Below are positions 1-64,000 of a stretch of DNA of 64,000 nucleotides, piece by piece. The notes below the pieces were generated by a model that ran no database searches, had not been told where the DNA came from, and worked only from the letters and a program-made list of their open reading frames with translations. The position numbers and the translations under genes were made by a program. The stretch spans positions 236,009 to 300,008 of the forward strand of contig JAFQXM010000007.1 of the NCBI GenBank assembly GCA_017406955.1. The letters are read 5' to 3'. How positions within the stretch are numbered: the stretch's first letter is position 1; each line of letters starts with the position of its first letter. This stretch comes from Bacilli bacterium. GTDB taxonomy: Bacteria > Bacillota_I > Bacilli_A > RF39 > UBA660.

Positions 1-41
1 TTATATTATAGGTATAATATAAATATAGGAAGTGATATAAC

Positions 42-443
42 ATGTCATTTTTTAATAAAAATAAAAAACAAAAGTTCATTAATTCAAAGGATTATAGAAT
101 ATGTGCTAGATGCGGAAGTCCAATTAAGGCTACAGATAGATCTTGTCTTAAATGTGGGGCATTAAATTTAGATCATCCTGAAAACCAGTATTTAAAAAAA
201 TATATGTCATTTAAAAAAATTGAAAAGGATAACAGAAATAAATTTGATCAAACTATGGAACAAAAAATAGATGATGTCTATGTTGGAGGAAAGAAGTTAG
301 AAGAAGCTTCATTTAGTAGTGACAAAGAAAAAGAAAATCCAAAAGAAGACGAATATAGGGAAATAATATCTATTCCATCTAGTTTAGTTATTGTTATATT
401 AATAGTAGTCGCACTAATAATTTACTTTTTAGTATGGAAATAA
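42..443 (+). CDS. zinc-ribbon membrane protein (hypothetical)
   Basis: ATG ORF; N-terminal CxxC...CxxC (CARCGS...CLKCGA) and one C-terminal hydrophobic helix (LVIVILIVVALIIYFLVW). Confidence 0.6.
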   Translation: MSFFNKNKKQKFINSKDYRICARCGSPIKATDRSCLKCGALNLDHPENQYLKKYMSFKKIEKDNRNKFDQTMEQKIDDVYVGGKKLEEASFSSDKEKENPKEDEYREIISIPSSLVIVILIVVALIIYFLVWK

Positions 444-446
444 TAC

Positions 447-475
447 TTGCTAAATTTAAAAAAAAATCATATAAT
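447..475 (+). promoter_or_regulatory. sigma-A type promoter for the T-box leader
   Basis: TTGCTA - 17 nt - TATAAT read directly, just upstream of the leader. Confidence 0.5.
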
Positions 476-481
476 AAATAC

Positions 482-668
482 AAATCAATAATTAGAACTA
501 ATAATAAGATAATTTAATTAAAGAGAATTCGTGGTTGGTGTAAACGATATTAAATACTTATTTATCTACTCTATAGATGGTATATCCCGGTTAATACCGT
601 TATCTAATTAAGTTAAACAAAGGATGGTACCGTCTTAAAGACTCCTTGTACTATTCTTTTTTTTGTTT
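482..668 (+). promoter_or_regulatory. T-box leader (tRNA-sensing riboswitch), probably Ser-specific
   Basis: Ordered T-box elements: AGAGA (about 522), distal-loop GGTGTAA (537-543, consensus GGUGNRA), F-box CCGTTA (596-601), T-box sequence AAAGGATGGTACCGTC (about 620-636, consensus GGGTGGTACCGCG), then a T-run at 655-668. Lies upstream of serS. Specifier codon not resolved (TCT/TCC candidates at 565-590). Confidence 0.7.
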
Positions 669-680
669 TTAGGAGGTAAT

Positions 681-929
681 ATGAGAGAAGTTAAAGTAAA
701 TACAGAATACATTCATTTTAAAGGCTCCAAAGCATATGTTATAACTACAGCTAAACACTCTGAAACAGGAGAAGATTTAGTAATATATTGTTGTGTAGAT
801 GGAGATAATACTAATCATAAAGATGGTATATATGCTAGACCTAGGGATATGTTTTTATCAGAAGTAGATCATGATAAGTATCCAGATGTAAAACAAAAAT
901 ATAGATTTGAAGAAGTGAAAGGAGAATAA
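681..929 (+). CDS. DUF1653-family small protein
   Basis: AGGAGG RBS at 671-676 then ATG at 681 (the track start at 663 is a TTG extension). Pattern HFKG..Y.V...[13 protein letters not shown]...ARP..MFL is typical of DUF1653. Confidence 0.7.
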
Positions 930-930
930 T

Positions 931-2211
931 ATGATAGATATTAAATTAATTAGAGAAAACAGTGATATAGTAAAAGAAAATATTAAAAAGAAATTTCAAG
1001 ATGAGAAATTACTTTTAGTAGATGAAGTAAAAGAATTAGATGAAAAAGTAAGAAAATTAAAACTAGAAGGAGATAATCTTCGTAGTGAAAAGAATAGTTT
1101 TAGTAGTGAAATAGGTTCCTTAATGAGGGAAGGTAAGAAAGAAGAAGCAGAAGAAGTTAAAGAAAAAGTTGCTGATTACGGACAAAAGATTTCTAAAATA
1201 GAAGAAGAAGAACAAAAATTAAATATTAGAATAAAAGAAATAATGTTTACTATTCCAAATATTATTTCAGAAGATACTCCAATAGGAGAAGACGATAGTA
1301 AGAATGTAGAAGAACAAAAATTTGGTGAAAATATAGTTCCAAATTATGAAGTTCCTTATCATGCTGATATTATGACTAATTTAAATGGTTTAGATAAAGA
1401 TGCAGCTGGGAAAGTAGCTGGTAATGGTTTTTACTATTTAATGGGAGACATTGCTAGACTTCATTCTGCAGTACTTTCATATGCAAGGGACTTTATGATA
1501 GATAAAGGATTCACTTATTGTATTCCTCCATATATGATTAGAAGTAGTGCCGTAGATGGAGTTATGAGTTTCGAAGAAAAAGAAGATATGATGTATAAAA
1601 TAGAAGGAGAAGATTTATATTTAATTGGAACCTCAGAACATTCTATGATTGCAAAATTTAAAGATGAAATATTAAAAGAGAAAATGTTACCTATTACTAT
1701 GACATCATATTCACCATGTTTTAGAAAAGAAGTAGGAGCTCATGGTATAGAAGAACGTGGTATATATAGAATACATCAATTTGAAAAACAAGAAATGATT
1801 GTTATATGTAAACCAGAAGAATCTGATAGTTGGTATGATAAAATGTGGAATTATTCAGTAGAATTCTTTAGAAGTTTAGATATACCTGTTAGAAAATTAG
1901 TGTGTTGTAGTGGAGATTTAGCTGATTTAAAATATAAGAGTTGTGATGTAGAAGCATGGAGTCCAAGACAACAAAAATATATAGAAGTAGGAAGTTGTTC
2001 TAATTTAACTGATGCTCAAGCAAGACGTTTAGGTATTAGATATAAAGATGACAATGGTAATAAAGTTTTTGCGCATACACTAAATAATACAGTAGTTGCG
2101 CCTCCTAGAATGTTAATATCATTACTTGAAAATAATTATCAAGAAGATGGAAGTATTAAAATACCTAAAGCATTACAACCATATATGGGAGGAAAAGAAA
2201 TAATTAAGTAA
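931..2211 (+). CDS. serS: seryl-tRNA synthetase
   Basis: N-terminal coiled-coil arm plus class II core motifs (TSEHSM, FRKEVGAHG, RIHQFEKQE, NNTVVAPPR); 426 aa. Confidence 0.95.
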   Translation: MIDIKLIRENSDIVKENIKKKFQDEKLLLVDEVKELDEKVRKLKLEGDNLRSEKNSFSSEIGSLMREGKKEEAEEVKEKVADYGQKISKIEEEEQKLNIRIKEIMFTIPNIISEDTPIGEDDSKNVEEQKFGENIVPNYEVPYHADIMTNLNGLDKDAAGKVAGNGFYYLMGDIARLHSAVLSYARDFMIDKGFTYCIPPYMIRSSAVDGVMSFEEKEDMMYKIEGEDLYLIGTSEHSMIAKFKDEILKEKMLPITMTSYSPCFRKEVGAHGIEERGIYRIHQFEKQEMIVICKPEESDSWYDKMWNYSVEFFRSLDIPVRKLVCCSGDLADLKYKSCDVEAWSPRQQKYIEVGSCSNLTDAQARRLGIRYKDDNGNKVFAHTLNNTVVAPPRMLISLLENNYQEDGSIKIPKALQPYMGGKEIIK

Positions 2212-2214
2212 TAA

Positions 2215-2243
2215 GAAAGAAGGCAATAATCGTCTTCTTTTTA
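2215..2243 (+). terminator. rho-independent terminator after serS
   Basis: Hairpin AAAGAAGGC / GTCTTCTTT followed by Ts; a TTGACA-17-TAAAAT promoter follows at 2246-2274. Confidence 0.6.
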
Positions 2244-2309
2244 ATTTGACAATAATTTTTTATTTTGATAAAATACATAATTGTCGAGTCTATTTAAGAG
2301 GTGTTATAA

Positions 2310-2987
2310 ATGACTGTTAATCAAAAAGAAATTATAAAGTCTTGTGAGGATGAACCCCTCCTGATCTTTAATTTAATAAAAACAGAAAAGTTTTATTTAG
2401 TAGATGAACTAATTACTAAGAATTCATCATTAATTAATACTTGTGACTATGCAGGTAATAATGTAATGATGAGATTACTAAAAGCAAAAGAATATGGTTT
2501 AGTATTAAAATATATGTCTAAAAGGAATTGGAATGTTAATCATCAAAACTTAGATGGTAATACTATTGGACATATACTTGCGAAAGATAGCTCTATACAG
2601 GCATTAAAAATAGTAGATAAACTAACTAAAAAGACTAATTATATGGCCAATATAAGAAACAAAAAAGGAAAAACAGCTTTAGATATTGCCATTAATAGTA
2701 ATTATACTGCTGTAGCGTTCAAATTCTTAAGTAATAAAAAGTTTGATAATATAGATATGATATCTTTTATGAATTTATATAATACTTATATCAAGAATAA
2801 TTATTATGGAAAGTATTCTAAATTAAGTAACTTAGAAATAATAATTAAAAGTCTTAAAAAGAAAGAACTATGCCCAATACTTAGAGATTTAATTAATAAA
2901 ATCATAGAAAATATAGATAATATAAAGAATGATATTATTAAAGGTAGTGGATTATTTTTAGATAATATAATTAATTCATTAGTATAA
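2310..2987 (+). CDS. ankyrin-repeat protein
   Basis: Repeated ankyrin-like units (DYAGNNVMMRLLK, DGNTIGHILAKD, KGKTALDIAINSN). Confidence 0.6.
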   Translation: MTVNQKEIIKSCEDEPLLIFNLIKTEKFYLVDELITKNSSLINTCDYAGNNVMMRLLKAKEYGLVLKYMSKRNWNVNHQNLDGNTIGHILAKDSSIQALKIVDKLTKKTNYMANIRNKKGKTALDIAINSNYTAVAFKFLSNKKFDNIDMISFMNLYNTYIKNNYYGKYSKLSNLEIIIKSLKKKELCPILRDLINKIIENIDNIKNDIIKGSGLFLDNIINSLV

Positions 2988-3056
2988 TAAACAAGGATAA
3001 CTCCTTGTTTTTAATATGTTAATAATATATAATATGTTTGGAAGTGAAGTGATATT

Positions 3057-4472
3057 ATGCATTTACCAAATTATATGGAAGCTAGAACTAGAGATAAGAG
3101 AAATTATAAAAAAATTAGTTTCAAATTTGATTCTAAAATAAAAAATAAATATAAAGGAAAAACATTTTTTATAAAAACTTATGGTTGTCAAATGAATGAA
3201 CATGATAGTGAGAATATAAGTGCTTTACTTACTAGTCTAGGTTTTAAGGAAGTTAATGATTATCAAATGGCCGATTTAGTATTATTAAATACTTGTAGTA
3301 TTAGAGAAAATGCTCATAATAAAGCTTTTGGAATGTTAGGTAGATTAAAACATTTAAAACAAGAAAAAAAGGACTTAATAGTTGGTCTTTGTGGATGTAT
3401 GGCACAAGAAGCAATTGTAGTAGATGAAATATTAAAAGATTATAAATGGGTTAATTTTGTTATTGGTACACATAATATGTATAATCTTCCAAATATTATA
3501 GATAAAGCAATAGAAGAAAATTCTCAACAAATAGAAGTATATTCTAGAGAAGGGGATTTAATAGAAGGATTACCTGTTAAGAGGGTTAATGATTTTAAAG
3601 CTTATGTTAATATAATTTATGGATGTGATAAATTTTGTACTTATTGTGTAGTTCCATATACTAGAGGAAGAGAGCGAAGTAGGGAAAAAGAAGATATATT
3701 AAATGAAATTAAGTCATTAATATCTGATGGTTATAAAGAAGTAACATTATTAGGACAAAATGTTAATGCTTATGGAAAAGATTTATATGAGGATTATACT
3801 TTAGCCAATCTCTTAGAAGAAGTCGCATTACTTGGAATACCTCGTATTAGATTTACTACTTCTCATCCATGGGATTTTACTGATAATATGATAGAAATAA
3901 TTGGTAAGTATGATAATATTATGCCTAGTATTCACTTGCCTGTACAAAGTGGATCTAATAGAGTATTAAAACTTATGGGTAGAAGATATACTAAAGAAAG
4001 TTATTTAGAATTATTTAATAAAATAAAAGATACTGTAAAAGGAGTTACTATATCTACTGATATTATAGTAGGATTTCCTAAAGAAACAGAAGAAGACTTT
4101 AAAGAAACATTAGATTTAGTAAATACATGTAAGTATGATAATGCTTTTTCATTTATATTTTCACCAAGAGAGGGAACACCTGCTTCTAAAATAAAAGATG
4201 ATGTACCACAAAAAGAAAAAGAAGAAAGATTACAAAGATTAAATGAAGTATTAAATAAATATTTCTTAGAAAATAATAAGAAACTAGAAAATAAAGTATT
4301 ACCTGTATTAGTAGAAGGGATATCAGATAAGAAGAATATGTATTATGGATATAGTGATACTAATAAATTAATTAATTTCAGTAGTGACAAAGATATAAAT
4401 ATTGGAGATATAGTTAATGTTAAAATAACTAAAGCTAAGACTTGGAGTTTAGATGGAGAATATTATGAATAA
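3057..4472 (+). CDS. miaB: tRNA-i6A37 methylthiotransferase MiaB
   Basis: UPF0004 N-domain (YGCQMNEHDSE), radical SAM CDKFCTYCVVPYTRGRERS, C-terminal TRAM domain. Confidence 0.9.
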   Translation: MHLPNYMEARTRDKRNYKKISFKFDSKIKNKYKGKTFFIKTYGCQMNEHDSENISALLTSLGFKEVNDYQMADLVLLNTCSIRENAHNKAFGMLGRLKHLKQEKKDLIVGLCGCMAQEAIVVDEILKDYKWVNFVIGTHNMYNLPNIIDKAIEENSQQIEVYSREGDLIEGLPVKRVNDFKAYVNIIYGCDKFCTYCVVPYTRGRERSREKEDILNEIKSLISDGYKEVTLLGQNVNAYGKDLYEDYTLANLLEEVALLGIPRIRFTTSHPWDFTDNMIEIIGKYDNIMPSIHLPVQSGSNRVLKLMGRRYTKESYLELFNKIKDTVKGVTISTDIIVGFPKETEEDFKETLDLVNTCKYDNAFSFIFSPREGTPASKIKDDVPQKEKEERLQRLNEVLNKYFLENNKKLENKVLPVLVEGISDKKNMYYGYSDTNKLINFSSDKDINIGDIVNVKITKAKTWSLDGEYYE

Positions 4473-4794
4473 AGAGTTAGATGAATTAATATCTTATATT
4501 AAAAACACTTCTAGTTATAAAAATTGTATTTCTATTAAGAAAAAGATGAATAGTAATGAAGAAATATGTAGTTTAGTGGAATCTATAAAAAAATTACAAA
4601 AGAAATATATTAAAAGTAATTATGATAATAATATAAAAAAAGAATTAGATATTTTAGAAGAAAAACTAAATAATATACCTATCTATGTAGAATATAATAA
4701 TAATTTAGAAGAAGTTAATAAAATGATAGATTTAGTTAAAGATGAGTTAAATGATTATTTTACTAATTTACTTACTATAAAAATAGATGATTAG
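4465..4794 (+). CDS. YlbF/YmcA-family protein
   Basis: Small helical protein immediately after miaB, as ymcA is in Bacillus. GGAG RBS then ATG at 4465 (the track start at 4453 is also possible). Confidence 0.5.
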   Translation: MNKELDELISYIKNTSSYKNCISIKKKMNSNEEICSLVESIKKLQKKYIKSNYDNNIKKELDILEEKLNNIPIYVEYNNNLEEVNKMIDLVKDELNDYFTNLLTIKIDD

Positions 4795-4846
4795 TAATAA
4801 TCATTTTTTTTATTGCTTCGCATATACTACCTTAGGAGGTAGGCTT

Positions 4847-5383
4847 ATGGCTAATTATAGAGAAATTGTTACTAAGGCAGTGATTGCTAAAGGTAAAAAG
4901 ACTTTTACTACTGATAATAGTATAACAGTAGAGAATAATCCATCTACAGTATTAGGGTGTTGGGTAATAAATCATAATTTTAATGGAGTAAGAAATAATG
5001 ATAAAATAAATATTAATGGAAGTTATGATGTTAATATTTGGTATTCATATGATAATGATACAAAAACAGGTGTAGTTAAACAAACTAATAATTATAATGA
5101 AGTAGTTAATATGAGAGAACCAGATGAAGATTTAACTAATGAAGAAATTATAGTTAGAAGTTTGAAACAACCTAGTTGCACAGATGTATCTATAGAGGGA
5201 AATACTATTAATTATAATATAGAGAAAGAATTAGGAATAGAATTAGTAGGAGATATTAAAGTAAAAATAGAAGCAAACATGGAAGAGGATCCTTGGCATG
5301 AAATAGTAGAAGAGAATAAAGAAGAAGTTATAGATAAAATAGATGAAGTAGATGAAGAGTTTATAGAAGATAGTATAGAATAA
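4847..5383 (+). CDS. cotE: outer spore coat morphogenetic protein CotE
   Basis: N-terminus [18 protein letters not shown]...LGCWVINH...[13 protein letters not shown] closely parallels B. subtilis CotE (MSEYREIITKAVVAKGRK...GGWIINH...YDINVWYSY.DNTKT). Acidic C-terminal tail. AGGAGG RBS at 4834-4839. Synteny miaB-ymcA-cotE. Confidence 0.85.
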
Positions 5384-5400
5384 CTGTTATAAAAAAAAGG

Positions 5401-5429
5401 TTGACACAAACTGATATTTCTTATATAAT
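5401..5429 (+). promoter_or_regulatory. consensus sigma-A promoter for rpsP operon
   Basis: TTGACA (5401-5406) - 17 nt - TATAAT (5424-5429). Confidence 0.75.
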
Positions 5430-5460
5430 ACTTTGTAGTTGTAAGAAATGGAGGGATATT

Positions 5461-5736
5461 ATGGCAGTAAAACTTAGATTAAAAAGAATGGGAGCTAAAA
5501 AGAAACCAACATATAGAATAGTTGCTACTGATTCACGTCGTCCTAGAGATGGTAAATATATTGAATTAATTGGTACTTACGCACCACTTAATGAAGATAG
5601 TGTAAAAATTAATGAAGAAGTAGCTTTAAAATGGCTTAATAATGGAGCTATACCAACTGATACTGTTAAGAATTTATTCAGTAAAGCTGGAATTATAAAA
5701 AAATATACAGAATCTAAAAATAAGAAGGATAAGTAA
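5461..5736 (+). CDS. rpsP: 30S ribosomal protein S16
   Basis: [34 protein letters not shown] before ATG at 5461 (the track start at 5401 is inside the promoter). Confidence 0.95.
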
Positions 5737-5738
5737 TT

Positions 5739-5987
5739 ATGGATTTAGTTAGTTTAACAGAAGATATTATAAAATCTTTGGTAGAAGATAAAGATTCAGT
5801 TAGTGTTAAAGAATTTGATACTGAAGAAGAAAATGTTATTCTTATACAAGTAATGGTAGCAGATAGTGATATGGGTCGCGTTATAGGTAAAGGTGGACGT
5901 ATTGCTAATGCTATTAGAACGCTAGTACAAGCTAGTAGTGCTTTAAAGGATAATAAATATGTAAAAATTGATATTGATAAATTTTAG
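5739..5987 (+). CDS. KH-domain RNA-binding protein (YlqC family)
   Basis: VIGKGGRIANAIRTL GxxG KH motif; conserved position after rpsP. Confidence 0.85.
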   Translation: MDLVSLTEDIIKSLVEDKDSVSVKEFDTEEENVILIQVMVADSDMGRVIGKGGRIANAIRTLVQASSALKDNKYVKIDIDKF

Positions 5988-6010
5988 GAAGTATTTTACT
6001 TCCTTTTTTG
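5987..6010 (+). terminator. rho-independent terminator
   Basis: GGAAGTA-ttt-TACTTCC followed by TTTTTT. Confidence 0.75.
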
Positions 6011-6061
6011 TTTGTATTGGTATATAATTAATTATAGTAAGATTAATATTTGGAGGTATTT

Positions 6062-6862
6062 ATGAAAAATCGTATTATAAGTGCAATTGTTATGATAGCA
6101 GTTTTTGTGCCATTACTAATTATAGGAGAAACACCATTTACTATTTTTATGACTATATTAGGAGTATTAGGATTATATGAAATTATGCATATTAGGGAAA
6201 CAAAAAAACCATTCCCATTATTTGTTAAAATATTAGCTTATTTAATAGTTATATTTATCGCAACTAGTAATTATAAATCAGTAGAGTTTATATATAATGT
6301 TGACTATAGAACTATGACTTTTATAATGTTTTCATTCTTAATACCAATGGTATATATAAATGATACAGAAAAATATAATATTAATGATGCATTATTTTTA
6401 ATTAGTTCTGTATTATTTATTGGATTAAGTTTTAATTTATTAATAATAACTCGTAATGCAAATATCAATTATATAGTATATTTATTATTAATAACAACTA
6501 TTACTGATACATTTGCATATTTTACAGGATTACTTATTGGTAAACATAAACTTTGTCCAAAAATTTCACCAAAAAAGACAGTAGAAGGGTTACTTGGTGG
6601 AACATTTATGGGTACATTTGTAGCTTCTACATTTTATATAACTGCAATTGACTCTACATATCCATTAATAATTATATTAATCATGACAGTATTTTTATCG
6701 TTAATAGGACAAATTGGAGATTTAGTATTCTCAATGATAAAAAGATATTACAGTAGAAAAGATTTTTCTACACTAATTCCTGGACATGGAGGAATATTAG
6801 ATAGATTAGATAGTATAATATTTGTAGCTTTAGCATTTGTATTCTTATTAGGTATAATATAA
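6062..6862 (+). CDS. cdsA: phosphatidate cytidylyltransferase
   Basis: Polytopic membrane protein with signature KRYYSRKDFSTLIPGHGGILDRLDS. Confidence 0.9.
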   Translation: MKNRIISAIVMIAVFVPLLIIGETPFTIFMTILGVLGLYEIMHIRETKKPFPLFVKILAYLIVIFIATSNYKSVEFIYNVDYRTMTFIMFSFLIPMVYINDTEKYNINDALFLISSVLFIGLSFNLLIITRNANINYIVYLLLITTITDTFAYFTGLLIGKHKLCPKISPKKTVEGLLGGTFMGTFVASTFYITAIDSTYPLIIILIMTVFLSLIGQIGDLVFSMIKRYYSRKDFSTLIPGHGGILDRLDSIIFVALAFVFLLGII

Positions 6863-6874
6863 GGAGGAGATTAA

Positions 6875-7927
6875 ATGTCTATAATCATTAATATTTTACT
6901 TTTTATTGTAATTCTAGGTTCAATAGTATTTGTACATGAATTTGGTCATTTCATATTTGCCAAAATATGTGGAGTTTATGTATATGAATTTGCTTTAGGA
7001 ATGGGACCTAAATTATTTAGTAAAAAAGGGAAAGAAACAGAATATACCATTAGGGCAATACCAATTGGTGGATTTTGTCAAATGGCAGGAGAAGATTTAG
7101 AAAGTGATAAAGAAAAGAAAATTCCAAAGAAAAAACAATTACAATCTAAGACTGCATTCCAAAGATTTTTAATAATGTTTTTTGGTCCTGCTAATAACTT
7201 CATATTTGCTATAATAATTTTATTCTTTATAGCTTTAATATGGGGTGGAACAACTATGAAACCGGTGGTATCTAAACTAGAGAAAAATTATCCTGCAATT
7301 AAAGCTGGTATAGAAAAGAAAGATACTATTACTAAAGTTAATAATCATAAAGTATCAACTAGTGATGATATGGCTTTGTATTTAGCGATTGCTAAACCAA
7401 ATAAAAAAACAAAAATAGAAGTAAAAAAAGAAAATGGGTCTTTAAAAACCTATGAAATGAAACCTAAAAAAGTAAAAATAAAAGGAGAAGATTCTTATAA
7501 ATTTGGTATAAGTATAGAAAACAAAAAAACATATGGATTTATTAATGCTATAGTATATACATTTAATAAAACAAAATCTATATTTAAACAAATGACTATT
7601 ACTTTAGGATATTTATTTACTGGAGGAATTAAATTAAATCAATTAAGTGGACCTGTTGGAATATATACAGTAGTAGGATCATCAAGTAAAACAGGATTAG
7701 TTAATATATTATATTTAGTAGCTTTCTTAAGTATAAATGTTGGATTTATTAATTTAATACCATTACCTGCTTTTGATGGAGGACATATCTTATTTATTAT
7801 AATAGAAAAAATTAAGGGTTCACCAGTAAAACCAGAAACAGAAAATATGATACATACAATAGGTTTGTTTTTACTTATGCTACTTATGATATTTATAACA
7901 TTTAATGATATATTAAAATTATTTTAA
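6875..7927 (+). CDS. rseP: RIP zinc metalloprotease RseP/RasP
   Basis: HEFGH zinc motif in TM1, central PDZ-like region, NLIPLPAFDGGH; follows cdsA as usual. Confidence 0.9.
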   Translation: MSIIINILLFIVILGSIVFVHEFGHFIFAKICGVYVYEFALGMGPKLFSKKGKETEYTIRAIPIGGFCQMAGEDLESDKEKKIPKKKQLQSKTAFQRFLIMFFGPANNFIFAIIILFFIALIWGGTTMKPVVSKLEKNYPAIKAGIEKKDTITKVNNHKVSTSDDMALYLAIAKPNKKTKIEVKKENGSLKTYEMKPKKVKIKGEDSYKFGISIENKKTYGFINAIVYTFNKTKSIFKQMTITLGYLFTGGIKLNQLSGPVGIYTVVGSSSKTGLVNILYLVAFLSINVGFINLIPLPAFDGGHILFIIIEKIKGSPVKPETENMIHTIGLFLLMLLMIFITFNDILKLF

Positions 7928-7954
7928 AAAGAGTAATTTACTCTTTTTATTTTT
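7926..7954 (+). terminator. rho-independent terminator
   Basis: AAAAAGAGTA-att-TACTCTTTTT hairpin plus T-run. Confidence 0.65.
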
Positions 7955-8003
7955 AATTAAATAGTGTATAATTATATTAGTATAAGATAGGGTTGGTGAT
8001 ATT

Positions 8004-8366
8004 ATGTTTACCATGATAGCGATAGTTATTGTTGTTTTAGTAATACTTTTTGTAATAGGAGTAGTAATTACAGGTAAGGATTATAATGATGATAAAAAAT
8101 TAACAGATGATCCTAGTGTATTATTTGATGATGATTCAAATAATGAAGAAACAAATAATATAGAAAATGAAACAGAACAAAATATTAATGAAGATGATAA
8201 CACCTCAGAAGCAGAAGAACCTAAAGAAAGTTATTCAGCATTTAATAATAAAATGGAATATGAATTAGACCAAAAAGAAGATGGAGATAATGGAGAAGAA
8301 GAATTATCAGTAAATACTGAAAGTAAAGAAGAACCAGAAAATTTATTTGATGATGAATTAATATAA
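8004..8366 (+). CDS. N-terminally membrane-anchored highly acidic protein (hypothetical)
   Basis: One N-terminal TM helix, then a D/E/N-rich low-complexity tail. Confidence 0.45.
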   Translation: MFTMIAIVIVVLVILFVIGVVITGKDYNDDKKLTDDPSVLFDDDSNNEETNNIENETEQNINEDDNTSEAEEPKESYSAFNNKMEYELDQKEDGDNGEEELSVNTESKEEPENLFDDELI

Positions 8367-8383
8367 TAAACTTTATAAAAATT

Positions 8384-8411
8384 AGTGGACTTTAAGTTCA
8401 CTTTTATTTTT
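8384..8411 (+). terminator. rho-independent terminator
   Basis: AGTGGAC-tttaa-GTTCACT then TTTTATTTTT. Confidence 0.55.
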
Positions 8412-8440
8412 GTTATAATTAAGTAAAAGGAGGTGATACT

Positions 8441-10606
8441 TTGATAATTGGAGTTTTAGTAGAATTATCAAATAAAAATATTGATAAAATATTTGATTAT
8501 AAAGTACCAGATAAATTATTATCAAAAATAAAACTAGGTATCAGAGTAGAAGTTCCTTTTGGGAAACAAATCTTAGAAGGTTTTGTTTTAGAAATAAAAA
8601 AAGAAAATAAAGAAAATGTTAAACTTAGAGAAATAATTAAAATAATTGATGAAGAAGAAATATTAAATAAAGAATTATTATTACTAGGAAAAGAAATTAA
8701 AAATAAAACTTTATCTACTTTGATTAGTTGCTATCAAGTAATGCTACCTAAAGCATTAAAAGCAAAACAAGGAAGAACTATCAATAAAAAATATGAGATG
8801 TATTATACTTTGAATAGTGATTATAATTATAAATTAAATATAAAACAAAAACAAATTATAAAACTATTTGATAAACGAGAATTAATAAATAAAAAAGAAA
8901 TAGAAAATATATCAAAAAGCAGTTTAAACACATTAGTTAAACATAATGTTTTAATACCAAAAAAAATAGAGAAATATAGAACAAATTATAATGGGAAGAT
9001 CATCAAAAAGAAGGAATTAACAAGTGATCAAAATAAAGTAGTAAATGAATTTAATAACTATAGTGGATTTAATACTTTCTTATTACACGGAGTAACAGGC
9101 AGTGGAAAAACAGAAGTATATATGGAATTAATCGAGAAAAAACTAAAAGAAGGAAAAACCAGTATAGTATTAGTTCCAGAAATAAGTTTAACACCACAAA
9201 TGGTAGAAAGATTTCAAAATAGATTTGGAAACAAAATAGCGGCCCTACACTCTGCTTTATCAGATGGAGAAAAATATGATGAATGGAGGAGAATAGTAAA
9301 AAAAGAAGCTACAATAGTAATAGGTGCTAGAAGTGCTATTTTTGCACCCCTAAATGATATAGGAATAATTATTATAGATGAAGAACATAGTGATTCATAC
9401 AAACAGTCTGATTCAAATCCCAAATATAATGCCAAAGATATTGCTTTATTAAGAGCTAAGTTTCATGATTGTCCAGTAATGTTAGGTAGCGCAACACCAA
9501 CACTAGAATCTTTTGCTAGGGCTAAAAAGGGAGTATATAAATTACTCAGTCTTCCAAATAGAATTAATAAGAACATGCCTTTAATCAGAATTATTGATAT
9601 GAGCGAAGAAATAAAAGAAAGCACAGGGCACTTTTCTCGTAGTCTAATAACTTCTATGGAGGCAAAGTTAAAGAAAAAAGAACAAATAATCCTACTATTA
9701 AATAGAAGAGGATATTCATCTTTTGTTAGTTGTAAAAATTGTGGATATACTTTTAAATGTCCTAATTGCGATATTAGTCTAACTTATCATAAAACTAGTA
9801 ATACATTAAGATGTCACTATTGTGGTTATGGAGATAAAGTACATAACAAATGTCCAGAATGTAGTGAAGAGTCTATAGTTGATTTAGGAGTAGGAACAGA
9901 AAAAGTAGAAGAAGAATTAAATAGTATTTTTCCTGATAAAAAAATACTTAGAATGGATATTGATACTACCAGTAGAAAAGGAATGCATAAAAAAATGATT
10001 GAAGCATTTAGAAATCATGAGTATGATATCTTACTCGGAACACAAATAGTAGCTAAAGGGTTAGATTTTGATAATGTAACGTTAGTAGGAGTAATAAATG
10101 CAGATACCTCACTAAATATACCTGATTTTAGAAGTAGTGAAAATACATTCTCCCTTTTATCACAAGTCGCAGGTAGAAGTGGTAGAAGCAAGAAAAAAGG
10201 AGAAGTTATTATTCAAACTTATAATCCTAATCATTACGCCATAGAATATACTAAGAAACATGATTATATTGGATTCTACAATAAGGAAATGAGTATTAGG
10301 AAAATTCTTAAATACCCACCATATTTTTACATTTGTTATATAAAAATTAGTAGTAAAGATAATAATTATGCTTATACAGAGGCACTAAAAATTAAAAAGT
10401 CACTAGATAGAAATTTGCATAATACAATAATACTAGGTCCATCTACATCAAATATATTTAAACTTAATAAAATATATAATTATGGAATTATAATAAAATA
10501 TAAAAAGGATAATAATTTATATGAGATATTAAATAAAATACTAAACTATTATCAAACTAATAATAAGATATCTATCAGTATAGATTTTAATCCTAGTCAT
10601 TTTTAA
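8441..10606 (+). CDS. priA: primosomal protein N' (replication restart helicase PriA)
   Basis: TTG start after AGGAGG; Walker A GVTGSGKTEVY, DEEH box, Cys-rich zinc-binding insert (CKNCGY..CPNCD..CHYCG..CPEC). Confidence 0.9.
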   Translation: MIIGVLVELSNKNIDKIFDYKVPDKLLSKIKLGIRVEVPFGKQILEGFVLEIKKENKENVKLREIIKIIDEEEILNKELLLLGKEIKNKTLSTLISCYQVMLPKALKAKQGRTINKKYEMYYTLNSDYNYKLNIKQKQIIKLFDKRELINKKEIENISKSSLNTLVKHNVLIPKKIEKYRTNYNGKIIKKKELTSDQNKVVNEFNNYSGFNTFLLHGVTGSGKTEVYMELIEKKLKEGKTSIVLVPEISLTPQMVERFQNRFGNKIAALHSALSDGEKYDEWRRIVKKEATIVIGARSAIFAPLNDIGIIIIDEEHSDSYKQSDSNPKYNAKDIALLRAKFHDCPVMLGSATPTLESFARAKKGVYKLLSLPNRINKNMPLIRIIDMSEEIKESTGHFSRSLITSMEAKLKKKEQIILLLNRRGYSSFVSCKNCGYTFKCPNCDISLTYHKTSNTLRCHYCGYGDKVHNKCPECSEESIVDLGVGTEKVEEELNSIFPDKKILRMDIDTTSRKGMHKKMIEAFRNHEYDILLGTQIVAKGLDFDNVTLVGVINADTSLNIPDFRSSENTFSLLSQVAGRSGRSKKKGEVIIQTYNPNHYAIEYTKKHDYIGFYNKEMSIRKILKYPPYFYICYIKISSKDNNYAYTEALKIKKSLDRNLHNTIILGPSTSNIFKLNKIYNYGIIIKYKKDNNLYEILNKILNYYQTNNKISISIDFNPSHF

Positions 10607-10648
10607 CAAAATATGATATTCTAGTATTGAAAAGTAGAGGTGTTATAA

Positions 10649-10861
10649 ATGGATAATGACGATATGAATAACTTAGATGATGATAGAGATGTTAATGAAG
10701 AAAATGAGAAACTATATCAAGATTTAATAGAACATTCCAAAAGAAAATATGATGATTATTGGGATATAAATAATCCAGTAGTTAAAGTAATACTTATAGT
10801 GTTATTAGCTATTGGAATAATTGGTGCTATATATTACTTAATAGTTTGGTTAACTATGTAA
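10649..10861 (+). CDS. small tail-anchored acidic protein (hypothetical)
   Basis: Acidic N-terminus, single C-terminal TM helix; GAGG RBS. Confidence 0.4.
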   Translation: MDNDDMNNLDDDRDVNEENEKLYQDLIEHSKRKYDDYWDINNPVVKVILIVLLAIGIIGAIYYLIVWLTM

Positions 10862-10891
10862 TAAACATAAAAATTTGGGGAGGTGATTTAA

Positions 10892-12031
10892 TTGTTATAC
10901 GATATATTAAGAAGAGAAGATGTATCTAAATTATTAATAGAAGTTGTTAATAACAATAGATATAACCAAAAAGATGAAATTGGATCGATTGATTATCAAA
11001 AATTTAATAATACAGAACAAACACTTTTTATAACCATAGATGCTTTATATAAATATATGGTTATCATTGATGATATTAAACTTTTAGATGACTTTGTATA
11101 TCAATTAAATTTACTAATTAGAAAAATAGATAATTTTCATGACATTAAAACAGGAATTAATAAATTAATTACAAAGTTTTGTGTATTAAAACTTGGTTAT
11201 AAAGATAAAGAAGATAAAAAAAGAAAAGAGATTATTAGTTATATATATGATAAGTATATAACTAATGGATATTTATATCATGCTATTAATGATGTATACA
11301 AAGGTGATATAAAAAATAATGGATTAATCCCACAGGAATATAATAATTTATATAATGAGTTTATTGAAATTAAAAATATATTAGGTAGTGATATTATTAG
11401 TAAAGAATTTTTTTCAAAAACAATCTACTTTACTGATAGTTTCATGATGGCTTATTATTATGCTGTTAATAGCCCTATGTATTTCTATGAGTTGTTATGT
11501 AATAATAGTATAATAAAAGATAAAGATTCATATATAAAAAATGATTATGAAGAATGTAATAAAAATATAAATAAAATTATAAATAAATTAGAATTAAATA
11601 CAAATAATTCTAATAAAGTAAAGAAAGTATTTAATGATGAGTGGAATTTAATCAACAAGTCTAAATCTTGCCCTACTATAATAAGAGTTAAGAGAAATTT
11701 GCTTCTGAAAGATAATAAAGAATTAGATACTACTATTAATAATAAAGAATTAGAATTAAGTGAAGTTGTTGAAAGAGTACTTAGTAGTAGGTATGATGAG
11801 ATAGAGTGTAGTTCTAAAATAGAAAGTAAAGATATAGAGTTTATTGAATTACCTAATTATAATGATTTATTAATAAAAAAAGAAGAAAAAACTGATGCTG
11901 AGTTAGAAAATAATGAAACAACTGAATATAATAATGAACTTGGTAAGGTTTCAATTTTAATATTATTAGGTTCTATTTTTATAGCTATAGGAGTTATTAT
12001 AACAATGATTATGGTTGTTTCTGGAGGTTGA
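10892..12031 (+). CDS. C-terminally membrane-anchored hypothetical protein with PARP/DT-like ART motif order
   Basis: TTG start after GGGGAGG. Motifs YLYHAINDVYKGDIKNNGLIP, TIYFTDSFMMAYYYA, YDEIECSSKIESKDIEFIELP. C-terminal TM helix. Ends with TGA. Confidence 0.5.
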   Translation: MLYDILRREDVSKLLIEVVNNNRYNQKDEIGSIDYQKFNNTEQTLFITIDALYKYMVIIDDIKLLDDFVYQLNLLIRKIDNFHDIKTGINKLITKFCVLKLGYKDKEDKKRKEIISYIYDKYITNGYLYHAINDVYKGDIKNNGLIPQEYNNLYNEFIEIKNILGSDIISKEFFSKTIYFTDSFMMAYYYAVNSPMYFYELLCNNSIIKDKDSYIKNDYEECNKNINKIINKLELNTNNSNKVKKVFNDEWNLINKSKSCPTIIRVKRNLLLKDNKELDTTINNKELELSEVVERVLSSRYDEIECSSKIESKDIEFIELPNYNDLLIKKEEKTDAELENNETTEYNNELGKVSILILLGSIFIAIGVIITMIMVVSGG

Positions 12032-12033
12032 TT

Positions 12034-12972
12034 ATGAATAATACTAAAATTATTTTTATGGGTACACCTCTTTTTAGTGTACCTATTTTAGAAGGTTTGA
12101 TAGAAAATTATAATGTTATAGGTGTAGTTAGTCAACCTGATAAAAAAGTAGGTAGAAAACAAATATTAAAACCAACACCTGTAAAAGAATTAGCTCTAAA
12201 AAATAATATTAAAGTTTATCAACCTAATAATATAAAAAATGATTATAATGATATTTTAAAACTTAAACCAGATATTATAATAACTTGTGCTTATGGACAA
12301 TTAATTCCTAAAGAAATATTAAATTGTCCTAAATATGGATGCATAAATGTGCATGCTTCAATTTTACCTAAACATAGAGGAGGAGCTCCAATACACAGAT
12401 CTATAATAGAAGGGGATACAAAAACTGGAGTTACCATTATGTATATGGATATTAAAATGGATACTGGTGATATAATAAGTAGAGAAGAAACAGAAATAAA
12501 GGATACTGATAATTTAGAAACTTTACATGATAGACTTAGTTTAATAGGAAAGGATTTACTATTAAAAACATTACCAAGTATTATTAATAATACTAACAAA
12601 AGAATAAAACAAGATGATACTAAAGCTACATATTCATATAATATTAAAAGAGAAGAAGAACATATAGATTTTAATAAAACAAGTAGAGAAATCTTCAATT
12701 TAATTAGAGGGTTATCACCTATACCTGGAGCTAATGCTATACTTGATGGAAAAGAGATGAAAATTTATAATTCAATTATAAGTAATAAAAAATACAAAGA
12801 TAAAAAATGTGGAGAAATAGTTAATATTTATAAAAATGGTATAGGTATATGTACAAAAGATGGAGAAATAATTATTACTGATTTAAAACCCTTTGGTAAA
12901 AAAAGAATGCTAGCAAGTAGTTATATTAATGGTATAGATAAAAATAGTATGCTAGGAAAGGAACTTAACTAA
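12034..12972 (+). CDS. fmt: methionyl-tRNA formyltransferase
   Basis: IIFMGTP..., HASILPKHRGGAPI, typical formyltransferase N and C domains; GGAGG RBS before ATG at 12034. Confidence 0.9.
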   Translation: MNNTKIIFMGTPLFSVPILEGLIENYNVIGVVSQPDKKVGRKQILKPTPVKELALKNNIKVYQPNNIKNDYNDILKLKPDIIITCAYGQLIPKEILNCPKYGCINVHASILPKHRGGAPIHRSIIEGDTKTGVTIMYMDIKMDTGDIISREETEIKDTDNLETLHDRLSLIGKDLLLKTLPSIINNTNKRIKQDDTKATYSYNIKREEEHIDFNKTSREIFNLIRGLSPIPGANAILDGKEMKIYNSIISNKKYKDKKCGEIVNIYKNGIGICTKDGEIIITDLKPFGKKRMLASSYINGIDKNSMLGKELN

Positions 12973-13676
12973 TGAAAACAAAAAAAGAAAAGATTAAAGA
13001 AACAATTAAATTTTTAAAAACACCAAAAGGTAAAATGTCATTGTTTTTTGGCTTTTATATAGTATTCTTTGCTGTATTAGCATTACTATTTCAAATTAGT
13101 GAATCAAAAAGTAGTACAGAACAAAAGAAAGAAAAAAGTTTTCCTTTCTATCTAAATAATATAGAAAGAAGAAATTTTCATTTTAAATATTCATATCAAC
13201 TAGATGAAAATAGTCATATATATGAAGGTGATAGAAATAAAGATAAAGAATTATTCTCTTACAATAACAAAGACTTTTATAAAAATGATAATATATATTT
13301 AACTAATAATTCAGGAGTATGGGTAAAAGATGAAGATCCATATATTATGTCAGAATTTGTTGATATTACAAAAATAATAAGTATAGCTAAGAAAGCAAAA
13401 TTTATTTCTAAAACAACATATGAAAGTGGTATGAATGTTTATACATATCATATTAGTACTACAACACTAGTAAAGTTATTAGGAAAAGAAAACATTGATT
13501 TAGATGATCCAGTAAATGAAATTATATTCAAAACGGATGAAAAAAATGAAGTTAATAATATAAAATATGATTTAACAAGTTATTCTAAGTATAAAAATAT
13601 TTCTAAGAATAATTGTAAGATAGAACTAGAGTATTCTAAATTTGGAAAAATTAAAGAAATAGAAGATCCAGAATAA
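12972..13676 (+). CDS. N-terminally membrane-anchored hypothetical protein
   Basis: ATG overlaps the fmt stop (TAATG); one TM helix then a soluble domain; no recognisable motif. Confidence 0.45.
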   Translation: MKTKKEKIKETIKFLKTPKGKMSLFFGFYIVFFAVLALLFQISESKSSTEQKKEKSFPFYLNNIERRNFHFKYSYQLDENSHIYEGDRNKDKELFSYNNKDFYKNDNIYLTNNSGVWVKDEDPYIMSEFVDITKIISIAKKAKFISKTTYESGMNVYTYHISTTTLVKLLGKENIDLDDPVNEIIFKTDEKNEVNNIKYDLTSYSKYKNISKNNCKIELEYSKFGKIKEIEDPE

Positions 13677-13699
13677 GAAGATAACTTCTTTTTCTTTTT
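13675..13699 (+). terminator. rho-independent terminator
   Basis: AAGAAG-ataa-CTTCTT then TTTCTTTTT. Confidence 0.5.
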
Positions 13700-13734
13700 G
13701 TATTAATATTGTATAATGTATTTGGAGTGGTAAT

Positions 13735-14754
13735 ATGAATATTTATGGATTAACTTACGAAGATTTAGAAAACTTATTTTTAAGTTTTGATTCTAAAAAA
13801 TTTCATGGGAATCAATTATTTTCATGGTTATATGAAAAAAGAATAAAAGACTATAATGAAATAACTAATATAAAAAAAGAATTAATTAAACAAATAGAAT
13901 CTAAATATAGTATTAATAGATTAAAAATAGTTAATGTTGAAAAAGATAAAGATGTATGCAAATACTTATTTGAACTTAGTGATAAAGAACACATAGAAGC
14001 AGTTTTAATGCGACATGATTATGGGAATAGTATTTGTGTATCTAGCCAAGTTGGTTGTAATATGGGCTGTAAATTTTGTGAATCGGGTCGTAGAAAGAAG
14101 GTTCGTAATTTAGAAGTTCATGAAATGGTATTACAAATATTACAAATTGAAGAAGAACTAGGTGAAAGAATAAGCCATGTAGTAGTTATGGGTATTGGAG
14201 AACCGTTTGATAATTATGATAACCTAGTTAAATTTATTAAAATAATTAATCATCCAAAAGGACTTGCGATAGGTGCTCGTCATATAACAGTATCTACATG
14301 TGGACTAGTTCCTAAAATAAAAGAATTTTCTAATTTAGATATGCAAGTTAATCTAGCTATTAGTCTTCATGCTCCTAATAATGAAATCAGGAATAAAATT
14401 ATGCCAATTAATAAAGTATATCCATTAGAAATACTTATTGAAACACTAAAAGATTATATAAAAAAGACTAATCGAAGAATTACTTTTGAATATATTTTAC
14501 TAAAAGGAATTAATGATAGTAATCATAATGCAGAAGAATTAGCTAACTTAGTTAAAGGTATGAATTGTTATATAAATTTAATTCCTTATAATGAAACAAA
14601 TAATATAGAATTTAAAAGAAGTAATACCTTACAAATTATGCGATTTTATGATATACTAAAGAAGAATAGGATAAATGCTACTATAAGAAAAGAATTTGGT
14701 AGTAAAATAAGTGCTGCCTGTGGACAACTTAGAAGTAAGAAGGAGGATTTATGA
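13735..14754 (+). CDS. rlmN: 23S rRNA/tRNA A2503 C2-methyltransferase RlmN
   Basis: Radical SAM CNMGCKFCESG, GIGEP, C-terminal ACGQL. Confidence 0.9.
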   Translation: MNIYGLTYEDLENLFLSFDSKKFHGNQLFSWLYEKRIKDYNEITNIKKELIKQIESKYSINRLKIVNVEKDKDVCKYLFELSDKEHIEAVLMRHDYGNSICVSSQVGCNMGCKFCESGRRKKVRNLEVHEMVLQILQIEEELGERISHVVVMGIGEPFDNYDNLVKFIKIINHPKGLAIGARHITVSTCGLVPKIKEFSNLDMQVNLAISLHAPNNEIRNKIMPINKVYPLEILIETLKDYIKKTNRRITFEYILLKGINDSNHNAEELANLVKGMNCYINLIPYNETNNIEFKRSNTLQIMRFYDILKKNRINATIRKEFGSKISAACGQLRSKKEDL

Positions 14755-15494
14755 AATCTTTTTATTTAACTGACGCTGGTAAAGTTAGAGATCATAATGA
14801 AGATAGTGTCATAATATTAAAAAATAGTAATAATGATTATTTGATGGCTATAGCCGATGGTATGGGAGGACACTCTGCAGGAGAAGTTGCTTCATCTATT
14901 GCTATTAGTTATTTAGGTAATCATTTTAAAGAAACATTTCTAAATATGAGTAAAGTTGATGCAGTTAACTGGATAAGAGATGCAGTTAATGAAATCAATA
15001 CTTTAATTTTTCAACATGAGAAAACTCATCCAGAAAGTAAAGGTATGGGGACAACACTTGTTATGGCAATCTTGACTCCAGAATATTTATTATTTGGTAA
15101 TGTAGGAGATTCAAGCGGCTTTGTTATGAAAGATGAAAAACTTCATAAAGTTACATATGACCATACTTTAGTTAATTTATTAGTTAGTGCCGGAGAACTT
15201 ACAAAAGAAGAGGCTAGTACACATCCAAGAAAAAATGTTTTAATGAAAGCCTTAGGGGCATCAACGGAAGTAGATGTTGATGTGTTTGATTGTGATATGG
15301 ATATTACAGAAATTCTTTTATCAAGTGATGGACTTACTAATATGATTGATAAAGATCAAATAGAAAAAGTTCTTTTAGGTAAAGGAGATATAGAAGATAA
15401 AGTTATTAAGCTTATTGGGAAAGCTAATAATAGGGGTGGAACAGATAATATTTCGGTTGCTTATTTAATTCGTGAAGAAGGTGACAGAAAATGA
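14751..15494 (+). CDS. prpC: PP2C-family Ser/Thr protein phosphatase
   Basis: ADGMGGH, SDGL, GGTDNIS motifs; overlaps neighbouring genes by 4 nt. Confidence 0.9.
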   Translation: MKSFYLTDAGKVRDHNEDSVIILKNSNNDYLMAIADGMGGHSAGEVASSIAISYLGNHFKETFLNMSKVDAVNWIRDAVNEINTLIFQHEKTHPESKGMGTTLVMAILTPEYLLFGNVGDSSGFVMKDEKLHKVTYDHTLVNLLVSAGELTKEEASTHPRKNVLMKALGASTEVDVDVFDCDMDITEILLSSDGLTNMIDKDQIEKVLLGKGDIEDKVIKLIGKANNRGGTDNISVAYLIREEGDRK

Positions 15495-17248
15495 TAACAA
15501 AGGGGCAAAAGATTAATGATCGCTATGAAATTATAAAATCTATTGGTGAAGGTGGTATGGCTAATGTTTATCTTGGGTATGATACTATCTTAGATCGCAA
15601 TGTAGCTATAAAAATATTAAGAGGTGATCTATCTAATGATGAGAAATTTGTTAGACGTTTTCAACGTGAAGCTTTATCTGCATCTTCTCTAGCTCATCCC
15701 AATATTGTAGAAATGTATGATGTAGGAGAGGACGATAATGTTTATTATATAGTTATGGAGTTTGTTGAGGGAAAGACTTTAAAACAACTATTAAAAAGAC
15801 GTGGAAGCCTAACTTTATCAGAAGCAATTGATATTATGCTACAGCTTACTGATGGAATGGCTCATGCTCATGATTCATATATAATACATAGAGATTTAAA
15901 ACCACAAAATATAATGATTAAAGATGATGGACAAATAAAGATAACTGATTTTGGTATTGCAATGGCATTAAATGCTACACAACTTACTCAAACTAATTCA
16001 GTAATGGGTAGTGTTCATTATTTACCTCCAGAACAAGCTAGTGGTAAAGGATCAACTATTAAAAGCGATATATATTCAATGGGAATTATATTCTACGAAT
16101 TATTAACTGGAAACCTTCCTTTCAAAGGAGATAATGCCGTAGAAATAGCCTTAAAACATATGAGAGATCCACTTCCTAGTGTGAAAGAGATGAATTCTTC
16201 AATACCACAAAGTATAGAGAATGTTATATTAAAATCGACTGCTAAAAACCCTAAAAATAGATATGATGATGCTAGAAGTATGTATAATGATTTACTTACA
16301 GCTTTAGATGATGATCGTATTAATGAAGCACCATATAAATATAAATATCCAGAACATGATAATGATAATACTAAAAACTTAAAAAAACTTGAAGATCTAG
16401 AAGAAAAACAAGATGCAGATAGTGAAGAAGTAGCCAAAAAGATAGAAGATAAAGATGAAAAGAAAAAGAAAAAGACAATTATAATATTATCTATAATATT
16501 TGGAGTGTTATTCTTGGCATTAATTACTATATTCTTTATAGTACCAGCTTTATCTAATAAGAAAGCAGTTACAGTACCTAATTGTAAGAATTTAACAGTA
16601 AGTGCTTGTGAGAGAAAACTTCAAAAGTTAGATTTTGAAGTTAATACTAATATTAAAAAAGTATATTCATCTAAAATAAAAAAAGGAAGAGTTGTTAAGA
16701 CTAATCCAGGTAGAGGAAGAAGTGTTAAAAAAGGTACAAAGATTACTATTTATAAATCTAAGGGAAAAGAAACTTTTGAAATAGGAAATTATGTAGGTAA
16801 AAATTATATTGAAGTTCAAACTATTTTGGAAACAAAATATGGACTTATTGTAAACATAGAGAAGAAAGAACCTACAGATAATAAAAAAGACTATGGGGAA
16901 CAAGAAATAATTGGTCAAAGTTTAGCTAAAGGTTCTAAAGTTAAAAAAGGTGATTCAATTACTTTATATATAGCTAATATAGTAGATACATTCCCAGATA
17001 TGAATGCTAAAGGATGGAGTATTGATGATGCAGAAGCTTTCTGCAATAAATATGGATTAACTTTGAATACTTCTTATCAAGAAACAACTGCTTATGATCC
17101 AGGTAAAATTATAAGTCAATCAAGAGCGGCTGGAAGTCCAATAGTTAAGGGTTCAACATTATCTGTTGTAGTAGCTAAAAAACCTACTGAAAAACCATCA
17201 ACTTCACCAAGTTCGTCTCCAGATAGTAAAGAAAAAACAGATGAATAA
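15491..17248 (+). CDS. prkC: Ser/Thr protein kinase with extracellular PASTA repeats
   Basis: Hanks kinase motifs (GEGGMANVY, HRDLKPQNIM, DFGIA), one TM helix, three PASTA-like repeats. Confidence 0.9.
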   Translation: MITKGQKINDRYEIIKSIGEGGMANVYLGYDTILDRNVAIKILRGDLSNDEKFVRRFQREALSASSLAHPNIVEMYDVGEDDNVYYIVMEFVEGKTLKQLLKRRGSLTLSEAIDIMLQLTDGMAHAHDSYIIHRDLKPQNIMIKDDGQIKITDFGIAMALNATQLTQTNSVMGSVHYLPPEQASGKGSTIKSDIYSMGIIFYELLTGNLPFKGDNAVEIALKHMRDPLPSVKEMNSSIPQSIENVILKSTAKNPKNRYDDARSMYNDLLTALDDDRINEAPYKYKYPEHDNDNTKNLKKLEDLEEKQDADSEEVAKKIEDKDEKKKKKTIIILSIIFGVLFLALITIFFIVPALSNKKAVTVPNCKNLTVSACERKLQKLDFEVNTNIKKVYSSKIKKGRVVKTNPGRGRSVKKGTKITIYKSKGKETFEIGNYVGKNYIEVQTILETKYGLIVNIEKKEPTDNKKDYGEQEIIGQSLAKGSKVKKGDSITLYIANIVDTFPDMNAKGWSIDDAEAFCNKYGLTLNTSYQETTAYDPGKIISQSRAAGSPIVKGSTLSVVVAKKPTEKPSTSPSSSPDSKEKTDE

Positions 17249-17266
17249 AAGTATATAGGGGGAGTT

Positions 17267-18100
17267 ATGCAAGGTCAAATAATAAAAATAATTAGTGATT
17301 TACATTTTGTTAGTTATAAAGATAGTGTTTATCCTTGTAAGTGTAGAGGGATATTTAGAAAAAACAAAATAATACCTCTAGTAGGAGATTATGTAATATT
17401 TGATAAAGATAAAAAGATAATAGAAAAAGTACTTACTAGAAAAAATGAATTTAATAGACCAAAAGTTAGTAATATCGATCAAGCATTTATAATTACTAGT
17501 TTGGTACATCCAGATTTTTCGTTAAACTTATTAGATAAATTGATAGTACTTATGGAAATTAACAAAGTAGAACCAATAATATGTATTACTAAAGAAGATT
17601 TAATGAGTAAAGATAAATTAGAAAGTATTTATAAACAATTAGATTATTATAAAAAAATTGGTTATAAAGTTGTTTCTAACACTAATTTAAATAAAATAAA
17701 AAAATTAATAAAGAATAAAACAAGTGTATTTACAGGACAAACTGGAGCTGGAAAATCTACATTATTAAACAAATTAAATCCTAACTGGAATTTAGAAACA
17801 GGAGAAGTATCACTTGCCTTAGGTAGAGGAAGACATACAACTAGAGTAGTTGAGATGTTTAACTTATTTGGTGGAAAAGTTATGGATACCCCTGGCTTTT
17901 CAGCTTTAGAATATAAAAATGTTGATAAAGAAAATATAAGAGACGCTTTTATAGAATTTAAAAATTATCCTTGCCAATTTAAAGACTGTATGCATATAAA
18001 TGAAAAAGAATGTGAAGTAAAACAAGCAGTTATAGATAATAATATATTAGAGACAAGATATAATAATTATTTAAATTTTATAAAAAAGGATGTGAGATAA
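17267..18100 (+). CDS. rsgA: ribosome small-subunit-dependent GTPase A
   Basis: Permuted GTPase (TKEDL..., GQTGAGKSTLLNKL) and C-terminal Cys/His zinc knuckle (CKFKDCMHINEKEC). Confidence 0.9.
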   Translation: MQGQIIKIISDLHFVSYKDSVYPCKCRGIFRKNKIIPLVGDYVIFDKDKKIIEKVLTRKNEFNRPKVSNIDQAFIITSLVHPDFSLNLLDKLIVLMEINKVEPIICITKEDLMSKDKLESIYKQLDYYKKIGYKVVSNTNLNKIKKLIKNKTSVFTGQTGAGKSTLLNKLNPNWNLETGEVSLALGRGRHTTRVVEMFNLFGGKVMDTPGFSALEYKNVDKENIRDAFIEFKNYPCQFKDCMHINEKECEVKQAVIDNNILETRYNNYLNFIKKDVR

Positions 18101-18726
18101 TGTTAGTAAGTGCATCATTTTTAAGCAGTAAATATCCACCTGATGATTTAAAGAAATTAAATGAAACAGATGTGGATTATATACATGTTGATATAATGGA
18201 TGGTAAATTTGTTAAAAATAAAACTATGCCATTTAGAGAAATGAAGAATATATATAAGTTTACAGATAAAAGATTAGATGTTCATTTAATGGTGAATAAA
18301 CCAGAAAAATATATTCCTTTATATGCTGAACTTAATACTGAATTTATTACATTTCACTTAGAATCATGTGATGATATAATAGAAAATTTAGAACTTATTA
18401 AAAGTTATGGTATAAAATGTGGATTAGCTATAAAACCTAATACTGAAGTAAAGGAATTAGTACCATATTTATCACTTCTTGATATTATATTAGTAATGAG
18501 TGTAGAACCAGGTATGGGAGGACAAAAATTTATTAAAGAAACAGAAAAGAAAATAGAAGAATTAAGAATACTATTAAAAGAGTATAAATCAGAAGCTTTA
18601 ATAAATATTGATGGAGGAATAAATAATAGAACTAAAAAAGAAACAAAATTATCTGATATAGTTACAGCAGGTAGTTATATAATAAAGTCAAATAATTTTC
18701 AAGAAAAAATAGATAGTCTAAGATAA
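18100..18726 (+). CDS. rpe: ribulose-phosphate 3-epimerase
   Basis: HVDIMDG, VHLMV, MSVEPGMGGQKF, DGGI. Confidence 0.85.
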   Translation: MLVSASFLSSKYPPDDLKKLNETDVDYIHVDIMDGKFVKNKTMPFREMKNIYKFTDKRLDVHLMVNKPEKYIPLYAELNTEFITFHLESCDDIIENLELIKSYGIKCGLAIKPNTEVKELVPYLSLLDIILVMSVEPGMGGQKFIKETEKKIEELRILLKEYKSEALINIDGGINNRTKKETKLSDIVTAGSYIIKSNNFQEKIDSLR

Positions 18727-18745
18727 AAAGAAGGGAGTTGTTATT

Positions 18746-19792
18746 GTGGATACAAATAATAATCAAACTCAAACACCAGAAGAGCAAGAAAAAGATTTAA
18801 TATCTTTTGAAGATGTTAATGCAGCAATTAGTGGTGATCAAGATGCTATGATTGAACAATTAGAAAGAGCTAAACAAGTGGCTGTAGAACAAGTTCAACA
18901 AAGACAACAAGCATCATTAGAAGAACAACAAAAAGCTCAAGCAGAATTAGCAAAAAAAGCAGCAGAGTTAGAAGCTGCTAAAGAAAGGGCTAAGGCTAAA
19001 ATTGCTAATACAAAATATAAACAAGGTGAAACAGCACCTTCTGTTAGTGAAACTCCAACCGAAAACACACCTCAACCAGTAGAAAAAAAATCAGAAGAGA
19101 TTGCAGAGCCACCTAAAGAAAAAAAGATAGTAAAAAAAGTACCAAAGCATAAAGAAAAACCTAAGAAAATCAAAAAACAGAAGCCACCAAAACCACAAAA
19201 GACTGCTAAAACAAAAAAGGTAATTGTAAGAAAGAAAGTTAAAAAAGGACCAAGTAATTTTAAATACTATCTATTAGTTATCTTTTTCATTGCGTTATTT
19301 GCGTTTGTATATTTTTTACCAGATATCAGTAAATATATGAAAGAAAGAGCTGAATTAAAGAATGCCCAAGAAGAAATAATTACTACTGGTGATTTGGAAT
19401 GTAGTAAGGAAGATAGTGATGATGATTATGACTATGAATATACTTATACTTTTGCTTTTGATAATAGTAAATTAATTAAACTTAATTACAAAAAAACTAT
19501 ATCTACTAGTTCAAAAGATGATGAAGAAGAATTAGAGAAAATGAATAAACAATGTGAGTTATTACAAGATCAAGTAAAAAAACTAAAAGGTATCACAATA
19601 AAATGTGTTTTGGATGAATATTCTGTCTCAGAAGAACATGACCTTCGTTATGCAGTTTTAGATAAGAAAAAAGTGACAAATGGTTATATAGAAGCTGGTG
19701 GCACTTATCCAAAATATAAGTATAAACAAAATATAGATAAAATAGAGAAAAATATGAATGCTGCAGGTTATGATTGTGAACGAAAAAAGTAG
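18746..19792 (+). CDS. bitopic membrane protein, Lys-rich N-terminus, Cys-flanked extracytoplasmic domain (hypothetical)
   Basis: GTG start after GGGAG; central TM helix; C-terminal domain resembles the ORF at 42527-43201. Confidence 0.5.
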   Translation: MDTNNNQTQTPEEQEKDLISFEDVNAAISGDQDAMIEQLERAKQVAVEQVQQRQQASLEEQQKAQAELAKKAAELEAAKERAKAKIANTKYKQGETAPSVSETPTENTPQPVEKKSEEIAEPPKEKKIVKKVPKHKEKPKKIKKQKPPKPQKTAKTKKVIVRKKVKKGPSNFKYYLLVIFFIALFAFVYFLPDISKYMKERAELKNAQEEIITTGDLECSKEDSDDDYDYEYTYTFAFDNSKLIKLNYKKTISTSSKDDEEELEKMNKQCELLQDQVKKLKGITIKCVLDEYSVSEEHDLRYAVLDKKKVTNGYIEAGGTYPKYKYKQNIDKIEKNMNAAGYDCERKK

Positions 19793-19826
19793 TGTAAAAT
19801 TTTACATATAGAATAAAATATATACA

Positions 19827-19854
19827 TGTAAAATGATTGTAAACTCTTTGTAAA
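19827..19854 (+). promoter_or_regulatory. three TGTAAA hexamers at 11-bp phasing (WalR-type boxes)
   Basis: TGTAAA(19827)-atgat-TGTAAA(19838)-ctctt-TGTAAA(19849). Each adjacent pair fits the B. subtilis WalR consensus TGTWAH-N5-TGTWAH. The array abuts a TATGAT -10-like hexamer. Confidence 0.55.
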
Positions 19855-19887
19855 TATGATAAACTTATATTTACGAGGAGTTTTTAT

Positions 19888-20586
19888 ATGAAATATTTAA
19901 TGCGTGTTTTAAATTGTTTATTAATTATTATGATTCCAGTAACTTTTATTATGACGCCAGTTCATAAAGAAAAAGCTATTGTTTTGAAAAGTGATAATAA
20001 GATAAAAAAATTAAAAAGTGCATCAATAAAACTAGAAAAGAAGGAAGAAATAAAAAAAGAAGAACAAAACAAAGAGCAAAAACCAGAAGAACAACAAGAA
20101 GTAAAAAAAGAAACTGTACAAAATGAAAAAACACTGGTTAACAACAATACAAAAGTTGAAAATAAACCAATAGTAAGACAGACTCAACCTAGAATAGTAT
20201 CTAAACCAGTACAAACAAAACCTGTTACAGATGTATTAGAAACTAAAGTAGGTAAAATGAGTGGATATGGTCCTGACTGTAAAGGATGTAGTGGTAATCT
20301 TGCTAGTGGAATAAATGCTAAAAATGGTAATATTTATTATAATGATAAAAAATATGGAAGAATTAGAATAGTTGCAGGAGATCGTTCATATAAATTTGGA
20401 ACCATTGTAAGAATAAAAAACTCAAGAGCTGGTAACAATATAATTGCTATTGTACTAGATAGAGGTAGTAATATAGGTATAGGAAAAAAATTCTTATTTG
20501 ACTTACTTTATCCAAGTAGTAAAGAAGCTGCTAAAGATGAAGTATCATATAATGTAACATTTGAAATACTAAGATATGGTTATTAA
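19888..20586 (+). CDS. secreted 3D-domain (MltA-like, YocH/YabE-type) cell-wall protein
   Basis: Signal/TM helix, K/E/Q-rich linker, C-terminal 3D-type domain (MSGYGPDCKGCSG...IVAGD...FGTIVRI...AIVLDRG). Confidence 0.7.
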   Translation: MKYLMRVLNCLLIIMIPVTFIMTPVHKEKAIVLKSDNKIKKLKSASIKLEKKEEIKKEEQNKEQKPEEQQEVKKETVQNEKTLVNNNTKVENKPIVRQTQPRIVSKPVQTKPVTDVLETKVGKMSGYGPDCKGCSGNLASGINAKNGNIYYNDKKYGRIRIVAGDRSYKFGTIVRIKNSRAGNNIIAIVLDRGSNIGIGKKFLFDLLYPSSKEAAKDEVSYNVTFEILRYGY

Positions 20587-20635
20587 TCATATCTTTTTTT
20601 ATGATATAATATTTATTGTGAAAAGAGGTTAAATA

Positions 20636-22780
20636 ATGAATGAAATGATTATAAAAAACATAAGTGAAGATTTAAATATAACTACTAAACAAGTAAGTAC
20701 TGTACTTTCTATGTTAGAAGAGGGTAATACTATACCATTTATCGCCAGATATAGAAAAGAAGCTACTGGTGCTTTAGATGAAGAAACAATTAGAAAGATA
20801 AATGAAGTGTATGTTTATCAAAATAATTTATTAAAAAGAAAAGAAGATGTTATTAGATTAATAGATGAGAAGGGTATGTTAACTGAAGAATTAAAAAGTA
20901 ATATTTTAAAGTGTAATAAGTTAGTAGAAGTAGAAGACTTATATAGACCATATAAAGAAAAGAAAAAAACTAAAGCAACTGAAGCTATTGCGTTAGGATT
21001 AGAGCCACTTGCCAAGATGATAATGTCACATCCTACTAGTGGTACTATAGAAGATTTATGTAAGAAATTTATTAATGATAAAGTAAAGACTGTAGAAGAT
21101 GCAATTACTAATAGTTCTTATATAATTGCAGAATGGATTAGTGATAATGCTTATTATCGTAAATATATTAGAAGTTTTATATATAAGAATGGTACTATGA
21201 TTACTAAAAAGAAAAAGAATGCTGAAGATGAAAAAGGTATATATGAAATGTATTATGATTATAATGAAGCTGTTAAATATATAAAATCTCATAGAATAAT
21301 GGCGATTAACAGAGCTGAAAAAGAAAAAGTAATTACTGTATCTATTGATTATAATAAGGATGATATTATTTCTTTCTTAGAAAAGAAAATAATAAAGAAC
21401 GATAAATCCTTTGTAGTAGATATTATAAAAAGTAGTATTAAAGATTCTTTAAAGAGATTAATACTACCTAGTGTAGAGAGAGAAATAAGAAGTGAGTTAA
21501 AAGAAAAAGCTGAAGTTGTATCTATAGAAAACTTTTCTCTTAATGTAGAACATTTATTACTTACTCCACCAATCAAAGAGAAAGTAGTTCTAGGATATGA
21601 TCCAGGATTTAGAACAGGTTGTAAATTAGCAGTATTAGATAAAACTGGTAAGCCTTTAGATATCGCAGTTATTTATCCAACAGAGCCTCATAATAAGATA
21701 AGTGAGTCTAAAAAAATAGTATTAGATCTAATAGATAAATATAATATAGATATAATTGCTATTGGTAATGGTACTGCTTCTCGTGAATCTGAAGCTTTTA
21801 TTGCTGAAACTATAAAAGAAGCTAAGAGAAAAGTAGAATATGTAATAGTGAGTGAAGCAGGAGCTTCAGTATATTCTGCTTCTAAACTAGCTATTGATGA
21901 GTTTCCTAATTTAACTGTAGAAAAAAGAAGTGCTATTAGTATTGGTAGAAGATTACAAGATTCTTTATCAGAATTAGTTAAGATAGATCCTAAGAGTATA
22001 GGAGTAGGTTTGTATCAACATGATGTTACTCCTAAAAAACTAGATGAGTCATTAAACTTTGTTGTTACTAAATCAGTTAACTCAGTAGGAGTTAATATAA
22101 ATACTGCTAGTAGTTCACTACTGAGTTATGTGTCTGGACTTACTAAGAAAGTAATTAATGAAATACTTTCTACTAGGGATAAGATTGGTAAATTTATAAG
22201 TAGAGATGATATTAAGAAGTTAAAAGGTATGACTCCTAAAGTATATGAACAATCTATTGGTTTTATTAGAATAGTAGATGGATCTAATCCTCTAGATAAA
22301 ACATCTATTCATCCAGAAAGTTATGACGCTACTATTAAGTTACTTACTAGTTTAGGTTTTAATATTAATGATATTGGTACTGATAAATTAAAGAGTTCAT
22401 TAAATATAGATATAGAAGAGTATAGTAAAAAATTAAATATAGATAAATATACTCTAAAAGATATAATAGATTCTTTAATGTCTCCTGAAAGAGATCCTAG
22501 AGATGAATTAGATAAACCAATACTTAAAAGTGATATCTTACATATAGAAGATTTACATGTAGGAGACAAACTTCAAGGTACTGTTAGAAATGTAGTAGAC
22601 TTTGGTTTATTTATAGATGTTGGATTACATGATGATGGACTTGCTCATATATCAAAGCTTTCTAAGAACTATATTAAACATCCAGGAGATTTGTTTAGTG
22701 TTGGAGATATAGTAGATTGTTATGTAGAAGATATTGATTTAAAGAAGCAAAAACTTAGTTTAAGCTTAATAAAAGATTAG
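20636..22780 (+). CDS. tex: transcription accessory protein Tex
   Basis: N-terminal Tex HTH (IPFIARYRKE), YqgF-like (GYDPGFRTGCK), HhH region, C-terminal S1 domain (GTVRNVVDFGLFIDVG). Confidence 0.9.
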   Translation: MNEMIIKNISEDLNITTKQVSTVLSMLEEGNTIPFIARYRKEATGALDEETIRKINEVYVYQNNLLKRKEDVIRLIDEKGMLTEELKSNILKCNKLVEVEDLYRPYKEKKKTKATEAIALGLEPLAKMIMSHPTSGTIEDLCKKFINDKVKTVEDAITNSSYIIAEWISDNAYYRKYIRSFIYKNGTMITKKKKNAEDEKGIYEMYYDYNEAVKYIKSHRIMAINRAEKEKVITVSIDYNKDDIISFLEKKIIKNDKSFVVDIIKSSIKDSLKRLILPSVEREIRSELKEKAEVVSIENFSLNVEHLLLTPPIKEKVVLGYDPGFRTGCKLAVLDKTGKPLDIAVIYPTEPHNKISESKKIVLDLIDKYNIDIIAIGNGTASRESEAFIAETIKEAKRKVEYVIVSEAGASVYSASKLAIDEFPNLTVEKRSAISIGRRLQDSLSELVKIDPKSIGVGLYQHDVTPKKLDESLNFVVTKSVNSVGVNINTASSSLLSYVSGLTKKVINEILSTRDKIGKFISRDDIKKLKGMTPKVYEQSIGFIRIVDGSNPLDKTSIHPESYDATIKLLTSLGFNINDIGTDKLKSSLNIDIEEYSKKLNIDKYTLKDIIDSLMSPERDPRDELDKPILKSDILHIEDLHVGDKLQGTVRNVVDFGLFIDVGLHDDGLAHISKLSKNYIKHPGDLFSVGDIVDCYVEDIDLKKQKLSLSLIKD

Positions 22781-22810
22781 ATCTATGAGCTCTTTTTTTG
22801 TTTTATGAAA

Positions 22811-22839
22811 TTGACTTTTTTGTGTTTTTATGGTATAAT
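22811..22839 (+). promoter_or_regulatory. sigma-A promoter with extended -10
   Basis: TTGACT - 17 nt - (TGg)TATAAT. Confidence 0.6.
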
Positions 22840-22869
22840 ACGAGCCGATTTTGAGAGAGGTTGTTTGCA

Positions 22870-23589
22870 ATGAAAAAGAAAAAGAATAAAAGTATTGAAA
22901 TGAAAATATATGAAATGTTGGGTATTAAGAAGTTTAAGAAGTTTGTATTGTTTTTGAATGAATTAGGTGTATATCCTTTTACTAAACATATGACTAAGGA
23001 AGAAAGACGAGCTATGTTATGGAATAGTGGTGGTAACTATAACCTAGGAAAAGTCAATAGTGTAGAAGATGTTAAAAAATTTAAAAAACAATTACTTTTT
23101 AATACAGGGATACATGTAGCAGGATTATTGATATGTGTATATCCCACTGTAGGAATAATCACAGGTGAAGCAGCTTTAGCTACAGACATTATAGTGCCTC
23201 CTTTAATAGCTTTAAATTCATATTGCATTATGTTACAAAGATATAATGATATTAGAATTAATAGGTTTATAAAGAAAATGGAACCAAGAAGTAAAAATGA
23301 AAAGGATGAAGTTAGTGATGAATTAATAAAAGCAGATTCATTAATACCTGAACATACATATAAAATTATAAATAAAAAGGAAAAAGAAACAGATATAACA
23401 CTAGATGAAGTAATTGATAATTCTAATATTGAGCAACTAAAAATATATCGCCAATATTTAGAAAGTTTTAGAAGAGGTAATGAACCAATATATGGGGAAG
23501 ATCATTACTACGAAGATAGTGTAAGTATTCCAATGAAAAGACATAAAACACTTAAATTAGAATTAAAAGATAATAGAAAAGATTACTAA
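22870..23589 (+). CDS. membrane protein (hypothetical)
   Basis: ATG at 22870 after GAGAGAGG; two to three hydrophobic helices; charged C-terminal half. Confidence 0.45.
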   Translation: MKKKKNKSIEMKIYEMLGIKKFKKFVLFLNELGVYPFTKHMTKEERRAMLWNSGGNYNLGKVNSVEDVKKFKKQLLFNTGIHVAGLLICVYPTVGIITGEAALATDIIVPPLIALNSYCIMLQRYNDIRINRFIKKMEPRSKNEKDEVSDELIKADSLIPEHTYKIINKKEKETDITLDEVIDNSNIEQLKIYRQYLESFRRGNEPIYGEDHYYEDSVSIPMKRHKTLKLELKDNRKDY

Positions 23590-24212
23590 TATAATAAAGT
23601 AATCTTTCTGTTTATATCATTAATAAAACCATCTTCTTTTAAATGTTTTAACTCTCGCATCATGGCACTTCTATCTATTGCTAGATAGTCAGCTAAGTCT
23701 GTATAGGTATATTCTAAATCAAATGATTTAGAATTTACCTTTTTTGTTTGTAATTCAAAGTATGCTAGTAATTTATTTCTAATAGTTCTAGTAGTTAGTA
23801 ATTCTATTCTTTCGTTTCTTCGTACTAATTTTTCTGTAATTTGATTGATTAGGTTATTTAAAAAAGTTAAGGCATTAATACTTGTTTGAGCTTTGTTAAC
23901 TAATTCATCATAAGATACAAAGGTAACTTGAGAGTCAGATGTTGCTATAACTAGTAATTCGCTATTGGTAGAAGAATAAAACATATCGGAAAATATATCT
24001 CCACTATATAATTCTTCTACAATAGTTCTTTCACCATTATAATCAAATCTAACTAAGTTAGCAGATCCTTCTTCTATAATACCAATAATATTTCTATTAC
24101 CTAAAGAGTAGGCAATAGTTTGATTATTTTTGTAAAGAATTGTATTTGACTGTAAAGTCGATAAAAATTTTTTTTCGTCTAAATTTTCATAAATCCTAAG
24201 TTTTTCAAGCAT
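23586..24212 (-). CDS. Crp/Fnr-family transcriptional regulator (no cysteines)
   Basis: N-terminal cNMP-binding-like beta-barrel, C-terminal HTH (YTDLADYLAIDRSAMMRELKHLKEDG). AGGAGG RBS precedes ATG at 24212. No Cys residues, so no FNR-type Fe-S cluster. Confidence 0.8.
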   Translation of the reverse strand: MLEKLRIYENLDEKKFLSTLQSNTILYKNNQTIAYSLGNRNIIGIIEEGSANLVRFDYNGERTIVEELYSGDIFSDMFYSSTNSELLVIATSDSQVTFVSYDELVNKAQTSINALTFLNNLINQITEKLVRRNERIELLTTRTIRNKLLAYFELQTKKVNSKSFDLEYTYTDLADYLAIDRSAMMRELKHLKEDGFINDINRKITLLY

Positions 24213-24255
24213 TTGAAAGGCCTCCTTTTTCTTTAATTTAATTATAGTGTAAAAT

Positions 24256-24271
24256 TGTTGCAAATGCAACA
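24256..24271. promoter_or_regulatory. perfect 7-2-7 palindrome TGTTGCA-AA-TGCAACA (candidate Crp-family operator)
   Basis: Read directly; lies between the divergent regulator gene and nrdD, about 41-48 bp upstream of a plausible nrdD transcription start. Confidence 0.45.
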
Positions 24272-24334
24272 GTTTTTTATTTTTTAATGTTTTATGATGA
24301 TAATGTAGAAAAAATAAGAGGAGAGGTAATTTTT

Positions 24335-26458
24335 ATGAAAGTGATTAAACGTGATGGAAAAAGTGTAGACTTTGATCCAGAAAAAATAAGAGTTGCTATT
24401 AGTAAAGCAAATGATTGCGTTGCCGAAAGCGATCAAATTACTGATAGACAAATTGAGAACATAGTAAAATATATTATGGGATTAAAGAAAAGAAGAATGT
24501 TAGTTGAAGACATTCAAGATATTATTGAAGAAAAACTAATGGGGCTTAATAAGTTTGCATTAGCTAAGGAATATATTACGTATAGATATACAAGAGCGTT
24601 AGTTAGAAAAGCTAATACTACAGATGAATCTATACTAAGTTTAATTAAAAATACTAATAAAGAGTTAGCTGAAGAAAACTCTAATAAGAGTACAGTTTTA
24701 GCGTCTACTCAAAGAGATTATATTGCAGGTGAAGTATCTAGGGACTTAACACGCCGTATCTTACTACCTGAAAAAATTAGTGAAGCTCATGATAATGGAG
24801 TATTACACTTCCATGATGCAGATTATTTTGTACAACCAATATTTAACTGTTGTTTAATTAATATTGAAGATATGCTTGATAATGGAATGGTTATGAATGG
24901 TAAGATGATAGAATCTCCAAAAAGCTTTCAAGTTGCTTGTACAGTAACTACTCAAATTATCGCTGCAGTTGCATCTAACCAATATGGTGGACAATCTGTA
25001 GATGTATCTCATTTAGGTAAATATGTTAGAAAATCTAGAAATAAATTTGTTAGAAATATAAAGAAAAATCATAAAGATTTAACTGAAAAACAAATAGAAG
25101 AATTAGCAGATGAGAGAGTTAAAGATGAAATTAAAGCAGGAGTTCAAACTATTCAATATCAAATTAATACATTAATGACTACTAATGGACAATCTCCGTT
25201 TGTAACAATCTTTATGCATTTAAAAGATGATGATAAATATATTAAAGAAAATGCTTTAATATTTGAAGAAATATTAAGACAAAGATATGAAGGTATAAAG
25301 AATGAAAAAGGAGTTTATGTTACTCCAGCTTTCCCTAAACTTGTTTATGTTTTAGATGAAAATAATAATCTAAGTGGAGGAGAGTATGATTATTTAACAA
25401 AACTTGCTATTAAATGTTCTGCTAAGAGAATGTATCCTGATTATATTAGTGCTAAGAAAATGCGTGAAAATTATGAAGGAAATGTATTTAGTCCAATGGG
25501 GTGTAGAAGTTTCTTATCTCCTTGGAAAGATAAAGATGGTAATTATAAATTTGAAGGAAGATTTAATCAAGGTGTTGTTTCTATCAACTTACCTCAAATT
25601 GGTATAGTTGCTGAAAAAGATGAAGATAAGTTCTGGAAAATCTTTGATGAAAGATTAGAATTATGTAGGGAAGCTCTAATGTGTCGTCATGAAGCTTTAC
25701 TTGGGACTTTAAGCGACACTTCACCAATTCATTGGCAATATGGAGCTATTGCTCGTCTTAAAAAAGGTGAAAAGATTGATAAATACTTAAATAGTACATA
25801 TTCTACATTATCTTTAGGATATATTGGTATATATGAGTTAACTAAATTAATTAAAGGTTGCTCTCATACTACTCCAGAAGGAGAAGAATTTGCTTTAAAA
25901 GTAATGAGGCATATGAGAGAAAAATGTGATACTTGGAAAAAAGAAACTGGTTTAGGATTTGCTTTATATGGAACACCAGCTGAGAGTTTATGCTATCGTT
26001 TCGCAAGAATTGATAAAGAATTGTTTGGTACTATTAAAGATGTAACTGATAAAGGATACTATACTAATAGTTATCATGTTGATGTTCGTGAAAAAATTGA
26101 TGCATTTACTAAATTTACTTTTGAATCTCAATTTCAACCAATCTCATCAGGTGGATGTATATCATATGTAGAAGTTCCAAATATGGAACATAACTTAAAA
26201 GCTATGGCTGACGTTGTTAAATTTATCTATGATAATATTCAATATGCTGAGTTTAATACCAAATCAGATTTCTGTCATGAATGTGGATTCTCTGGAGAAA
26301 TTAAGATTAATGAAGATTTAGAATGGGAATGTCCAAATTGTGGAAATAAAGATAAAAAGAAAATGAATGTCGCAAGACGTACTTGTGGATATCTAGGAGA
26401 AAACTTCTGGAATGTTGGTAAAACTAAGGAGATAAAAGCTAGAGTTACACATCTATAG
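24335..26458 (+). CDS. nrdD: anaerobic ribonucleoside-triphosphate reductase
   Basis: ATP-cone N-terminus (VIKRDGKSVDFDPEKI), C-terminal zinc ribbon (CHECGF..CPNCG) and glycyl-radical motif RTCGYLG. GAGGAGAGG RBS before ATG at 24335. Confidence 0.95.
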   Translation: MKVIKRDGKSVDFDPEKIRVAISKANDCVAESDQITDRQIENIVKYIMGLKKRRMLVEDIQDIIEEKLMGLNKFALAKEYITYRYTRALVRKANTTDESILSLIKNTNKELAEENSNKSTVLASTQRDYIAGEVSRDLTRRILLPEKISEAHDNGVLHFHDADYFVQPIFNCCLINIEDMLDNGMVMNGKMIESPKSFQVACTVTTQIIAAVASNQYGGQSVDVSHLGKYVRKSRNKFVRNIKKNHKDLTEKQIEELADERVKDEIKAGVQTIQYQINTLMTTNGQSPFVTIFMHLKDDDKYIKENALIFEEILRQRYEGIKNEKGVYVTPAFPKLVYVLDENNNLSGGEYDYLTKLAIKCSAKRMYPDYISAKKMRENYEGNVFSPMGCRSFLSPWKDKDGNYKFEGRFNQGVVSINLPQIGIVAEKDEDKFWKIFDERLELCREALMCRHEALLGTLSDTSPIHWQYGAIARLKKGEKIDKYLNSTYSTLSLGYIGIYELTKLIKGCSHTTPEGEEFALKVMRHMREKCDTWKKETGLGFALYGTPAESLCYRFARIDKELFGTIKDVTDKGYYTNSYHVDVREKIDAFTKFTFESQFQPISSGGCISYVEVPNMEHNLKAMADVVKFIYDNIQYAEFNTKSDFCHECGFSGEIKINEDLEWECPNCGNKDKKKMNVARRTCGYLGENFWNVGKTKEIKARVTHL

Positions 26459-26470
26459 GAGGGTCGGATT

Positions 26471-27016
26471 ATGCATTATGCTTCAATAAAAGAATATGAT
26501 ATTGCTAATGGAGAGGGAATTAGAGTATCCCTTTTTGTTAGCGGATGTCCTCATGCTTGCCCATTTTGTTTTAATAAAGAAGCGTGGGATTATAATTATG
26601 GAGATAAATTTACTAAAGCTGAAGAAGATAAAATTTTAAAGGCATTAGATAAAGATTATATTGCAGGATTAACTCTACTTGGTGGAGAACCAATGTGGCC
26701 TGCTAATCAGAAAGGTGTTCTTCCATTACTTAGAAAAGTAAAGAAAAAATATCCAAATAAAAATATTTGGTGTTATACAGGGTATTTATTTGATAAAGAA
26801 ATAATGGAAGATATGTATAAAAATGATTTTACGAAAGAATTCTTATCATACATAGATGTTATGGTAGATGGCAGATTTGTAGAAAAATTAAAAGACCCAT
26901 CTCTATATTTTAGAGGAAGTTCTAATCAAAGGGTAATTGATGTTAAGAAAAGTTTAGAAAATAATAATGTAGAAGAAATAAAATTTAAAAATGAAGGAGT
27001 TAAATTACATGTCTAG
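26471..27016 (+). CDS. nrdG: anaerobic RNR activating protein (radical SAM)
   Basis: GCPHACPFCFN cluster motif; size and position after nrdD. Confidence 0.9.
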   Translation: MHYASIKEYDIANGEGIRVSLFVSGCPHACPFCFNKEAWDYNYGDKFTKAEEDKILKALDKDYIAGLTLLGGEPMWPANQKGVLPLLRKVKKKYPNKNIWCYTGYLFDKEIMEDMYKNDFTKEFLSYIDVMVDGRFVEKLKDPSLYFRGSSNQRVIDVKKSLENNNVEEIKFKNEGVKLHV

Positions 27017-27467
27017 AGGATTTGAAGTAGTTAAAGGTTATGAAGATAAAAATATAAATTTACCAGAAAGAAGTACAGCTCATTCTGCAGGATATGATAT
27101 AGAAGCTGCTGAAGATTTAGTAATACCTAAATTTGTTCCTGGATCTAAACCAACTTTAGTTCCTACAGGATTAAAAGTATATTGTGAAAATGATGAATGT
27201 GTATTACTTCTTAATAGAAGTAGTGGTCCTAAGAAAGGATTTATTCTTGCTAATAGTGTAGGTTTAATAGATCATGATTATTATGGTAATCCAGATAATG
27301 ATGGACATTTATTCTTCGCATACTTTAATTGTAGTGGAGAAGATATAAAAGTTAAAAAAGGTGATAAGATAGGTCAAGCTGTATTTACTAAGTTTTTAGT
27401 AACAGATAATGATAATGCTACTGGTAGTAGGCAAGGTGGCTTTGGTTCCACAGATAAGAATAATTAG
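27009..27467 (+). CDS. dut: dUTP diphosphatase
   Basis: HSAGYD, GLIDHDYYG, C-terminal RQGGFGST; the start overlaps the end of nrdG by 8 nt. Confidence 0.85.
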   Translation: MSRGFEVVKGYEDKNINLPERSTAHSAGYDIEAAEDLVIPKFVPGSKPTLVPTGLKVYCENDECVLLLNRSSGPKKGFILANSVGLIDHDYYGNPDNDGHLFFAYFNCSGEDIKVKKGDKIGQAVFTKFLVTDNDNATGSRQGGFGSTDKNN

Positions 27468-27476
27468 GAGGATATT

Positions 27477-27755
27477 ATGAGTTGTAGTCAATGTAAAAAT
27501 TTACAAAAAAAAGAGAAAAAGCCAGGCAAAGTAATGGGTGCTAAGTATTTTTGTAAGAAAAAGAAAAAATATGTAAATGGAGCTAATCCAGAATGTCCAA
27601 AATTTTCTAAATCTTATGCTAGAACAAACGATGAAAAAAATGAAATTTATTTAGATGGAAAAAATTTCTATGATGATGATACTAATATAGGGGCATATCT
27701 AGTAATACTAATAATACTAATTATTTTAGCTATTATAGTTAATATTTTTCATTAA
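27477..27755 (+). CDS. small Cys4 tail-anchored membrane protein (hypothetical)
   Basis: CSQC...C...C near the N-terminus, C-terminal TM helix; last gene of the nrdDG-dut unit. Confidence 0.45.
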   Translation: MSCSQCKNLQKKEKKPGKVMGAKYFCKKKKKYVNGANPECPKFSKSYARTNDEKNEIYLDGKNFYDDDTNIGAYLVILIILIILAIIVNIFH

Positions 27756-27757
27756 TT

Positions 27758-27786
27758 AAACAATCTATAAGATTGTTTTCTTTTTA
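27758..27786 (+). terminator. rho-independent terminator
   Basis: AAACAATC-tataa-GATTGTTT plus T-run. Confidence 0.7.
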
Positions 27787-27825
27787 TATTTAATATGTTA
27801 TTATATATATTAGTTAGGTGTTAAT

Positions 27826-28515
27826 ATGAAAAAAAAGATTAAAAAGAGAAAAATTAATGAAAAAAAATTAATAATTAAATTATTATTATGTTTGATATAT
27901 TTAATTATTATTACGGTATTGTTTTATTCATCATATGAATTATTCGAAAGAAAAAATGATATATTACCATGGAGTGATATAAAAACAAATGAAGACTATT
28001 CTTATATAAAAATATATAGAATGTCAGAAAAATTTGCTTATTATGAAAAAACTAATAAAGAAATACACTTTGTAATAGAAAAAGAAGATACAGGAGTGTG
28101 GCATACATATTTAATTGCTATAAAGCCATCTGATTATAAGAAGTATAAAGACATAATTGACTATACATATGAAAGAACAGATAAAGAACCTAAAGAAAAG
28201 AAAGTATATGGATATCCAGTAATTATAGATAATAAATTAAAAGAATTAGCCATTAAAAATATTAATAACTTTGTACCGAAAGAAAACGAAGTACAAATAA
28301 CAAATGCAAACTTTAACGATTATATAACTAATAGTTATTTAGATACAACAATTAAAAAAATAGATAAATTCAATTTCTATATATTTTTAACTTTCTTAAT
28401 GATGACTATAATGATTATATTATTTATATATACAATACTAGCTAAAGAAGAAAATAGTTTTAAACCATATAAAAAAGCTCTAGAAGAAGTAAAAAAACTT
28501 ACTAATAAGAAATAA
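27826..28515 (+). CDS. membrane protein with N- and C-terminal TM helices (hypothetical)
   Basis: ORF with a basic N-terminus, a TM helix, a soluble middle region and a second TM helix. Confidence 0.4.
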   Translation: MKKKIKKRKINEKKLIIKLLLCLIYLIIITVLFYSSYELFERKNDILPWSDIKTNEDYSYIKIYRMSEKFAYYEKTNKEIHFVIEKEDTGVWHTYLIAIKPSDYKKYKDIIDYTYERTDKEPKEKKVYGYPVIIDNKLKELAIKNINNFVPKENEVQITNANFNDYITNSYLDTTIKKIDKFNFYIFLTFLMMTIMIILFIYTILAKEENSFKPYKKALEEVKKLTNKK

Positions 28516-28521
28516 TATAGT

Positions 28522-28550
28522 GAAGGTTTATTGATAAATCTTCTTTTTTT
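28522..28550 (+). terminator. rho-independent terminator
   Basis: GAAGGTTTA...TAAATCTTC followed by TTTTTTT. Confidence 0.6.
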
Positions 28551-28590
28551 ATATATAATAATTATTAGATAGTTGATAGAAGGTGAACAA

Positions 28591-29820
28591 ATGAATTTTG
28601 TACAAATAAAAGAAGAAGAATATAGAAAGTTTTGGGAGGATCATCCATTAAAAACATTCTTATCATCCAAAGAAATAGCTAAGTTAAGAGAAAAATCAGG
28701 ATGGAAATCTTACTTTGTAGGGTTAAAAGAAAAAAACAAATTAAAAGCTGCTGCCATGCTTTTATCTCATAAAAGACACTTTGGTAAAAATGAGTTCTAT
28801 TCCCCAAGAGGAGTCTTAGTAGATTATAAAGATGAAAAAGTATTTAAACAATTCTTAGAAGAAATAAAAAAATTTGTAAAAGAAAATAATGGTTATGTGT
28901 TTAGAATGGATCCATATATAATTTACAAGGAAAGAGATATAGATGGAAATGTTGTAAAAGATGGAGAAGATAATAGTGATGTAGTTAATTTCTTAAAAGA
29001 ATTTGGTTTTAAAAAGATTAAGACAGAAGATGAAGAACAAGTATCTTGGATGTTTTCATTAGGATTAGAAGGTAAAGATGAAAAAGAGATTCTAAAAGAA
29101 ATGAAACCTAATACTAGAAATACTATTAGAAAAGCAGAAAAAATAGGGATAACTATTAAAGAATTAAAGTATGATGAACTAGACAGGTTTCAAAAGATTA
29201 TGGAAGAAACTGGTGAGAGAAAAAGTTTCTCAGTAAGGGATATATCATATTATCAAAATATGTATAAATTGTTTTCTGATAAAGGAGAGGTTAAATACTT
29301 TATAACTGAATTAAATTTGAAAGAATATATTAAAAAACTAAAAGAAGAGAAAAAAGTTAAAGAAGATAAGTATAATAATTTAAGTGATGCAAAATATAAT
29401 GATGGTCAAAAGAAAGGCCTTACTAATGAAATAAATGCAATAGATAGAAGAATTAAAGATGCAGAAGATATAAGAAATGATAAGAAGAATGATATAATAA
29501 CTCTATCAGGATCTATGTTTATAATTATAAAACCTGAAATAATATATTTATCTAGTGGTAATTATTCTGAATTTATGAAGTTTAATTCTCAATATTTACT
29601 ACAATGGATGATGATTAAATATGGTATAGAACATGGATTTAAAAAACATAATTTTTATGGGATACCTGCTAATATAAATACTCATCCTAAAGATTATGGA
29701 ATATATGAATTTAAAAGAGGATTTAATGGTTATGTAGAAGAGCTTATAGGAGAATTTGAGCTCCCAATAACATATCATTATAAATTATTAAAACTAATAC
29801 ATAAGATAAAAAATCATTAG
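28591..29820 (+). CDS. FemAB-family peptidoglycan aminoacyltransferase (FemX/MurM-like)
   Basis: N-terminus MNFVQIKEEEYRKFWEDHPLKTFLSS..GW, central coiled-coil insert, C-terminal NFYGI...YEFKRGFNG; typical FemAB layout and size. Confidence 0.75.
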   Translation: MNFVQIKEEEYRKFWEDHPLKTFLSSKEIAKLREKSGWKSYFVGLKEKNKLKAAAMLLSHKRHFGKNEFYSPRGVLVDYKDEKVFKQFLEEIKKFVKENNGYVFRMDPYIIYKERDIDGNVVKDGEDNSDVVNFLKEFGFKKIKTEDEEQVSWMFSLGLEGKDEKEILKEMKPNTRNTIRKAEKIGITIKELKYDELDRFQKIMEETGERKSFSVRDISYYQNMYKLFSDKGEVKYFITELNLKEYIKKLKEEKKVKEDKYNNLSDAKYNDGQKKGLTNEINAIDRRIKDAEDIRNDKKNDIITLSGSMFIIIKPEIIYLSSGNYSEFMKFNSQYLLQWMMIKYGIEHGFKKHNFYGIPANINTHPKDYGIYEFKRGFNGYVEELIGEFELPITYHYKLLKLIHKIKNH

Positions 29821-29833
29821 TATTGGAGTATTT

Positions 29834-30352
29834 ATGAAAGATATAAAAAGATTCTATAAAGACATAAAGAATATAAAATATGGATGGCATGATAAAGATG
29901 GTAAAGTACATACTAAAATAAGTGGTAATAACTTTATTAAAGAATTTAGAATGCAAAAAGTAAAAAATATAAAGAAAAGTAATTATGCTATATGTTGGGA
30001 AATGTGTGAATTAGAAAGAAATTATTTTAAGAAAAGAAAAATAAAACATAAAGTAATATTTGTATTATCTAGAGAAGATAATAAATATTATTGTCATACA
30101 TTTTTAGTATTTAAACCACATAAACATTACTATTATTTTGAAGGATCATGGGATAAATACAAAGGTATACATAAATACAATAGTTTAGAAGAAATATTAG
30201 AATTCTTTAAAAATAACTTTTCAGATTTTATAGGTAAGAAAAAATATGATAAAAACAAAATATATTTTTATGAATATAAAAAGCCTAGATTTATAAAGAA
30301 GTGTAATCCATTTTATTTCTTCTGTATGCATAGTAAAAAGATAAATTATTAA
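29834..30352 (+). CDS. hypothetical protein with transglutaminase/papain-like Cys-His motif order
   Basis: AICWEMCELERNYF ... YYCHTFLVF ... YYFEGSWD resembles the Cys, His, Asp/Glu order of transglutaminase-like folds; starts 13 nt after femX. Confidence 0.3.
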   Translation: MKDIKRFYKDIKNIKYGWHDKDGKVHTKISGNNFIKEFRMQKVKNIKKSNYAICWEMCELERNYFKKRKIKHKVIFVLSREDNKYYCHTFLVFKPHKHYYYFEGSWDKYKGIHKYNSLEEILEFFKNNFSDFIGKKKYDKNKIYFYEYKKPRFIKKCNPFYFFCMHSKKINY

Positions 30353-30401
30353 TTTAAAAACAAAATGTGATATATTGTATTAACGCTTGTGAGGTAATAA
30401 T

Positions 30402-31019
30402 ATGAGTATAAAGAATTTAGAAATTAACGAAGATTGGTTGTATCATCAAGTAGATGCAATTAAACTAGGTAAAATTATTAAGAGTGGTGGTTTAAAAGCC
30501 AGGAGACTTTTAAGCAAAGAAGATAAAAGAAAGTCAGAAAACGGTGTTTGGAACGGTAGACATTTCATTTCTTTTGCTAAAAAAGCTGAAGGAGAAGATA
30601 CTGCTTATGACCATTATATGAGTGGAGAATTTGCTTTAATATTTGATCCGGATATAGGTGCTATAAAGACAAAAGTAAAAGAAGTAGGATCAATTTTTGA
30701 AACAATTGCTAAGCTCCCAACTAATAAAAGATTTTCTCGTTGGAAAGAAGAATATCAGGTAAAGAATTTTGTTCCTTTTGATAAAGTAGTAGGAATTAAA
30801 ATACCTAGTGGAAAAAGATTTTGGAATGTTTATGAAGATGATGCTATTTATCAGAAAAAACAATTAGAAGGGATGTTACAAACATTAGATGAAAATAATT
30901 TGGATGTACCATTTATAGACGTAGAAGAAGGAAAAATAGTGCCTAAAGAAGAAATGGAAGATTATTTAGACAATAAAGTAAAACAAGAACAACAAGAATC
31001 TAATAGAAAAGGAAAGTAA
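30402..31019 (+). CDS. hypothetical protein with PARP/DT-like ART motif order
   Basis: WLYHQVDAIKLGKIIKSGGLKA, GRHFISFAKK...AYDHY, KEEYQVKNFVPFDKVVGIKIP. Confidence 0.35.
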   Translation: MSIKNLEINEDWLYHQVDAIKLGKIIKSGGLKARRLLSKEDKRKSENGVWNGRHFISFAKKAEGEDTAYDHYMSGEFALIFDPDIGAIKTKVKEVGSIFETIAKLPTNKRFSRWKEEYQVKNFVPFDKVVGIKIPSGKRFWNVYEDDAIYQKKQLEGMLQTLDENNLDVPFIDVEEGKIVPKEEMEDYLDNKVKQEQQESNRKGK

Positions 31020-31048
31020 GATTAGAATAAGTATTCTAATCTTTTTTA
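31018..31048 (+). terminator. rho-independent terminator
   Basis: GATTAGAATA-ag-TATTCTAATC then TTTTTT. Confidence 0.75.
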
Positions 31049-31131
31049 TGTTTTGTATTTGTGTTATAATTAAATAGTTGTTTAATGATAAATTGTATAT
31101 AGATATCATAGTATTAAAAGTGGAGGTATAT

Positions 31132-32892
31132 ATGCTTAAATTATTTAAAAACTTTAGTAAAAAGGATATATTAATAGTAATTATTAGTATTAGTTTAATA
31201 GTATTACAAGTATATTTAGATTTAAAATTACCTGAATATATGAGTGCAATTACTAGATTAGTTCAAACAGATGGATCTAAGATGATAGATATCATAATCA
31301 AGGGATTATATATGGTAGGATGTGCTTTTGGATCTTTAGGGACTACTATTATAGTTGGATATTTAGCGTCTTACTTATCAGCTGATTTTTCTAGAAGTTT
31401 AAGAAAGAAAATATTTGATAAAGTGCAAAGTTTTTCTACTAGTGAAATTAAAAAATTTAGAACTAGTAGTTTAATTACTAGAACTACTAATGATGTTACT
31501 CAAATAGAAATGTTAATTAGTATGGGATTACAAATGCTTATTAGAGCTCCTATTATGGCAGTATGGGCTATACTTAAGATAGTTAATAAAAGTATGGAGT
31601 GGAGTATGTTAACAGGAGTAGGTGTAGTAATACTTTTATCTACAATTAGTATATTAATGATAATTGTTATTCCTAGATTTAAGATTGTTCAAAAATTAGT
31701 AGATAGTATGAATAATGTAACTAGAGAAAATCTTACTGGTATTAGAGTTATTAGAGCTTTTAATGCAGAGAAATTTCAAAAGAACAGATTTGAAAATGTA
31801 AATAATGATTTAACTAAAACACAAACTTTTATTCAAAGATCATTTGCGGTTATTTTTCCAATGATTAATTTTGTTATGCACGGATTAACTTTAGGAATTT
31901 ATTTTATAGGAGCTTTTTTAATAAGTGAAGCTTTAATGTATGATAAGATAATGTTATTTAGTAATATGGTAGTATTTACTAGTTATGGTATTCAAGTAAT
32001 TATGTCATTCCTTATGTTAGCAGTTATCTTCATGATTGCGCCAAGATCACAGGTATCAGCCAACAGAATTAATGAAGTTTTAGAATCAGATATTTCTATA
32101 TTAGATGGTAAATATAGTGATGAAACAGATGAAAAAGGAATAGTTGAGTTTAAAAATGTATCTTTTAAATATCCTGATGCAGATGAATATTTATTAAAAG
32201 ATATTTCATTTAAAGTAAATAAAGGAGAAACTATTGCTTTTATAGGGTCAACAGGTTCTGGTAAAAGTAGTTTAATAAACTTAGTACCTAGATTTTATGA
32301 TGCTACTCGAGGAGAAGTTTTAGTAGATGGAGTTAATGTTAAAGATTATAAATTAAATACTCTTCATAATAAAATAGGTTATGTTCCACAAAAAGCTGTT
32401 ATGTTTACTGGTAGTATTATAGATAATGTTAGTTATGGAGATAATGGAAAAGATAAACCTAGTGAAAAAAAGATTAAAGAATCTATTAAAGTTGCTCAAG
32501 GAAAAGATTTTGTAGAATCTATGGATAAAAAATATTCTTCTCATATATCTAGAGGGGGTACTAATATATCTGGAGGTCAAAAACAAAGACTTGCTATTGC
32601 TCGTGCAATCGCAAGGGACCCTGAAATATATATATTTGATGATTCTTTTTCTGCACTTGATTATAAAACAGATAAAGTATTAAGAGACGAATTAAAAAAA
32701 TATACTAAAGATGCAACTAGTATGATAGTAGCTCAAAGAATTGGTACTATTATGCATGCAGATAAAATAGTAGTTTTAGAAAAAGGAGAATGTGTAGGTA
32801 TAGGTACACATAAAGAACTACTTAAAAGTTGTGAAGTTTATAAAGAGATTGCTTTATCACAACTTACAAAGGAGGAGTTAGAAAATGCCTAG
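31132..32892 (+). CDS. ABC exporter permease/ATPase subunit (degenerate-site partner)
   Basis: Six-TM type I exporter domain plus NBD: Walker A GSTGSGKSS, signature ISGGQKQR. Walker B is IYIFDDS, with Asp in place of the catalytic Glu. GGAGG RBS before ATG at 31132. Confidence 0.85.
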   Translation: MLKLFKNFSKKDILIVIISISLIVLQVYLDLKLPEYMSAITRLVQTDGSKMIDIIIKGLYMVGCAFGSLGTTIIVGYLASYLSADFSRSLRKKIFDKVQSFSTSEIKKFRTSSLITRTTNDVTQIEMLISMGLQMLIRAPIMAVWAILKIVNKSMEWSMLTGVGVVILLSTISILMIIVIPRFKIVQKLVDSMNNVTRENLTGIRVIRAFNAEKFQKNRFENVNNDLTKTQTFIQRSFAVIFPMINFVMHGLTLGIYFIGAFLISEALMYDKIMLFSNMVVFTSYGIQVIMSFLMLAVIFMIAPRSQVSANRINEVLESDISILDGKYSDETDEKGIVEFKNVSFKYPDADEYLLKDISFKVNKGETIAFIGSTGSGKSSLINLVPRFYDATRGEVLVDGVNVKDYKLNTLHNKIGYVPQKAVMFTGSIIDNVSYGDNGKDKPSEKKIKESIKVAQGKDFVESMDKKYSSHISRGGTNISGGQKQRLAIARAIARDPEIYIFDDSFSALDYKTDKVLRDELKKYTKDATSMIVAQRIGTIMHADKIVVLEKGECVGIGTHKELLKSCEVYKEIALSQLTKEELENA

Positions 32893-35044
32893 ACCTGGAT
32901 CAATGAATGGAAATAGCGAAAAATCTAAGGACTTTAAAGGTTCAATGGTTAAAATCTTTAATAGTTTAAATAGATGGAAATATATTTTAATAATAGCTTT
33001 ATTATTAGCTTGTCTATCTTCAGTATTTTCTATAGTAGCTCCTAATAAATTATCTGATTTAACAGATGTTATTACTAAAGGCATTAGACCAGATACTAAG
33101 AAATTAGGTACTATTGGTAAAAAGATTAGTAGTAATTTTAAAGAGGATAAATTAAAGAGTAAAATTCCTACTATTATGATGGATAAAAGTATTAGTTATG
33201 AAGATTTAAATAAATTTAATGAAATAATGACTAAGATGTCTACTATAAAAGATAAGAAAAAAGCATCTAAATTAATAGTAGATATACCAGATAGTATATT
33301 AATAAAATTAATGGATGATATATATGTAGATAATATAAAGATTAGTAGTAAAGATCAAGTTAAGTTTTTAAAATTAATGAGTAGTATAGATAAATCTAAA
33401 GTTAATAATAAAACATTAAAGAAATTTGATAAACTACCTAAATCAATCTATAACTTAGTTAAACCTAAAATAGATATGTCTAAAGTAAAGAGTATTTCTT
33501 TATTACTTGCGATTCTTTATATACTTAGTTCTGTATTTGCATATGTACAGGCTTACCTAATGGCAACAGTTTCTAATAATTTTGCTAAAAGATTAAGAAC
33601 AGATATATCTAATAAAATAAATAAGTTGCCATTAAAATATTTTGATAAACATGAAACTGGAGATATTCTATCTAGAGTTACTAATGATGTAGATTCTATT
33701 GGTATGAATATGAATCAAAGTTTAGGAACCTTAATATCTAATGTAACTTTATTCTTAGGTGCAGTTATTATGATGTTTGTAACTGATTGGCATTTAGCTT
33801 TAACTGCAATACTTTCTAGTATTATAGGATTTATGTTTATGGGATTATTACTTTCTAAATCACAAAAATACTTTAATAGAAGACAAAAAGAGTTAGGGGA
33901 CTTAAATGGTTATATAGAAGAGGTGTATTCAGGACATAATGTTGTTAAAGCTTATAATGGAGATAAACTAGCTAAAGAAGAATTTAGAAAAATAAATAAC
34001 GAATTATATCGTTCTAGCAAGACTAGTCAATTCTTATCAGGTATAATGCAACCAATAATGATGTTTGTTGGAAACTTTGGATATGTTGCAGTCTGTGTAG
34101 TAGGAGCTTTACTTACTATGAATAATATAATTACATTTGGTGTAATAGTTGCCTTTATGATTTATATTAGATTATTTACTAATCCACTTTCTCAAATAGC
34201 TCAAGCTATGACAGGATTACAATCAACTGCAGCTGCAGCAGAACGTGTATTTGAATTTTTAGATGAAGAAGAAATGACTAGAGAGAAAAAATCTAAATTA
34301 TTAGATAAAAGCAAAGTAAAGGGAAGTATTGAATTTAAAAATGTTAAATTTGGATATAATCCTGATAGAGTAATTATAAAAGATTTTAATGCAAAAGCTA
34401 AACCTGGACAAAAAGTTGCCATAGTTGGACCTACAGGGGCAGGTAAAACTACAATGGTAAATTTACTTATGAAGTTTTATGAAATAAATTCTGGAGATAT
34501 TATAATAGATGGAGTTAATACAAAAGATTTATCTAGAGAAGAAATACATGATTTATTTATAATGGTATTACAAGATACTTGGTTATTTGATGGTACAGTA
34601 GGAGAAAACATTAGATATAACAAGAAAAATGCAAGTGATGAAGAAGTATGGAAAGCATGTAAGACTGTGGGGATAGATCACTTTATTAAAACGTTACCTG
34701 GAGGATTAAATTCTAAAGTTACTGATAATGATACAATTAGTCAAGGACAAAAACAGTTACTTACAATTGCTCGTGGTATGATAAAAGATGCACCATTCTT
34801 AATATTAGATGAAGCTACTTCTAATGTAGATACAAGAACAGAAGAGTTAGTACAAAAAGCTATGGATAAATTAACTGAAGGTAGAACTAGTTTTATAATA
34901 GCTCATAGATTATCTACTATTAAAAATGCAGATTTAATATTAGTAATGAATGAAGGTAATATAATAGAACAAGGAACACATGATGAATTAATAAAACAAA
35001 ATGGTTTCTATGCAGATTTATATAATTCACAATTTGAATTATAA
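32885..35044 (+). CDS. ABC exporter permease/ATPase subunit (consensus-site partner)
   Basis: Walker A GPTGAGKTT, Walker B FLILDEATS, atypical signature ISQGQKQ. About 140-aa insertion between TM1 and TM2. Overlaps the upstream gene by 8 nt. Confidence 0.85.
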   Translation: MPRPGSMNGNSEKSKDFKGSMVKIFNSLNRWKYILIIALLLACLSSVFSIVAPNKLSDLTDVITKGIRPDTKKLGTIGKKISSNFKEDKLKSKIPTIMMDKSISYEDLNKFNEIMTKMSTIKDKKKASKLIVDIPDSILIKLMDDIYVDNIKISSKDQVKFLKLMSSIDKSKVNNKTLKKFDKLPKSIYNLVKPKIDMSKVKSISLLLAILYILSSVFAYVQAYLMATVSNNFAKRLRTDISNKINKLPLKYFDKHETGDILSRVTNDVDSIGMNMNQSLGTLISNVTLFLGAVIMMFVTDWHLALTAILSSIIGFMFMGLLLSKSQKYFNRRQKELGDLNGYIEEVYSGHNVVKAYNGDKLAKEEFRKINNELYRSSKTSQFLSGIMQPIMMFVGNFGYVAVCVVGALLTMNNIITFGVIVAFMIYIRLFTNPLSQIAQAMTGLQSTAAAAERVFEFLDEEEMTREKKSKLLDKSKVKGSIEFKNVKFGYNPDRVIIKDFNAKAKPGQKVAIVGPTGAGKTTMVNLLMKFYEINSGDIIIDGVNTKDLSREEIHDLFIMVLQDTWLFDGTVGENIRYNKKNASDEEVWKACKTVGIDHFIKTLPGGLNSKVTDNDTISQGQKQLLTIARGMIKDAPFLILDEATSNVDTRTEELVQKAMDKLTEGRTSFIIAHRLSTIKNADLILVMNEGNIIEQGTHDELIKQNGFYADLYNSQFEL

Positions 35045-35061
35045 TAAATGGAGGTATTTCT

Positions 35062-35643
35062 ATGATTATAATGTTTATTGGGCCATCTAGTAGTGGTAAA
35101 GATTATTTTTATAATAAAGTTTTAGAAAAATATAATTTAGAACCTATAGTATTATATACAACTAGACCAAAAAGAAGAGGAGAAGTAGAAGGTAAAGAAT
35201 ATCACTTTATAGATAAAGATACTATGGATAAATTAGATAGTGATAATAAACTAGTAGAAAGAAGAGATTATGATACAGCTCATGGAATATGGAGTTATGC
35301 TACTAGGGGAGACGATATTGATAAAAATAAGACTTATTTAGTTATTAATACTTGGGAAGGATATATTGATTATGTTAATTATTTTGGTAAAGAAAGTATT
35401 TATCCATTTTACTTTGAGTTAGATCAAGATATTAGATTTGAAAGAGCTTTTTTAAGAGAAAAGGAACAGAAGTATAAAAAATATATGGAACTATGTAGAA
35501 GATTTATTGCAGATCTAGAAGATTTTTCTAAAGATAAACTAAATAAATATAAACCTATAATTATAGATAATAGTGGTAGTATAGAAAATACTATGGAACA
35601 AATTGATTTAAATATTAAAAAAATAATAAATAAGGATTCATAA
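35062..35643 (+). CDS. guanylate-kinase-like P-loop protein
   Basis: GPSSSGKD P-loop and TTRPKRRGEVEGKEYHF, matching the guanylate kinase TTRPPR.GE.dG.dYhF motif. Confidence 0.6.
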   Translation: MIIMFIGPSSSGKDYFYNKVLEKYNLEPIVLYTTRPKRRGEVEGKEYHFIDKDTMDKLDSDNKLVERRDYDTAHGIWSYATRGDDIDKNKTYLVINTWEGYIDYVNYFGKESIYPFYFELDQDIRFERAFLREKEQKYKKYMELCRRFIADLEDFSKDKLNKYKPIIIDNSGSIENTMEQIDLNIKKIINKDS

Positions 35644-35688
35644 AATAAAAATATGTGCTATAATTTATTTATATAGGAGTGTGGTAGT

Positions 35689-36375
35689 ATGAAGAATAAT
35701 TTTTGTTCTAATTGTGGAACTAAACTAAAAGCAGGAGTAAAGTTTTGTCCTGAATGTGGAACTAAAATAGGAGGAACTAAATCAAGTAAAAAAACAGAAT
35801 CTAAAGAAGAAAAGAAAGAAGCTACAAGTAGTAATAAAACTGTCATAGGTATAATCATTGCAGTAGCTGCAGCAGTAGTTCTAATTATTAGTATTATAAC
35901 TGGTATAGCAATACATAATCATAATAAACAAAAAGAATTTAAAGAGGATGTTACTAGTTTAAAAAGTGATATATTTAAATCATTCCAAGATGCTGAATTA
36001 GTAGGAAATCAATTATCTATAAACTTATATGTATATACAGCTACTAGTACAAATAAATATGCTAGATATAAAACTGTAGATGATGCAATTAGTTCAGCTA
36101 TGACTACTAAAACTAGTGAAGTTGCTAAAGTAAATAGTGAGAAACCAGGGTTAGAAAAAAGATATAAAGAACTTATGGATTCTGATGTTAAGGAAAATGA
36201 AAAAATAAAAGATATTAAAGATGATTTAAAAGATGTATATAATGCATATCAAGATGTATATAAAGCAGCAATTAAACCAGCAGGAACACCTACAAGTATG
36301 ATGCAAGATTATAAAGAAGCAAGAGCTAATTTCACTATTAAATATTCAGCACTTAATCAATTATTAAAAGAATAA
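35689..36375 (+). CDS. zinc-ribbon membrane protein (hypothetical)
   Basis: N-terminal CSNCG...CPECG zinc ribbon, one TM helix, helical extracytoplasmic domain. Confidence 0.55.
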   Translation: MKNNFCSNCGTKLKAGVKFCPECGTKIGGTKSSKKTESKEEKKEATSSNKTVIGIIIAVAAAVVLIISIITGIAIHNHNKQKEFKEDVTSLKSDIFKSFQDAELVGNQLSINLYVYTATSTNKYARYKTVDDAISSAMTTKTSEVAKVNSEKPGLEKRYKELMDSDVKENEKIKDIKDDLKDVYNAYQDVYKAAIKPAGTPTSMMQDYKEARANFTIKYSALNQLLKE

Positions 36376-36402
36376 AAAAACATATTTTAAAATATGTTTT
36401 TT
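36375..36402. terminator. bidirectional terminator between convergent genes
   Basis: Perfect palindrome AAACATATTTTAAAATATGTTT flanked by an A-run and a T-run. Confidence 0.7.
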
Positions 36403-37093
36403 ATTTTATCTTATTTAACAATTGTTTTAAGAATTGTACTGATACTTTAGAACGTTCTTCTACAAAGTCATCAAAATTTATATGATTATTAGCTTCTTTA
36501 TTAGGGGAGTCTGATATGGATCTAATTACTAAGAATGGAATATTAGATAAATAACAAGTTTGCGCAATAGCTGCTCCTTCCATTTCTACACATAAAGCAT
36601 TAAATTTATTATTTATTTTTTCTCCCATTGCTAGTTCAGTTACAAATATATCTCCAGATGCAATAGTACCTAAATGTACTTTGCTATCTATTTTAATATC
36701 TTTAGCTAATTTAACTAAATAAGGGTCACAATCCATATAAACACCTACATTAGGTATATGGCCTCTTTTATGATCAAAGATTTTTAAATCAAAGTCATGT
36801 TGAACAAGCTTTTCTCCAACAACAACATCATATATATTAACATATTTACTAACACTACCTGCAACACCAATATTTATAATACAATCCATTTCTAATTTAT
36901 CAATAAGTATTTGCGCACATCTAGCAGCATTAACTTTACCAACACCACATTGTACTAAGATACATGTCTTATCCTTATATTTACATTCATAAAAGTCTAA
37001 ATCAAATATTTTAAATTCATTAATAACTTCAAATTCTTTTAAAGCAGCATTTAATTCTTCTTTCATTGCGACTATTAAACCAATTCTATTCAT
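36401..37093 (-). CDS. mtnN: 5'-methylthioadenosine/S-adenosylhomocysteine nucleosidase
   Basis: IGLIVAMKEE, GVGKVNAA, VEMEGAAIAQ, RSISD motifs. Confidence 0.85.
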   Translation of the reverse strand: MNRIGLIVAMKEELNAALKEFEVINEFKIFDLDFYECKYKDKTCILVQCGVGKVNAARCAQILIDKLEMDCIINIGVAGSVSKYVNIYDVVVGEKLVQHDFDLKIFDHKRGHIPNVGVYMDCDPYLVKLAKDIKIDSKVHLGTIASGDIFVTELAMGEKINNKFNALCVEMEGAAIAQTCYLSNIPFLVIRSISDSPNKEANNHINFDDFVEERSKVSVQFLKQLLNKIK

Positions 37094-37216
37094 AATATCA
37101 CTTCCTGATAATATTTTATATGTTTATAACAAAAAAGTAAATAAATTAATATAGTTATTATTAATATTTATAGATTTTTTAGTTTTAATGATAATAATAT
37201 AATTGAAGGAGGTTAT

Positions 37217-37951
37217 ATTATTAATGGTTATCAAAATGAATATGAAATAATTACATATTTAAATGGTAAAAGAAAAAAGGAGGTTCATATACTATTCCAA
37301 GAATTATTAGAAACTTTGTATCCTAATATTCAAGATGATGATTTAATAACTGCTAAAAAATATGGAAGATATGCGAAAAGTGATATGGTTATTGAAGTTA
37401 ATGGAATAAAGAAAGGTATAAGTATAAAATGTGGTGCTAAAAACTCAGTGCATGTAGAAAAAGTATATAAATTTATTAATGTTATTGATAAGTTGAGATT
37501 TAAATATTCGAATGAATTATCAAAATATTTATATTCTGATGGATCTAACAATAATACTGGCAGAAATAGAATTACTACGACTGAATATAAACAAAATCAT
37601 AAAGATGAAATAAAGTTAATAAATAGTAATTTAAATAATAGAAAGATACTTGAAAAGTTAGTGTATAGATTTTTAATTTGTGCGGATGTTAATTATAAGG
37701 TTAAAGTAGATGCATTTATATATGGTACTGTATATGATTTTATGTGGTGTACTAAAGAGGAGGCAATAAACTACTTGTTGGTAAATTCTGATTTTGATTC
37801 TACAGGGGTACATACTAGCAAATTATTTATTCAATTGTGGAATAAAAATATTAATCATAATCCTAAATATGAATGGTGTAGAGAATATATTCAAGTAAAA
37901 TGGTACAGTTTATTTGACGATATTATCCAGATTATGTGTCTTAGAAAATAA
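37217..37951 (+). CDS. MspI/HinP1I-like type II restriction endonuclease-like protein; start codon uncertain, possibly a pseudogene
   Basis: The frame is open from 37145. NGYQNEYEIITYL (encoded at 37223-37261) and YAKSDMVIEV...GISIKCGAKNSVHVEKV parallel HinP1I DGFKNEKDIADRF and YKSDINVQV...IQVKLVSNKRGFNQIDK as I recall that sequence. GAAGGAGG RBS at 37205-37212. The only in-frame ATG/GTG/TTG downstream is TTG at 37316, past the N-terminal motif. Start placed at ATT 37217. Confidence 0.35.
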   Translation: MINGYQNEYEIITYLNGKRKKEVHILFQELLETLYPNIQDDDLITAKKYGRYAKSDMVIEVNGIKKGISIKCGAKNSVHVEKVYKFINVIDKLRFKYSNELSKYLYSDGSNNNTGRNRITTTEYKQNHKDEIKLINSNLNNRKILEKLVYRFLICADVNYKVKVDAFIYGTVYDFMWCTKEEAINYLLVNSDFDSTGVHTSKLFIQLWNKNINHNPKYEWCREYIQVKWYSLFDDIIQIMCLRK

Positions 37952-37991
37952 TTTAGTACTAGTATATTCCAAGATAACTACGGGAGAGTAT

Positions 37992-38028
37992 AAAAAAAGA
38001 ACTCATCGTTTGATAAGTTCTTTTATTT
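37992..38028. terminator. bidirectional terminator
   Basis: AAGAACT...AGTTCTT hairpin with an A-run 5' and a T-rich tract 3'; serves the plus-strand ORF and the minus-strand tRNA. Confidence 0.55.
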
Positions 38029-38034
38029 ATAAAT

Positions 38035-38108
38035 TGGAGCGGATGAGGAGAATCGAACTCCCGTAGTTAGCTTGGAAGGCTAAGGTTCTACCATTAAACT
38101 ACATCCGC
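38035..38108 (-). tRNA. tRNA-Gly (anticodon UCC), CCA encoded
   Basis: Reverse complement reads GCGGATGTAGTTTAATGGTAGAACCTTAGCCTTCCAAGCTAACTACGGGAGTTCGATTCTCCTCATCCGCTCCA. It folds as a cloverleaf: 7-bp acceptor stem, anticodon stem TTAGC/GCTAA with loop CTTCCAA, T-arm GGGAG-TTCGATT-CTCCT. Confidence 0.9.
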
Positions 38109-38159
38109 ATATAAATTTTAATCGAACCTTAGCTCGACTAAATAAAGTAGACAATAACA

Positions 38160-38187
38160 ATTATACTAAATATAAATATAATGTCAA
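38160..38187 (-). promoter_or_regulatory. near-consensus sigma-A promoter for tRNA-Gly
   Basis: The minus strand reads TTGACA - 16 nt - TATAAT. Confidence 0.65.
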
Positions 38188-38248
38188 GTTTTTTTAATAA
38201 AACTTTTAATTTTATAATATTTATAATATACTAATTACAGGTGATAGT

Positions 38249-38935
38249 ATGAAAATATTAGCTAGTGATTTTGATAAAACATTATATATTGATGATGAAG
38301 ATAAATTAAATAGAAATATTGAAGCTATTAAAAAGTTTATTATTAATGGTAACTTATTTTGTATTATTACAGGTAGAAATTATTCTAATTTAAAAGAACT
38401 TCTTAAGAAATATAATATACCTTATAGTTATTTAATATGCCAAGATGGGGCAAAAATATACAATAATATGGATTATTCTATAAATACTATATTATTAAAT
38501 AGTAATGATGTAGAAAAAATATGTAAGTTATTAGAAAGTAAGGATTATCCTTATTATTTAGATGATGGATATAATATTACTAATAACTATGATGATTGTG
38601 TAAAGGTAGTTATAGAATGTAGTGATAAAGAAAAGGGTAAAAAGATAGTTGATTATATTAAGGAAAATATAGATGTTTATGTTTATATGAGTAGTAAACA
38701 TGTGAATATAGTAAGTAGAGAAGTTAATAAATCTAATAGTTTAAAGAAATTAGCAGAATTAGAAAACCTCAACATTAATGATATTTATGTTATAGGTGAT
38801 GATATTAATGATATGGAAATGCTTAAAGATTTTAAAGGAGCAGTTATGAAAGGGCATTCTAAAGATTTAGATAATACTTATAAAAAAGAATATAATTATT
38901 TATATGAATATATAGAGGAATTAATGAAAAATTAA
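38249..38935 (+). CDS. HAD-superfamily (Cof-type) phosphatase
   Basis: Motif I SDFDKTL, motif IV GDDINDMEM. Confidence 0.75.
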   Translation: MKILASDFDKTLYIDDEDKLNRNIEAIKKFIINGNLFCIITGRNYSNLKELLKKYNIPYSYLICQDGAKIYNNMDYSINTILLNSNDVEKICKLLESKDYPYYLDDGYNITNNYDDCVKVVIECSDKEKGKKIVDYIKENIDVYVYMSSKHVNIVSREVNKSNSLKKLAELENLNINDIYVIGDDINDMEMLKDFKGAVMKGHSKDLDNTYKKEYNYLYEYIEELMKN

Positions 38936-38958
38936 TTCTTTTTTTCATATTATTTAAT

Positions 38959-39561
38959 ATGAGTGATTTTTTATTTAATTTAATAACTAATTATGGATAT
39001 TTTGGTATGTTTATAGGGATGATTCTAGAAGCAGTAATAATTATAATACCTAGTGAAGCAATACTTGCTACATCCGGAATACTTGCGAGTCAAGGTATAT
39101 TTACTGTATGGGGAGCATTTCTTACAGGTCTTTTAGGTAGTGTTTTTTGTGCAGTAGTAATTTATTTTATGGGATATTTTGGAGGTAGACCATTTATAAA
39201 AAAGTTTGGTAAATATTTTTTTATGAAGGAAAGTGATTTAGATAAATCAGATTCTTGGTTTAATAAATATGGTATGTTTGGAGCTCTAATAGGTAGAAAC
39301 TTTCCAATTATTAGAACACTTATATCATTACCAATAGGAATATTAAGATTACCTTTTTTAAAATTTTTAATTTATACAACTATTGGTTCTATTCCTTGGA
39401 CTATATTATTTGTATATTTAGGATATGCTTTAGGTAATAGTTGGATATTAGTAAATACAAAGATATCATATTTAAAAATACCTATTAGAATATTATTAGG
39501 GTTATTAATAATAACTTATTTTTATAGAAAGATAAAGTCTAAATATAATTTGAAAAAATAA
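38959..39561 (+). CDS. DedA-family membrane protein
   Basis: Polytopic; typical DedA core (FIGMILEAV.IIIPSE..., GR.FP.IRT.IS.P.G). Confidence 0.75.
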   Translation: MSDFLFNLITNYGYFGMFIGMILEAVIIIIPSEAILATSGILASQGIFTVWGAFLTGLLGSVFCAVVIYFMGYFGGRPFIKKFGKYFFMKESDLDKSDSWFNKYGMFGALIGRNFPIIRTLISLPIGILRLPFLKFLIYTTIGSIPWTILFVYLGYALGNSWILVNTKISYLKIPIRILLGLLIITYFYRKIKSKYNLKK

Positions 39562-39608
39562 TTGGTTTATGTTATAATATGGGACGTATTTGTGAAGGGG
39601 GTTATATT

Positions 39609-40559
39609 ATGGATACAAAAAATGTTAAATTAAGAATGAAAAATATTAAAAATAGTTTAGGAGCAGTATCTCTATCTATAGTTTTAGGTACTATGTCTTT
39701 AGGAGGATTAACTGGTTGTTCTAAAGATGGTAAGTTTAAATCTGATTATAGTAGTACAGTTTATTCTGTGGATAAATCTGATGATCAAAAGGCTTTTGAA
39801 AATATAAGGTTTATAAACTCTGATTATGATAGTAATGAGAATAAAATTGATGATAAATATGCTAATTATGATAGATATATTGATTTTAATAAGATTAAAA
39901 AGTTTGTAGATTTTGGTTATGATTATACTAATAAGAATTTAGATTATGTATATCCATATAAAACTTGTAATTATCAAAGTCATAATTTTGAAAAAGATAA
40001 AATCAAAACTTTTAAAAATGGTAATAGAAAATATTCAACTATGTCTACTGCTATGTTTATTGGTAATGGTGTTATGTATTTACCAAGATCACTTAAATGG
40101 GCAGAAGATAAGTTTGGACCTGTTTTACATGATCATAATGTAGATCAACTAGTTGAAATGGAATATCTTGCAGGTGCAAATGGTAATTTATATATGCATT
40201 ATGAATATACAGTTGCTGCTAGAAAAAGAATGAATGCACCTGGAAATGTAGATGGTAGTTATATTAAAAAGTATGGATTACCTAAAGATATTAAAAAAGG
40301 TGATTATATACATTATGAAGCATTATATTTATATAATCCAGAAAAAAGTAAATTTATAACTATTTGCGATAAACAAACAGGTATTGGAAGCAAAGAAATA
40401 AATGTTACTGAAAAAGTATTTAATAATTATGATGATGTAATTAAACCAATTACTAATAAAAAAGAAAAATCAGAAAGTGAATCTTTTGATAGTAATACTG
40501 AATTTAAAGAATTCATTTATGATAAAGGACAAGTTAAACAAAAAGTTAAAGTTAAATAA
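39609..40559 (+). CDS. lipoprotein (hypothetical)
   Basis: Signal peptide ending in the lipobox LTGC; AGGGGG RBS before ATG at 39609. Confidence 0.6.
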   Translation: MDTKNVKLRMKNIKNSLGAVSLSIVLGTMSLGGLTGCSKDGKFKSDYSSTVYSVDKSDDQKAFENIRFINSDYDSNENKIDDKYANYDRYIDFNKIKKFVDFGYDYTNKNLDYVYPYKTCNYQSHNFEKDKIKTFKNGNRKYSTMSTAMFIGNGVMYLPRSLKWAEDKFGPVLHDHNVDQLVEMEYLAGANGNLYMHYEYTVAARKRMNAPGNVDGSYIKKYGLPKDIKKGDYIHYEALYLYNPEKSKFITICDKQTGIGSKEINVTEKVFNNYDDVIKPITNKKEKSESESFDSNTEFKEFIYDKGQVKQKVKVK

Positions 40560-40586
40560 AATACTAGCTACTAGTATTTTTTTTTA
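40558..40586 (+). terminator. rho-independent terminator
   Basis: ATACTAG-cta-CTAGTAT then TTTTTTTT. Confidence 0.7.
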
Positions 40587-40627
40587 TATTGTGATATAAT
40601 GAGTTGCGGTTAATTAGAGGTGGAAGT

Positions 40628-42442
40628 ATGAAAAAAAGAAATGTTGCGATAATTGCGCATGTTGATCATGGTAAGACAACTTTAGTAGATGGTATATTAA
40701 AATCTTCTGGTATGTTTAGAGATAATGAAGATATGTCTAATATATCAATGGATTCAAATGATTTAGAAAAAGAACGTGGTATTACTATTTTAGCTAAGAC
40801 TACGGCTTTAGATTATAAAGATTATAGAATTAATATCCTAGATACTCCAGGACATGCTGATTTTGGTGGAGAAGTAGAACGTATTATGAAGATGGTTGAT
40901 GGAGTATTACTAGTTGTAGATGCTTATGAAGGGGCTATGCCTCAAACTAGATTTGTTTTAAAGAAAGCTTTTGAAGCTGGAGTTAAACCTATTGTAGTTA
41001 TTAATAAGGTCGATAAAGAAAGTGCTAGATGTCCTGAAGTTTTAGATGAAGTATTAGATTTATTTATAGAGTTAGGGGCAGATGACGATCAGTTGGATTT
41101 TAAAGTATTATATGCTAGTGCTCTAAATGGAACTTGTTCTTTAAGTGAAAATTTAAGTACTCAGACTCCAGGATTTGAAGAAGTCCTAGATTTAATTGTC
41201 GAAGAAATACCTGAACCAAAAGGAGATATAAACAGTCCATTACAATTTCAACCAGCACTACTAGATTATAATGAATTTGTAGGTAGAATTGGTATTGGTA
41301 AAGTTCATAATGGAAAGATTAAAACAGGTAGTATGGTTACTTGTTCTAGATTAGATGGATCTACTAAAGAGTTTAGAATTCAAAAATTATTTGGTTTTTA
41401 TGGATATAAAAGAATAGAAATAGAAGAAGCTGAAGCAGGAGATATCGTCGCAGTAGCGGGACTATCTGATATATCAGTAGGAGAAACTTTATGTAATAGT
41501 GATAATATCATACCTTTACCAAAACTTCATATAGATGAACCAACATTACAAATGACATTTGGTACTAATTCATCTCCATTTGTAGGTAGAGATGGTAAAA
41601 TAGTTACTGCTCGTAAGATAGAAGAAAGATTAAATAGAGAAACTCAAAGAGATGTAAGTCTTAAAGTAGAACAAGCTACTAATGAATCATTTTTAGTTAG
41701 TGGTAGAGGAGAATTACATTTAAGTATTTTAATAGAAAATATGAGAAGAGAAGGCTATGAATTAGAAGTTTCTAAACCTAAGGTAATTATTAAAGAAATA
41801 GATGGAGTAAAACATGAACCATATGAAGAATTACAAATAGATGTTCCTGAAGATAGTGTAGGTTCTGTTATAGAACAATTAGGACTACGAGGAGCTAAGA
41901 TGGAAAATATGACTAATATGGAAGGACAAACAAGACTTTTATATACTATTCCATCTCGTGGATTAATTGGTTTTTCTACTGATTTTATGACTTTAACTAA
42001 AGGTTATGGAATAATGTTTCATACTTTTAAAGAATATATGCCCTATGAAAATGTTGAAGTAGGAGAAAGAAAATTAGGAGTACTTGTTTCTATGGAAAAT
42101 GGTAATTCTACTGCTTATTCTATTGGTAACTTAGAAGATAGAGGTACTATGTTTATTGAACCAGGTACTGAAGTATATGAAGGTATGATAGTAGGTGAAT
42201 GTAATAAAGATAATGACTTGGCCGTTAATGTTGTTAAAGGAAAACAATTAACTAATACACGTGCTGCCGGAAGTGATCATACAGTAGTATTAAAAAGACC
42301 TCGTCCTATTACTTTAGAATATGCACTTGATTATATAAATTCTGATGAGTTAGTAGAGATAACTCCTAATAATATTCGTCTAAGAAAAAAGATTTTAAAT
42401 ACTGAAGAACGTAAGAAATTTGATGCTAAAAATAGAAAATAG
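40628..42442 (+). CDS. typA: translational GTPase TypA/BipA
   Basis: [36 protein letters not shown]-like domains; GAGGTGG RBS before ATG at 40628. Confidence 0.95.
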
Positions 42443-42443
42443 A

Positions 42444-42471
42444 AAAAAACAGCTAAAATTAGTTGTTTTTA
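42444..42471 (+). terminator. rho-independent terminator
   Basis: AAACAGCTA-aaat-TAGTTGTTT plus Ts. Confidence 0.6.
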
Positions 42472-42526
42472 ATTGCTATTTAGTTAAGTTTTATTATATA
42501 ATGGGTTTAGGGTAGAGGCGATTTTT

Positions 42527-43201
42527 ATGACAAAGAACAAAACTAAAAAATCAAAGCAAGAATCACTTGAGTTAACAAAAACTTTAGTTTTAAATTTTAA
42601 CGAAGTAGAAAAAGTTGCTAAATATGAAAAAAAGACTAGTAAGAAACCAGCTATTATAATCGCAATAATAGGAATATTCGCAATTGTTTCAGGATTAATA
42701 TATCCTGGTATATATTCTTTAACTCATAAAGAAAAACAAAAAGTTACTAGTTTTAGAAAAAATGAAAAAAATAAGGTTATTAATAAATTAATTTGTACCA
42801 AAAACTCTACAAATGATGAAGAAAAAATAACTAAGAATGAAACTATAACACTAAACTTTAAAAAGAATAAGCTAACTAATTATAATAAAAATTTAACTTA
42901 TAGAACTACTAGTAATAATTTAAAAGAAACACCAAAAGCTATTACTGAGTTAGATAATAAAATGAATGGAGTAAATGAAAATATTATTCCTGGATATAAG
43001 TTAACTATAAGTAAAAATAAAACAAGAAAAATTATAAGTGAATATAATTTGAAATTAGTAGTTAATTTAAAAGAATTTGATAATTCAAAATTAACTGATA
43101 AACATAAAGAAAATGAGTACTTAAATGTTGTCTACAAATATAAGGATACAGCTATTAAAGTTAGAGATAATTTAATTAAATCAGGATATACTTGTAATTA
43201 A
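42527..43201 (+). CDS. N-terminally membrane-anchored Cys-flanked extracytoplasmic protein (hypothetical)
   Basis: TM helix, then LICTKN...TITLNFKKNKL...SGYTCN; resembles the C-terminal domain of the ORF at 18746-19792. Confidence 0.5.
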   Translation: MTKNKTKKSKQESLELTKTLVLNFNEVEKVAKYEKKTSKKPAIIIAIIGIFAIVSGLIYPGIYSLTHKEKQKVTSFRKNEKNKVINKLICTKNSTNDEEKITKNETITLNFKKNKLTNYNKNLTYRTTSNNLKETPKAITELDNKMNGVNENIIPGYKLTISKNKTRKIISEYNLKLVVNLKEFDNSKLTDKHKENEYLNVVYKYKDTAIKVRDNLIKSGYTCN

Positions 43202-43210
43202 TAAAAAAAT

Positions 43211-43237
43211 AAAACTGCATATATTATGCAGTTTTTT
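43211..43237. terminator. bidirectional terminator shared by convergent genes
   Basis: AAAACTGCAT-atatt-ATGCAGTTTT; contains the rpmB stop codon. Confidence 0.75.
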
Positions 43238-43403
43238 GACCCTTTAATAAAGTTCTTTTTTCTTTAGTTGAAATTCTTACTTTAGTACCATCTTCTAGTC
43301 TATGTACTTGAAGATTTAATTTTTGTCTTTTTTTAGTTGCGTTCATCGCATGTGATCTCATATTTTTAACATTACCTTTTCTTTGTGATGCGTTAACTGC
43401 CAT
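43224..43403 (-). CDS. rpmB: 50S ribosomal protein L28
   Basis: Not in the ORF track (59 aa). Hand translation: MAVNASQRKGNVKNMRSHAMNATKKRQKLNLQVHRLEDGTKVRISTKEKRTLLKGQKTA. RSHAMNATKKR..NLQ matches Bacillus L28 RSHAMNASKR...NLQ. GGAGGGA RBS upstream. Confidence 0.85.
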   Translation of the reverse strand: MAVNASQRKGNVKNMRSHAMNATKKRQKLNLQVHRLEDGTKVRISTKEKRTLLKGQKTA

Positions 43404-43451
43404 AATATCCCTCCTTCGGTTTCCTCTCGCTTTATAACTTTACCATAAAAG

Positions 43452-43481
43452 CATTGTAAAGTCAAACAAAAACATTGTAAA
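43452..43481 (+). repeat. direct repeat CATTGTAAA x2 with 21-bp phasing
   Basis: CATTGTAAA at 43452-43460 and 43473-43481, upstream of a TATAAT at 43509-43514, in the divergent rpmB / muramidase intergenic region. Confidence 0.5.
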
Positions 43482-43539
43482 ACTTATTTTTTTTAAAACT
43501 ATTTGTAGTATAATATATGTATTAATATAGGTGATTATA

Positions 43540-45042
43540 ATGATAAAAAATTTAAATATAAGAAGAAAGAAGAAATTTTTTAAAGGTGCTATCTTCGGAC
43601 TAGTATTAACCGCAATAGGTGGTACAGGTGTATATAAATGGAAGGATAATGAAGACAAAGTCGTTTTAAATGCTAAAGACGATACTACAATTCATCAATT
43701 AGCTAAAAAGTTAAACTATGATGAAGATGAGTTAAGAGATTTAAATGATGATATTGAAAATGGTATTAGAAGAGGACAAGAATTTACCATTAGATTAAGT
43801 GATTTAAAGAAAACAGACTATAAAGATTATAAAATAAAGAAGAAAGATACTTTATCTAAAATATCTGCTAAATTTGGTATTAATACAGATTCTTTAGAGA
43901 AATTTGATGATAGATTAGAAAGTGATGAAGAGTTAAGTAAACATATTGGAGAAAAAGTATCTTTATTTAAAAGAAATGAACCAAAAATTAGAACTGTTAA
44001 ATATGTAGTTAAAAGTGGAGATAATTTAATAGGTATTGTTAATAATATTAACAAATATTTAGATAAGAAAGTATCCCTAGAAAGTGTTTTAGAACAAAAT
44101 AAATTAAAGTCTGGTAGTGTAATATATCCAAATCAAAAATTAAAAATAACTGTTATGGCTACTAAACATGAAGTTAAACAAATAAAAAAACATAATAATA
44201 AGAAAATAGTATCCAAAAATTTAAATGTTATTAAAGGTAAAGATGAAATAGAAAAGAAATATGGTAAATTACGTGGTATAGATATTAGTTCTCATAATGA
44301 AGTAGATTGGGAGAAGTTAAATAAGTCGGGAGATATTGATTTTGTTATTTTAAGACTATTTGATGGATATAATATGGATTATAATGAAGAGTCAAAAGAT
44401 GGGACATTAGGTAGATTAAATAAAATAGATTCTAAATTTTTTAAAAATGCAGAAATGTGTAAAAAATATAATATTCCATTTGGTATATATACATATACAA
44501 GAGCTACCACAGAAAAACAAGCTGAAATAGAAGCTAATAAAGTTGTTAATATTTTATCAAAAGCTGATATAAGACCAACTTATCCAATATATTATGATGT
44601 TGAGTCTCAAGCAAGTGAACCATTAAAAAATAAGAAAGGAAAACTTGTCTCATCAGTAGATTATATTAGAAATAATCCTGATCAAATAATTGCTAACTTT
44701 AAAGCTTATGCTGATGTATTAGAATCAAATAATTATTATTGTGGACTTTATACTAATAATTCTGCTATTAATAATATAGATCCAACAGGAGATAAACTAA
44801 AAGAATATACTATTTGGTATTCTAGATATACAGGATATGAAAATTCATTTTCTGATAATGTTGTTATGAAGGATAATTATAAAGGAAATATAGGAATGTA
44901 TCAATTTACATCACAAGGTAGAGTAAAAGGTGTAAAGGGATATGTAGATTGTAATTATTGTAAAATTGATTATAGTAAAATTATTAAGAAATTAGGTATG
45001 AATAAACCTATAAAAAAAGAAGAAGAAAAAACAAAACATTAA
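43540..45042 (+). CDS. membrane-anchored LysM-repeat GH25 muramidase (lysozyme)
   Basis: TM helix, LysM-like repeats (YKIKKKDTLSKISAKFG; YVVKSGDNLIGIVN), GH25 catalytic domain (GIDISSHNEVDWEKL...DFVILR...YTY). Confidence 0.8.
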   Translation: MIKNLNIRRKKKFFKGAIFGLVLTAIGGTGVYKWKDNEDKVVLNAKDDTTIHQLAKKLNYDEDELRDLNDDIENGIRRGQEFTIRLSDLKKTDYKDYKIKKKDTLSKISAKFGINTDSLEKFDDRLESDEELSKHIGEKVSLFKRNEPKIRTVKYVVKSGDNLIGIVNNINKYLDKKVSLESVLEQNKLKSGSVIYPNQKLKITVMATKHEVKQIKKHNNKKIVSKNLNVIKGKDEIEKKYGKLRGIDISSHNEVDWEKLNKSGDIDFVILRLFDGYNMDYNEESKDGTLGRLNKIDSKFFKNAEMCKKYNIPFGIYTYTRATTEKQAEIEANKVVNILSKADIRPTYPIYYDVESQASEPLKNKKGKLVSSVDYIRNNPDQIIANFKAYADVLESNNYYCGLYTNNSAINNIDPTGDKLKEYTIWYSRYTGYENSFSDNVVMKDNYKGNIGMYQFTSQGRVKGVKGYVDCNYCKIDYSKIIKKLGMNKPIKKEEEKTKH

Positions 45043-45046
45043 TTAT

Positions 45047-45082
45047 ATACAAAGTATCTTGTATAGTTACTTTGTATTTTTT
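45047..45082 (+). terminator. rho-independent terminator
   Basis: 10-bp stem ATACAAAGTA/TACTTTGTAT then TTTTT. Confidence 0.75.
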
Positions 45083-45111
45083 GTGGTAAAATATAAGAAA
45101 GGAGGGATATT

Positions 45112-48072
45112 ATGTATACACCATTATATAATAAGAGTAATTATACACTACTTTCTAGTTTATTAAAATTAGATGATATTATTAAGTATGCTAAAGATAA
45201 TAACCTTCCATCTATTGCCTTAACTGATACTAATATGTATGGAGTTATGGAATTTATTAAGAAATGTAAAAGTAATAATATTAAACCAATTATAGGTCTA
45301 GATTTATTACTTAAAGATTTTAATGTAGTAGTATATGCTAAAGACTATGAAGGATATAAATCATTAATTAAATTATCTACTATTCAAAATGAAAGAGTAG
45401 TAGAAGGTAAAGATTTAAAGAAATATAATAAAAACATCATTGGAATAGTACCATTTAAATATAGAGATAAGTATAAAGATTTATCTAAAATATACAGTGA
45501 ATTATATTTAGGATATTCTAATAAACAGGAAGAAAAAGAAACACTTATACTTACTAAAAATGTAGTATTCTTTAGAGAAAGTTTGTATTTATATAAAAGT
45601 AATGTCGAAATATTACCTTATTTATATAGAATTAGAGATTCTAAAACTATAAGTGATGAAATCTCTTATGAAGTAGAAGATCATGAATTAAAAATAAATG
45701 ATATTTTATCATTAAGTGATAATTTAGGTCTTGTTAATAGTATAAAAATAAGTGATTCTTGTAATTTAGAGTTTCCTAAAACTACTAATTTACTTCCTAT
45801 ATATGAATGTGATGATCCAGCTAAATATTTATTTGAATTATCAAAAGCAGGACTTTCTAAAAGATTAGGGGGTAATATTCCTGACGATTATAAAAAAAGA
45901 CTTAGCTATGAATTAAACATTATTAATGATATGGGATTTCCTAATTATTTTTTAGTAGTGTATGACTTTATTAAGTTTGCGAAAAAAAATAAAATATTAG
46001 TTGGTCCAGGTAGAGGTAGTGCGGCAGGATCTTTAGTATCTTATTCTTTAGGTATTACTGATATTGATCCTATAGAATATGATTTATTATTTGAAAGATT
46101 CCTAAATCCCGAAAGAAAAACTATGCCTGATATAGATACTGATTTTCCTGATGATAAAAGAGATGAAGTAATTAATTATGTAGTAGAAAAATATGGAAAG
46201 AAACGTGTATCTGGAATAGTTACTTTTGGTACTTTAGGAGCTAAACAAGTATTAAGAGATGTTGCTAGAGTTTTAAATATTCCAAACTATAAAGTAGATG
46301 GATTATCTAAATTTATTCCAGCTTTTACTAAAGATAAGTTAAAAGATTTTTATAAGAAAAATAAAGTATTTAAAACTAGAATAGATAGTGATGAGTTATT
46401 ATCTAAGATGTTTGATATTGCAGTAAGAATAGAAGGATTTCCTAGACATACTTCATCACATGCAGCTGGTATTGTAATGAGTAGAGTAGATTTAGATGAA
46501 GTTATTCCTCTTACTATTAGTGAAGGAATGTATTTAACAAGTTATTCTATGGAATATTTAGAAGATTTAGGTCTATTAAAGATGGATTTCTTAGGATTAA
46601 AGAATTTAACTATTATTAATAATATTATTTCTGATATAAAAGAAATATATAATGAAGAAATAGACTTTAATAAAATACCTCTTGATGATAAAAAAACTTT
46701 AAAAATATTTGAAGAAGCTAATACTAATGGAATATTTCAATTTGAATCTACTGGTATGAGAAATTTCTTAAGAAATTTAAGACCTAATACTTTTGAAGAT
46801 GTATTTTCAGCAATTGCTCTTTTTAGACCAGGGGCAGCAATTAACATAGATTCATATATTAGAAGAAGACATGGTAAAGAAAAAGTAACTTATTTGGATC
46901 CATCATTAGAACCAATTACTAAAAATACTTATGGTATTTTAATATATCAAGAACAAATAATGCAACTGGCTAATATATATGCAGGATATTCGTTAGGAGA
47001 AGCTGACATCTTAAGACGTGCTATGTCAAAAAAGAAAGTTAGCTTACTAAAAAGTGAAGAAGAGAAATTTATTAAGAAGAGTGTAGAAAAAGGTCATGAT
47101 AAAAATCAAGCTAAGAAATTATTTGACTTAGTCTTAAATTTTGCAGGTTATGGATTTAATAGAAGTCATTCTGTAGCTTATTCTATAATTGCTTATAAAA
47201 TGGCTTATTTAAAGAGTCATTATAAAACAGTATTTTTCTCTAATTTATTAACTAATGTTATTGGAAGTGAGTCTAAAACTCATGAATATATTATGGAAGC
47301 TAAAGCTAATGGTATTGAAGTAGAGAAACCTAATATAAATAAAAGTAGTAATAGATATGTAGTTAGTGATAATAAGATAATATATCCTGTATCTAATATT
47401 AAATCTATTGGTACTGTAGTAGCTTCTGCAATATTAAAAGCAAGAAGCAATGGAGAATTTGTTGATATCTATGATGCTTTTAGTAGATTATATATTGCAG
47501 GACTTGGTAAAAAGAATTTAGAAACTCTAATATGGGCTGATACTTTTAGTAGTTTTGGTATAAATAGGGCTACTTTAATCTATAACTTAGATAGCTTATT
47601 TAACTATGCAGAACTAACTAAAGATATAGAACCTGATTTAGTAATGAGACCAGATATAGAGAAACAAAAAGATTTTGAAGACAGTTATTTATTAGAAAAA
47701 GAAAAAGAAGTATATGGATTCTATTTATCACATCATCCAACTACTGCATATATAAAAGATAATAAGTACTGTATACAGTTAAAAGATATAGATAAATACT
47801 TCTCTAAACAAGTAGATTGTTTAATACTAGTAGATAAAGTAAAAGTTATTGATACTAAAAAGAAAGATAAGATGGCTTTTATTACTGGAAGTGATGAAAC
47901 TGCTAGAGTAGATTTTACTTTATTTCCTAAAACTTATAATCTATATTCTAATATTGAAAGAGGAGATTTATTAAAAGTTAGAGGTAAAGTAGAAAAAAGA
48001 TTAAATAAATATCAAATTATAGTAGAAAAAATAAAATATTTAAAAGAAAAGGATAAAAAAGATGAAGGATAA
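45112..48072 (+). CDS. dnaE: DNA polymerase III alpha subunit (DnaE type)
   Basis: PHP domain N-terminus, GPGRGSAAGSLVSYSLGITDIDP, MPDIDTDF catalytic aspartates, HhH and OB-fold C-terminus. Confidence 0.9.
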   Translation: MYTPLYNKSNYTLLSSLLKLDDIIKYAKDNNLPSIALTDTNMYGVMEFIKKCKSNNIKPIIGLDLLLKDFNVVVYAKDYEGYKSLIKLSTIQNERVVEGKDLKKYNKNIIGIVPFKYRDKYKDLSKIYSELYLGYSNKQEEKETLILTKNVVFFRESLYLYKSNVEILPYLYRIRDSKTISDEISYEVEDHELKINDILSLSDNLGLVNSIKISDSCNLEFPKTTNLLPIYECDDPAKYLFELSKAGLSKRLGGNIPDDYKKRLSYELNIINDMGFPNYFLVVYDFIKFAKKNKILVGPGRGSAAGSLVSYSLGITDIDPIEYDLLFERFLNPERKTMPDIDTDFPDDKRDEVINYVVEKYGKKRVSGIVTFGTLGAKQVLRDVARVLNIPNYKVDGLSKFIPAFTKDKLKDFYKKNKVFKTRIDSDELLSKMFDIAVRIEGFPRHTSSHAAGIVMSRVDLDEVIPLTISEGMYLTSYSMEYLEDLGLLKMDFLGLKNLTIINNIISDIKEIYNEEIDFNKIPLDDKKTLKIFEEANTNGIFQFESTGMRNFLRNLRPNTFEDVFSAIALFRPGAAINIDSYIRRRHGKEKVTYLDPSLEPITKNTYGILIYQEQIMQLANIYAGYSLGEADILRRAMSKKKVSLLKSEEEKFIKKSVEKGHDKNQAKKLFDLVLNFAGYGFNRSHSVAYSIIAYKMAYLKSHYKTVFFSNLLTNVIGSESKTHEYIMEAKANGIEVEKPNINKSSNRYVVSDNKIIYPVSNIKSIGTVVASAILKARSNGEFVDIYDAFSRLYIAGLGKKNLETLIWADTFSSFGINRATLIYNLDSLFNYAELTKDIEPDLVMRPDIEKQKDFEDSYLLEKEKEVYGFYLSHHPTTAYIKDNKYCIQLKDIDKYFSKQVDCLILVDKVKVIDTKKKDKMAFITGSDETARVDFTLFPKTYNLYSNIERGDLLKVRGKVEKRLNKYQIIVEKIKYLKEKDKKDEG

Positions 48073-48556
48073 AGAAAAAGTATATAGTGTTGCAGCTATA
48101 CTACTCATAATAGACCAACTGGTTAAATTACTAATTAAAACTAAAATGAAATTATTAACAGAAATAAGCATAATACCTAATTTCTTTTCTATATATTATG
48201 TAGAAAATAGGGGAGCTGCTTTTTCTATATTGAATGGTAAAGTATATATATTTATAATAGTAGCTTTTATATTATTATTCTTATTAGATAGATATTTAAA
48301 AGAAGAAAAGTTTAATAAACTTAGTATTATATCTTTAGGTATTATTATTGGAGGAATAGTAGGTAATCTAATAGATAGATTATTATATCACTCTGTAATA
48401 GATTATTTATCTTTTAATATATTTGGTTATAATTTTGCAGTTTTTAATATCGCAGATATTGGTATAACAGTAGGGTGTTTTCTATATATAATTGAACTTA
48501 TTAGGAGGAGTATAAATGAAAATAAAAGTAGAAGTAGAAAAAAAAGAAAGAGTTGA
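48062..48556 (+). CDS. lspA: lipoprotein signal peptidase II
   Basis: NRGAAFS, GGIVGNLIDR, FNIADIGI. Confidence 0.9.
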   Translation: MKDKEKVYSVAAILLIIDQLVKLLIKTKMKLLTEISIIPNFFSIYYVENRGAAFSILNGKVYIFIIVAFILLFLLDRYLKEEKFNKLSIISLGIIIGGIVGNLIDRLLYHSVIDYLSFNIFGYNFAVFNIADIGITVGCFLYIIELIRRSINENKSRSRKKRKS

Positions 48557-49412
48557 TAAATATTTATCAGAAGAATTAGATCTTTCTCGTAGTAAGATTC
48601 AAAGACTTATTAAAGATGAATTAGTCTTAGTAAATGATAAAGTTATTAGTAATAATTATAAAGTTAAAGATAAAGATATTATAGAAGTTAAAGATGAATT
48701 GGATTTTGATATCAATATAGAGCCTGAGGATATAGATATAGATGTAGTATATGAAGACGATGATTTATTAGTTATTAATAAAGAAAGTGGTATGGTAGTT
48801 CATCCTGCACCTGGTCATTATTCTCATACTTTAGTAAATGCATTACTTTATAAATTTAATATTGAAAGTAAAGATAAAATAAGACCTGGTATAGTACATA
48901 GATTAGATAAAGATACTAGTGGATTAATGTTAGTTGCGAAGAATGAAAAGACTCATGAGTACTTAAGTGAAATGATTTCTAAAAAAGAAGTTGATCGTCA
49001 TTATTTAGCTATTGTAGATGGAGTAATTACTCATGATACAGGTACAATAGATGCACCTATTGGAAGAGATATAAATAATAGACAAAAGATGGCTGTTACT
49101 GATATTAATTCTAAAGAGGCTATTACTAATTTTAAAGTATTAGAAAGATTTGATAATAATACATTACTGGAGTGTATTTTAGAGACAGGTAGAACTCATC
49201 AAATAAGAGTACATTTATCTTATATAAATCATCCTGTTAATAATGACCCTCTATATGGAAGAGGTAAAGCTACTTCTTTTGGACAAATGTTACATTCTAA
49301 AAGTATAAAATTTATTCATCCAATAACAAAAAAAGAATTATTTTTTGAAGTAGATCCTCCAAAAGAGTTTACAGAAAAACTAGAAAATTTAAGAACAGAT
49401 ACAACCAATTAG
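48516..49412 (+). CDS. rluD: RluA/RluD-family 23S rRNA pseudouridine synthase
   Basis: S4 domain N-terminus, catalytic HRLDKDTSGLML, GRTHQIRVH. Confidence 0.9.
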   Translation: MKIKVEVEKKERVDKYLSEELDLSRSKIQRLIKDELVLVNDKVISNNYKVKDKDIIEVKDELDFDINIEPEDIDIDVVYEDDDLLVINKESGMVVHPAPGHYSHTLVNALLYKFNIESKDKIRPGIVHRLDKDTSGLMLVAKNEKTHEYLSEMISKKEVDRHYLAIVDGVITHDTGTIDAPIGRDINNRQKMAVTDINSKEAITNFKVLERFDNNTLLECILETGRTHQIRVHLSYINHPVNNDPLYGRGKATSFGQMLHSKSIKFIHPITKKELFFEVDPPKEFTEKLENLRTDTTN

Positions 49413-49424
49413 GTTGTTTTTTTA
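49401..49424 (+). terminator. rho-independent terminator
   Basis: ACAACC-aatta-GGTTGT then TTTTTTT. Confidence 0.65.
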
Positions 49425-49513
49425 TAAATATAAAAAATAAGTAGAAAAATGGCATATTTTTAATTACTATTTTCTTTAATTATGTTATAATTTTAAATAG
49501 GAGAGTGTGTTTT

Positions 49514-52500
49514 ATGAAGAAGATGATGAAAAAATTTACAAACAGTTTTGATAATATTACTAAATACTACAACTTCTTGATAACTAAAACAAAAAAACAT
49601 GAATATGTTGGCATTGTCAATGAGTGGTTAATAGATAACTATTATTTACTTGTAGAACACAAAAATGAATTATTGCGTACTAAAAACAAATTTAAAAAAA
49701 GTAGTAAAAATCTTAATGAGCATTACTATTATTTAAGAAATATAGTTCATAAAAAATATTACAATGTAGATTTTAAATATTTAGTAGAAGAATTAAAAAA
49801 ATATCAAAAAGATAATAATGAAGTATATACATATAAAGAATTAAGAATAATTATTCCATTATTAATTATTATTTATACAGAAAAACTTAATAAAATATGT
49901 ATAGAAGAATATAAAAAATTCTCAGATAAAGAAAAAATAGAATCTATTATTAATAAGTCAGATAGATTATCTTTAAAATCATTTATAGATGATAGTTTTG
50001 ATGTTAAAAATAATATTAATTATATATATGAATTAAATAATCAATTATATAAAGTAGAAAACAATAATAAAATATTTAAAGAATTAAATGAATATTTAGA
50101 AAGTAATGATATAAGTATTAAAGGTATTATTAATGAGGAATTACAAAATAAAATAGATAATAACTTAGTTATTTCTAATATATTTAATAATTTTAAAGAA
50201 TTCTTTGAAATAAATGAAGAAGATTTATTCTCTAAAGTATCAGAGACTGAAAAATTATTCTTAAAAGATTCTGTTTATAAAAAGATGACTGATGAATCTA
50301 AAAAAATGTATAGAGAAAAATTATTAGTCTTAGCTAAAAAACATAGAAAAGGAGAATATCACTATTTAAAGAATATTTTTGATAGTAAAGAACATATTGG
50401 TTATAAACTATTTAAAGAACAAAAGAATACCCTAAGAACTATATCTTATATTTTCTTGTTATTTGTACTTACTACTTTAGTATCAGGATTTTTATCTTTA
50501 TATTTTATTAAATGGAAAGTATTAGGATTTATAATCTTATTTATACCAGTAAGTCAATTAATAGTTCAAATAGTTAATGAAATATTAATAAATAAAGTAA
50601 GTATTAAAGAAATACCTAAATTAGATTTTTCTAAAGGTATTCCTGAAGATGAAAGAACTATGGTAGTAATACCTACTATTATTTCTGATACTGAAAAAGT
50701 AAAAGAAATATTTGATGTATTGGAATCTTTCTATCTTGTTAATAAAACAGATAATTTATATTTTACATTACTTGGAGATGTAAAAGCTAGTAATAAAAAG
50801 AACTTAAAAATAGATTCAGAAATATCTAAATATGGTAAGAAATATGCAGATAGTTTAAATAAAAAATATAAAAAAGATATTTTCTATTTCATATATAGAA
50901 AACGTATTTGGAATGCTAAAGAAAATAGTTATTTAGGATACGAAAGAAAAAGAGGAGCTTTACTTCAATTTAATCAAATACTATTAAATCAAGAAATTGA
51001 TGAAGATAAATATTTTAATGTAAATACTCTTAGTAATAATAAATTAAATATTAAATATGTTATTACATTAGATTCAGATACTAAACTATTACTTAATTCA
51101 GCTATTAACTTAGTAGGAGCTATGGCACATCCAATGAATAAACCAATTTATAATAGTGAAGGTACTAAAGTTATAAAAGGTTATGGTATCATGCAGCCTC
51201 GTGTTAATGTTGATATAGAGTCTACTAATCAAAGTTTATATAGTCAAATATTTGCTGGTATTGGAGGATTTGATACATACTCAGCTATTATGCCTAATGT
51301 CTATCAAGACTCTTTCTATGAAGGAAGTTTTGTAGGTAAAGGAATATATGATATAAGAGCAGTTGATAAAGTTTTAAGTAATGCGTTCCCAGATAACTTA
51401 ATTTTATCTCATGATTTATTAGAAGGTAATTATTTAAGATGTGGTTATGTTTCTGATGTAGAATTAATTGGAGACTTTCCAGCTAAATTTTTAGTAGATG
51501 TATCTCGTCATCATAGATGGGCTAGAGGAGATGTCCAAATAATTGGCTGGCTTAAAAGAAAAGTTTTAAATAAAGACAATAAGAAAGTTAAAAATCCAAT
51601 TAATTTATTAGGAAAATATAAAATATTAGATAATATATTAAGAATGTTCTTAAACCCAATGTTATTATTAATACTTATATTAGCATTCACTCTTGATAAA
51701 GAAACTTCTTATTTATGGTTTTTATTAGTAGTAATGGAAATTGCTATATCAATAATATTCTTCTTAAGAAGTAAGATTAATAAAAAGAATAAAGATGTAA
51801 AAGAAGTATATTATAAGAAATTTTATATAGGTGGAAAAAGTATAATATCAAGAGCATATATAGTATTTTCAACTATTCCATTCTATACAAAATTATATAT
51901 GGATGCTTTCTTTAGAACTTTATATAGGTTATTAATAAGTCATAAAAACTTACTTAATTGGACAACGGCAGAAGAAGTAGAAAAAACAGTTGATGGAAGC
52001 CTACTTAATTATATAAAAGTATTTACAATTAACTTTATAGTAGCAATCTTATTTATAATAATAGGATTTGTAACAGTAAATCCTTTAGCGTATATTGTAG
52101 CTTTTATCTTTATAACAGGTCCGTTTGTAACACATCATGTATCTAAAGAACTAGATCATAGTAACTTAGATCTAAAGACTAAAGATATAGATAATTTAAG
52201 ACATTTAGCTTATAGAACATGGAAATATTTTGATGATAACTTATCAAAAGAAAATAACTTCCTAATATCTGATAATTATCAAGAAAATAGAGAAGAAAAA
52301 TTTGATCATAGAACATCACCAACCGCAATAGGATTCTCTCTAACATCAGTAATTAGTGCTTATGAATTAGATTTCATTGACAAAAAGAAAACATTATATT
52401 TATTAGAAAATATCTTAAAATCAATTAATTCATTAAAAAAATGGCATGGGCATTTATATAATTGGTATAATATAAAAACTAAAAAACCATTATATCCATA

Positions 52501-55500
52501 CTTTGTCTCAACAGTAGATTCTGGAAACTTAATTGCGTCAATAGTAGTTGTTAGAGAGTTTTTAAATAAGAACGATGAAACTAAATTAGTAGAGTTATGT
52601 GATAAATTAATAAAGAACGCTAACTTTAAAAAATTATATACTAAAAAGAATGTCTTTAGTATTGGATATGATGAAAATGAAGGTAAATTATCTGAATATA
52701 ACTATAATAAATTCGCTAGTGAATCACGCCTTACTAGTTATTTAGCTATTAGTTTAGGAGAAGTTCCTAGTAAACATTGGTTCTGTTTAGATAAATCTTT
52801 GGCTCTTCATAAGGGTCATAAAGGATTAATCTCTTGGAGTGGAACATCATTTGAATATTATATGCCATTATTATTTATGAGAAATTATCCTAATACATTA
52901 TTAGATGAAGCATATCATTTTGCTTATAATTGCCAAAAAGAATATATGCATTCAGTAGATTCTAGATTGCCATGGGGAATTTCAGAAGCAGCTTATAATG
53001 AATTAGATAATTCACAAAACTATAAATATAGGTCATTTTCAACTCCATATTTAAAAGCTAAAGAAGATAAAGAAAACAGAATAGTACTATCACCATATGC
53101 TTCATTAATCGCAATTGATTTATTCCCAAAAGAAGTATATGAAAATGTATTAAAATTCAATAAACTAGATATGTATTCTAAGTATGGTTATTATGAGTCA
53201 TATGACTATGATAATAAAGGTGTAGTAAAAGCTTACTTTGCCCATCATCAAGGAATGTCTTTACTTGGAATAACTAATTATTTAAAGAAAGAAGTAATAA
53301 AAGATTTATTCCATTCTAATGTTAATATTAGAACTTTTGAATTACTATTAAAAGAAAAAGTACAAATAAAAACAAGTATTGATATGAAAATGTTAGATTA
53401 TAAAAAATATAATTATAACAAAGAAGCAATTGAAAATGATATCAGAGTATATAATTATATTTCTTACTTACCAGAGATGACAGTTTTATCTAATAAAAAA
53501 TATTCACTTATGATGAATGATAGAGGAAATAGTTTCTCAAGGTATAGAACATTACAACTAAACAGATATCGTAAAGTAACAGAACAAGATTATGGTATGT
53601 TTATGTTTATTAAAGATGTAAAAGATAATAAAGTATGGTCTAATACATTTTCACCAATAAATATAAAGCCAGAAAAATATGAAGTAGTATTCGCATCAGA
53701 TAAAATAAAATATTTAAGAAGAGATGATGAAATAACTACAAAAACAGAAGTAGTTGTATGTAAAAATCATCATGCAGAAATTAGAAAAATATCATTTAAA
53801 AATGATACAGATGTTGATAAAGAATTAGAATTAACTACTTATACAGAACCTATTCTTTCTGAGAATATGGATGATATAAGTCATAGAGTATTTAATAGTA
53901 TGTTTGTCTCAACTGAATACGATGAAAAAACTAATAGTTTGATTGCTAAGAGAAAAGAAAGAAAAGATACTAGTCTTAATAGTTATATGGTTACTAGATT
54001 AATAGTTAATGAACCATTAGAAAAATATACATATGAAACTGAAAGAAGTAATTTTATAGGTAGAAATAATACTATTAATAATCCTAAAGCTATTGATGAA
54101 GAATTAACTAATTATTCTGGAGATAATCTAGATCCAGTATTATCTATAAGAAATAAAATTATGGTTCCAGCTAATGAATCAGTTAGTGTTTATGTATTAG
54201 TTGGATTTGGTAGAAGTAAGGAACAAATATTTGATATTGTAAATAGTTATAATGATAAAAATTCATTAGATAATGAATTTGAAATTTCCACTTTAATGAA
54301 TATTATTGATAATAAAAACATGAATATTTCTGGTAGTGATATGAAAATTTATAATATTATGTTAAATTATTTATTCCAAACTACTAGTAAATCTGTTACA
54401 GAAGAACATATGAATCTACTTAGAACTAATAGATTAGGACAATCTGAATTATGGAAATTTGGTATTAGTGGAGATAGACCGATAATTACAGTAGATATTA
54501 AAGATATCAGAGATATAAACTTTATAAGAGATATTTTAAAAGCATTTGAATATTATAAAAATAAATCTATTTTTGTAGATGTAGTAATTATAAATAATGA
54601 GTTAGGTCAATTTCATGATTTAGTAGAAAAAGAAATAGATGATGAATTATATAGAATTTATACATTAAATAGTTTCTATAATACTCCAGGAGAAATATTA
54701 GTATTAGATGGATCTAATATAACTCCAGAAGATCAAAATCTATTAGATATCATTTCTAGATTAAGATTTGTTATAGATAATCATATATCTTTAGAAGAAG
54801 CAGTTTATAGCCTGCAAAGTCATAATAGAATTAGTGACTATCCAACTTATCCTTATGAAGATAATCTACCATATCAAAATAATGAGAAACTATTATTTGA
54901 TAATGGATATGGTGGATTTAAAAATAATGGTAAGGAGTATGTTATTTATAATAAAAATACTCCAACTCCATGGAGTAATATAATAGCTAATAAAACATTT
55001 GGTACTATAGTTACTAATAATGGTTGTGGATACACATATGCTTATAATTCTGGAGAATTTAAAATAACTTCATGGACTAATGATATTGTTAGTAATGATA
55101 AGAGTGAAGGATTTAAATTTGATGGTAAAATGTTTGACCCTGAAAAATGTACTCATGGATTTGGTTATTCTATTCTAGAAAGTGAAACTAATGATTTAAA
55201 ACATGAAGTTACAGAATTTGTTGCGGTAGAAGATAATGTTAAGATTTATTTAATGAAACTTAAAAATAAAACCAATAAAGAATTAAAAACTAATATTGAG
55301 TTTTGGATGAATCCAATTTTTGGTAATTTCGAAGAAAAAACTTCAAGACATATACTAACAGAATTTATGGGTAAAGATAATTATCTAAAGATGAGGAATG
55401 TTTATCACAATAGTTACAATAATGTTAATGTGTTTATGTCAGCTTCAGAAAAAATAAATACAGCTATAGTAGAGAAGATGTTAATAAAAAGTATAGCTTT

Positions 55501-57148
55501 TGATGTTTCTTTAAAACCTAATGAAGAAAAAGATTTAGTCTTTGTCTTAGGATGTAGTTTAAGTGATGAAGAAAATATTAAATTAATGAATAAGTATACT
55601 AATATAGAAGAAGTAAAAGAAGAGCTTAATAATGTTAAGTCTTATTGGGATAGTAAACTAAATATTATCACAGTAGATACTCCTGATAATAGTTTAAATA
55701 TAGTACTTAATGGTTGGTATTTATATCAAACTTTATCATCACGTATCATGGCTAAAGCTGGTTTTTACCAAATAAGTGGAGCTTTTGGTTATAGAGATCA
55801 ATTACAAGATGCCATGAATATAGCTATGGTTAATAAAGAATACACAAAAGAACAAATACTTAATAATGCTTCTCATCAATTTGTAGAAGGTGATGTTCTA
55901 CACTGGTGGCATGAAAAGAATCGTTTTGGACTTAGAAGTAAATATAAAGATGATTATTTATGGTTAGTTTACGCAACATGCAACTACATAGAAAGAACAA
56001 ATGATTATAGTATTTTAGATGAAAAAGTACCATATATTATTGGAGAAACTCTAAGTGAAAAAGAACATGAAAGAGGAATGGTATTTAGTTATTCTGAAGA
56101 AAAAGTTCCTTTATTAGAACACTGTTTAAAATCTTTAGATGTATCAATGAATTCTCTAGGTTCTCATAAAATACCACTTATGGGTGGAGGAGACTGGAAT
56201 GACGGAATGAATAAAGTTGGTATCGAAGGAAAAGGTGAAAGTGTTTGGCTTGGATTCTTCTTATATAGAGTTATTGATTTATTTGTTAATGTAGTTAAAA
56301 ATTATGATGATAAGTTTAATATTGATAAATATCTAAAGTTTAATAAAAAACTAAAAGATAATCTAAATAAGAATACTTGGGATGGAGACTATTATTTAAG
56401 GGCTTTCTTCGATAATGGAGATAAACTAGGTAGTCATGAAAATAAAGAATGTAAAATAGACTTGATTTCACAAAGTTTTTCAATACTTAGTGATGTGGCA
56501 CCAAATGATAAAATTCCAAAAGTAATTAATTCTGTAGAAGAATCATTAGTAGATAATAATAATAAAATTATTAAACTACTAACTCCGGCATTTGCGAAAT
56601 CATTAAATAATCCAGGATATATTATGAACTATCCAAAAGGAATACGTGAAAATGGAGGACAATATACACATTCAGTTTCATGGTATTTAATGGCTTTAAT
56701 AAAAGAAGGTTATTTTGATAGAGCATATAATTACTATCAAATGATAAATCCAATTAACAGAACTCTTAATGATAAATATGTTGATAAATACAAGGTAGAG
56801 CCTTATGTTATCGCAGCCGATATTTATTCAGCAGAAAACTTTAGTGGTAGAGGAGGTTGGACTTGGTATACAGGTTCAGCAGGTTGGTTCTATAAAGTAG
56901 GAATTGAAGATATTTTAGGTATTAAAATAAAAGGTAATAAATTAGAACTTAATCCAGGAATACCTTCTAATTGGAAAGAATATAAAGCTACATATAAGTA
57001 TTTAAACACTACATATAGTATTAAAGTAATAAATACAACAGAAGAAAAATTACTATTAGATGGATCACTTATTAAAGATAAATTTATACCTTTAATAGAT
57101 GATAATAGTACTCATAATATAGAATTACATATAAATACTAATAAATAG
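49514..57148 (+). CDS. cyclic beta-1,2-glucan synthase-like protein (GT84 + cyclization domain + GH94 phosphorylase)
   Basis: AGGAG RBS then ATG at 49514 (GTG 49505 is an alternative). N-terminal EWLIDNYYLL. GT84 motifs: YERKRGALLQFN, VITLDSDT, GYGIMQPRV, SHDLLEG, RHHRWARGD. At least 6 TM helices. Middle domain: HRTSPTAIGF, VSTVDSGNL, SWSGTSFEYYMP, PWGISEAAYN, AHHQGMSLLG. GH94-type C-terminus: YRDQLQD, GGGDWNDG, ENGGQYTH. Confidence 0.85.
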   Translation: MKKMMKKFTNSFDNITKYYNFLITKTKKHEYVGIVNEWLIDNYYLLVEHKNELLRTKNKFKKSSKNLNEHYYYLRNIVHKKYYNVDFKYLVEELKKYQKDNNEVYTYKELRIIIPLLIIIYTEKLNKICIEEYKKFSDKEKIESIINKSDRLSLKSFIDDSFDVKNNINYIYELNNQLYKVENNNKIFKELNEYLESNDISIKGIINEELQNKIDNNLVISNIFNNFKEFFEINEEDLFSKVSETEKLFLKDSVYKKMTDESKKMYREKLLVLAKKHRKGEYHYLKNIFDSKEHIGYKLFKEQKNTLRTISYIFLLFVLTTLVSGFLSLYFIKWKVLGFIILFIPVSQLIVQIVNEILINKVSIKEIPKLDFSKGIPEDERTMVVIPTIISDTEKVKEIFDVLESFYLVNKTDNLYFTLLGDVKASNKKNLKIDSEISKYGKKYADSLNKKYKKDIFYFIYRKRIWNAKENSYLGYERKRGALLQFNQILLNQEIDEDKYFNVNTLSNNKLNIKYVITLDSDTKLLLNSAINLVGAMAHPMNKPIYNSEGTKVIKGYGIMQPRVNVDIESTNQSLYSQIFAGIGGFDTYSAIMPNVYQDSFYEGSFVGKGIYDIRAVDKVLSNAFPDNLILSHDLLEGNYLRCGYVSDVELIGDFPAKFLVDVSRHHRWARGDVQIIGWLKRKVLNKDNKKVKNPINLLGKYKILDNILRMFLNPMLLLILILAFTLDKETSYLWFLLVVMEIAISIIFFLRSKINKKNKDVKEVYYKKFYIGGKSIISRAYIVFSTIPFYTKLYMDAFFRTLYRLLISHKNLLNWTTAEEVEKTVDGSLLNYIKVFTINFIVAILFIIIGFVTVNPLAYIVAFIFITGPFVTHHVSKELDHSNLDLKTKDIDNLRHLAYRTWKYFDDNLSKENNFLISDNYQENREEKFDHRTSPTAIGFSLTSVISAYELDFIDKKKTLYLLENILKSINSLKKWHGHLYNWYNIKTKKPLYPYFVSTVDSGNLIASIVVVREFLNKNDETKLVELCDKLIKNANFKKLYTKKNVFSIGYDENEGKLSEYNYNKFASESRLTSYLAISLGEVPSKHWFCLDKSLALHKGHKGLISWSGTSFEYYMPLLFMRNYPNTLLDEAYHFAYNCQKEYMHSVDSRLPWGISEAAYNELDNSQNYKYRSFSTPYLKAKEDKENRIVLSPYASLIAIDLFPKEVYENVLKFNKLDMYSKYGYYESYDYDNKGVVKAYFAHHQGMSLLGITNYLKKEVIKDLFHSNVNIRTFELLLKEKVQIKTSIDMKMLDYKKYNYNKEAIENDIRVYNYISYLPEMTVLSNKKYSLMMNDRGNSFSRYRTLQLNRYRKVTEQDYGMFMFIKDVKDNKVWSNTFSPINIKPEKYEVVFASDKIKYLRRDDEITTKTEVVVCKNHHAEIRKISFKNDTDVDKELELTTYTEPILSENMDDISHRVFNSMFVSTEYDEKTNSLIAKRKERKDTSLNSYMVTRLIVNEPLEKYTYETERSNFIGRNNTINNPKAIDEELTNYSGDNLDPVLSIRNKIMVPANESVSVYVLVGFGRSKEQIFDIVNSYNDKNSLDNEFEISTLMNIIDNKNMNISGSDMKIYNIMLNYLFQTTSKSVTEEHMNLLRTNRLGQSELWKFGISGDRPIITVDIKDIRDINFIRDILKAFEYYKNKSIFVDVVIINNELGQFHDLVEKEIDDELYRIYTLNSFYNTPGEILVLDGSNITPEDQNLLDIISRLRFVIDNHISLEEAVYSLQSHNRISDYPTYPYEDNLPYQNNEKLLFDNGYGGFKNNGKEYVIYNKNTPTPWSNIIANKTFGTIVTNNGCGYTYAYNSGEFKITSWTNDIVSNDKSEGFKFDGKMFDPEKCTHGFGYSILESETNDLKHEVTEFVAVEDNVKIYLMKLKNKTNKELKTNIEFWMNPIFGNFEEKTSRHILTEFMGKDNYLKMRNVYHNSYNNVNVFMSASEKINTAIVEKMLIKSIAFDVSLKPNEEKDLVFVLGCSLSDEENIKLMNKYTNIEEVKEELNNVKSYWDSKLNIITVDTPDNSLNIVLNGWYLYQTLSSRIMAKAGFYQISGAFGYRDQLQDAMNIAMVNKEYTKEQILNNASHQFVEGDVLHWWHEKNRFGLRSKYKDDYLWLVYATCNYIERTNDYSILDEKVPYIIGETLSEKEHERGMVFSYSEEKVPLLEHCLKSLDVSMNSLGSHKIPLMGGGDWNDGMNKVGIEGKGESVWLGFFLYRVIDLFVNVVKNYDDKFNIDKYLKFNKKLKDNLNKNTWDGDYYLRAFFDNGDKLGSHENKECKIDLISQSFSILSDVAPNDKIPKVINSVEESLVDNNNKIIKLLTPAFAKSLNNPGYIMNYPKGIRENGGQYTHSVSWYLMALIKEGYFDRAYNYYQMINPINRTLNDKYVDKYKVEPYVIAADIYSAENFSGRGGWTWYTGSAGWFYKVGIEDILGIKIKGNKLELNPGIPSNWKEYKATYKYLNTTYSIKVINTTEEKLLLDGSLIKDKFIPLIDDNSTHNIELHINTNK

Positions 57149-57159
57149 TGATAATAATA

Positions 57160-57196
57160 AAGAATACTCTTTATTTTGAGAGTATTCTTTTTTTAA
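57160..57196 (+). terminator. rho-independent terminator after the glucan synthase gene
   Basis: 11-bp stem AAGAATACTCT/AGAGTATTCTT then TTTTTT. Confidence 0.8.
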
Positions 57197-57302
57197 TTAA
57201 TACTTAACAAAACAAGTAAAAAATGTTATTATGATAATATACGATAATAAGCATCTGTTGTAGTATTTCCAAATTAAGATTTTAGAGTATTTAGGGGAGC
57301 TT

Positions 57303-59942
57303 ATGCATAGGAAAGAGAAAAAGGCAATTTTAGGTGATAGAAATAGTGGAGTATTTCACTATATATTAGCTTTTATCATAAATGCTATTATCCATTTATG
57401 CATTTTTGTGTTGGGTGATTTTAAGTATTATGATATTGTTCACTTTGTAATATCATATATTTTCTTTATGTATCCAGTTACCTTCGTTATTGATGTTATA
57501 TGGTCATTAAGGCCATCTGTAAGTAGAATACTTAATTCAGAGTATAAAATGAATAGAAAGTATTATATGAATATTCCAAAAAAAGATTACGATATATCTA
57601 AATTCAAAGAAGTAACAGTTAGTATTCCAGTATATTTAGAAGAAAATAGTGTTATTTTTCAAACAATTACAGATAGTTTAGAAGCCGTTAAAGAGTATAA
57701 TAGAATAAGTGGTAAGTATTGTAATATAGTAGTATCAGATGATGGAATAGGCGCAATCTTAAAAGAGAAATGTAATAGAAGAGATATTGATAATTTAATA
57801 CTACAATATAAAAATAATAAAAGCAGTTTATCAAACGATTTAATTACAGTAGCAGAAAGAATAATTTTTTATAGAAATTATAATGTTGCTTTTGTCGCAA
57901 GACCTAAAGAAAATAGAATTGGATTATTCAAAAAAGCATCAAACTTAAACTACACACTAACACTTGGAGATGAATTAGAAAAAGGTAAAAGCTTGGAAGA
58001 ACTTACAAAAAAAGATGGAGAATATGAAGGAGGATATGCTGAAGGAGATATAAAAACTTACGAAATTATATTACTTTTAGATAAAGACTCTGGTGTTAAT
58101 AAAAACATTATAGAGGCTATTATGCCAGAATTTATAGATAATGAAAAATTATCTTATGTTCAATGTGCTACTAACGCAATTAATATGGATGATAATTTCT
58201 TTGCTAATACAATGGGAGTTCATGTTAATAATTTGTTTCATAACATTTGGCCATGTAATGCTTTAAAGGGATTTTTTGCTCCACTTGTTGGACATAACGC
58301 ATTTCTTAGAAAAAGCGCTTTAAGAGAGATTGGATATTGGGATTCAACTAAAGTATCAGAAGATTATGATGCTGCTATAAAACTATATTCACAAGGATAC
58401 TATGGTAAATATGCTCAGATAAAAGGATTAGAATTTACTGAATATGCAAGTAGAACTTATACAGAAGAAGCAGGAAAACAATATAGATATACATATGGAC
58501 TATTTGAAATGATGTTTGATGGAACAATTAAATATGGAAAAGCTAGAAAAGGTGACATTTTCTACATGGTTATATACTTCTTGTCAAAAGTATATATAGT
58601 AACTACAATCCCATATGCTTTATTTGTTACTTATGCAGGAGATATAAATATCATGTGGGCAGGATTTATTTTGTGTCAAGCCGCCTTTATGTTCCTCCCA
58701 GTACTTAGATATATAATATTACGGGGAAGATTTAAAAAAGAATATTTACTTAGTCTACCAAAATCAATAATTTTATCTATATCATATTTAGGATATTCAT
58801 ATTCATCATTATTAGGGGCAATTAAATATGTATTAAATAAATTTAAAAAAGCAAACAAAACATTCCCAGCTTCATCAGTTGGTACCCTAAATTATTGCTT
58901 TAGTGAAGGAGTAATCATTCTAAATGATTATATAACTAATAATATGAGCTTTTTGATAATTGCCGTATTATGTGCAGATAGAATTGTAAATATTATGACT
59001 AGACATTATGCATTATTCTTAACAAAAGCAACTTGTTCATATATCTTATTAGGTATAGTAATTATGCCAATTATATTAACTCCACATCTTTATCATGTTA
59101 AATTTAATAATAAAGGTGTATTTAAAAAAGTTAATATGTTTCCATTAATTGCTTTAGTATCTATACTAATATTTATACCAATAATTAGTTATAACTATTA
59201 TAAAACTCAAGATTATGGAGATACTTTCTTAAATAATACAAACTCAATATCATTAATGGAACCAGCTAATGATTTCCCATATATGATTAAAGATATAGAG
59301 CCAGGAAAAACAAGAGAAGTACACTTTGAAGTTAAAAACTTTAAAGGAAATAAAAAACTAAAGAATAAAACAAATTATTCAATCGCAATTGGTCAAGGCA
59401 AATTACCATTTAAATATAAATTAAAATGTATGAATGCAGATGGTAAATGTATTAGAGGAAATGACTTAAAGCCAAATACATATTATTCAGATGGAGTAAT
59501 GTCTAATGAAGGAAAATCATATCATAACTATACTTTATATGTAACTTGGGAATCTAAACATAGTAAATATAAAATTATAAGAAACATAAAAAATGCTTTA
59601 GAAATGTTTAAATATAATTTATTCACAAGAGCTAGAATTAATATTAAAGTTAGAACTAATAATTATATATATGATGTATCTAATATTAAAAATGAAGAAT
59701 ATATAAGAAATAGTGATAACTTAGTAGAATTAACTATTAAAGCTGATAAAAGATTATTTAATGGTATTAATCTATTTATAGATGGTGATGTAGTAGATTC
59801 TAATAACTATAGTGTTTTCAGTAATAAAATTACTTTGAAGAAAAATTACTTAAATAAATTAGAAGATGGTAAACATAAAGTAAAAATTATTTTACCAAAT
59901 AATGGACAAGCAAATACAAGTTTTACTATCACAAAAGAATAA
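57303..59942 (+). CDS. GT2-family processive membrane glycan synthase (OpgH/cellulose-synthase-like) with C-terminal extracytoplasmic domain
   Basis: N-terminal TM helices. GT2 motifs: VSIPVYLEENS, VVSDDG, KASNLN, LLLDKDS, VGHNAFLRKSAL, VSEDYD, GKQYRYTYG. At least 5 further TM helices. About 240-aa non-hydrophobic C-terminal region with an Ig/X2-like pattern. Confidence 0.75.
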   Translation: MHRKEKKAILGDRNSGVFHYILAFIINAIIHLCIFVLGDFKYYDIVHFVISYIFFMYPVTFVIDVIWSLRPSVSRILNSEYKMNRKYYMNIPKKDYDISKFKEVTVSIPVYLEENSVIFQTITDSLEAVKEYNRISGKYCNIVVSDDGIGAILKEKCNRRDIDNLILQYKNNKSSLSNDLITVAERIIFYRNYNVAFVARPKENRIGLFKKASNLNYTLTLGDELEKGKSLEELTKKDGEYEGGYAEGDIKTYEIILLLDKDSGVNKNIIEAIMPEFIDNEKLSYVQCATNAINMDDNFFANTMGVHVNNLFHNIWPCNALKGFFAPLVGHNAFLRKSALREIGYWDSTKVSEDYDAAIKLYSQGYYGKYAQIKGLEFTEYASRTYTEEAGKQYRYTYGLFEMMFDGTIKYGKARKGDIFYMVIYFLSKVYIVTTIPYALFVTYAGDINIMWAGFILCQAAFMFLPVLRYIILRGRFKKEYLLSLPKSIILSISYLGYSYSSLLGAIKYVLNKFKKANKTFPASSVGTLNYCFSEGVIILNDYITNNMSFLIIAVLCADRIVNIMTRHYALFLTKATCSYILLGIVIMPIILTPHLYHVKFNNKGVFKKVNMFPLIALVSILIFIPIISYNYYKTQDYGDTFLNNTNSISLMEPANDFPYMIKDIEPGKTREVHFEVKNFKGNKKLKNKTNYSIAIGQGKLPFKYKLKCMNADGKCIRGNDLKPNTYYSDGVMSNEGKSYHNYTLYVTWESKHSKYKIIRNIKNALEMFKYNLFTRARINIKVRTNNYIYDVSNIKNEEYIRNSDNLVELTIKADKRLFNGINLFIDGDVVDSNNYSVFSNKITLKKNYLNKLEDGKHKVKIILPNNGQANTSFTITKE

Positions 59943-59944
59943 TA

Positions 59945-59995
59945 AAACAATATATAGTAATTAATATGATATAATTACCTATATATTGTTTTTTA
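59945..59995 (+). terminator. strong rho-independent terminator
   Basis: About 18-bp interrupted stem AAACAATATATAGTAATT...AATTAC(C)TATATATTGTTT then TTT. Confidence 0.8.
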
Positions 59996-60011
59996 TGTTA
60001 AAGGAGAAATT

Positions 60012-60554
60012 ATGAAAGAAAAAGATCTAAATAAAGCATGTAGAAGTTTAGTAGAAAATATATGTAAATATAGTAATATAGATAAAAATGATTCTAATAT
60101 TAAAGAAACACCAGATAGAATATATAGAATGTATAAAGATGAATTATTAATAGGATATAAGAGAAATCCTAAAGATTATATAAAACTATTTGATAAAAAA
60201 TATAATGATAAAAGTATTATTTCTATAGAAAATATAGAAGTAAAGTCATTATGTGCCCATCACTTATTACCATTCTTTGGAGAAGCTAAAATTGAACTAG
60301 AATATAATGAAAACGCTAAGGTTTTAGGACTAAGTAAGTTTTATAGAATAGTAGATACTTTTTCAAGAAGATTACAATTACAAGAAAACCTAACTAGTGA
60401 AATAGCAAACTTTTTATATGATAATCTAGATATAAAATGGATAAAAGTAGAGCTAGTTGCAACTCATACTTGTGTAGGTCTAAGAGGAGTAAATAACACT
60501 AATAATAAAACTAAGACTAATGTAGTAATAGGAGAATACAATGAAAATAATTGA
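60012..60554 (+). CDS. folE: GTP cyclohydrolase I (FolE type)
   Basis: ETPDRIYRMY, SLCAHHLLPFFG, RLQLQENLT, HTCVGLRGV. Confidence 0.8.
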   Translation: MKEKDLNKACRSLVENICKYSNIDKNDSNIKETPDRIYRMYKDELLIGYKRNPKDYIKLFDKKYNDKSIISIENIEVKSLCAHHLLPFFGEAKIELEYNENAKVLGLSKFYRIVDTFSRRLQLQENLTSEIANFLYDNLDIKWIKVELVATHTCVGLRGVNNTNNKTKTNVVIGEYNENN

Positions 60555-61026
60555 ATATGAAGATAAATATTTAGAAGATATAAAAAATTTATTAGTAGAA
60601 TTAGAAGAATATATAGTTTCTATTGATAAAGATAATTTAGATATATTACATAAAGATTATAAAGATAAGATGGCAATACTTGACTTAGAAGAAGTAAATA
60701 ATAATGATGGTAAATGTTATATTGCAGTAGAAAATGATAAAGCAATTGGTTTAATTATGGGGGCTATATTTCCATATTATAAGTATGATTACTTAGATTA
60801 TAAATGTCCTAAAAAAGGAGAAATTACAGAGTTAATTGTAACCAACAATAGTAGAAATAAAGATATAGGTAAAAAATTAATTAAAAGAATGGAAGAGTAT
60901 TTTAAATCTAAAGATTGTGAATATATAATAGTAGATATATTTGCTTATAATGATAAAGCTATTAGTTTTTATGAAAAAGAAAATTATCATACTAGAATGA
61001 TAACTAATATAAAGAAAATAAAGTAG
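60541..61026 (+). CDS. GNAT-family N-acetyltransferase
   Basis: Size and motif-A-like RNKDIGKKLIKRMEEY, C-terminal AISFYEKENY. Confidence 0.6.
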   Translation: MKIIEYEDKYLEDIKNLLVELEEYIVSIDKDNLDILHKDYKDKMAILDLEEVNNNDGKCYIAVENDKAIGLIMGAIFPYYKYDYLDYKCPKKGEITELIVTNNSRNKDIGKKLIKRMEEYFKSKDCEYIIVDIFAYNDKAISFYEKENYHTRMITNIKKIK

Positions 61027-61034
61027 GTGATATT

Positions 61035-61577
61035 ATGAAAATAATATACTATGTACATGGTACTACATATGATAATGCATCTAAGAAGTGTAGTGGATGG
61101 AAACAAGTAGAGTTAAATGATTTAGGAAAAGAACAAGCAGTTAATTTAGGTAAAAATACACCTTATAAATTTGATGTATTATTTACATCAGATTTAAAAA
61201 GAGCTATGGATACTGCAAAACTAGCTTTTCCAGAATTTGATAGTATTCAAGATGAAAGATTAAGAGAATGTAATTATGGGGATTATGATGGAGAAGATAA
61301 ACATTTAGTTGTTTATGAAGACCATATAGATGAACCGTTTCCTAATGGAGAATCTTTAAAAGACGTGGAAAAAAGAGTAAAAGAATTCTTAGAATTTATA
61401 AAAGACAATTATGATGATAAAACAGTAGGCATAATTGCTCATAGAGCTCCACAATTAGCAATTCAAGTATTAACACAAAATATTACTTGGGAAGAAGCTA
61501 ATAAAGCTGATTGGAGAAAAACAGGTGATTGGCAACCAGGATGGCAATATACTTTAAAAAATAAAAGAAAACACTAA
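61035..61577 (+). CDS. histidine phosphatase (phosphoglycerate mutase) family protein
   Basis: N-terminal YYVHGTTYDN: the His is present but Val replaces the usual Arg of the RHG motif. SDLKRAMDTA; IIAHRAP. Confidence 0.6.
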   Translation: MKIIYYVHGTTYDNASKKCSGWKQVELNDLGKEQAVNLGKNTPYKFDVLFTSDLKRAMDTAKLAFPEFDSIQDERLRECNYGDYDGEDKHLVVYEDHIDEPFPNGESLKDVEKRVKEFLEFIKDNYDDKTVGIIAHRAPQLAIQVLTQNITWEEANKADWRKTGDWQPGWQYTLKNKRKH

Positions 61578-61620
61578 ATATAAGTAATTATTAATAAGTT
61601 AATAAGTACTTATATTTATT
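61576..61620 (+). terminator. rho-independent terminator
   Basis: 11-bp stem AAATATAAGTA/TACTTATATTT; followed by a TTGACT-17-TATTAT promoter. Confidence 0.55.
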
Positions 61621-61675
61621 GACTATTTAATGATTGTATGCTATTATAGCTGATAATTGATAGGGGAGGTTATGT

Positions 61676-61963
61676 ATGGATGAGTTAGAAAAAGAAAAAA
61701 GAAAATTATCTAAAACTGTAAAAGAAGTAAAAGAAGTTTTATCTGATACTGAAGAAGAATTAGATGATTTATATGGAAGAAATCTTTATGATGTTGATAC
61801 TTTGAGAATAATGGCTAAAGAAAAAGAAGTAAGTATTAGAAATTTAAAGTCATCAGTGAAAAAGCCATATTTTGCTAGAATAGATTTCAACCAAGAAGGA
61901 GAAAATAAAACTCAAAAAATATACATAGGTAAAAATGGTGTGAAAAATTTGCAGATGAAATAG
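61676..61963 (+). pseudogene. helD: N-terminal fragment of HelD (helicase IV-like UvrD-family protein)
   Basis: Coiled-coil N-terminus and KKPYFARIDF...QKIYIGKNG, the HelD signature PYFGRIDF...IYIG. Stops after 95 aa; no helicase domains follow. Confidence 0.65.
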
Positions 61964-62733
61964 AAAAAAGAAAAATTAAAGTTAAATTAAGAGGACAAAT
62001 TAGAGCTGATAAAGTGACTGATAAAACTTTAGCAGAATTAAAAAGAGCAGGATTTTTTTCGTTTGCTTGTGGAATAGAAAACGGCTCACCAACTGCATTA
62101 GCAAGAATGAATAAATCTTCTACAGTAGATGATAATATAAGAGCATTAGACTTATTTAAAAAATATGATTATTACGTGCAAATGGGATATATACTTTTTG
62201 ATAAAGATACCACCTTTCAAGAATTGTTAGAAAATTATGAATTTTTAAATAAGTATAAGTTTGCGATTACAAAAGGTATTTTTAGTGAAATGTTTTCTAC
62301 TGAAGGTACAAAATTAAATGATAAATTAAAAAAGAAAAGCATAATAAAAGATAGTAATTTTTGTGGAAACAACAAGTATGATATAGAAGATGATATGGTG
62401 AGGAAAGTATATTATTCTTTAAAAAAATGGCATAAATCACATTCTAAGATTTATGATATGACTATAGATCCATTAACAGCTCCAAAGGCTATTTCAGAAT
62501 ATGAAATGTATGAATTTTATACTAATATTTTAAAATTGAAAGATTTAGATTTAAAAATGTTTAAACAGATATTATATATGGTAAAAACATATGATAATCT
62601 AGATATTGATAGATACACAGATCATATGATAAGTCAGACTGAAAAAGATTATAAAGATATAACAGAAGATGTGGAAAAAGTTTATGTAAAATCAAAATTA
62701 AAATATAAAGCTGATACTAATCCATTTATATGA
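61933..62733 (+). pseudogene. C-terminal fragment of a radical SAM (B12-binding class-like) enzyme
   Basis: The frame is open from 61933. EKFADEIEKRKIKVKLRGQIRADKVTDKTLAELKRAGFFSFACGIENGSPTALARMNKSST is the distal half of a radical SAM TIM barrel. No CxxxCxxC cluster region and no proper start; overlaps the end of the helD fragment. Confidence 0.6.
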
Positions 62734-62763
62734 TATAATTATATAAATAATAGAGGAGGAAAT

Positions 62764-63111
62764 ATGAAAAAAGAAAATGCAGTTGATTTTATAGGTAAAA
62801 CAATAAAAATAAAGATGGATAGAATGTTAGGAACAAAACATCCAAAACATGGCTTTGTATACACAGTAAATTATGGGTATGTGCCTAACACAGTTAGCGG
62901 TGATGGAGAAGAACTTGATGCGTATCTATTAGGAGTTTTTGAACCAGTAAAAGAATACACAGGTAAAGTAATAGCAGTTATTCATAGAACAAATGATGAT
63001 GATGATAAATTAATAGTAGTTGGAAATGATAAAGAATATAGTGATGATGCAATTAGAGCATTAACAGAATTCCAAGAACAATATTTTGAGTCAATAATAG
63101 TTAGAGACTAG
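62764..63111 (+). CDS. short inorganic-pyrophosphatase-like protein
   Basis: YTVNYGYVPNTVSGDGEELDAYLL and NDDDDKLIVV parallel family I PPase YPCNYGYI..T...DGDPVDVLV and DE.GEDAKLVAV; only 115 aa. Confidence 0.55.
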   Translation: MKKENAVDFIGKTIKIKMDRMLGTKHPKHGFVYTVNYGYVPNTVSGDGEELDAYLLGVFEPVKEYTGKVIAVIHRTNDDDDKLIVVGNDKEYSDDAIRALTEFQEQYFESIIVRD

Positions 63112-63198
63112 TTTTATAAATAAGTTAAAAAAACCAATTACCATATTTTACCAATTATCACTATATAATTTACTAAGTTGAGAAATATTAAATTTTAT

Positions 63199-63226
63199 AA
63201 TATAATACTTATATAAGTATTATATT
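63199..63226. repeat. perfect 28-bp palindrome
   Basis: AATATAATACTTAT|ATAAGTATTATATT followed by TTT; a terminator for the upstream gene or an operator. Confidence 0.6.
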
Positions 63227-63250
63227 TTTATGTGTAAATACTATATAATC

Positions 63251-63279
63251 TTGACGTTTACAACTAAAAATGGTATAAT
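63251..63279 (+). promoter_or_regulatory. sigma-A promoter with extended -10
   Basis: TTGACG - 17 nt - (TGg)TATAAT. Confidence 0.7.
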
Positions 63280-63304
63280 ATGGCGCAATTAATGGGGGTA
63301 TAGT

Positions 63305-64000
63305 ATGAAAACTAAAATAACAGGTTATCCAAGTATGGATTTACCACATCAAAAAAATTCTAGTTTATTAGAAAAAAAGCCAATAATTCCAAGTATAGAT
63401 ATGGTTACTATATTAAAAATGCTAAGTAGAAAAAATAGAGATGAAAAAGCTATAAACTGTGATGAATTGATTGCTACGTATCAAGAGTTAATTGATGATT
63501 CTCATACTCTTTATTTATCATTTAAAGAATTGGGTGTAAAAAAAGGGGATATTGTAACAATATCATTACCAAGTAATTATCAAGCAATCTCATCGTTTTT
63601 AGCATTAAATGAGTTAGGTGCAATAACAACTTTTGTTGATACTTATGCAAATAAGGAGGAGTTGCTATCATATTTAAATAATTATGAATCACCAATACTA
63701 ATAAATTATGATAAGACAAAAGAACAAAATGAATATATTAAAAACAATTCACATGTAAGAAATATCATTACTTTGAGCAATAAATTATCAAATATTAAAA
63801 ATATAGGTGAAGACTACCATAAAAATAATAGTGATGATTTTATAAATTTTCACACATTAGGTAGTTTGTCAAAATATCAGAAAGATAGAATTCATCTACC
63901 AAATAAGGGGAGTGATGATTCTTTAATTCTGTATACTAGCGGCTCTACAGGACAGCCTAAAGCGGTAGTTCTCACTAATAAAAATATTTTATCTGCGCAA
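63305..64000 (+). CDS. AMP-dependent synthetase/ligase (adenylate-forming enzyme), 5' part only
   Basis: Not in the track because it runs off the window. GGGGG RBS, ATG at 63305, open to the end. AMP-binding signature LILYTSGSTGQPKAVVLTN. Confidence 0.8.
   Translation, partial: MKTKITGYPSMDLPHQKNSSLLEKKPIIPSIDMVTILKMLSRKNRDEKAINCDELIATYQELIDDSHTLYLSFKELGVKKGDIVTISLPSNYQAISSFLALNELGAITTFVDTYANKEELLSYLNNYESPILINYDKTKEQNEYIKNNSHVRNIITLSNKLSNIKNIGEDYHKNNSDDFINFHTLGSLSKYQKDRIHLPNKGSDDSLILYTSGSTGQPKAVVLTNKNILSAQ

Follow-up and report, generated by a model that had tools for sequence, protein, structure and literature searches.

The gene considered here, cgs, is a single open reading frame on the plus strand of the window, by which we mean the whole 64-kb stretch of DNA that was analyzed. 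Of the host genome, the analysis covered the window and its 10-kb flanks. The frame is listed as 49505..57148, and within it the coding sequence runs from an ATG at 49514 to a stop at 57148 (49514..57148, + strand), encoding 2544 amino acids plus stop. A ribosome-binding site, GGAGAG, lies 5' of the ATG (49500..49505, + strand), and the product of the publicly called gene is 100% identical to the 2544-aa protein; with the ORF listing, these show that the preliminary description was exact in giving one uninterrupted frame at 49514-57148. Because stop codons are abundant in DNA of 25% G+C, an open frame of 2544 codons could not have arisen by chance.

Upstream, a terminator-like hairpin (49401..49417, + strand; a 6-bp stem followed by a T run) at the end of an rluD-like gene sets cgs apart from the dnaE-lspA-rluD genes. 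A putative extended −10 promoter element, TGTTATAAT, was read by eye at 49483..49491 (+ strand), 22 nt 5' of the ATG. It is missing from the consensus promoter scan because a good −35 is absent, and that scan, which returned 104 sites against 114 expected, is uninformative in such AT-rich DNA. A strong bidirectional terminator-like hairpin (57159..57190, + strand; 13-bp stem and T run) directly follows the stop codon, and no regulatory RNA was found near cgs by an Rfam scan. Next comes a membrane GT2 glycosyltransferase of 879 aa (PF13632; 57303..59942, + strand) with a large C-terminal noncatalytic region and a promoter-like site of its own at 57204-57232; the only loci in which it adjoins cgs are this one and those of the window's two nearest relatives. 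The possibility that it is a truncated Cgs paralogue was rejected, as it has no similarity to Cgs and no structural-database match. In the window, cgs is monocistronic, lying between rluD and this unrelated GT2. The preliminary description had passed over the adjoining GT2, as it had the linkage of cgs to pgi in relatives and an insert missing from the cyclization domain.

A structure-database search showed the product to be colinear with the cryo-EM structure of Agrobacterium Cgs (8RF0/8RF9) over residues 35-2491 (E 0, 1295 bits), and the full-length protein also matched TiCGSCy (8WY1; E 1e-92) and GH94 phosphorylases. The Pfam models PF10091, PF06165, and PF17167 all scored well above their cutoffs, PF17167 with an E value of 6e-110. 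No matching model was found in NCBIfam, so the naming of Cgs rests on Pfam and structure-database homology. The profile and structure searches gave one polypeptide with the order N-terminal domain (NTD), transmembrane (TM) segments, GT84, TM segments, GH189 cyclization (CY) domain, and GH94. The three-module GT84/cyclization/GH94 architecture proposed earlier was thus recovered at full length, and all the motifs quoted in its favor are present on the 2544-aa product in the order given. The same module order is found in Agrobacterium tumefaciens Cgs/ChvB (8RF0, 8RF9; Sedzicki et al. 2024, PMC10901819), which with Brucella Cgs and Sinorhizobium NdvB makes up the nearest group of known systems; the protein described here has 2544 aa, versus about 2830 aa in Agrobacterium.

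The N-terminal scaffold domain (aa 1-310; 49514..50443, + strand) carries EWLIDNYYL at residues 37-45. It is hardly alignable pairwise with the Agrobacterium NTD (6.7 bits), and many family representatives align with it from the first residues on. The first TM hairpin (TM1 313-332, TM2 336-357; 50450..50584, + strand) precedes the GT84 domain (aa about 360-700; 50591..51613, + strand), which was delimited by alignment to 8RF0 and contains YERKRGALLQFN (476-487), VITLDSDT (516-523), GYGIMQPRV (556-564), SHDLLEG (632-638), and RHHRWARGD (665-673). The second and third TM hairpins follow (TM3 705-726, TM4 733-751, TM5 836-855, TM6 about 859-875; 51626..52138, + strand). By hydropathy only, the membrane anchor thus comprises six TM segments, the number also present in Agrobacterium Cgs, arranged as three hairpins (313-357, 705-751, and 836-875) with short outer loops. 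The catalytic domains are predicted to lie on the cytoplasmic side, where the K/R-rich flanks are placed, including a K/R-rich loop between hairpins 2 and 3 that is itself predicted to be cytoplasmic; the use of UDP-glucose and phosphate would require the same location. The CY domain (aa about 890-1290; 52181..53383, + strand) contains HRTSPTAIGF (932-941), VSTVDSGNL (998-1006), SWSGTSFEYYMP (1107-1118), PWGISEAAYN (1153-1162), and AHHQGMSLLG (1243-1252). The remainder is the GH94-type glucan phosphorylase half (aa about 1300-2544; 53411..57145, + strand), in which Pfam recognizes the supersandwich in three stretches (best at 1320-1564) and the catalytic domain at 2044-2469, with YRDQLQD (2093-2099), GGGDWNDG (2224-2231), and ENGGQYTH (2379-2386).

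All 19 of the catalytic or otherwise key residues that were checked are present. They are invariant in 40/40 sampled relatives (65-100% identity), and no fewer than 99 of the 102 family representatives keep them. Residue roles or predicted active-site positions were taken from PMC10901819 and PMC10834661, and several have been tested by mutagenesis in the reference enzymes. In GT84, D422, the DxD pair D520/D522, the catalytic base D634, and R668-W669 correspond to Agrobacterium D527, D624/D626, D739, and R773-W774. The primer tyrosine Y589, in GGFDTYSA, aligns with Agrobacterium Y694, in RGIDPYVF of the IF1-homology loop, and the position is Tyr in 101/102 family representatives. The GH189 site consists of E1158 (nucleophile), E1070 (acid/base), E1114, and H1244/H1245, plus S999 and D1002; D1002 and E1070 match D1104 and E1300 of Agrobacterium, the catalytic cores of the two proteins being about 40% identical. 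Assignment of the cyclization domain to GH189, as given in the preliminary description, was borne out by the study of the family's founder, the CY domain of Thermoanaerobacter italicus CGS (8WY1; Tanaka et al. 2024, PMC10834661). That enzyme, also from Firmicutes, was assayed as the isolated CY domain only; identity with it is 41-47%, and its E1356, E1400, E1442, and H1536/H1537 correspond to E1070, E1114, E1158, and H1244/H1245. A later review calls its organism Gram negative (PMC11842490).

In the GH94 half, R2094-D2095, D2227, D2230 (the catalytic acid, in GDWND), and H2386 retain the phosphate-site RD and His, D2095 and D2230 being D2393 and D2528 in Agrobacterium. Substitution of the DxD motif or the GH94 aspartate, which had been named as grounds for abandoning the assignment, is ruled out by the alignment, which has D520/D522 and D2230 in place. 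The C-terminal 550 aa align across the catalytic domain with stand-alone GH94 phosphorylases acting on cellobiose, chitobiose, and, in Listeria and Lachnoclostridium, 1,2-beta-oligoglucan (8HO9, 1V7V, 5H3Z; E 1e-64 to 1e-8), sharing the GDWND catalytic Asp and the phosphate-site RD and His. Those enzymes, 800-1100 aa long, are soluble and catabolic, whereas here GH94 forms the tail of a membrane synthase. Judged from sequence, membership of the product in the Cgs family, and the enzymology that goes with it, appears secure.

By homology, Cgs would be held in the membrane by its three TM hairpins with all large domains in the cytoplasm. GT84 would glucosylate Tyr589 from UDP-glucose and then extend a beta-1,2 chain there, and the GH94 half would trim the chain by phosphorolysis, yielding glucose-1-phosphate and setting chain length. 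GH189, with E1158 as nucleophile and E1070 as acid/base, would then perform an intramolecular transglycosylation that frees cyclic beta-1,2-glucan while the primer stays attached to the tyrosine. We put the probability of the whole reading, comprising this mechanism, a vertical origin of the gene, and the role proposed below, at roughly 0.85.

The host, known from a metagenome-assembled genome (MAG) of the ruminant gut, is probably an RF39-like member of the uncultured gut Bacilli with a small genome, to judge from the Cgs tree and the names of MAGs. Its Cgs clusters with that of MAGs labelled Bacilli, Tenericutes, and Mycoplasmatota, including "Ca. Faecimonas" (GTDB order RF39). The earlier label of endospore-forming Gram positive is correct as far as it goes; it is too broad, and the uncultured gut Bacilli lineage is the more exact designation. 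The context genes on which that label drew were upheld by Pfam: CotE (4787-5383; E 1e-47), FemX as a FemAB protein (28573-29820; E 3e-102), a PASTA Ser/Thr kinase (15491-17248), and LysM-GH25 (43531-45042). NrdD is also among the host genes. Relatives of cgs fall into over 100 clusters of 65-82% identity, and at least 418 were confirmed in species-representative genomes, including a closed chromosome of 1.31 Mb. The window's own Cgs clade (45-82% identity) is monophyletic in a neighbor-joining tree that lacks support values, is largely unlabelled, and was used solely for this purpose. The gene itself (G+C 24.0%, GC3 0.119, codon usage r = 0.96) matches the window's housekeeping genes in composition. 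We take cgs to be a long-standing gene of RF39-like gut Bacilli, passed on vertically, and not a recent import from Proteobacteria.

In Brucella, Agrobacterium, and rhizobia, cyclic beta-1,2-glucans are known as osmoprotectants of the periplasm and as modulators of the host. Uncultured gut Bacilli with much-reduced genomes, forming a large clade common in the guts of humans, ruminants, rabbits, and chickens, have kept the synthase intact. This leaves the nature of the enzyme family as it was and enlarges both the range in which the family matters and the purposes it may have. The gene takes up ~0.6% of the DNA of a 1.3-Mb genome and so must pay for itself, and it points to a concrete, assayable molecule that may help uncultured commensals to withstand osmotic stress, to build up a carbon store, or to interact with their host. 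Unlike Agrobacterium, the host is a monoderm spore former without a periplasm, so the glucan, which would be made in the cytoplasm, could not act as a periplasmic osmoticum. The role that we favor, inferred from this setting and from the gene's neighborhood in relatives, would be that of a cell-associated osmoprotectant or carbon reserve, or of a soluble factor released via an unlinked exporter. A search of the accessible literature found no physiological role for Firmicutes Cgs, as had been said earlier of Gram-positive homologues, and no link of Cgs to the host lineage.

The neighborhood differs from that of the proteobacterial Cgs systems with their Cgt/ChvA/NdvA exporter and Cgm modifier. 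No ChvA/Cgt-like exporter or Cgm-like modifier adjoins cgs in the window, and neither recurs as a family among the genes up to 6 kb from cgs in the 83 related loci surveyed, so that the absence first remarked upon here extends to the relatives; nor was any succinyl or phosphoglycerol modifier seen beside the gene. The gene pgi lies ≤160 nt downstream of cgs in 50 of the 75 loci with enough downstream sequence. Phosphoglucomutase (PGM) or nucleotidyltransferase genes stand beside cgs elsewhere among the relatives; PGM adjoins cgs-pgi in six loci, and Clostridium sp. Cult2 and Cult3 carry PGM and a GlgC-like NTP-transferase/PGM fusion 17 nt upstream of cgs. Given the cgs-pgi operon in most relatives, sometimes with a pgm or sugar-1-phosphate nucleotidyltransferase gene, the polymer appears to be wired to the hexose-phosphate pool. 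This operon argument comes from relatives, since cgs in the window is not beside pgi, which is absent from the whole 64 kb. As pgi is a housekeeping gene, it may lie next to cgs for the sake of joint expression and not because the two functions are related.

Two rival readings of the role can be weighed against these data. According to the first, an unlinked transporter would export the cyclic glucan, which would act on host epithelium or the immune system, on neighboring microbes, or within the matrix of spores or biofilms, much as the Brucella and Xanthomonas glucans do. The known biology of the Cgs family (PMC10901819, PMC11842490) and the strictly gut-associated record names of the lineage fit such a secreted factor, and by our own estimate a glucan of ~3 kDa would cross peptidoglycan. 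The window's sole ABC exporters, a generic heterodimeric pair at 31078-35044, 15 kb upstream of cgs, could be thought to serve it. However, this pair was rejected as ChvA/Cgt-like: its best matches are the multidrug-type P-glycoprotein, TM287/288, and BmrCD, and Cgt is not in its top 60 in the structure database. With no exporter family recurring beside cgs and no modifier seen, secretion is a serious possibility that nevertheless falls short of even odds.

According to the second, the glucan would be an intracellular reserve or compatible solute standing in for glycogen or granulose: CY would reopen rings by coupling, and GH94 would free glucose-1-phosphate, which PGM and PGI would pass to glycolysis. 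The cgs-pgi operons with their PGM and GlgC-like neighbors speak for this, as does the union of synthase and phosphorylase in one protein, and Agrobacterium and rhizobial export mutants pile up cyclic glucan in the cytoplasm. RF39 genomes are also reported to be without most carbohydrate-storage genes (PMC7301438). However, cyclic glucans, which lack a free end, are resistant to phosphorolysis, the reopening of rings by GH189 is a supposition, and GH94 activity in Agrobacterium is dispensable, only tuning chain length (PMC10901819). The pgi adjacency may be plain synteny, and cgs here is monocistronic and distant from any pgi. We consider an intracellular reserve rather doubtful. In its fullest and still more tentative form, which we regard as unlikely, the Cgs of RF39-type gut Bacilli, which have small genomes, lack a periplasm, and reportedly lack glycogen genes, would by itself both build and remobilize a cytoplasmic beta-1,2-glucan. 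This glucan would serve as a reserve or compatible solute, much as granulose does in clostridia, would be tied to glycolysis by the conserved cgs-pgi(-pgm) operon, and might fuel sporulation. If this were true, a polymer whose only known use so far is in Gram-negative bacteria, as a host-interaction factor in the periplasm or after secretion, would gain a new physiological role.

A further rival concerns the product. The CY domain lacks a helical insert of ~130-160 aa found in both characterized enzymes, and product size or cyclization itself could therefore differ. From the VDSGN motif to the acid/base Glu there are 68 aa, whereas Agrobacterium has 196 aa and Thermoanaerobacter about 230 aa; the shortfall amounts to about 130-145 aa of inserted helices relative to the former, and about 160 extra residues in the latter (chain 147-309) are matched by about 2 here. 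These helices have been described as unique to CGSs and lacking from hydrolytic beta-1,2-glucanases (PMC10834661), so an insertless domain might yield linear beta-1,2-glucan or rings of a size other than DP 17-25. The best structural-database match of the domain is 8WY1 (E 2e-98). A model of it, of low confidence (pLDDT 58.9, from a shallow 13-sequence alignment) and used only as a consistency check, also retrieved 8WY1 at the top of a fold search, and GH144 glucanases over the whole length with a TM score of about 0.65. The GH144/GH162 endo-beta-1,2-glucanases (5GZH, 6IMU) share the (alpha/alpha)6 barrel and a similar compact size of about 420 aa. They are inverting hydrolases without the Glu nucleophile and His pair, whereas the product studied here keeps both, E1158 and the histidines being marks of the retaining GH189 enzymes. 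Moreover, the VDSGN-to-Glu distance ranges from 68 to 293 aa across full-length family representatives, so the CGS helices are not universal in the family. Short forms (68-82 aa) occur in many independent clusters with the whole three-module architecture, and the insert is therefore dispensable for whatever the family does. An altered product thus seems improbable, and the domain offers a naturally minimal cyclization module for enzymology and cyclic glucan production.

Recent horizontal acquisition from Proteobacteria, as a passenger without an adapted role, was rejected on composition and is hardly credible: Firmicutes Cgs proteins are scattered over the neighbor-joining tree and the nearest relatives outside the clade bear Bacteroidales labels, but composition and codon usage are native, the clade is deep and monophyletic, the catalytic residues are invariant, the protein shares no more than about 40% identity with its Agrobacterium counterpart, and the gene is retained in a 1.31-Mb genome. 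An ancient transfer between phyla is possible. The Agrobacterium and Thermoanaerobacter enzymes were anchored in the tree by BLAST of alignment fragments, which gave approximate neighbors, all at ≤64% identity. Firmicutes MAGs contain a great many homologues, to which automatic annotation already gives the name cyclic beta-1,2-glucan synthetase.

The gene for the synthase of cyclic beta-1,2-glucan (cgs) lies in a single open frame on the forward strand (49505..57148), its ATG at 49514 being preceded by a GGAGAG ribosome-binding site. Gene calling in public assemblies had already yielded the same 2544-aa product, at 100% identity (P0001). The preliminary description had recognized a three-module Cgs from short motifs, and all 14 of the motifs quoted were found in the protein at the positions and in the order claimed. 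In a structure-database search, the protein matched the cyclization (CY) domain of Thermoanaerobacter italicus CGS (8WY1; E 1e-92) as well as a series of GH94 phosphorylases. Pfam identified PF10091 (residues 1068-1269), PF06165 (three stretches), and PF17167 (residues 2044-2469; E 6e-110). The GT84 segment had no GT-family match in Pfam-A, and no NCBIfam model matched the protein.

For the two reference enzymes (PMC10901819, PMC10834661), residue roles have been either assigned or put forward, in several cases from mutants, and we transferred them to the window protein by alignment. In GT84, Agrobacterium D527 (UDP binding), D624/D626 (DxD), Y694 (primer tyrosine), D739 (catalytic base), and R773-W774 (RW motif) correspond to D422, D520/D522, Y589, D634, and R668-W669. 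In the CY domain (GH189), Agrobacterium S1101/D1104 correspond to S999/D1002, and the Thermoanaerobacter acid/base E1356 (Agrobacterium E1300), supporting glutamate E1400, nucleophile E1442, and histidine pair H1536/H1537 correspond to E1070, E1114, E1158, and H1244/H1245. In GH94, Agrobacterium D2393 and the catalytic acid D2528 align with D2095 and D2230. All 19 positions checked were invariant across 40 sampled relatives (65-100% identity) and were kept in no fewer than 99 of the 102 diverse representatives of the family. The preliminary description had named substitution of the DxD motif or of the GH94 catalytic aspartate as evidence against the Cgs identity; both are unsubstituted, and neither argues against it. 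Hydropathy predicted three transmembrane hairpins (residues 313-357, 705-751, and 836-875). The loops outside are short, and the flanks on the side of the large domains are K/R rich, a layout that agrees with the six helices and all-cytoplasmic domains of the Agrobacterium structure. The catalytic features by which Cgs membership is judged (GT84, GH189, and GH94) were all found; those not found were the descriptive "extra helices" and the linked export and modification genes, which are not defining.

The distance from the VDSGN motif to the acid/base glutamate is 68 residues in the window protein (52505-52720; residues 998-1070), compared with 196 in Agrobacterium Cgs and about 230 in Thermoanaerobacter CGS. 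The crystallographers described the missing segment as extra alpha-helices that only CGSs possess and that beta-1,2-glucanases lack (PMC10834661). The short form was common to all close relatives that could be scored (110/110), and in the wider family the distance ranged from 68 to 293 aa across full-length representatives, with many independent clusters at 68-82 aa. Given this range and the recurrence of the short form, sequence comparison indicates that the helical insert is a variable decoration and not a family requirement. The characterized Cgs enzymes sample just the long-insert forms. Residues 880-1300 were modeled with low confidence (pLDDT 58.9, pTM 0.71), and the best fold matches of this model were still 8WY1 and the Agrobacterium Cgs entries (8RF0/8RF9), followed by GH144 glucanases of the same size.

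The gene order in the window, shared by the two nearest relatives (82% identity), is dnaE, lspA, rluD, cgs, an 879-aa membrane GT2, folE, GNAT, and a histidine phosphatase. Terminator-like hairpins were found by scan on both sides of cgs (49401-49417 and 57159-57190), and an extended -10-like element, TGTTATAAT, was read by eye at 49483-49491; cgs therefore looks monocistronic in this genome. When open reading frames were called and clustered in 83 related loci, no ABC exporter or acyltransferase family recurred near cgs. The recurrent neighbor was a Firmicutes-type glucose-6-phosphate isomerase gene (pgi; NF010697; best structural match 3IFS, E 3e-88), located on the same strand and at most 160 nt downstream in 50 of the 75 loci whose sequence extended far enough, and within 3.5 kb in 61 of the 75; its start codon and the stop codon of cgs often overlap. 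Examples among loci L002-L084 include L040 (10001-18886), L035, and L038. Downstream of pgi there are often genes for a PAP2 phosphatase and a Cof-type HAD phosphatase as well as rluD, and in six loci a phosphoglucomutase (PGM) gene adjoins the pair. In Clostridium sp. Cult2 and Cult3, genes for a 573-aa PGM and an 809-aa GlgC/RmlA-like sugar-1-phosphate nucleotidyltransferase-PGM fusion (L077, about 5500-10000; L084, 5587-9852) end 17 nt upstream of cgs, with which they are predicted to form a full operon from glucose-6-phosphate through NDP-glucose to glucan. The 64 kb of the window contain no pgi; the window lineage has lost the arrangement, cgs having moved away from pgi.

The sole ABC exporters in the window are a fused TMD-NBD pair of 604 and 719 aa (31078-35044, +) of the generic heterodimeric TM287/288 or BmrCD multidrug type, the second extended at its N terminus by about 190 aa. 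The 879-aa GT2 (57303-59942, +; PF13632, with weak CelA/PgaC-like matches) has no similarity to Cgs and adjoins cgs solely in the window and its two nearest relatives. It has several transmembrane segments, a C-terminal noncatalytic region of roughly 250 aa, and its own promoter-like site. In locus L004, genes for NUDIX, YfhO, and a CsbB-like GT2 come after it in what looks like an envelope-glycosylation cluster.

By homology, GT84 would glucosylate Y589 with UDP-glucose and then lengthen a beta-1,2 chain, phosphorolysis by the GH94 half would shorten the chain, and GH189 would close the ring through retaining transglycosylation, all on the cytoplasmic face. A monoderm would have no periplasm in which to retain such a neutral ring (about 3 kDa), and the glucan may be either kept in the cell as an osmoprotectant or reserve or released as a soluble factor. 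It is likely that the polymer is tied to the hexose-phosphate pool, since cgs is repeatedly coupled to genes for pgi, pgm, and a nucleotidyltransferase and not to exporters or modifiers. In view of this genomic coupling, cell-associated roles are no less plausible than the classical exported one. The literature searched contained no report of a Cgs role in any Firmicute and no paper linking the family with RF39-like Bacilli.

A Firmicutes homolog, TiCGS, has already been studied (PMC10834661), a 71%-identical protein was already named cyclic beta-1,2-glucan synthetase by JGI, and the family is large (2255 clusters at 50% identity, E <= 1e-30, with the N-terminal 900 residues as the query). The enzyme type itself is therefore not new; the interest lies in its host and in the informative conserved operon of its relatives.

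The composition and codon usage of cgs are native (G+C 24.0%, GC3 0.119, and r = 0.96 when its codons are compared with those of ten genes in the window). A neighbor-joining tree of 102 full-length proteins placed the window protein and those of Bacilli- and Tenericutes-labeled metagenome-assembled genomes (MAGs) in one deep clade, with sequences from Bacteroidales-labeled MAGs (34% G+C) as the next branch and clostridial Cgs elsewhere. The window protein shares about 40% identity with the Agrobacterium enzyme and 41-47% with the CY domain from Thermoanaerobacter. Taken together, these data fit long vertical residence in the clade, with ancient interphylum transfers possible. The Bacteroidales-labeled nearest outsiders (P0124 and P0128; loci L085 and L086, with a Cas9 gene, glnS, and rpoC nearby) hint that cgs was transferred between gut phyla long ago or else that more of the labels are wrong.

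The window (25% G+C; part of a 209.6-kb scaffold from a ruminant-gut metagenome) encodes CotE (4787-5383), a PP2C phosphatase and PASTA kinase (14751-17248), a FemAB-family peptidyltransferase (28573-29820), LysM-GH25, and an anaerobic ribonucleotide reductase, which suggest an anaerobic Firmicute with a peptidoglycan wall, probably a spore former. The closest Cgs sequences (65-82% identity) are from MAGs named Bacilli bacterium. Relatives were encoded in at least 418 stretches of species-representative genomes; the best 80 were nearly all from MAGs labeled Bacilli, Tenericutes, Mycoplasmatota, Mollicutes, Erysipelotrichaceae, "Ca. Faecimonas," or "Ca. Onthousia." Their sources were the guts of humans, goats, sheep, deer, rabbits, chickens, and mice, and they had 23-38% G+C (all except L070 below 35%). 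For one relative the chromosome is closed, at 1.31 Mb (L040). In GTDB, "Ca. Faecimonas" corresponds to genus CAG-877 of order RF39, and from the Cgs clade we infer that the window organism belongs to this order. RF39 members are uncultured and have been described as highly genome reduced and auxotrophic (PMC6784871); they are predicted to retain peptidoglycan and sporulation (PMC10868615) and to be missing most carbohydrate-storage genes (PMC7301438). The window CotE, PP2C/PASTA kinase, and FemAB genes agree with the published predictions of peptidoglycan and sporulation in RF39-like Bacilli.

Nine contigs (L005, L006, L028, L041, L050, L052, L059, L073, and L080; 25-32% G+C) are titled "uncultured Muribaculaceae bacterium." They show Bacilli-type synteny (dnaE-lspA-rluD-cgs or cgs-pgi), and their labels are almost certainly wrong. 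Strand bias in the window is extreme, with almost all genes on the forward strand and positive GC skew in every 2-kb bin, a pattern typical of leading strands. A purine/uridine phosphorylase-family gene (36401-37093), an open reading frame (23586-24269), and the single tRNA-Gly(UCC) (38035-38108, reverse strand) are the exceptions. Two forward-strand genes stand out as odd in a gut Bacilli genome of small size: one with a CrtO-like glycosyl-diaponeurosporenoate acyltransferase domain (22861-23589; E 3e-11) and one with a weak ankyrin-repeat match under the Pfam cutoff (2310-2987).
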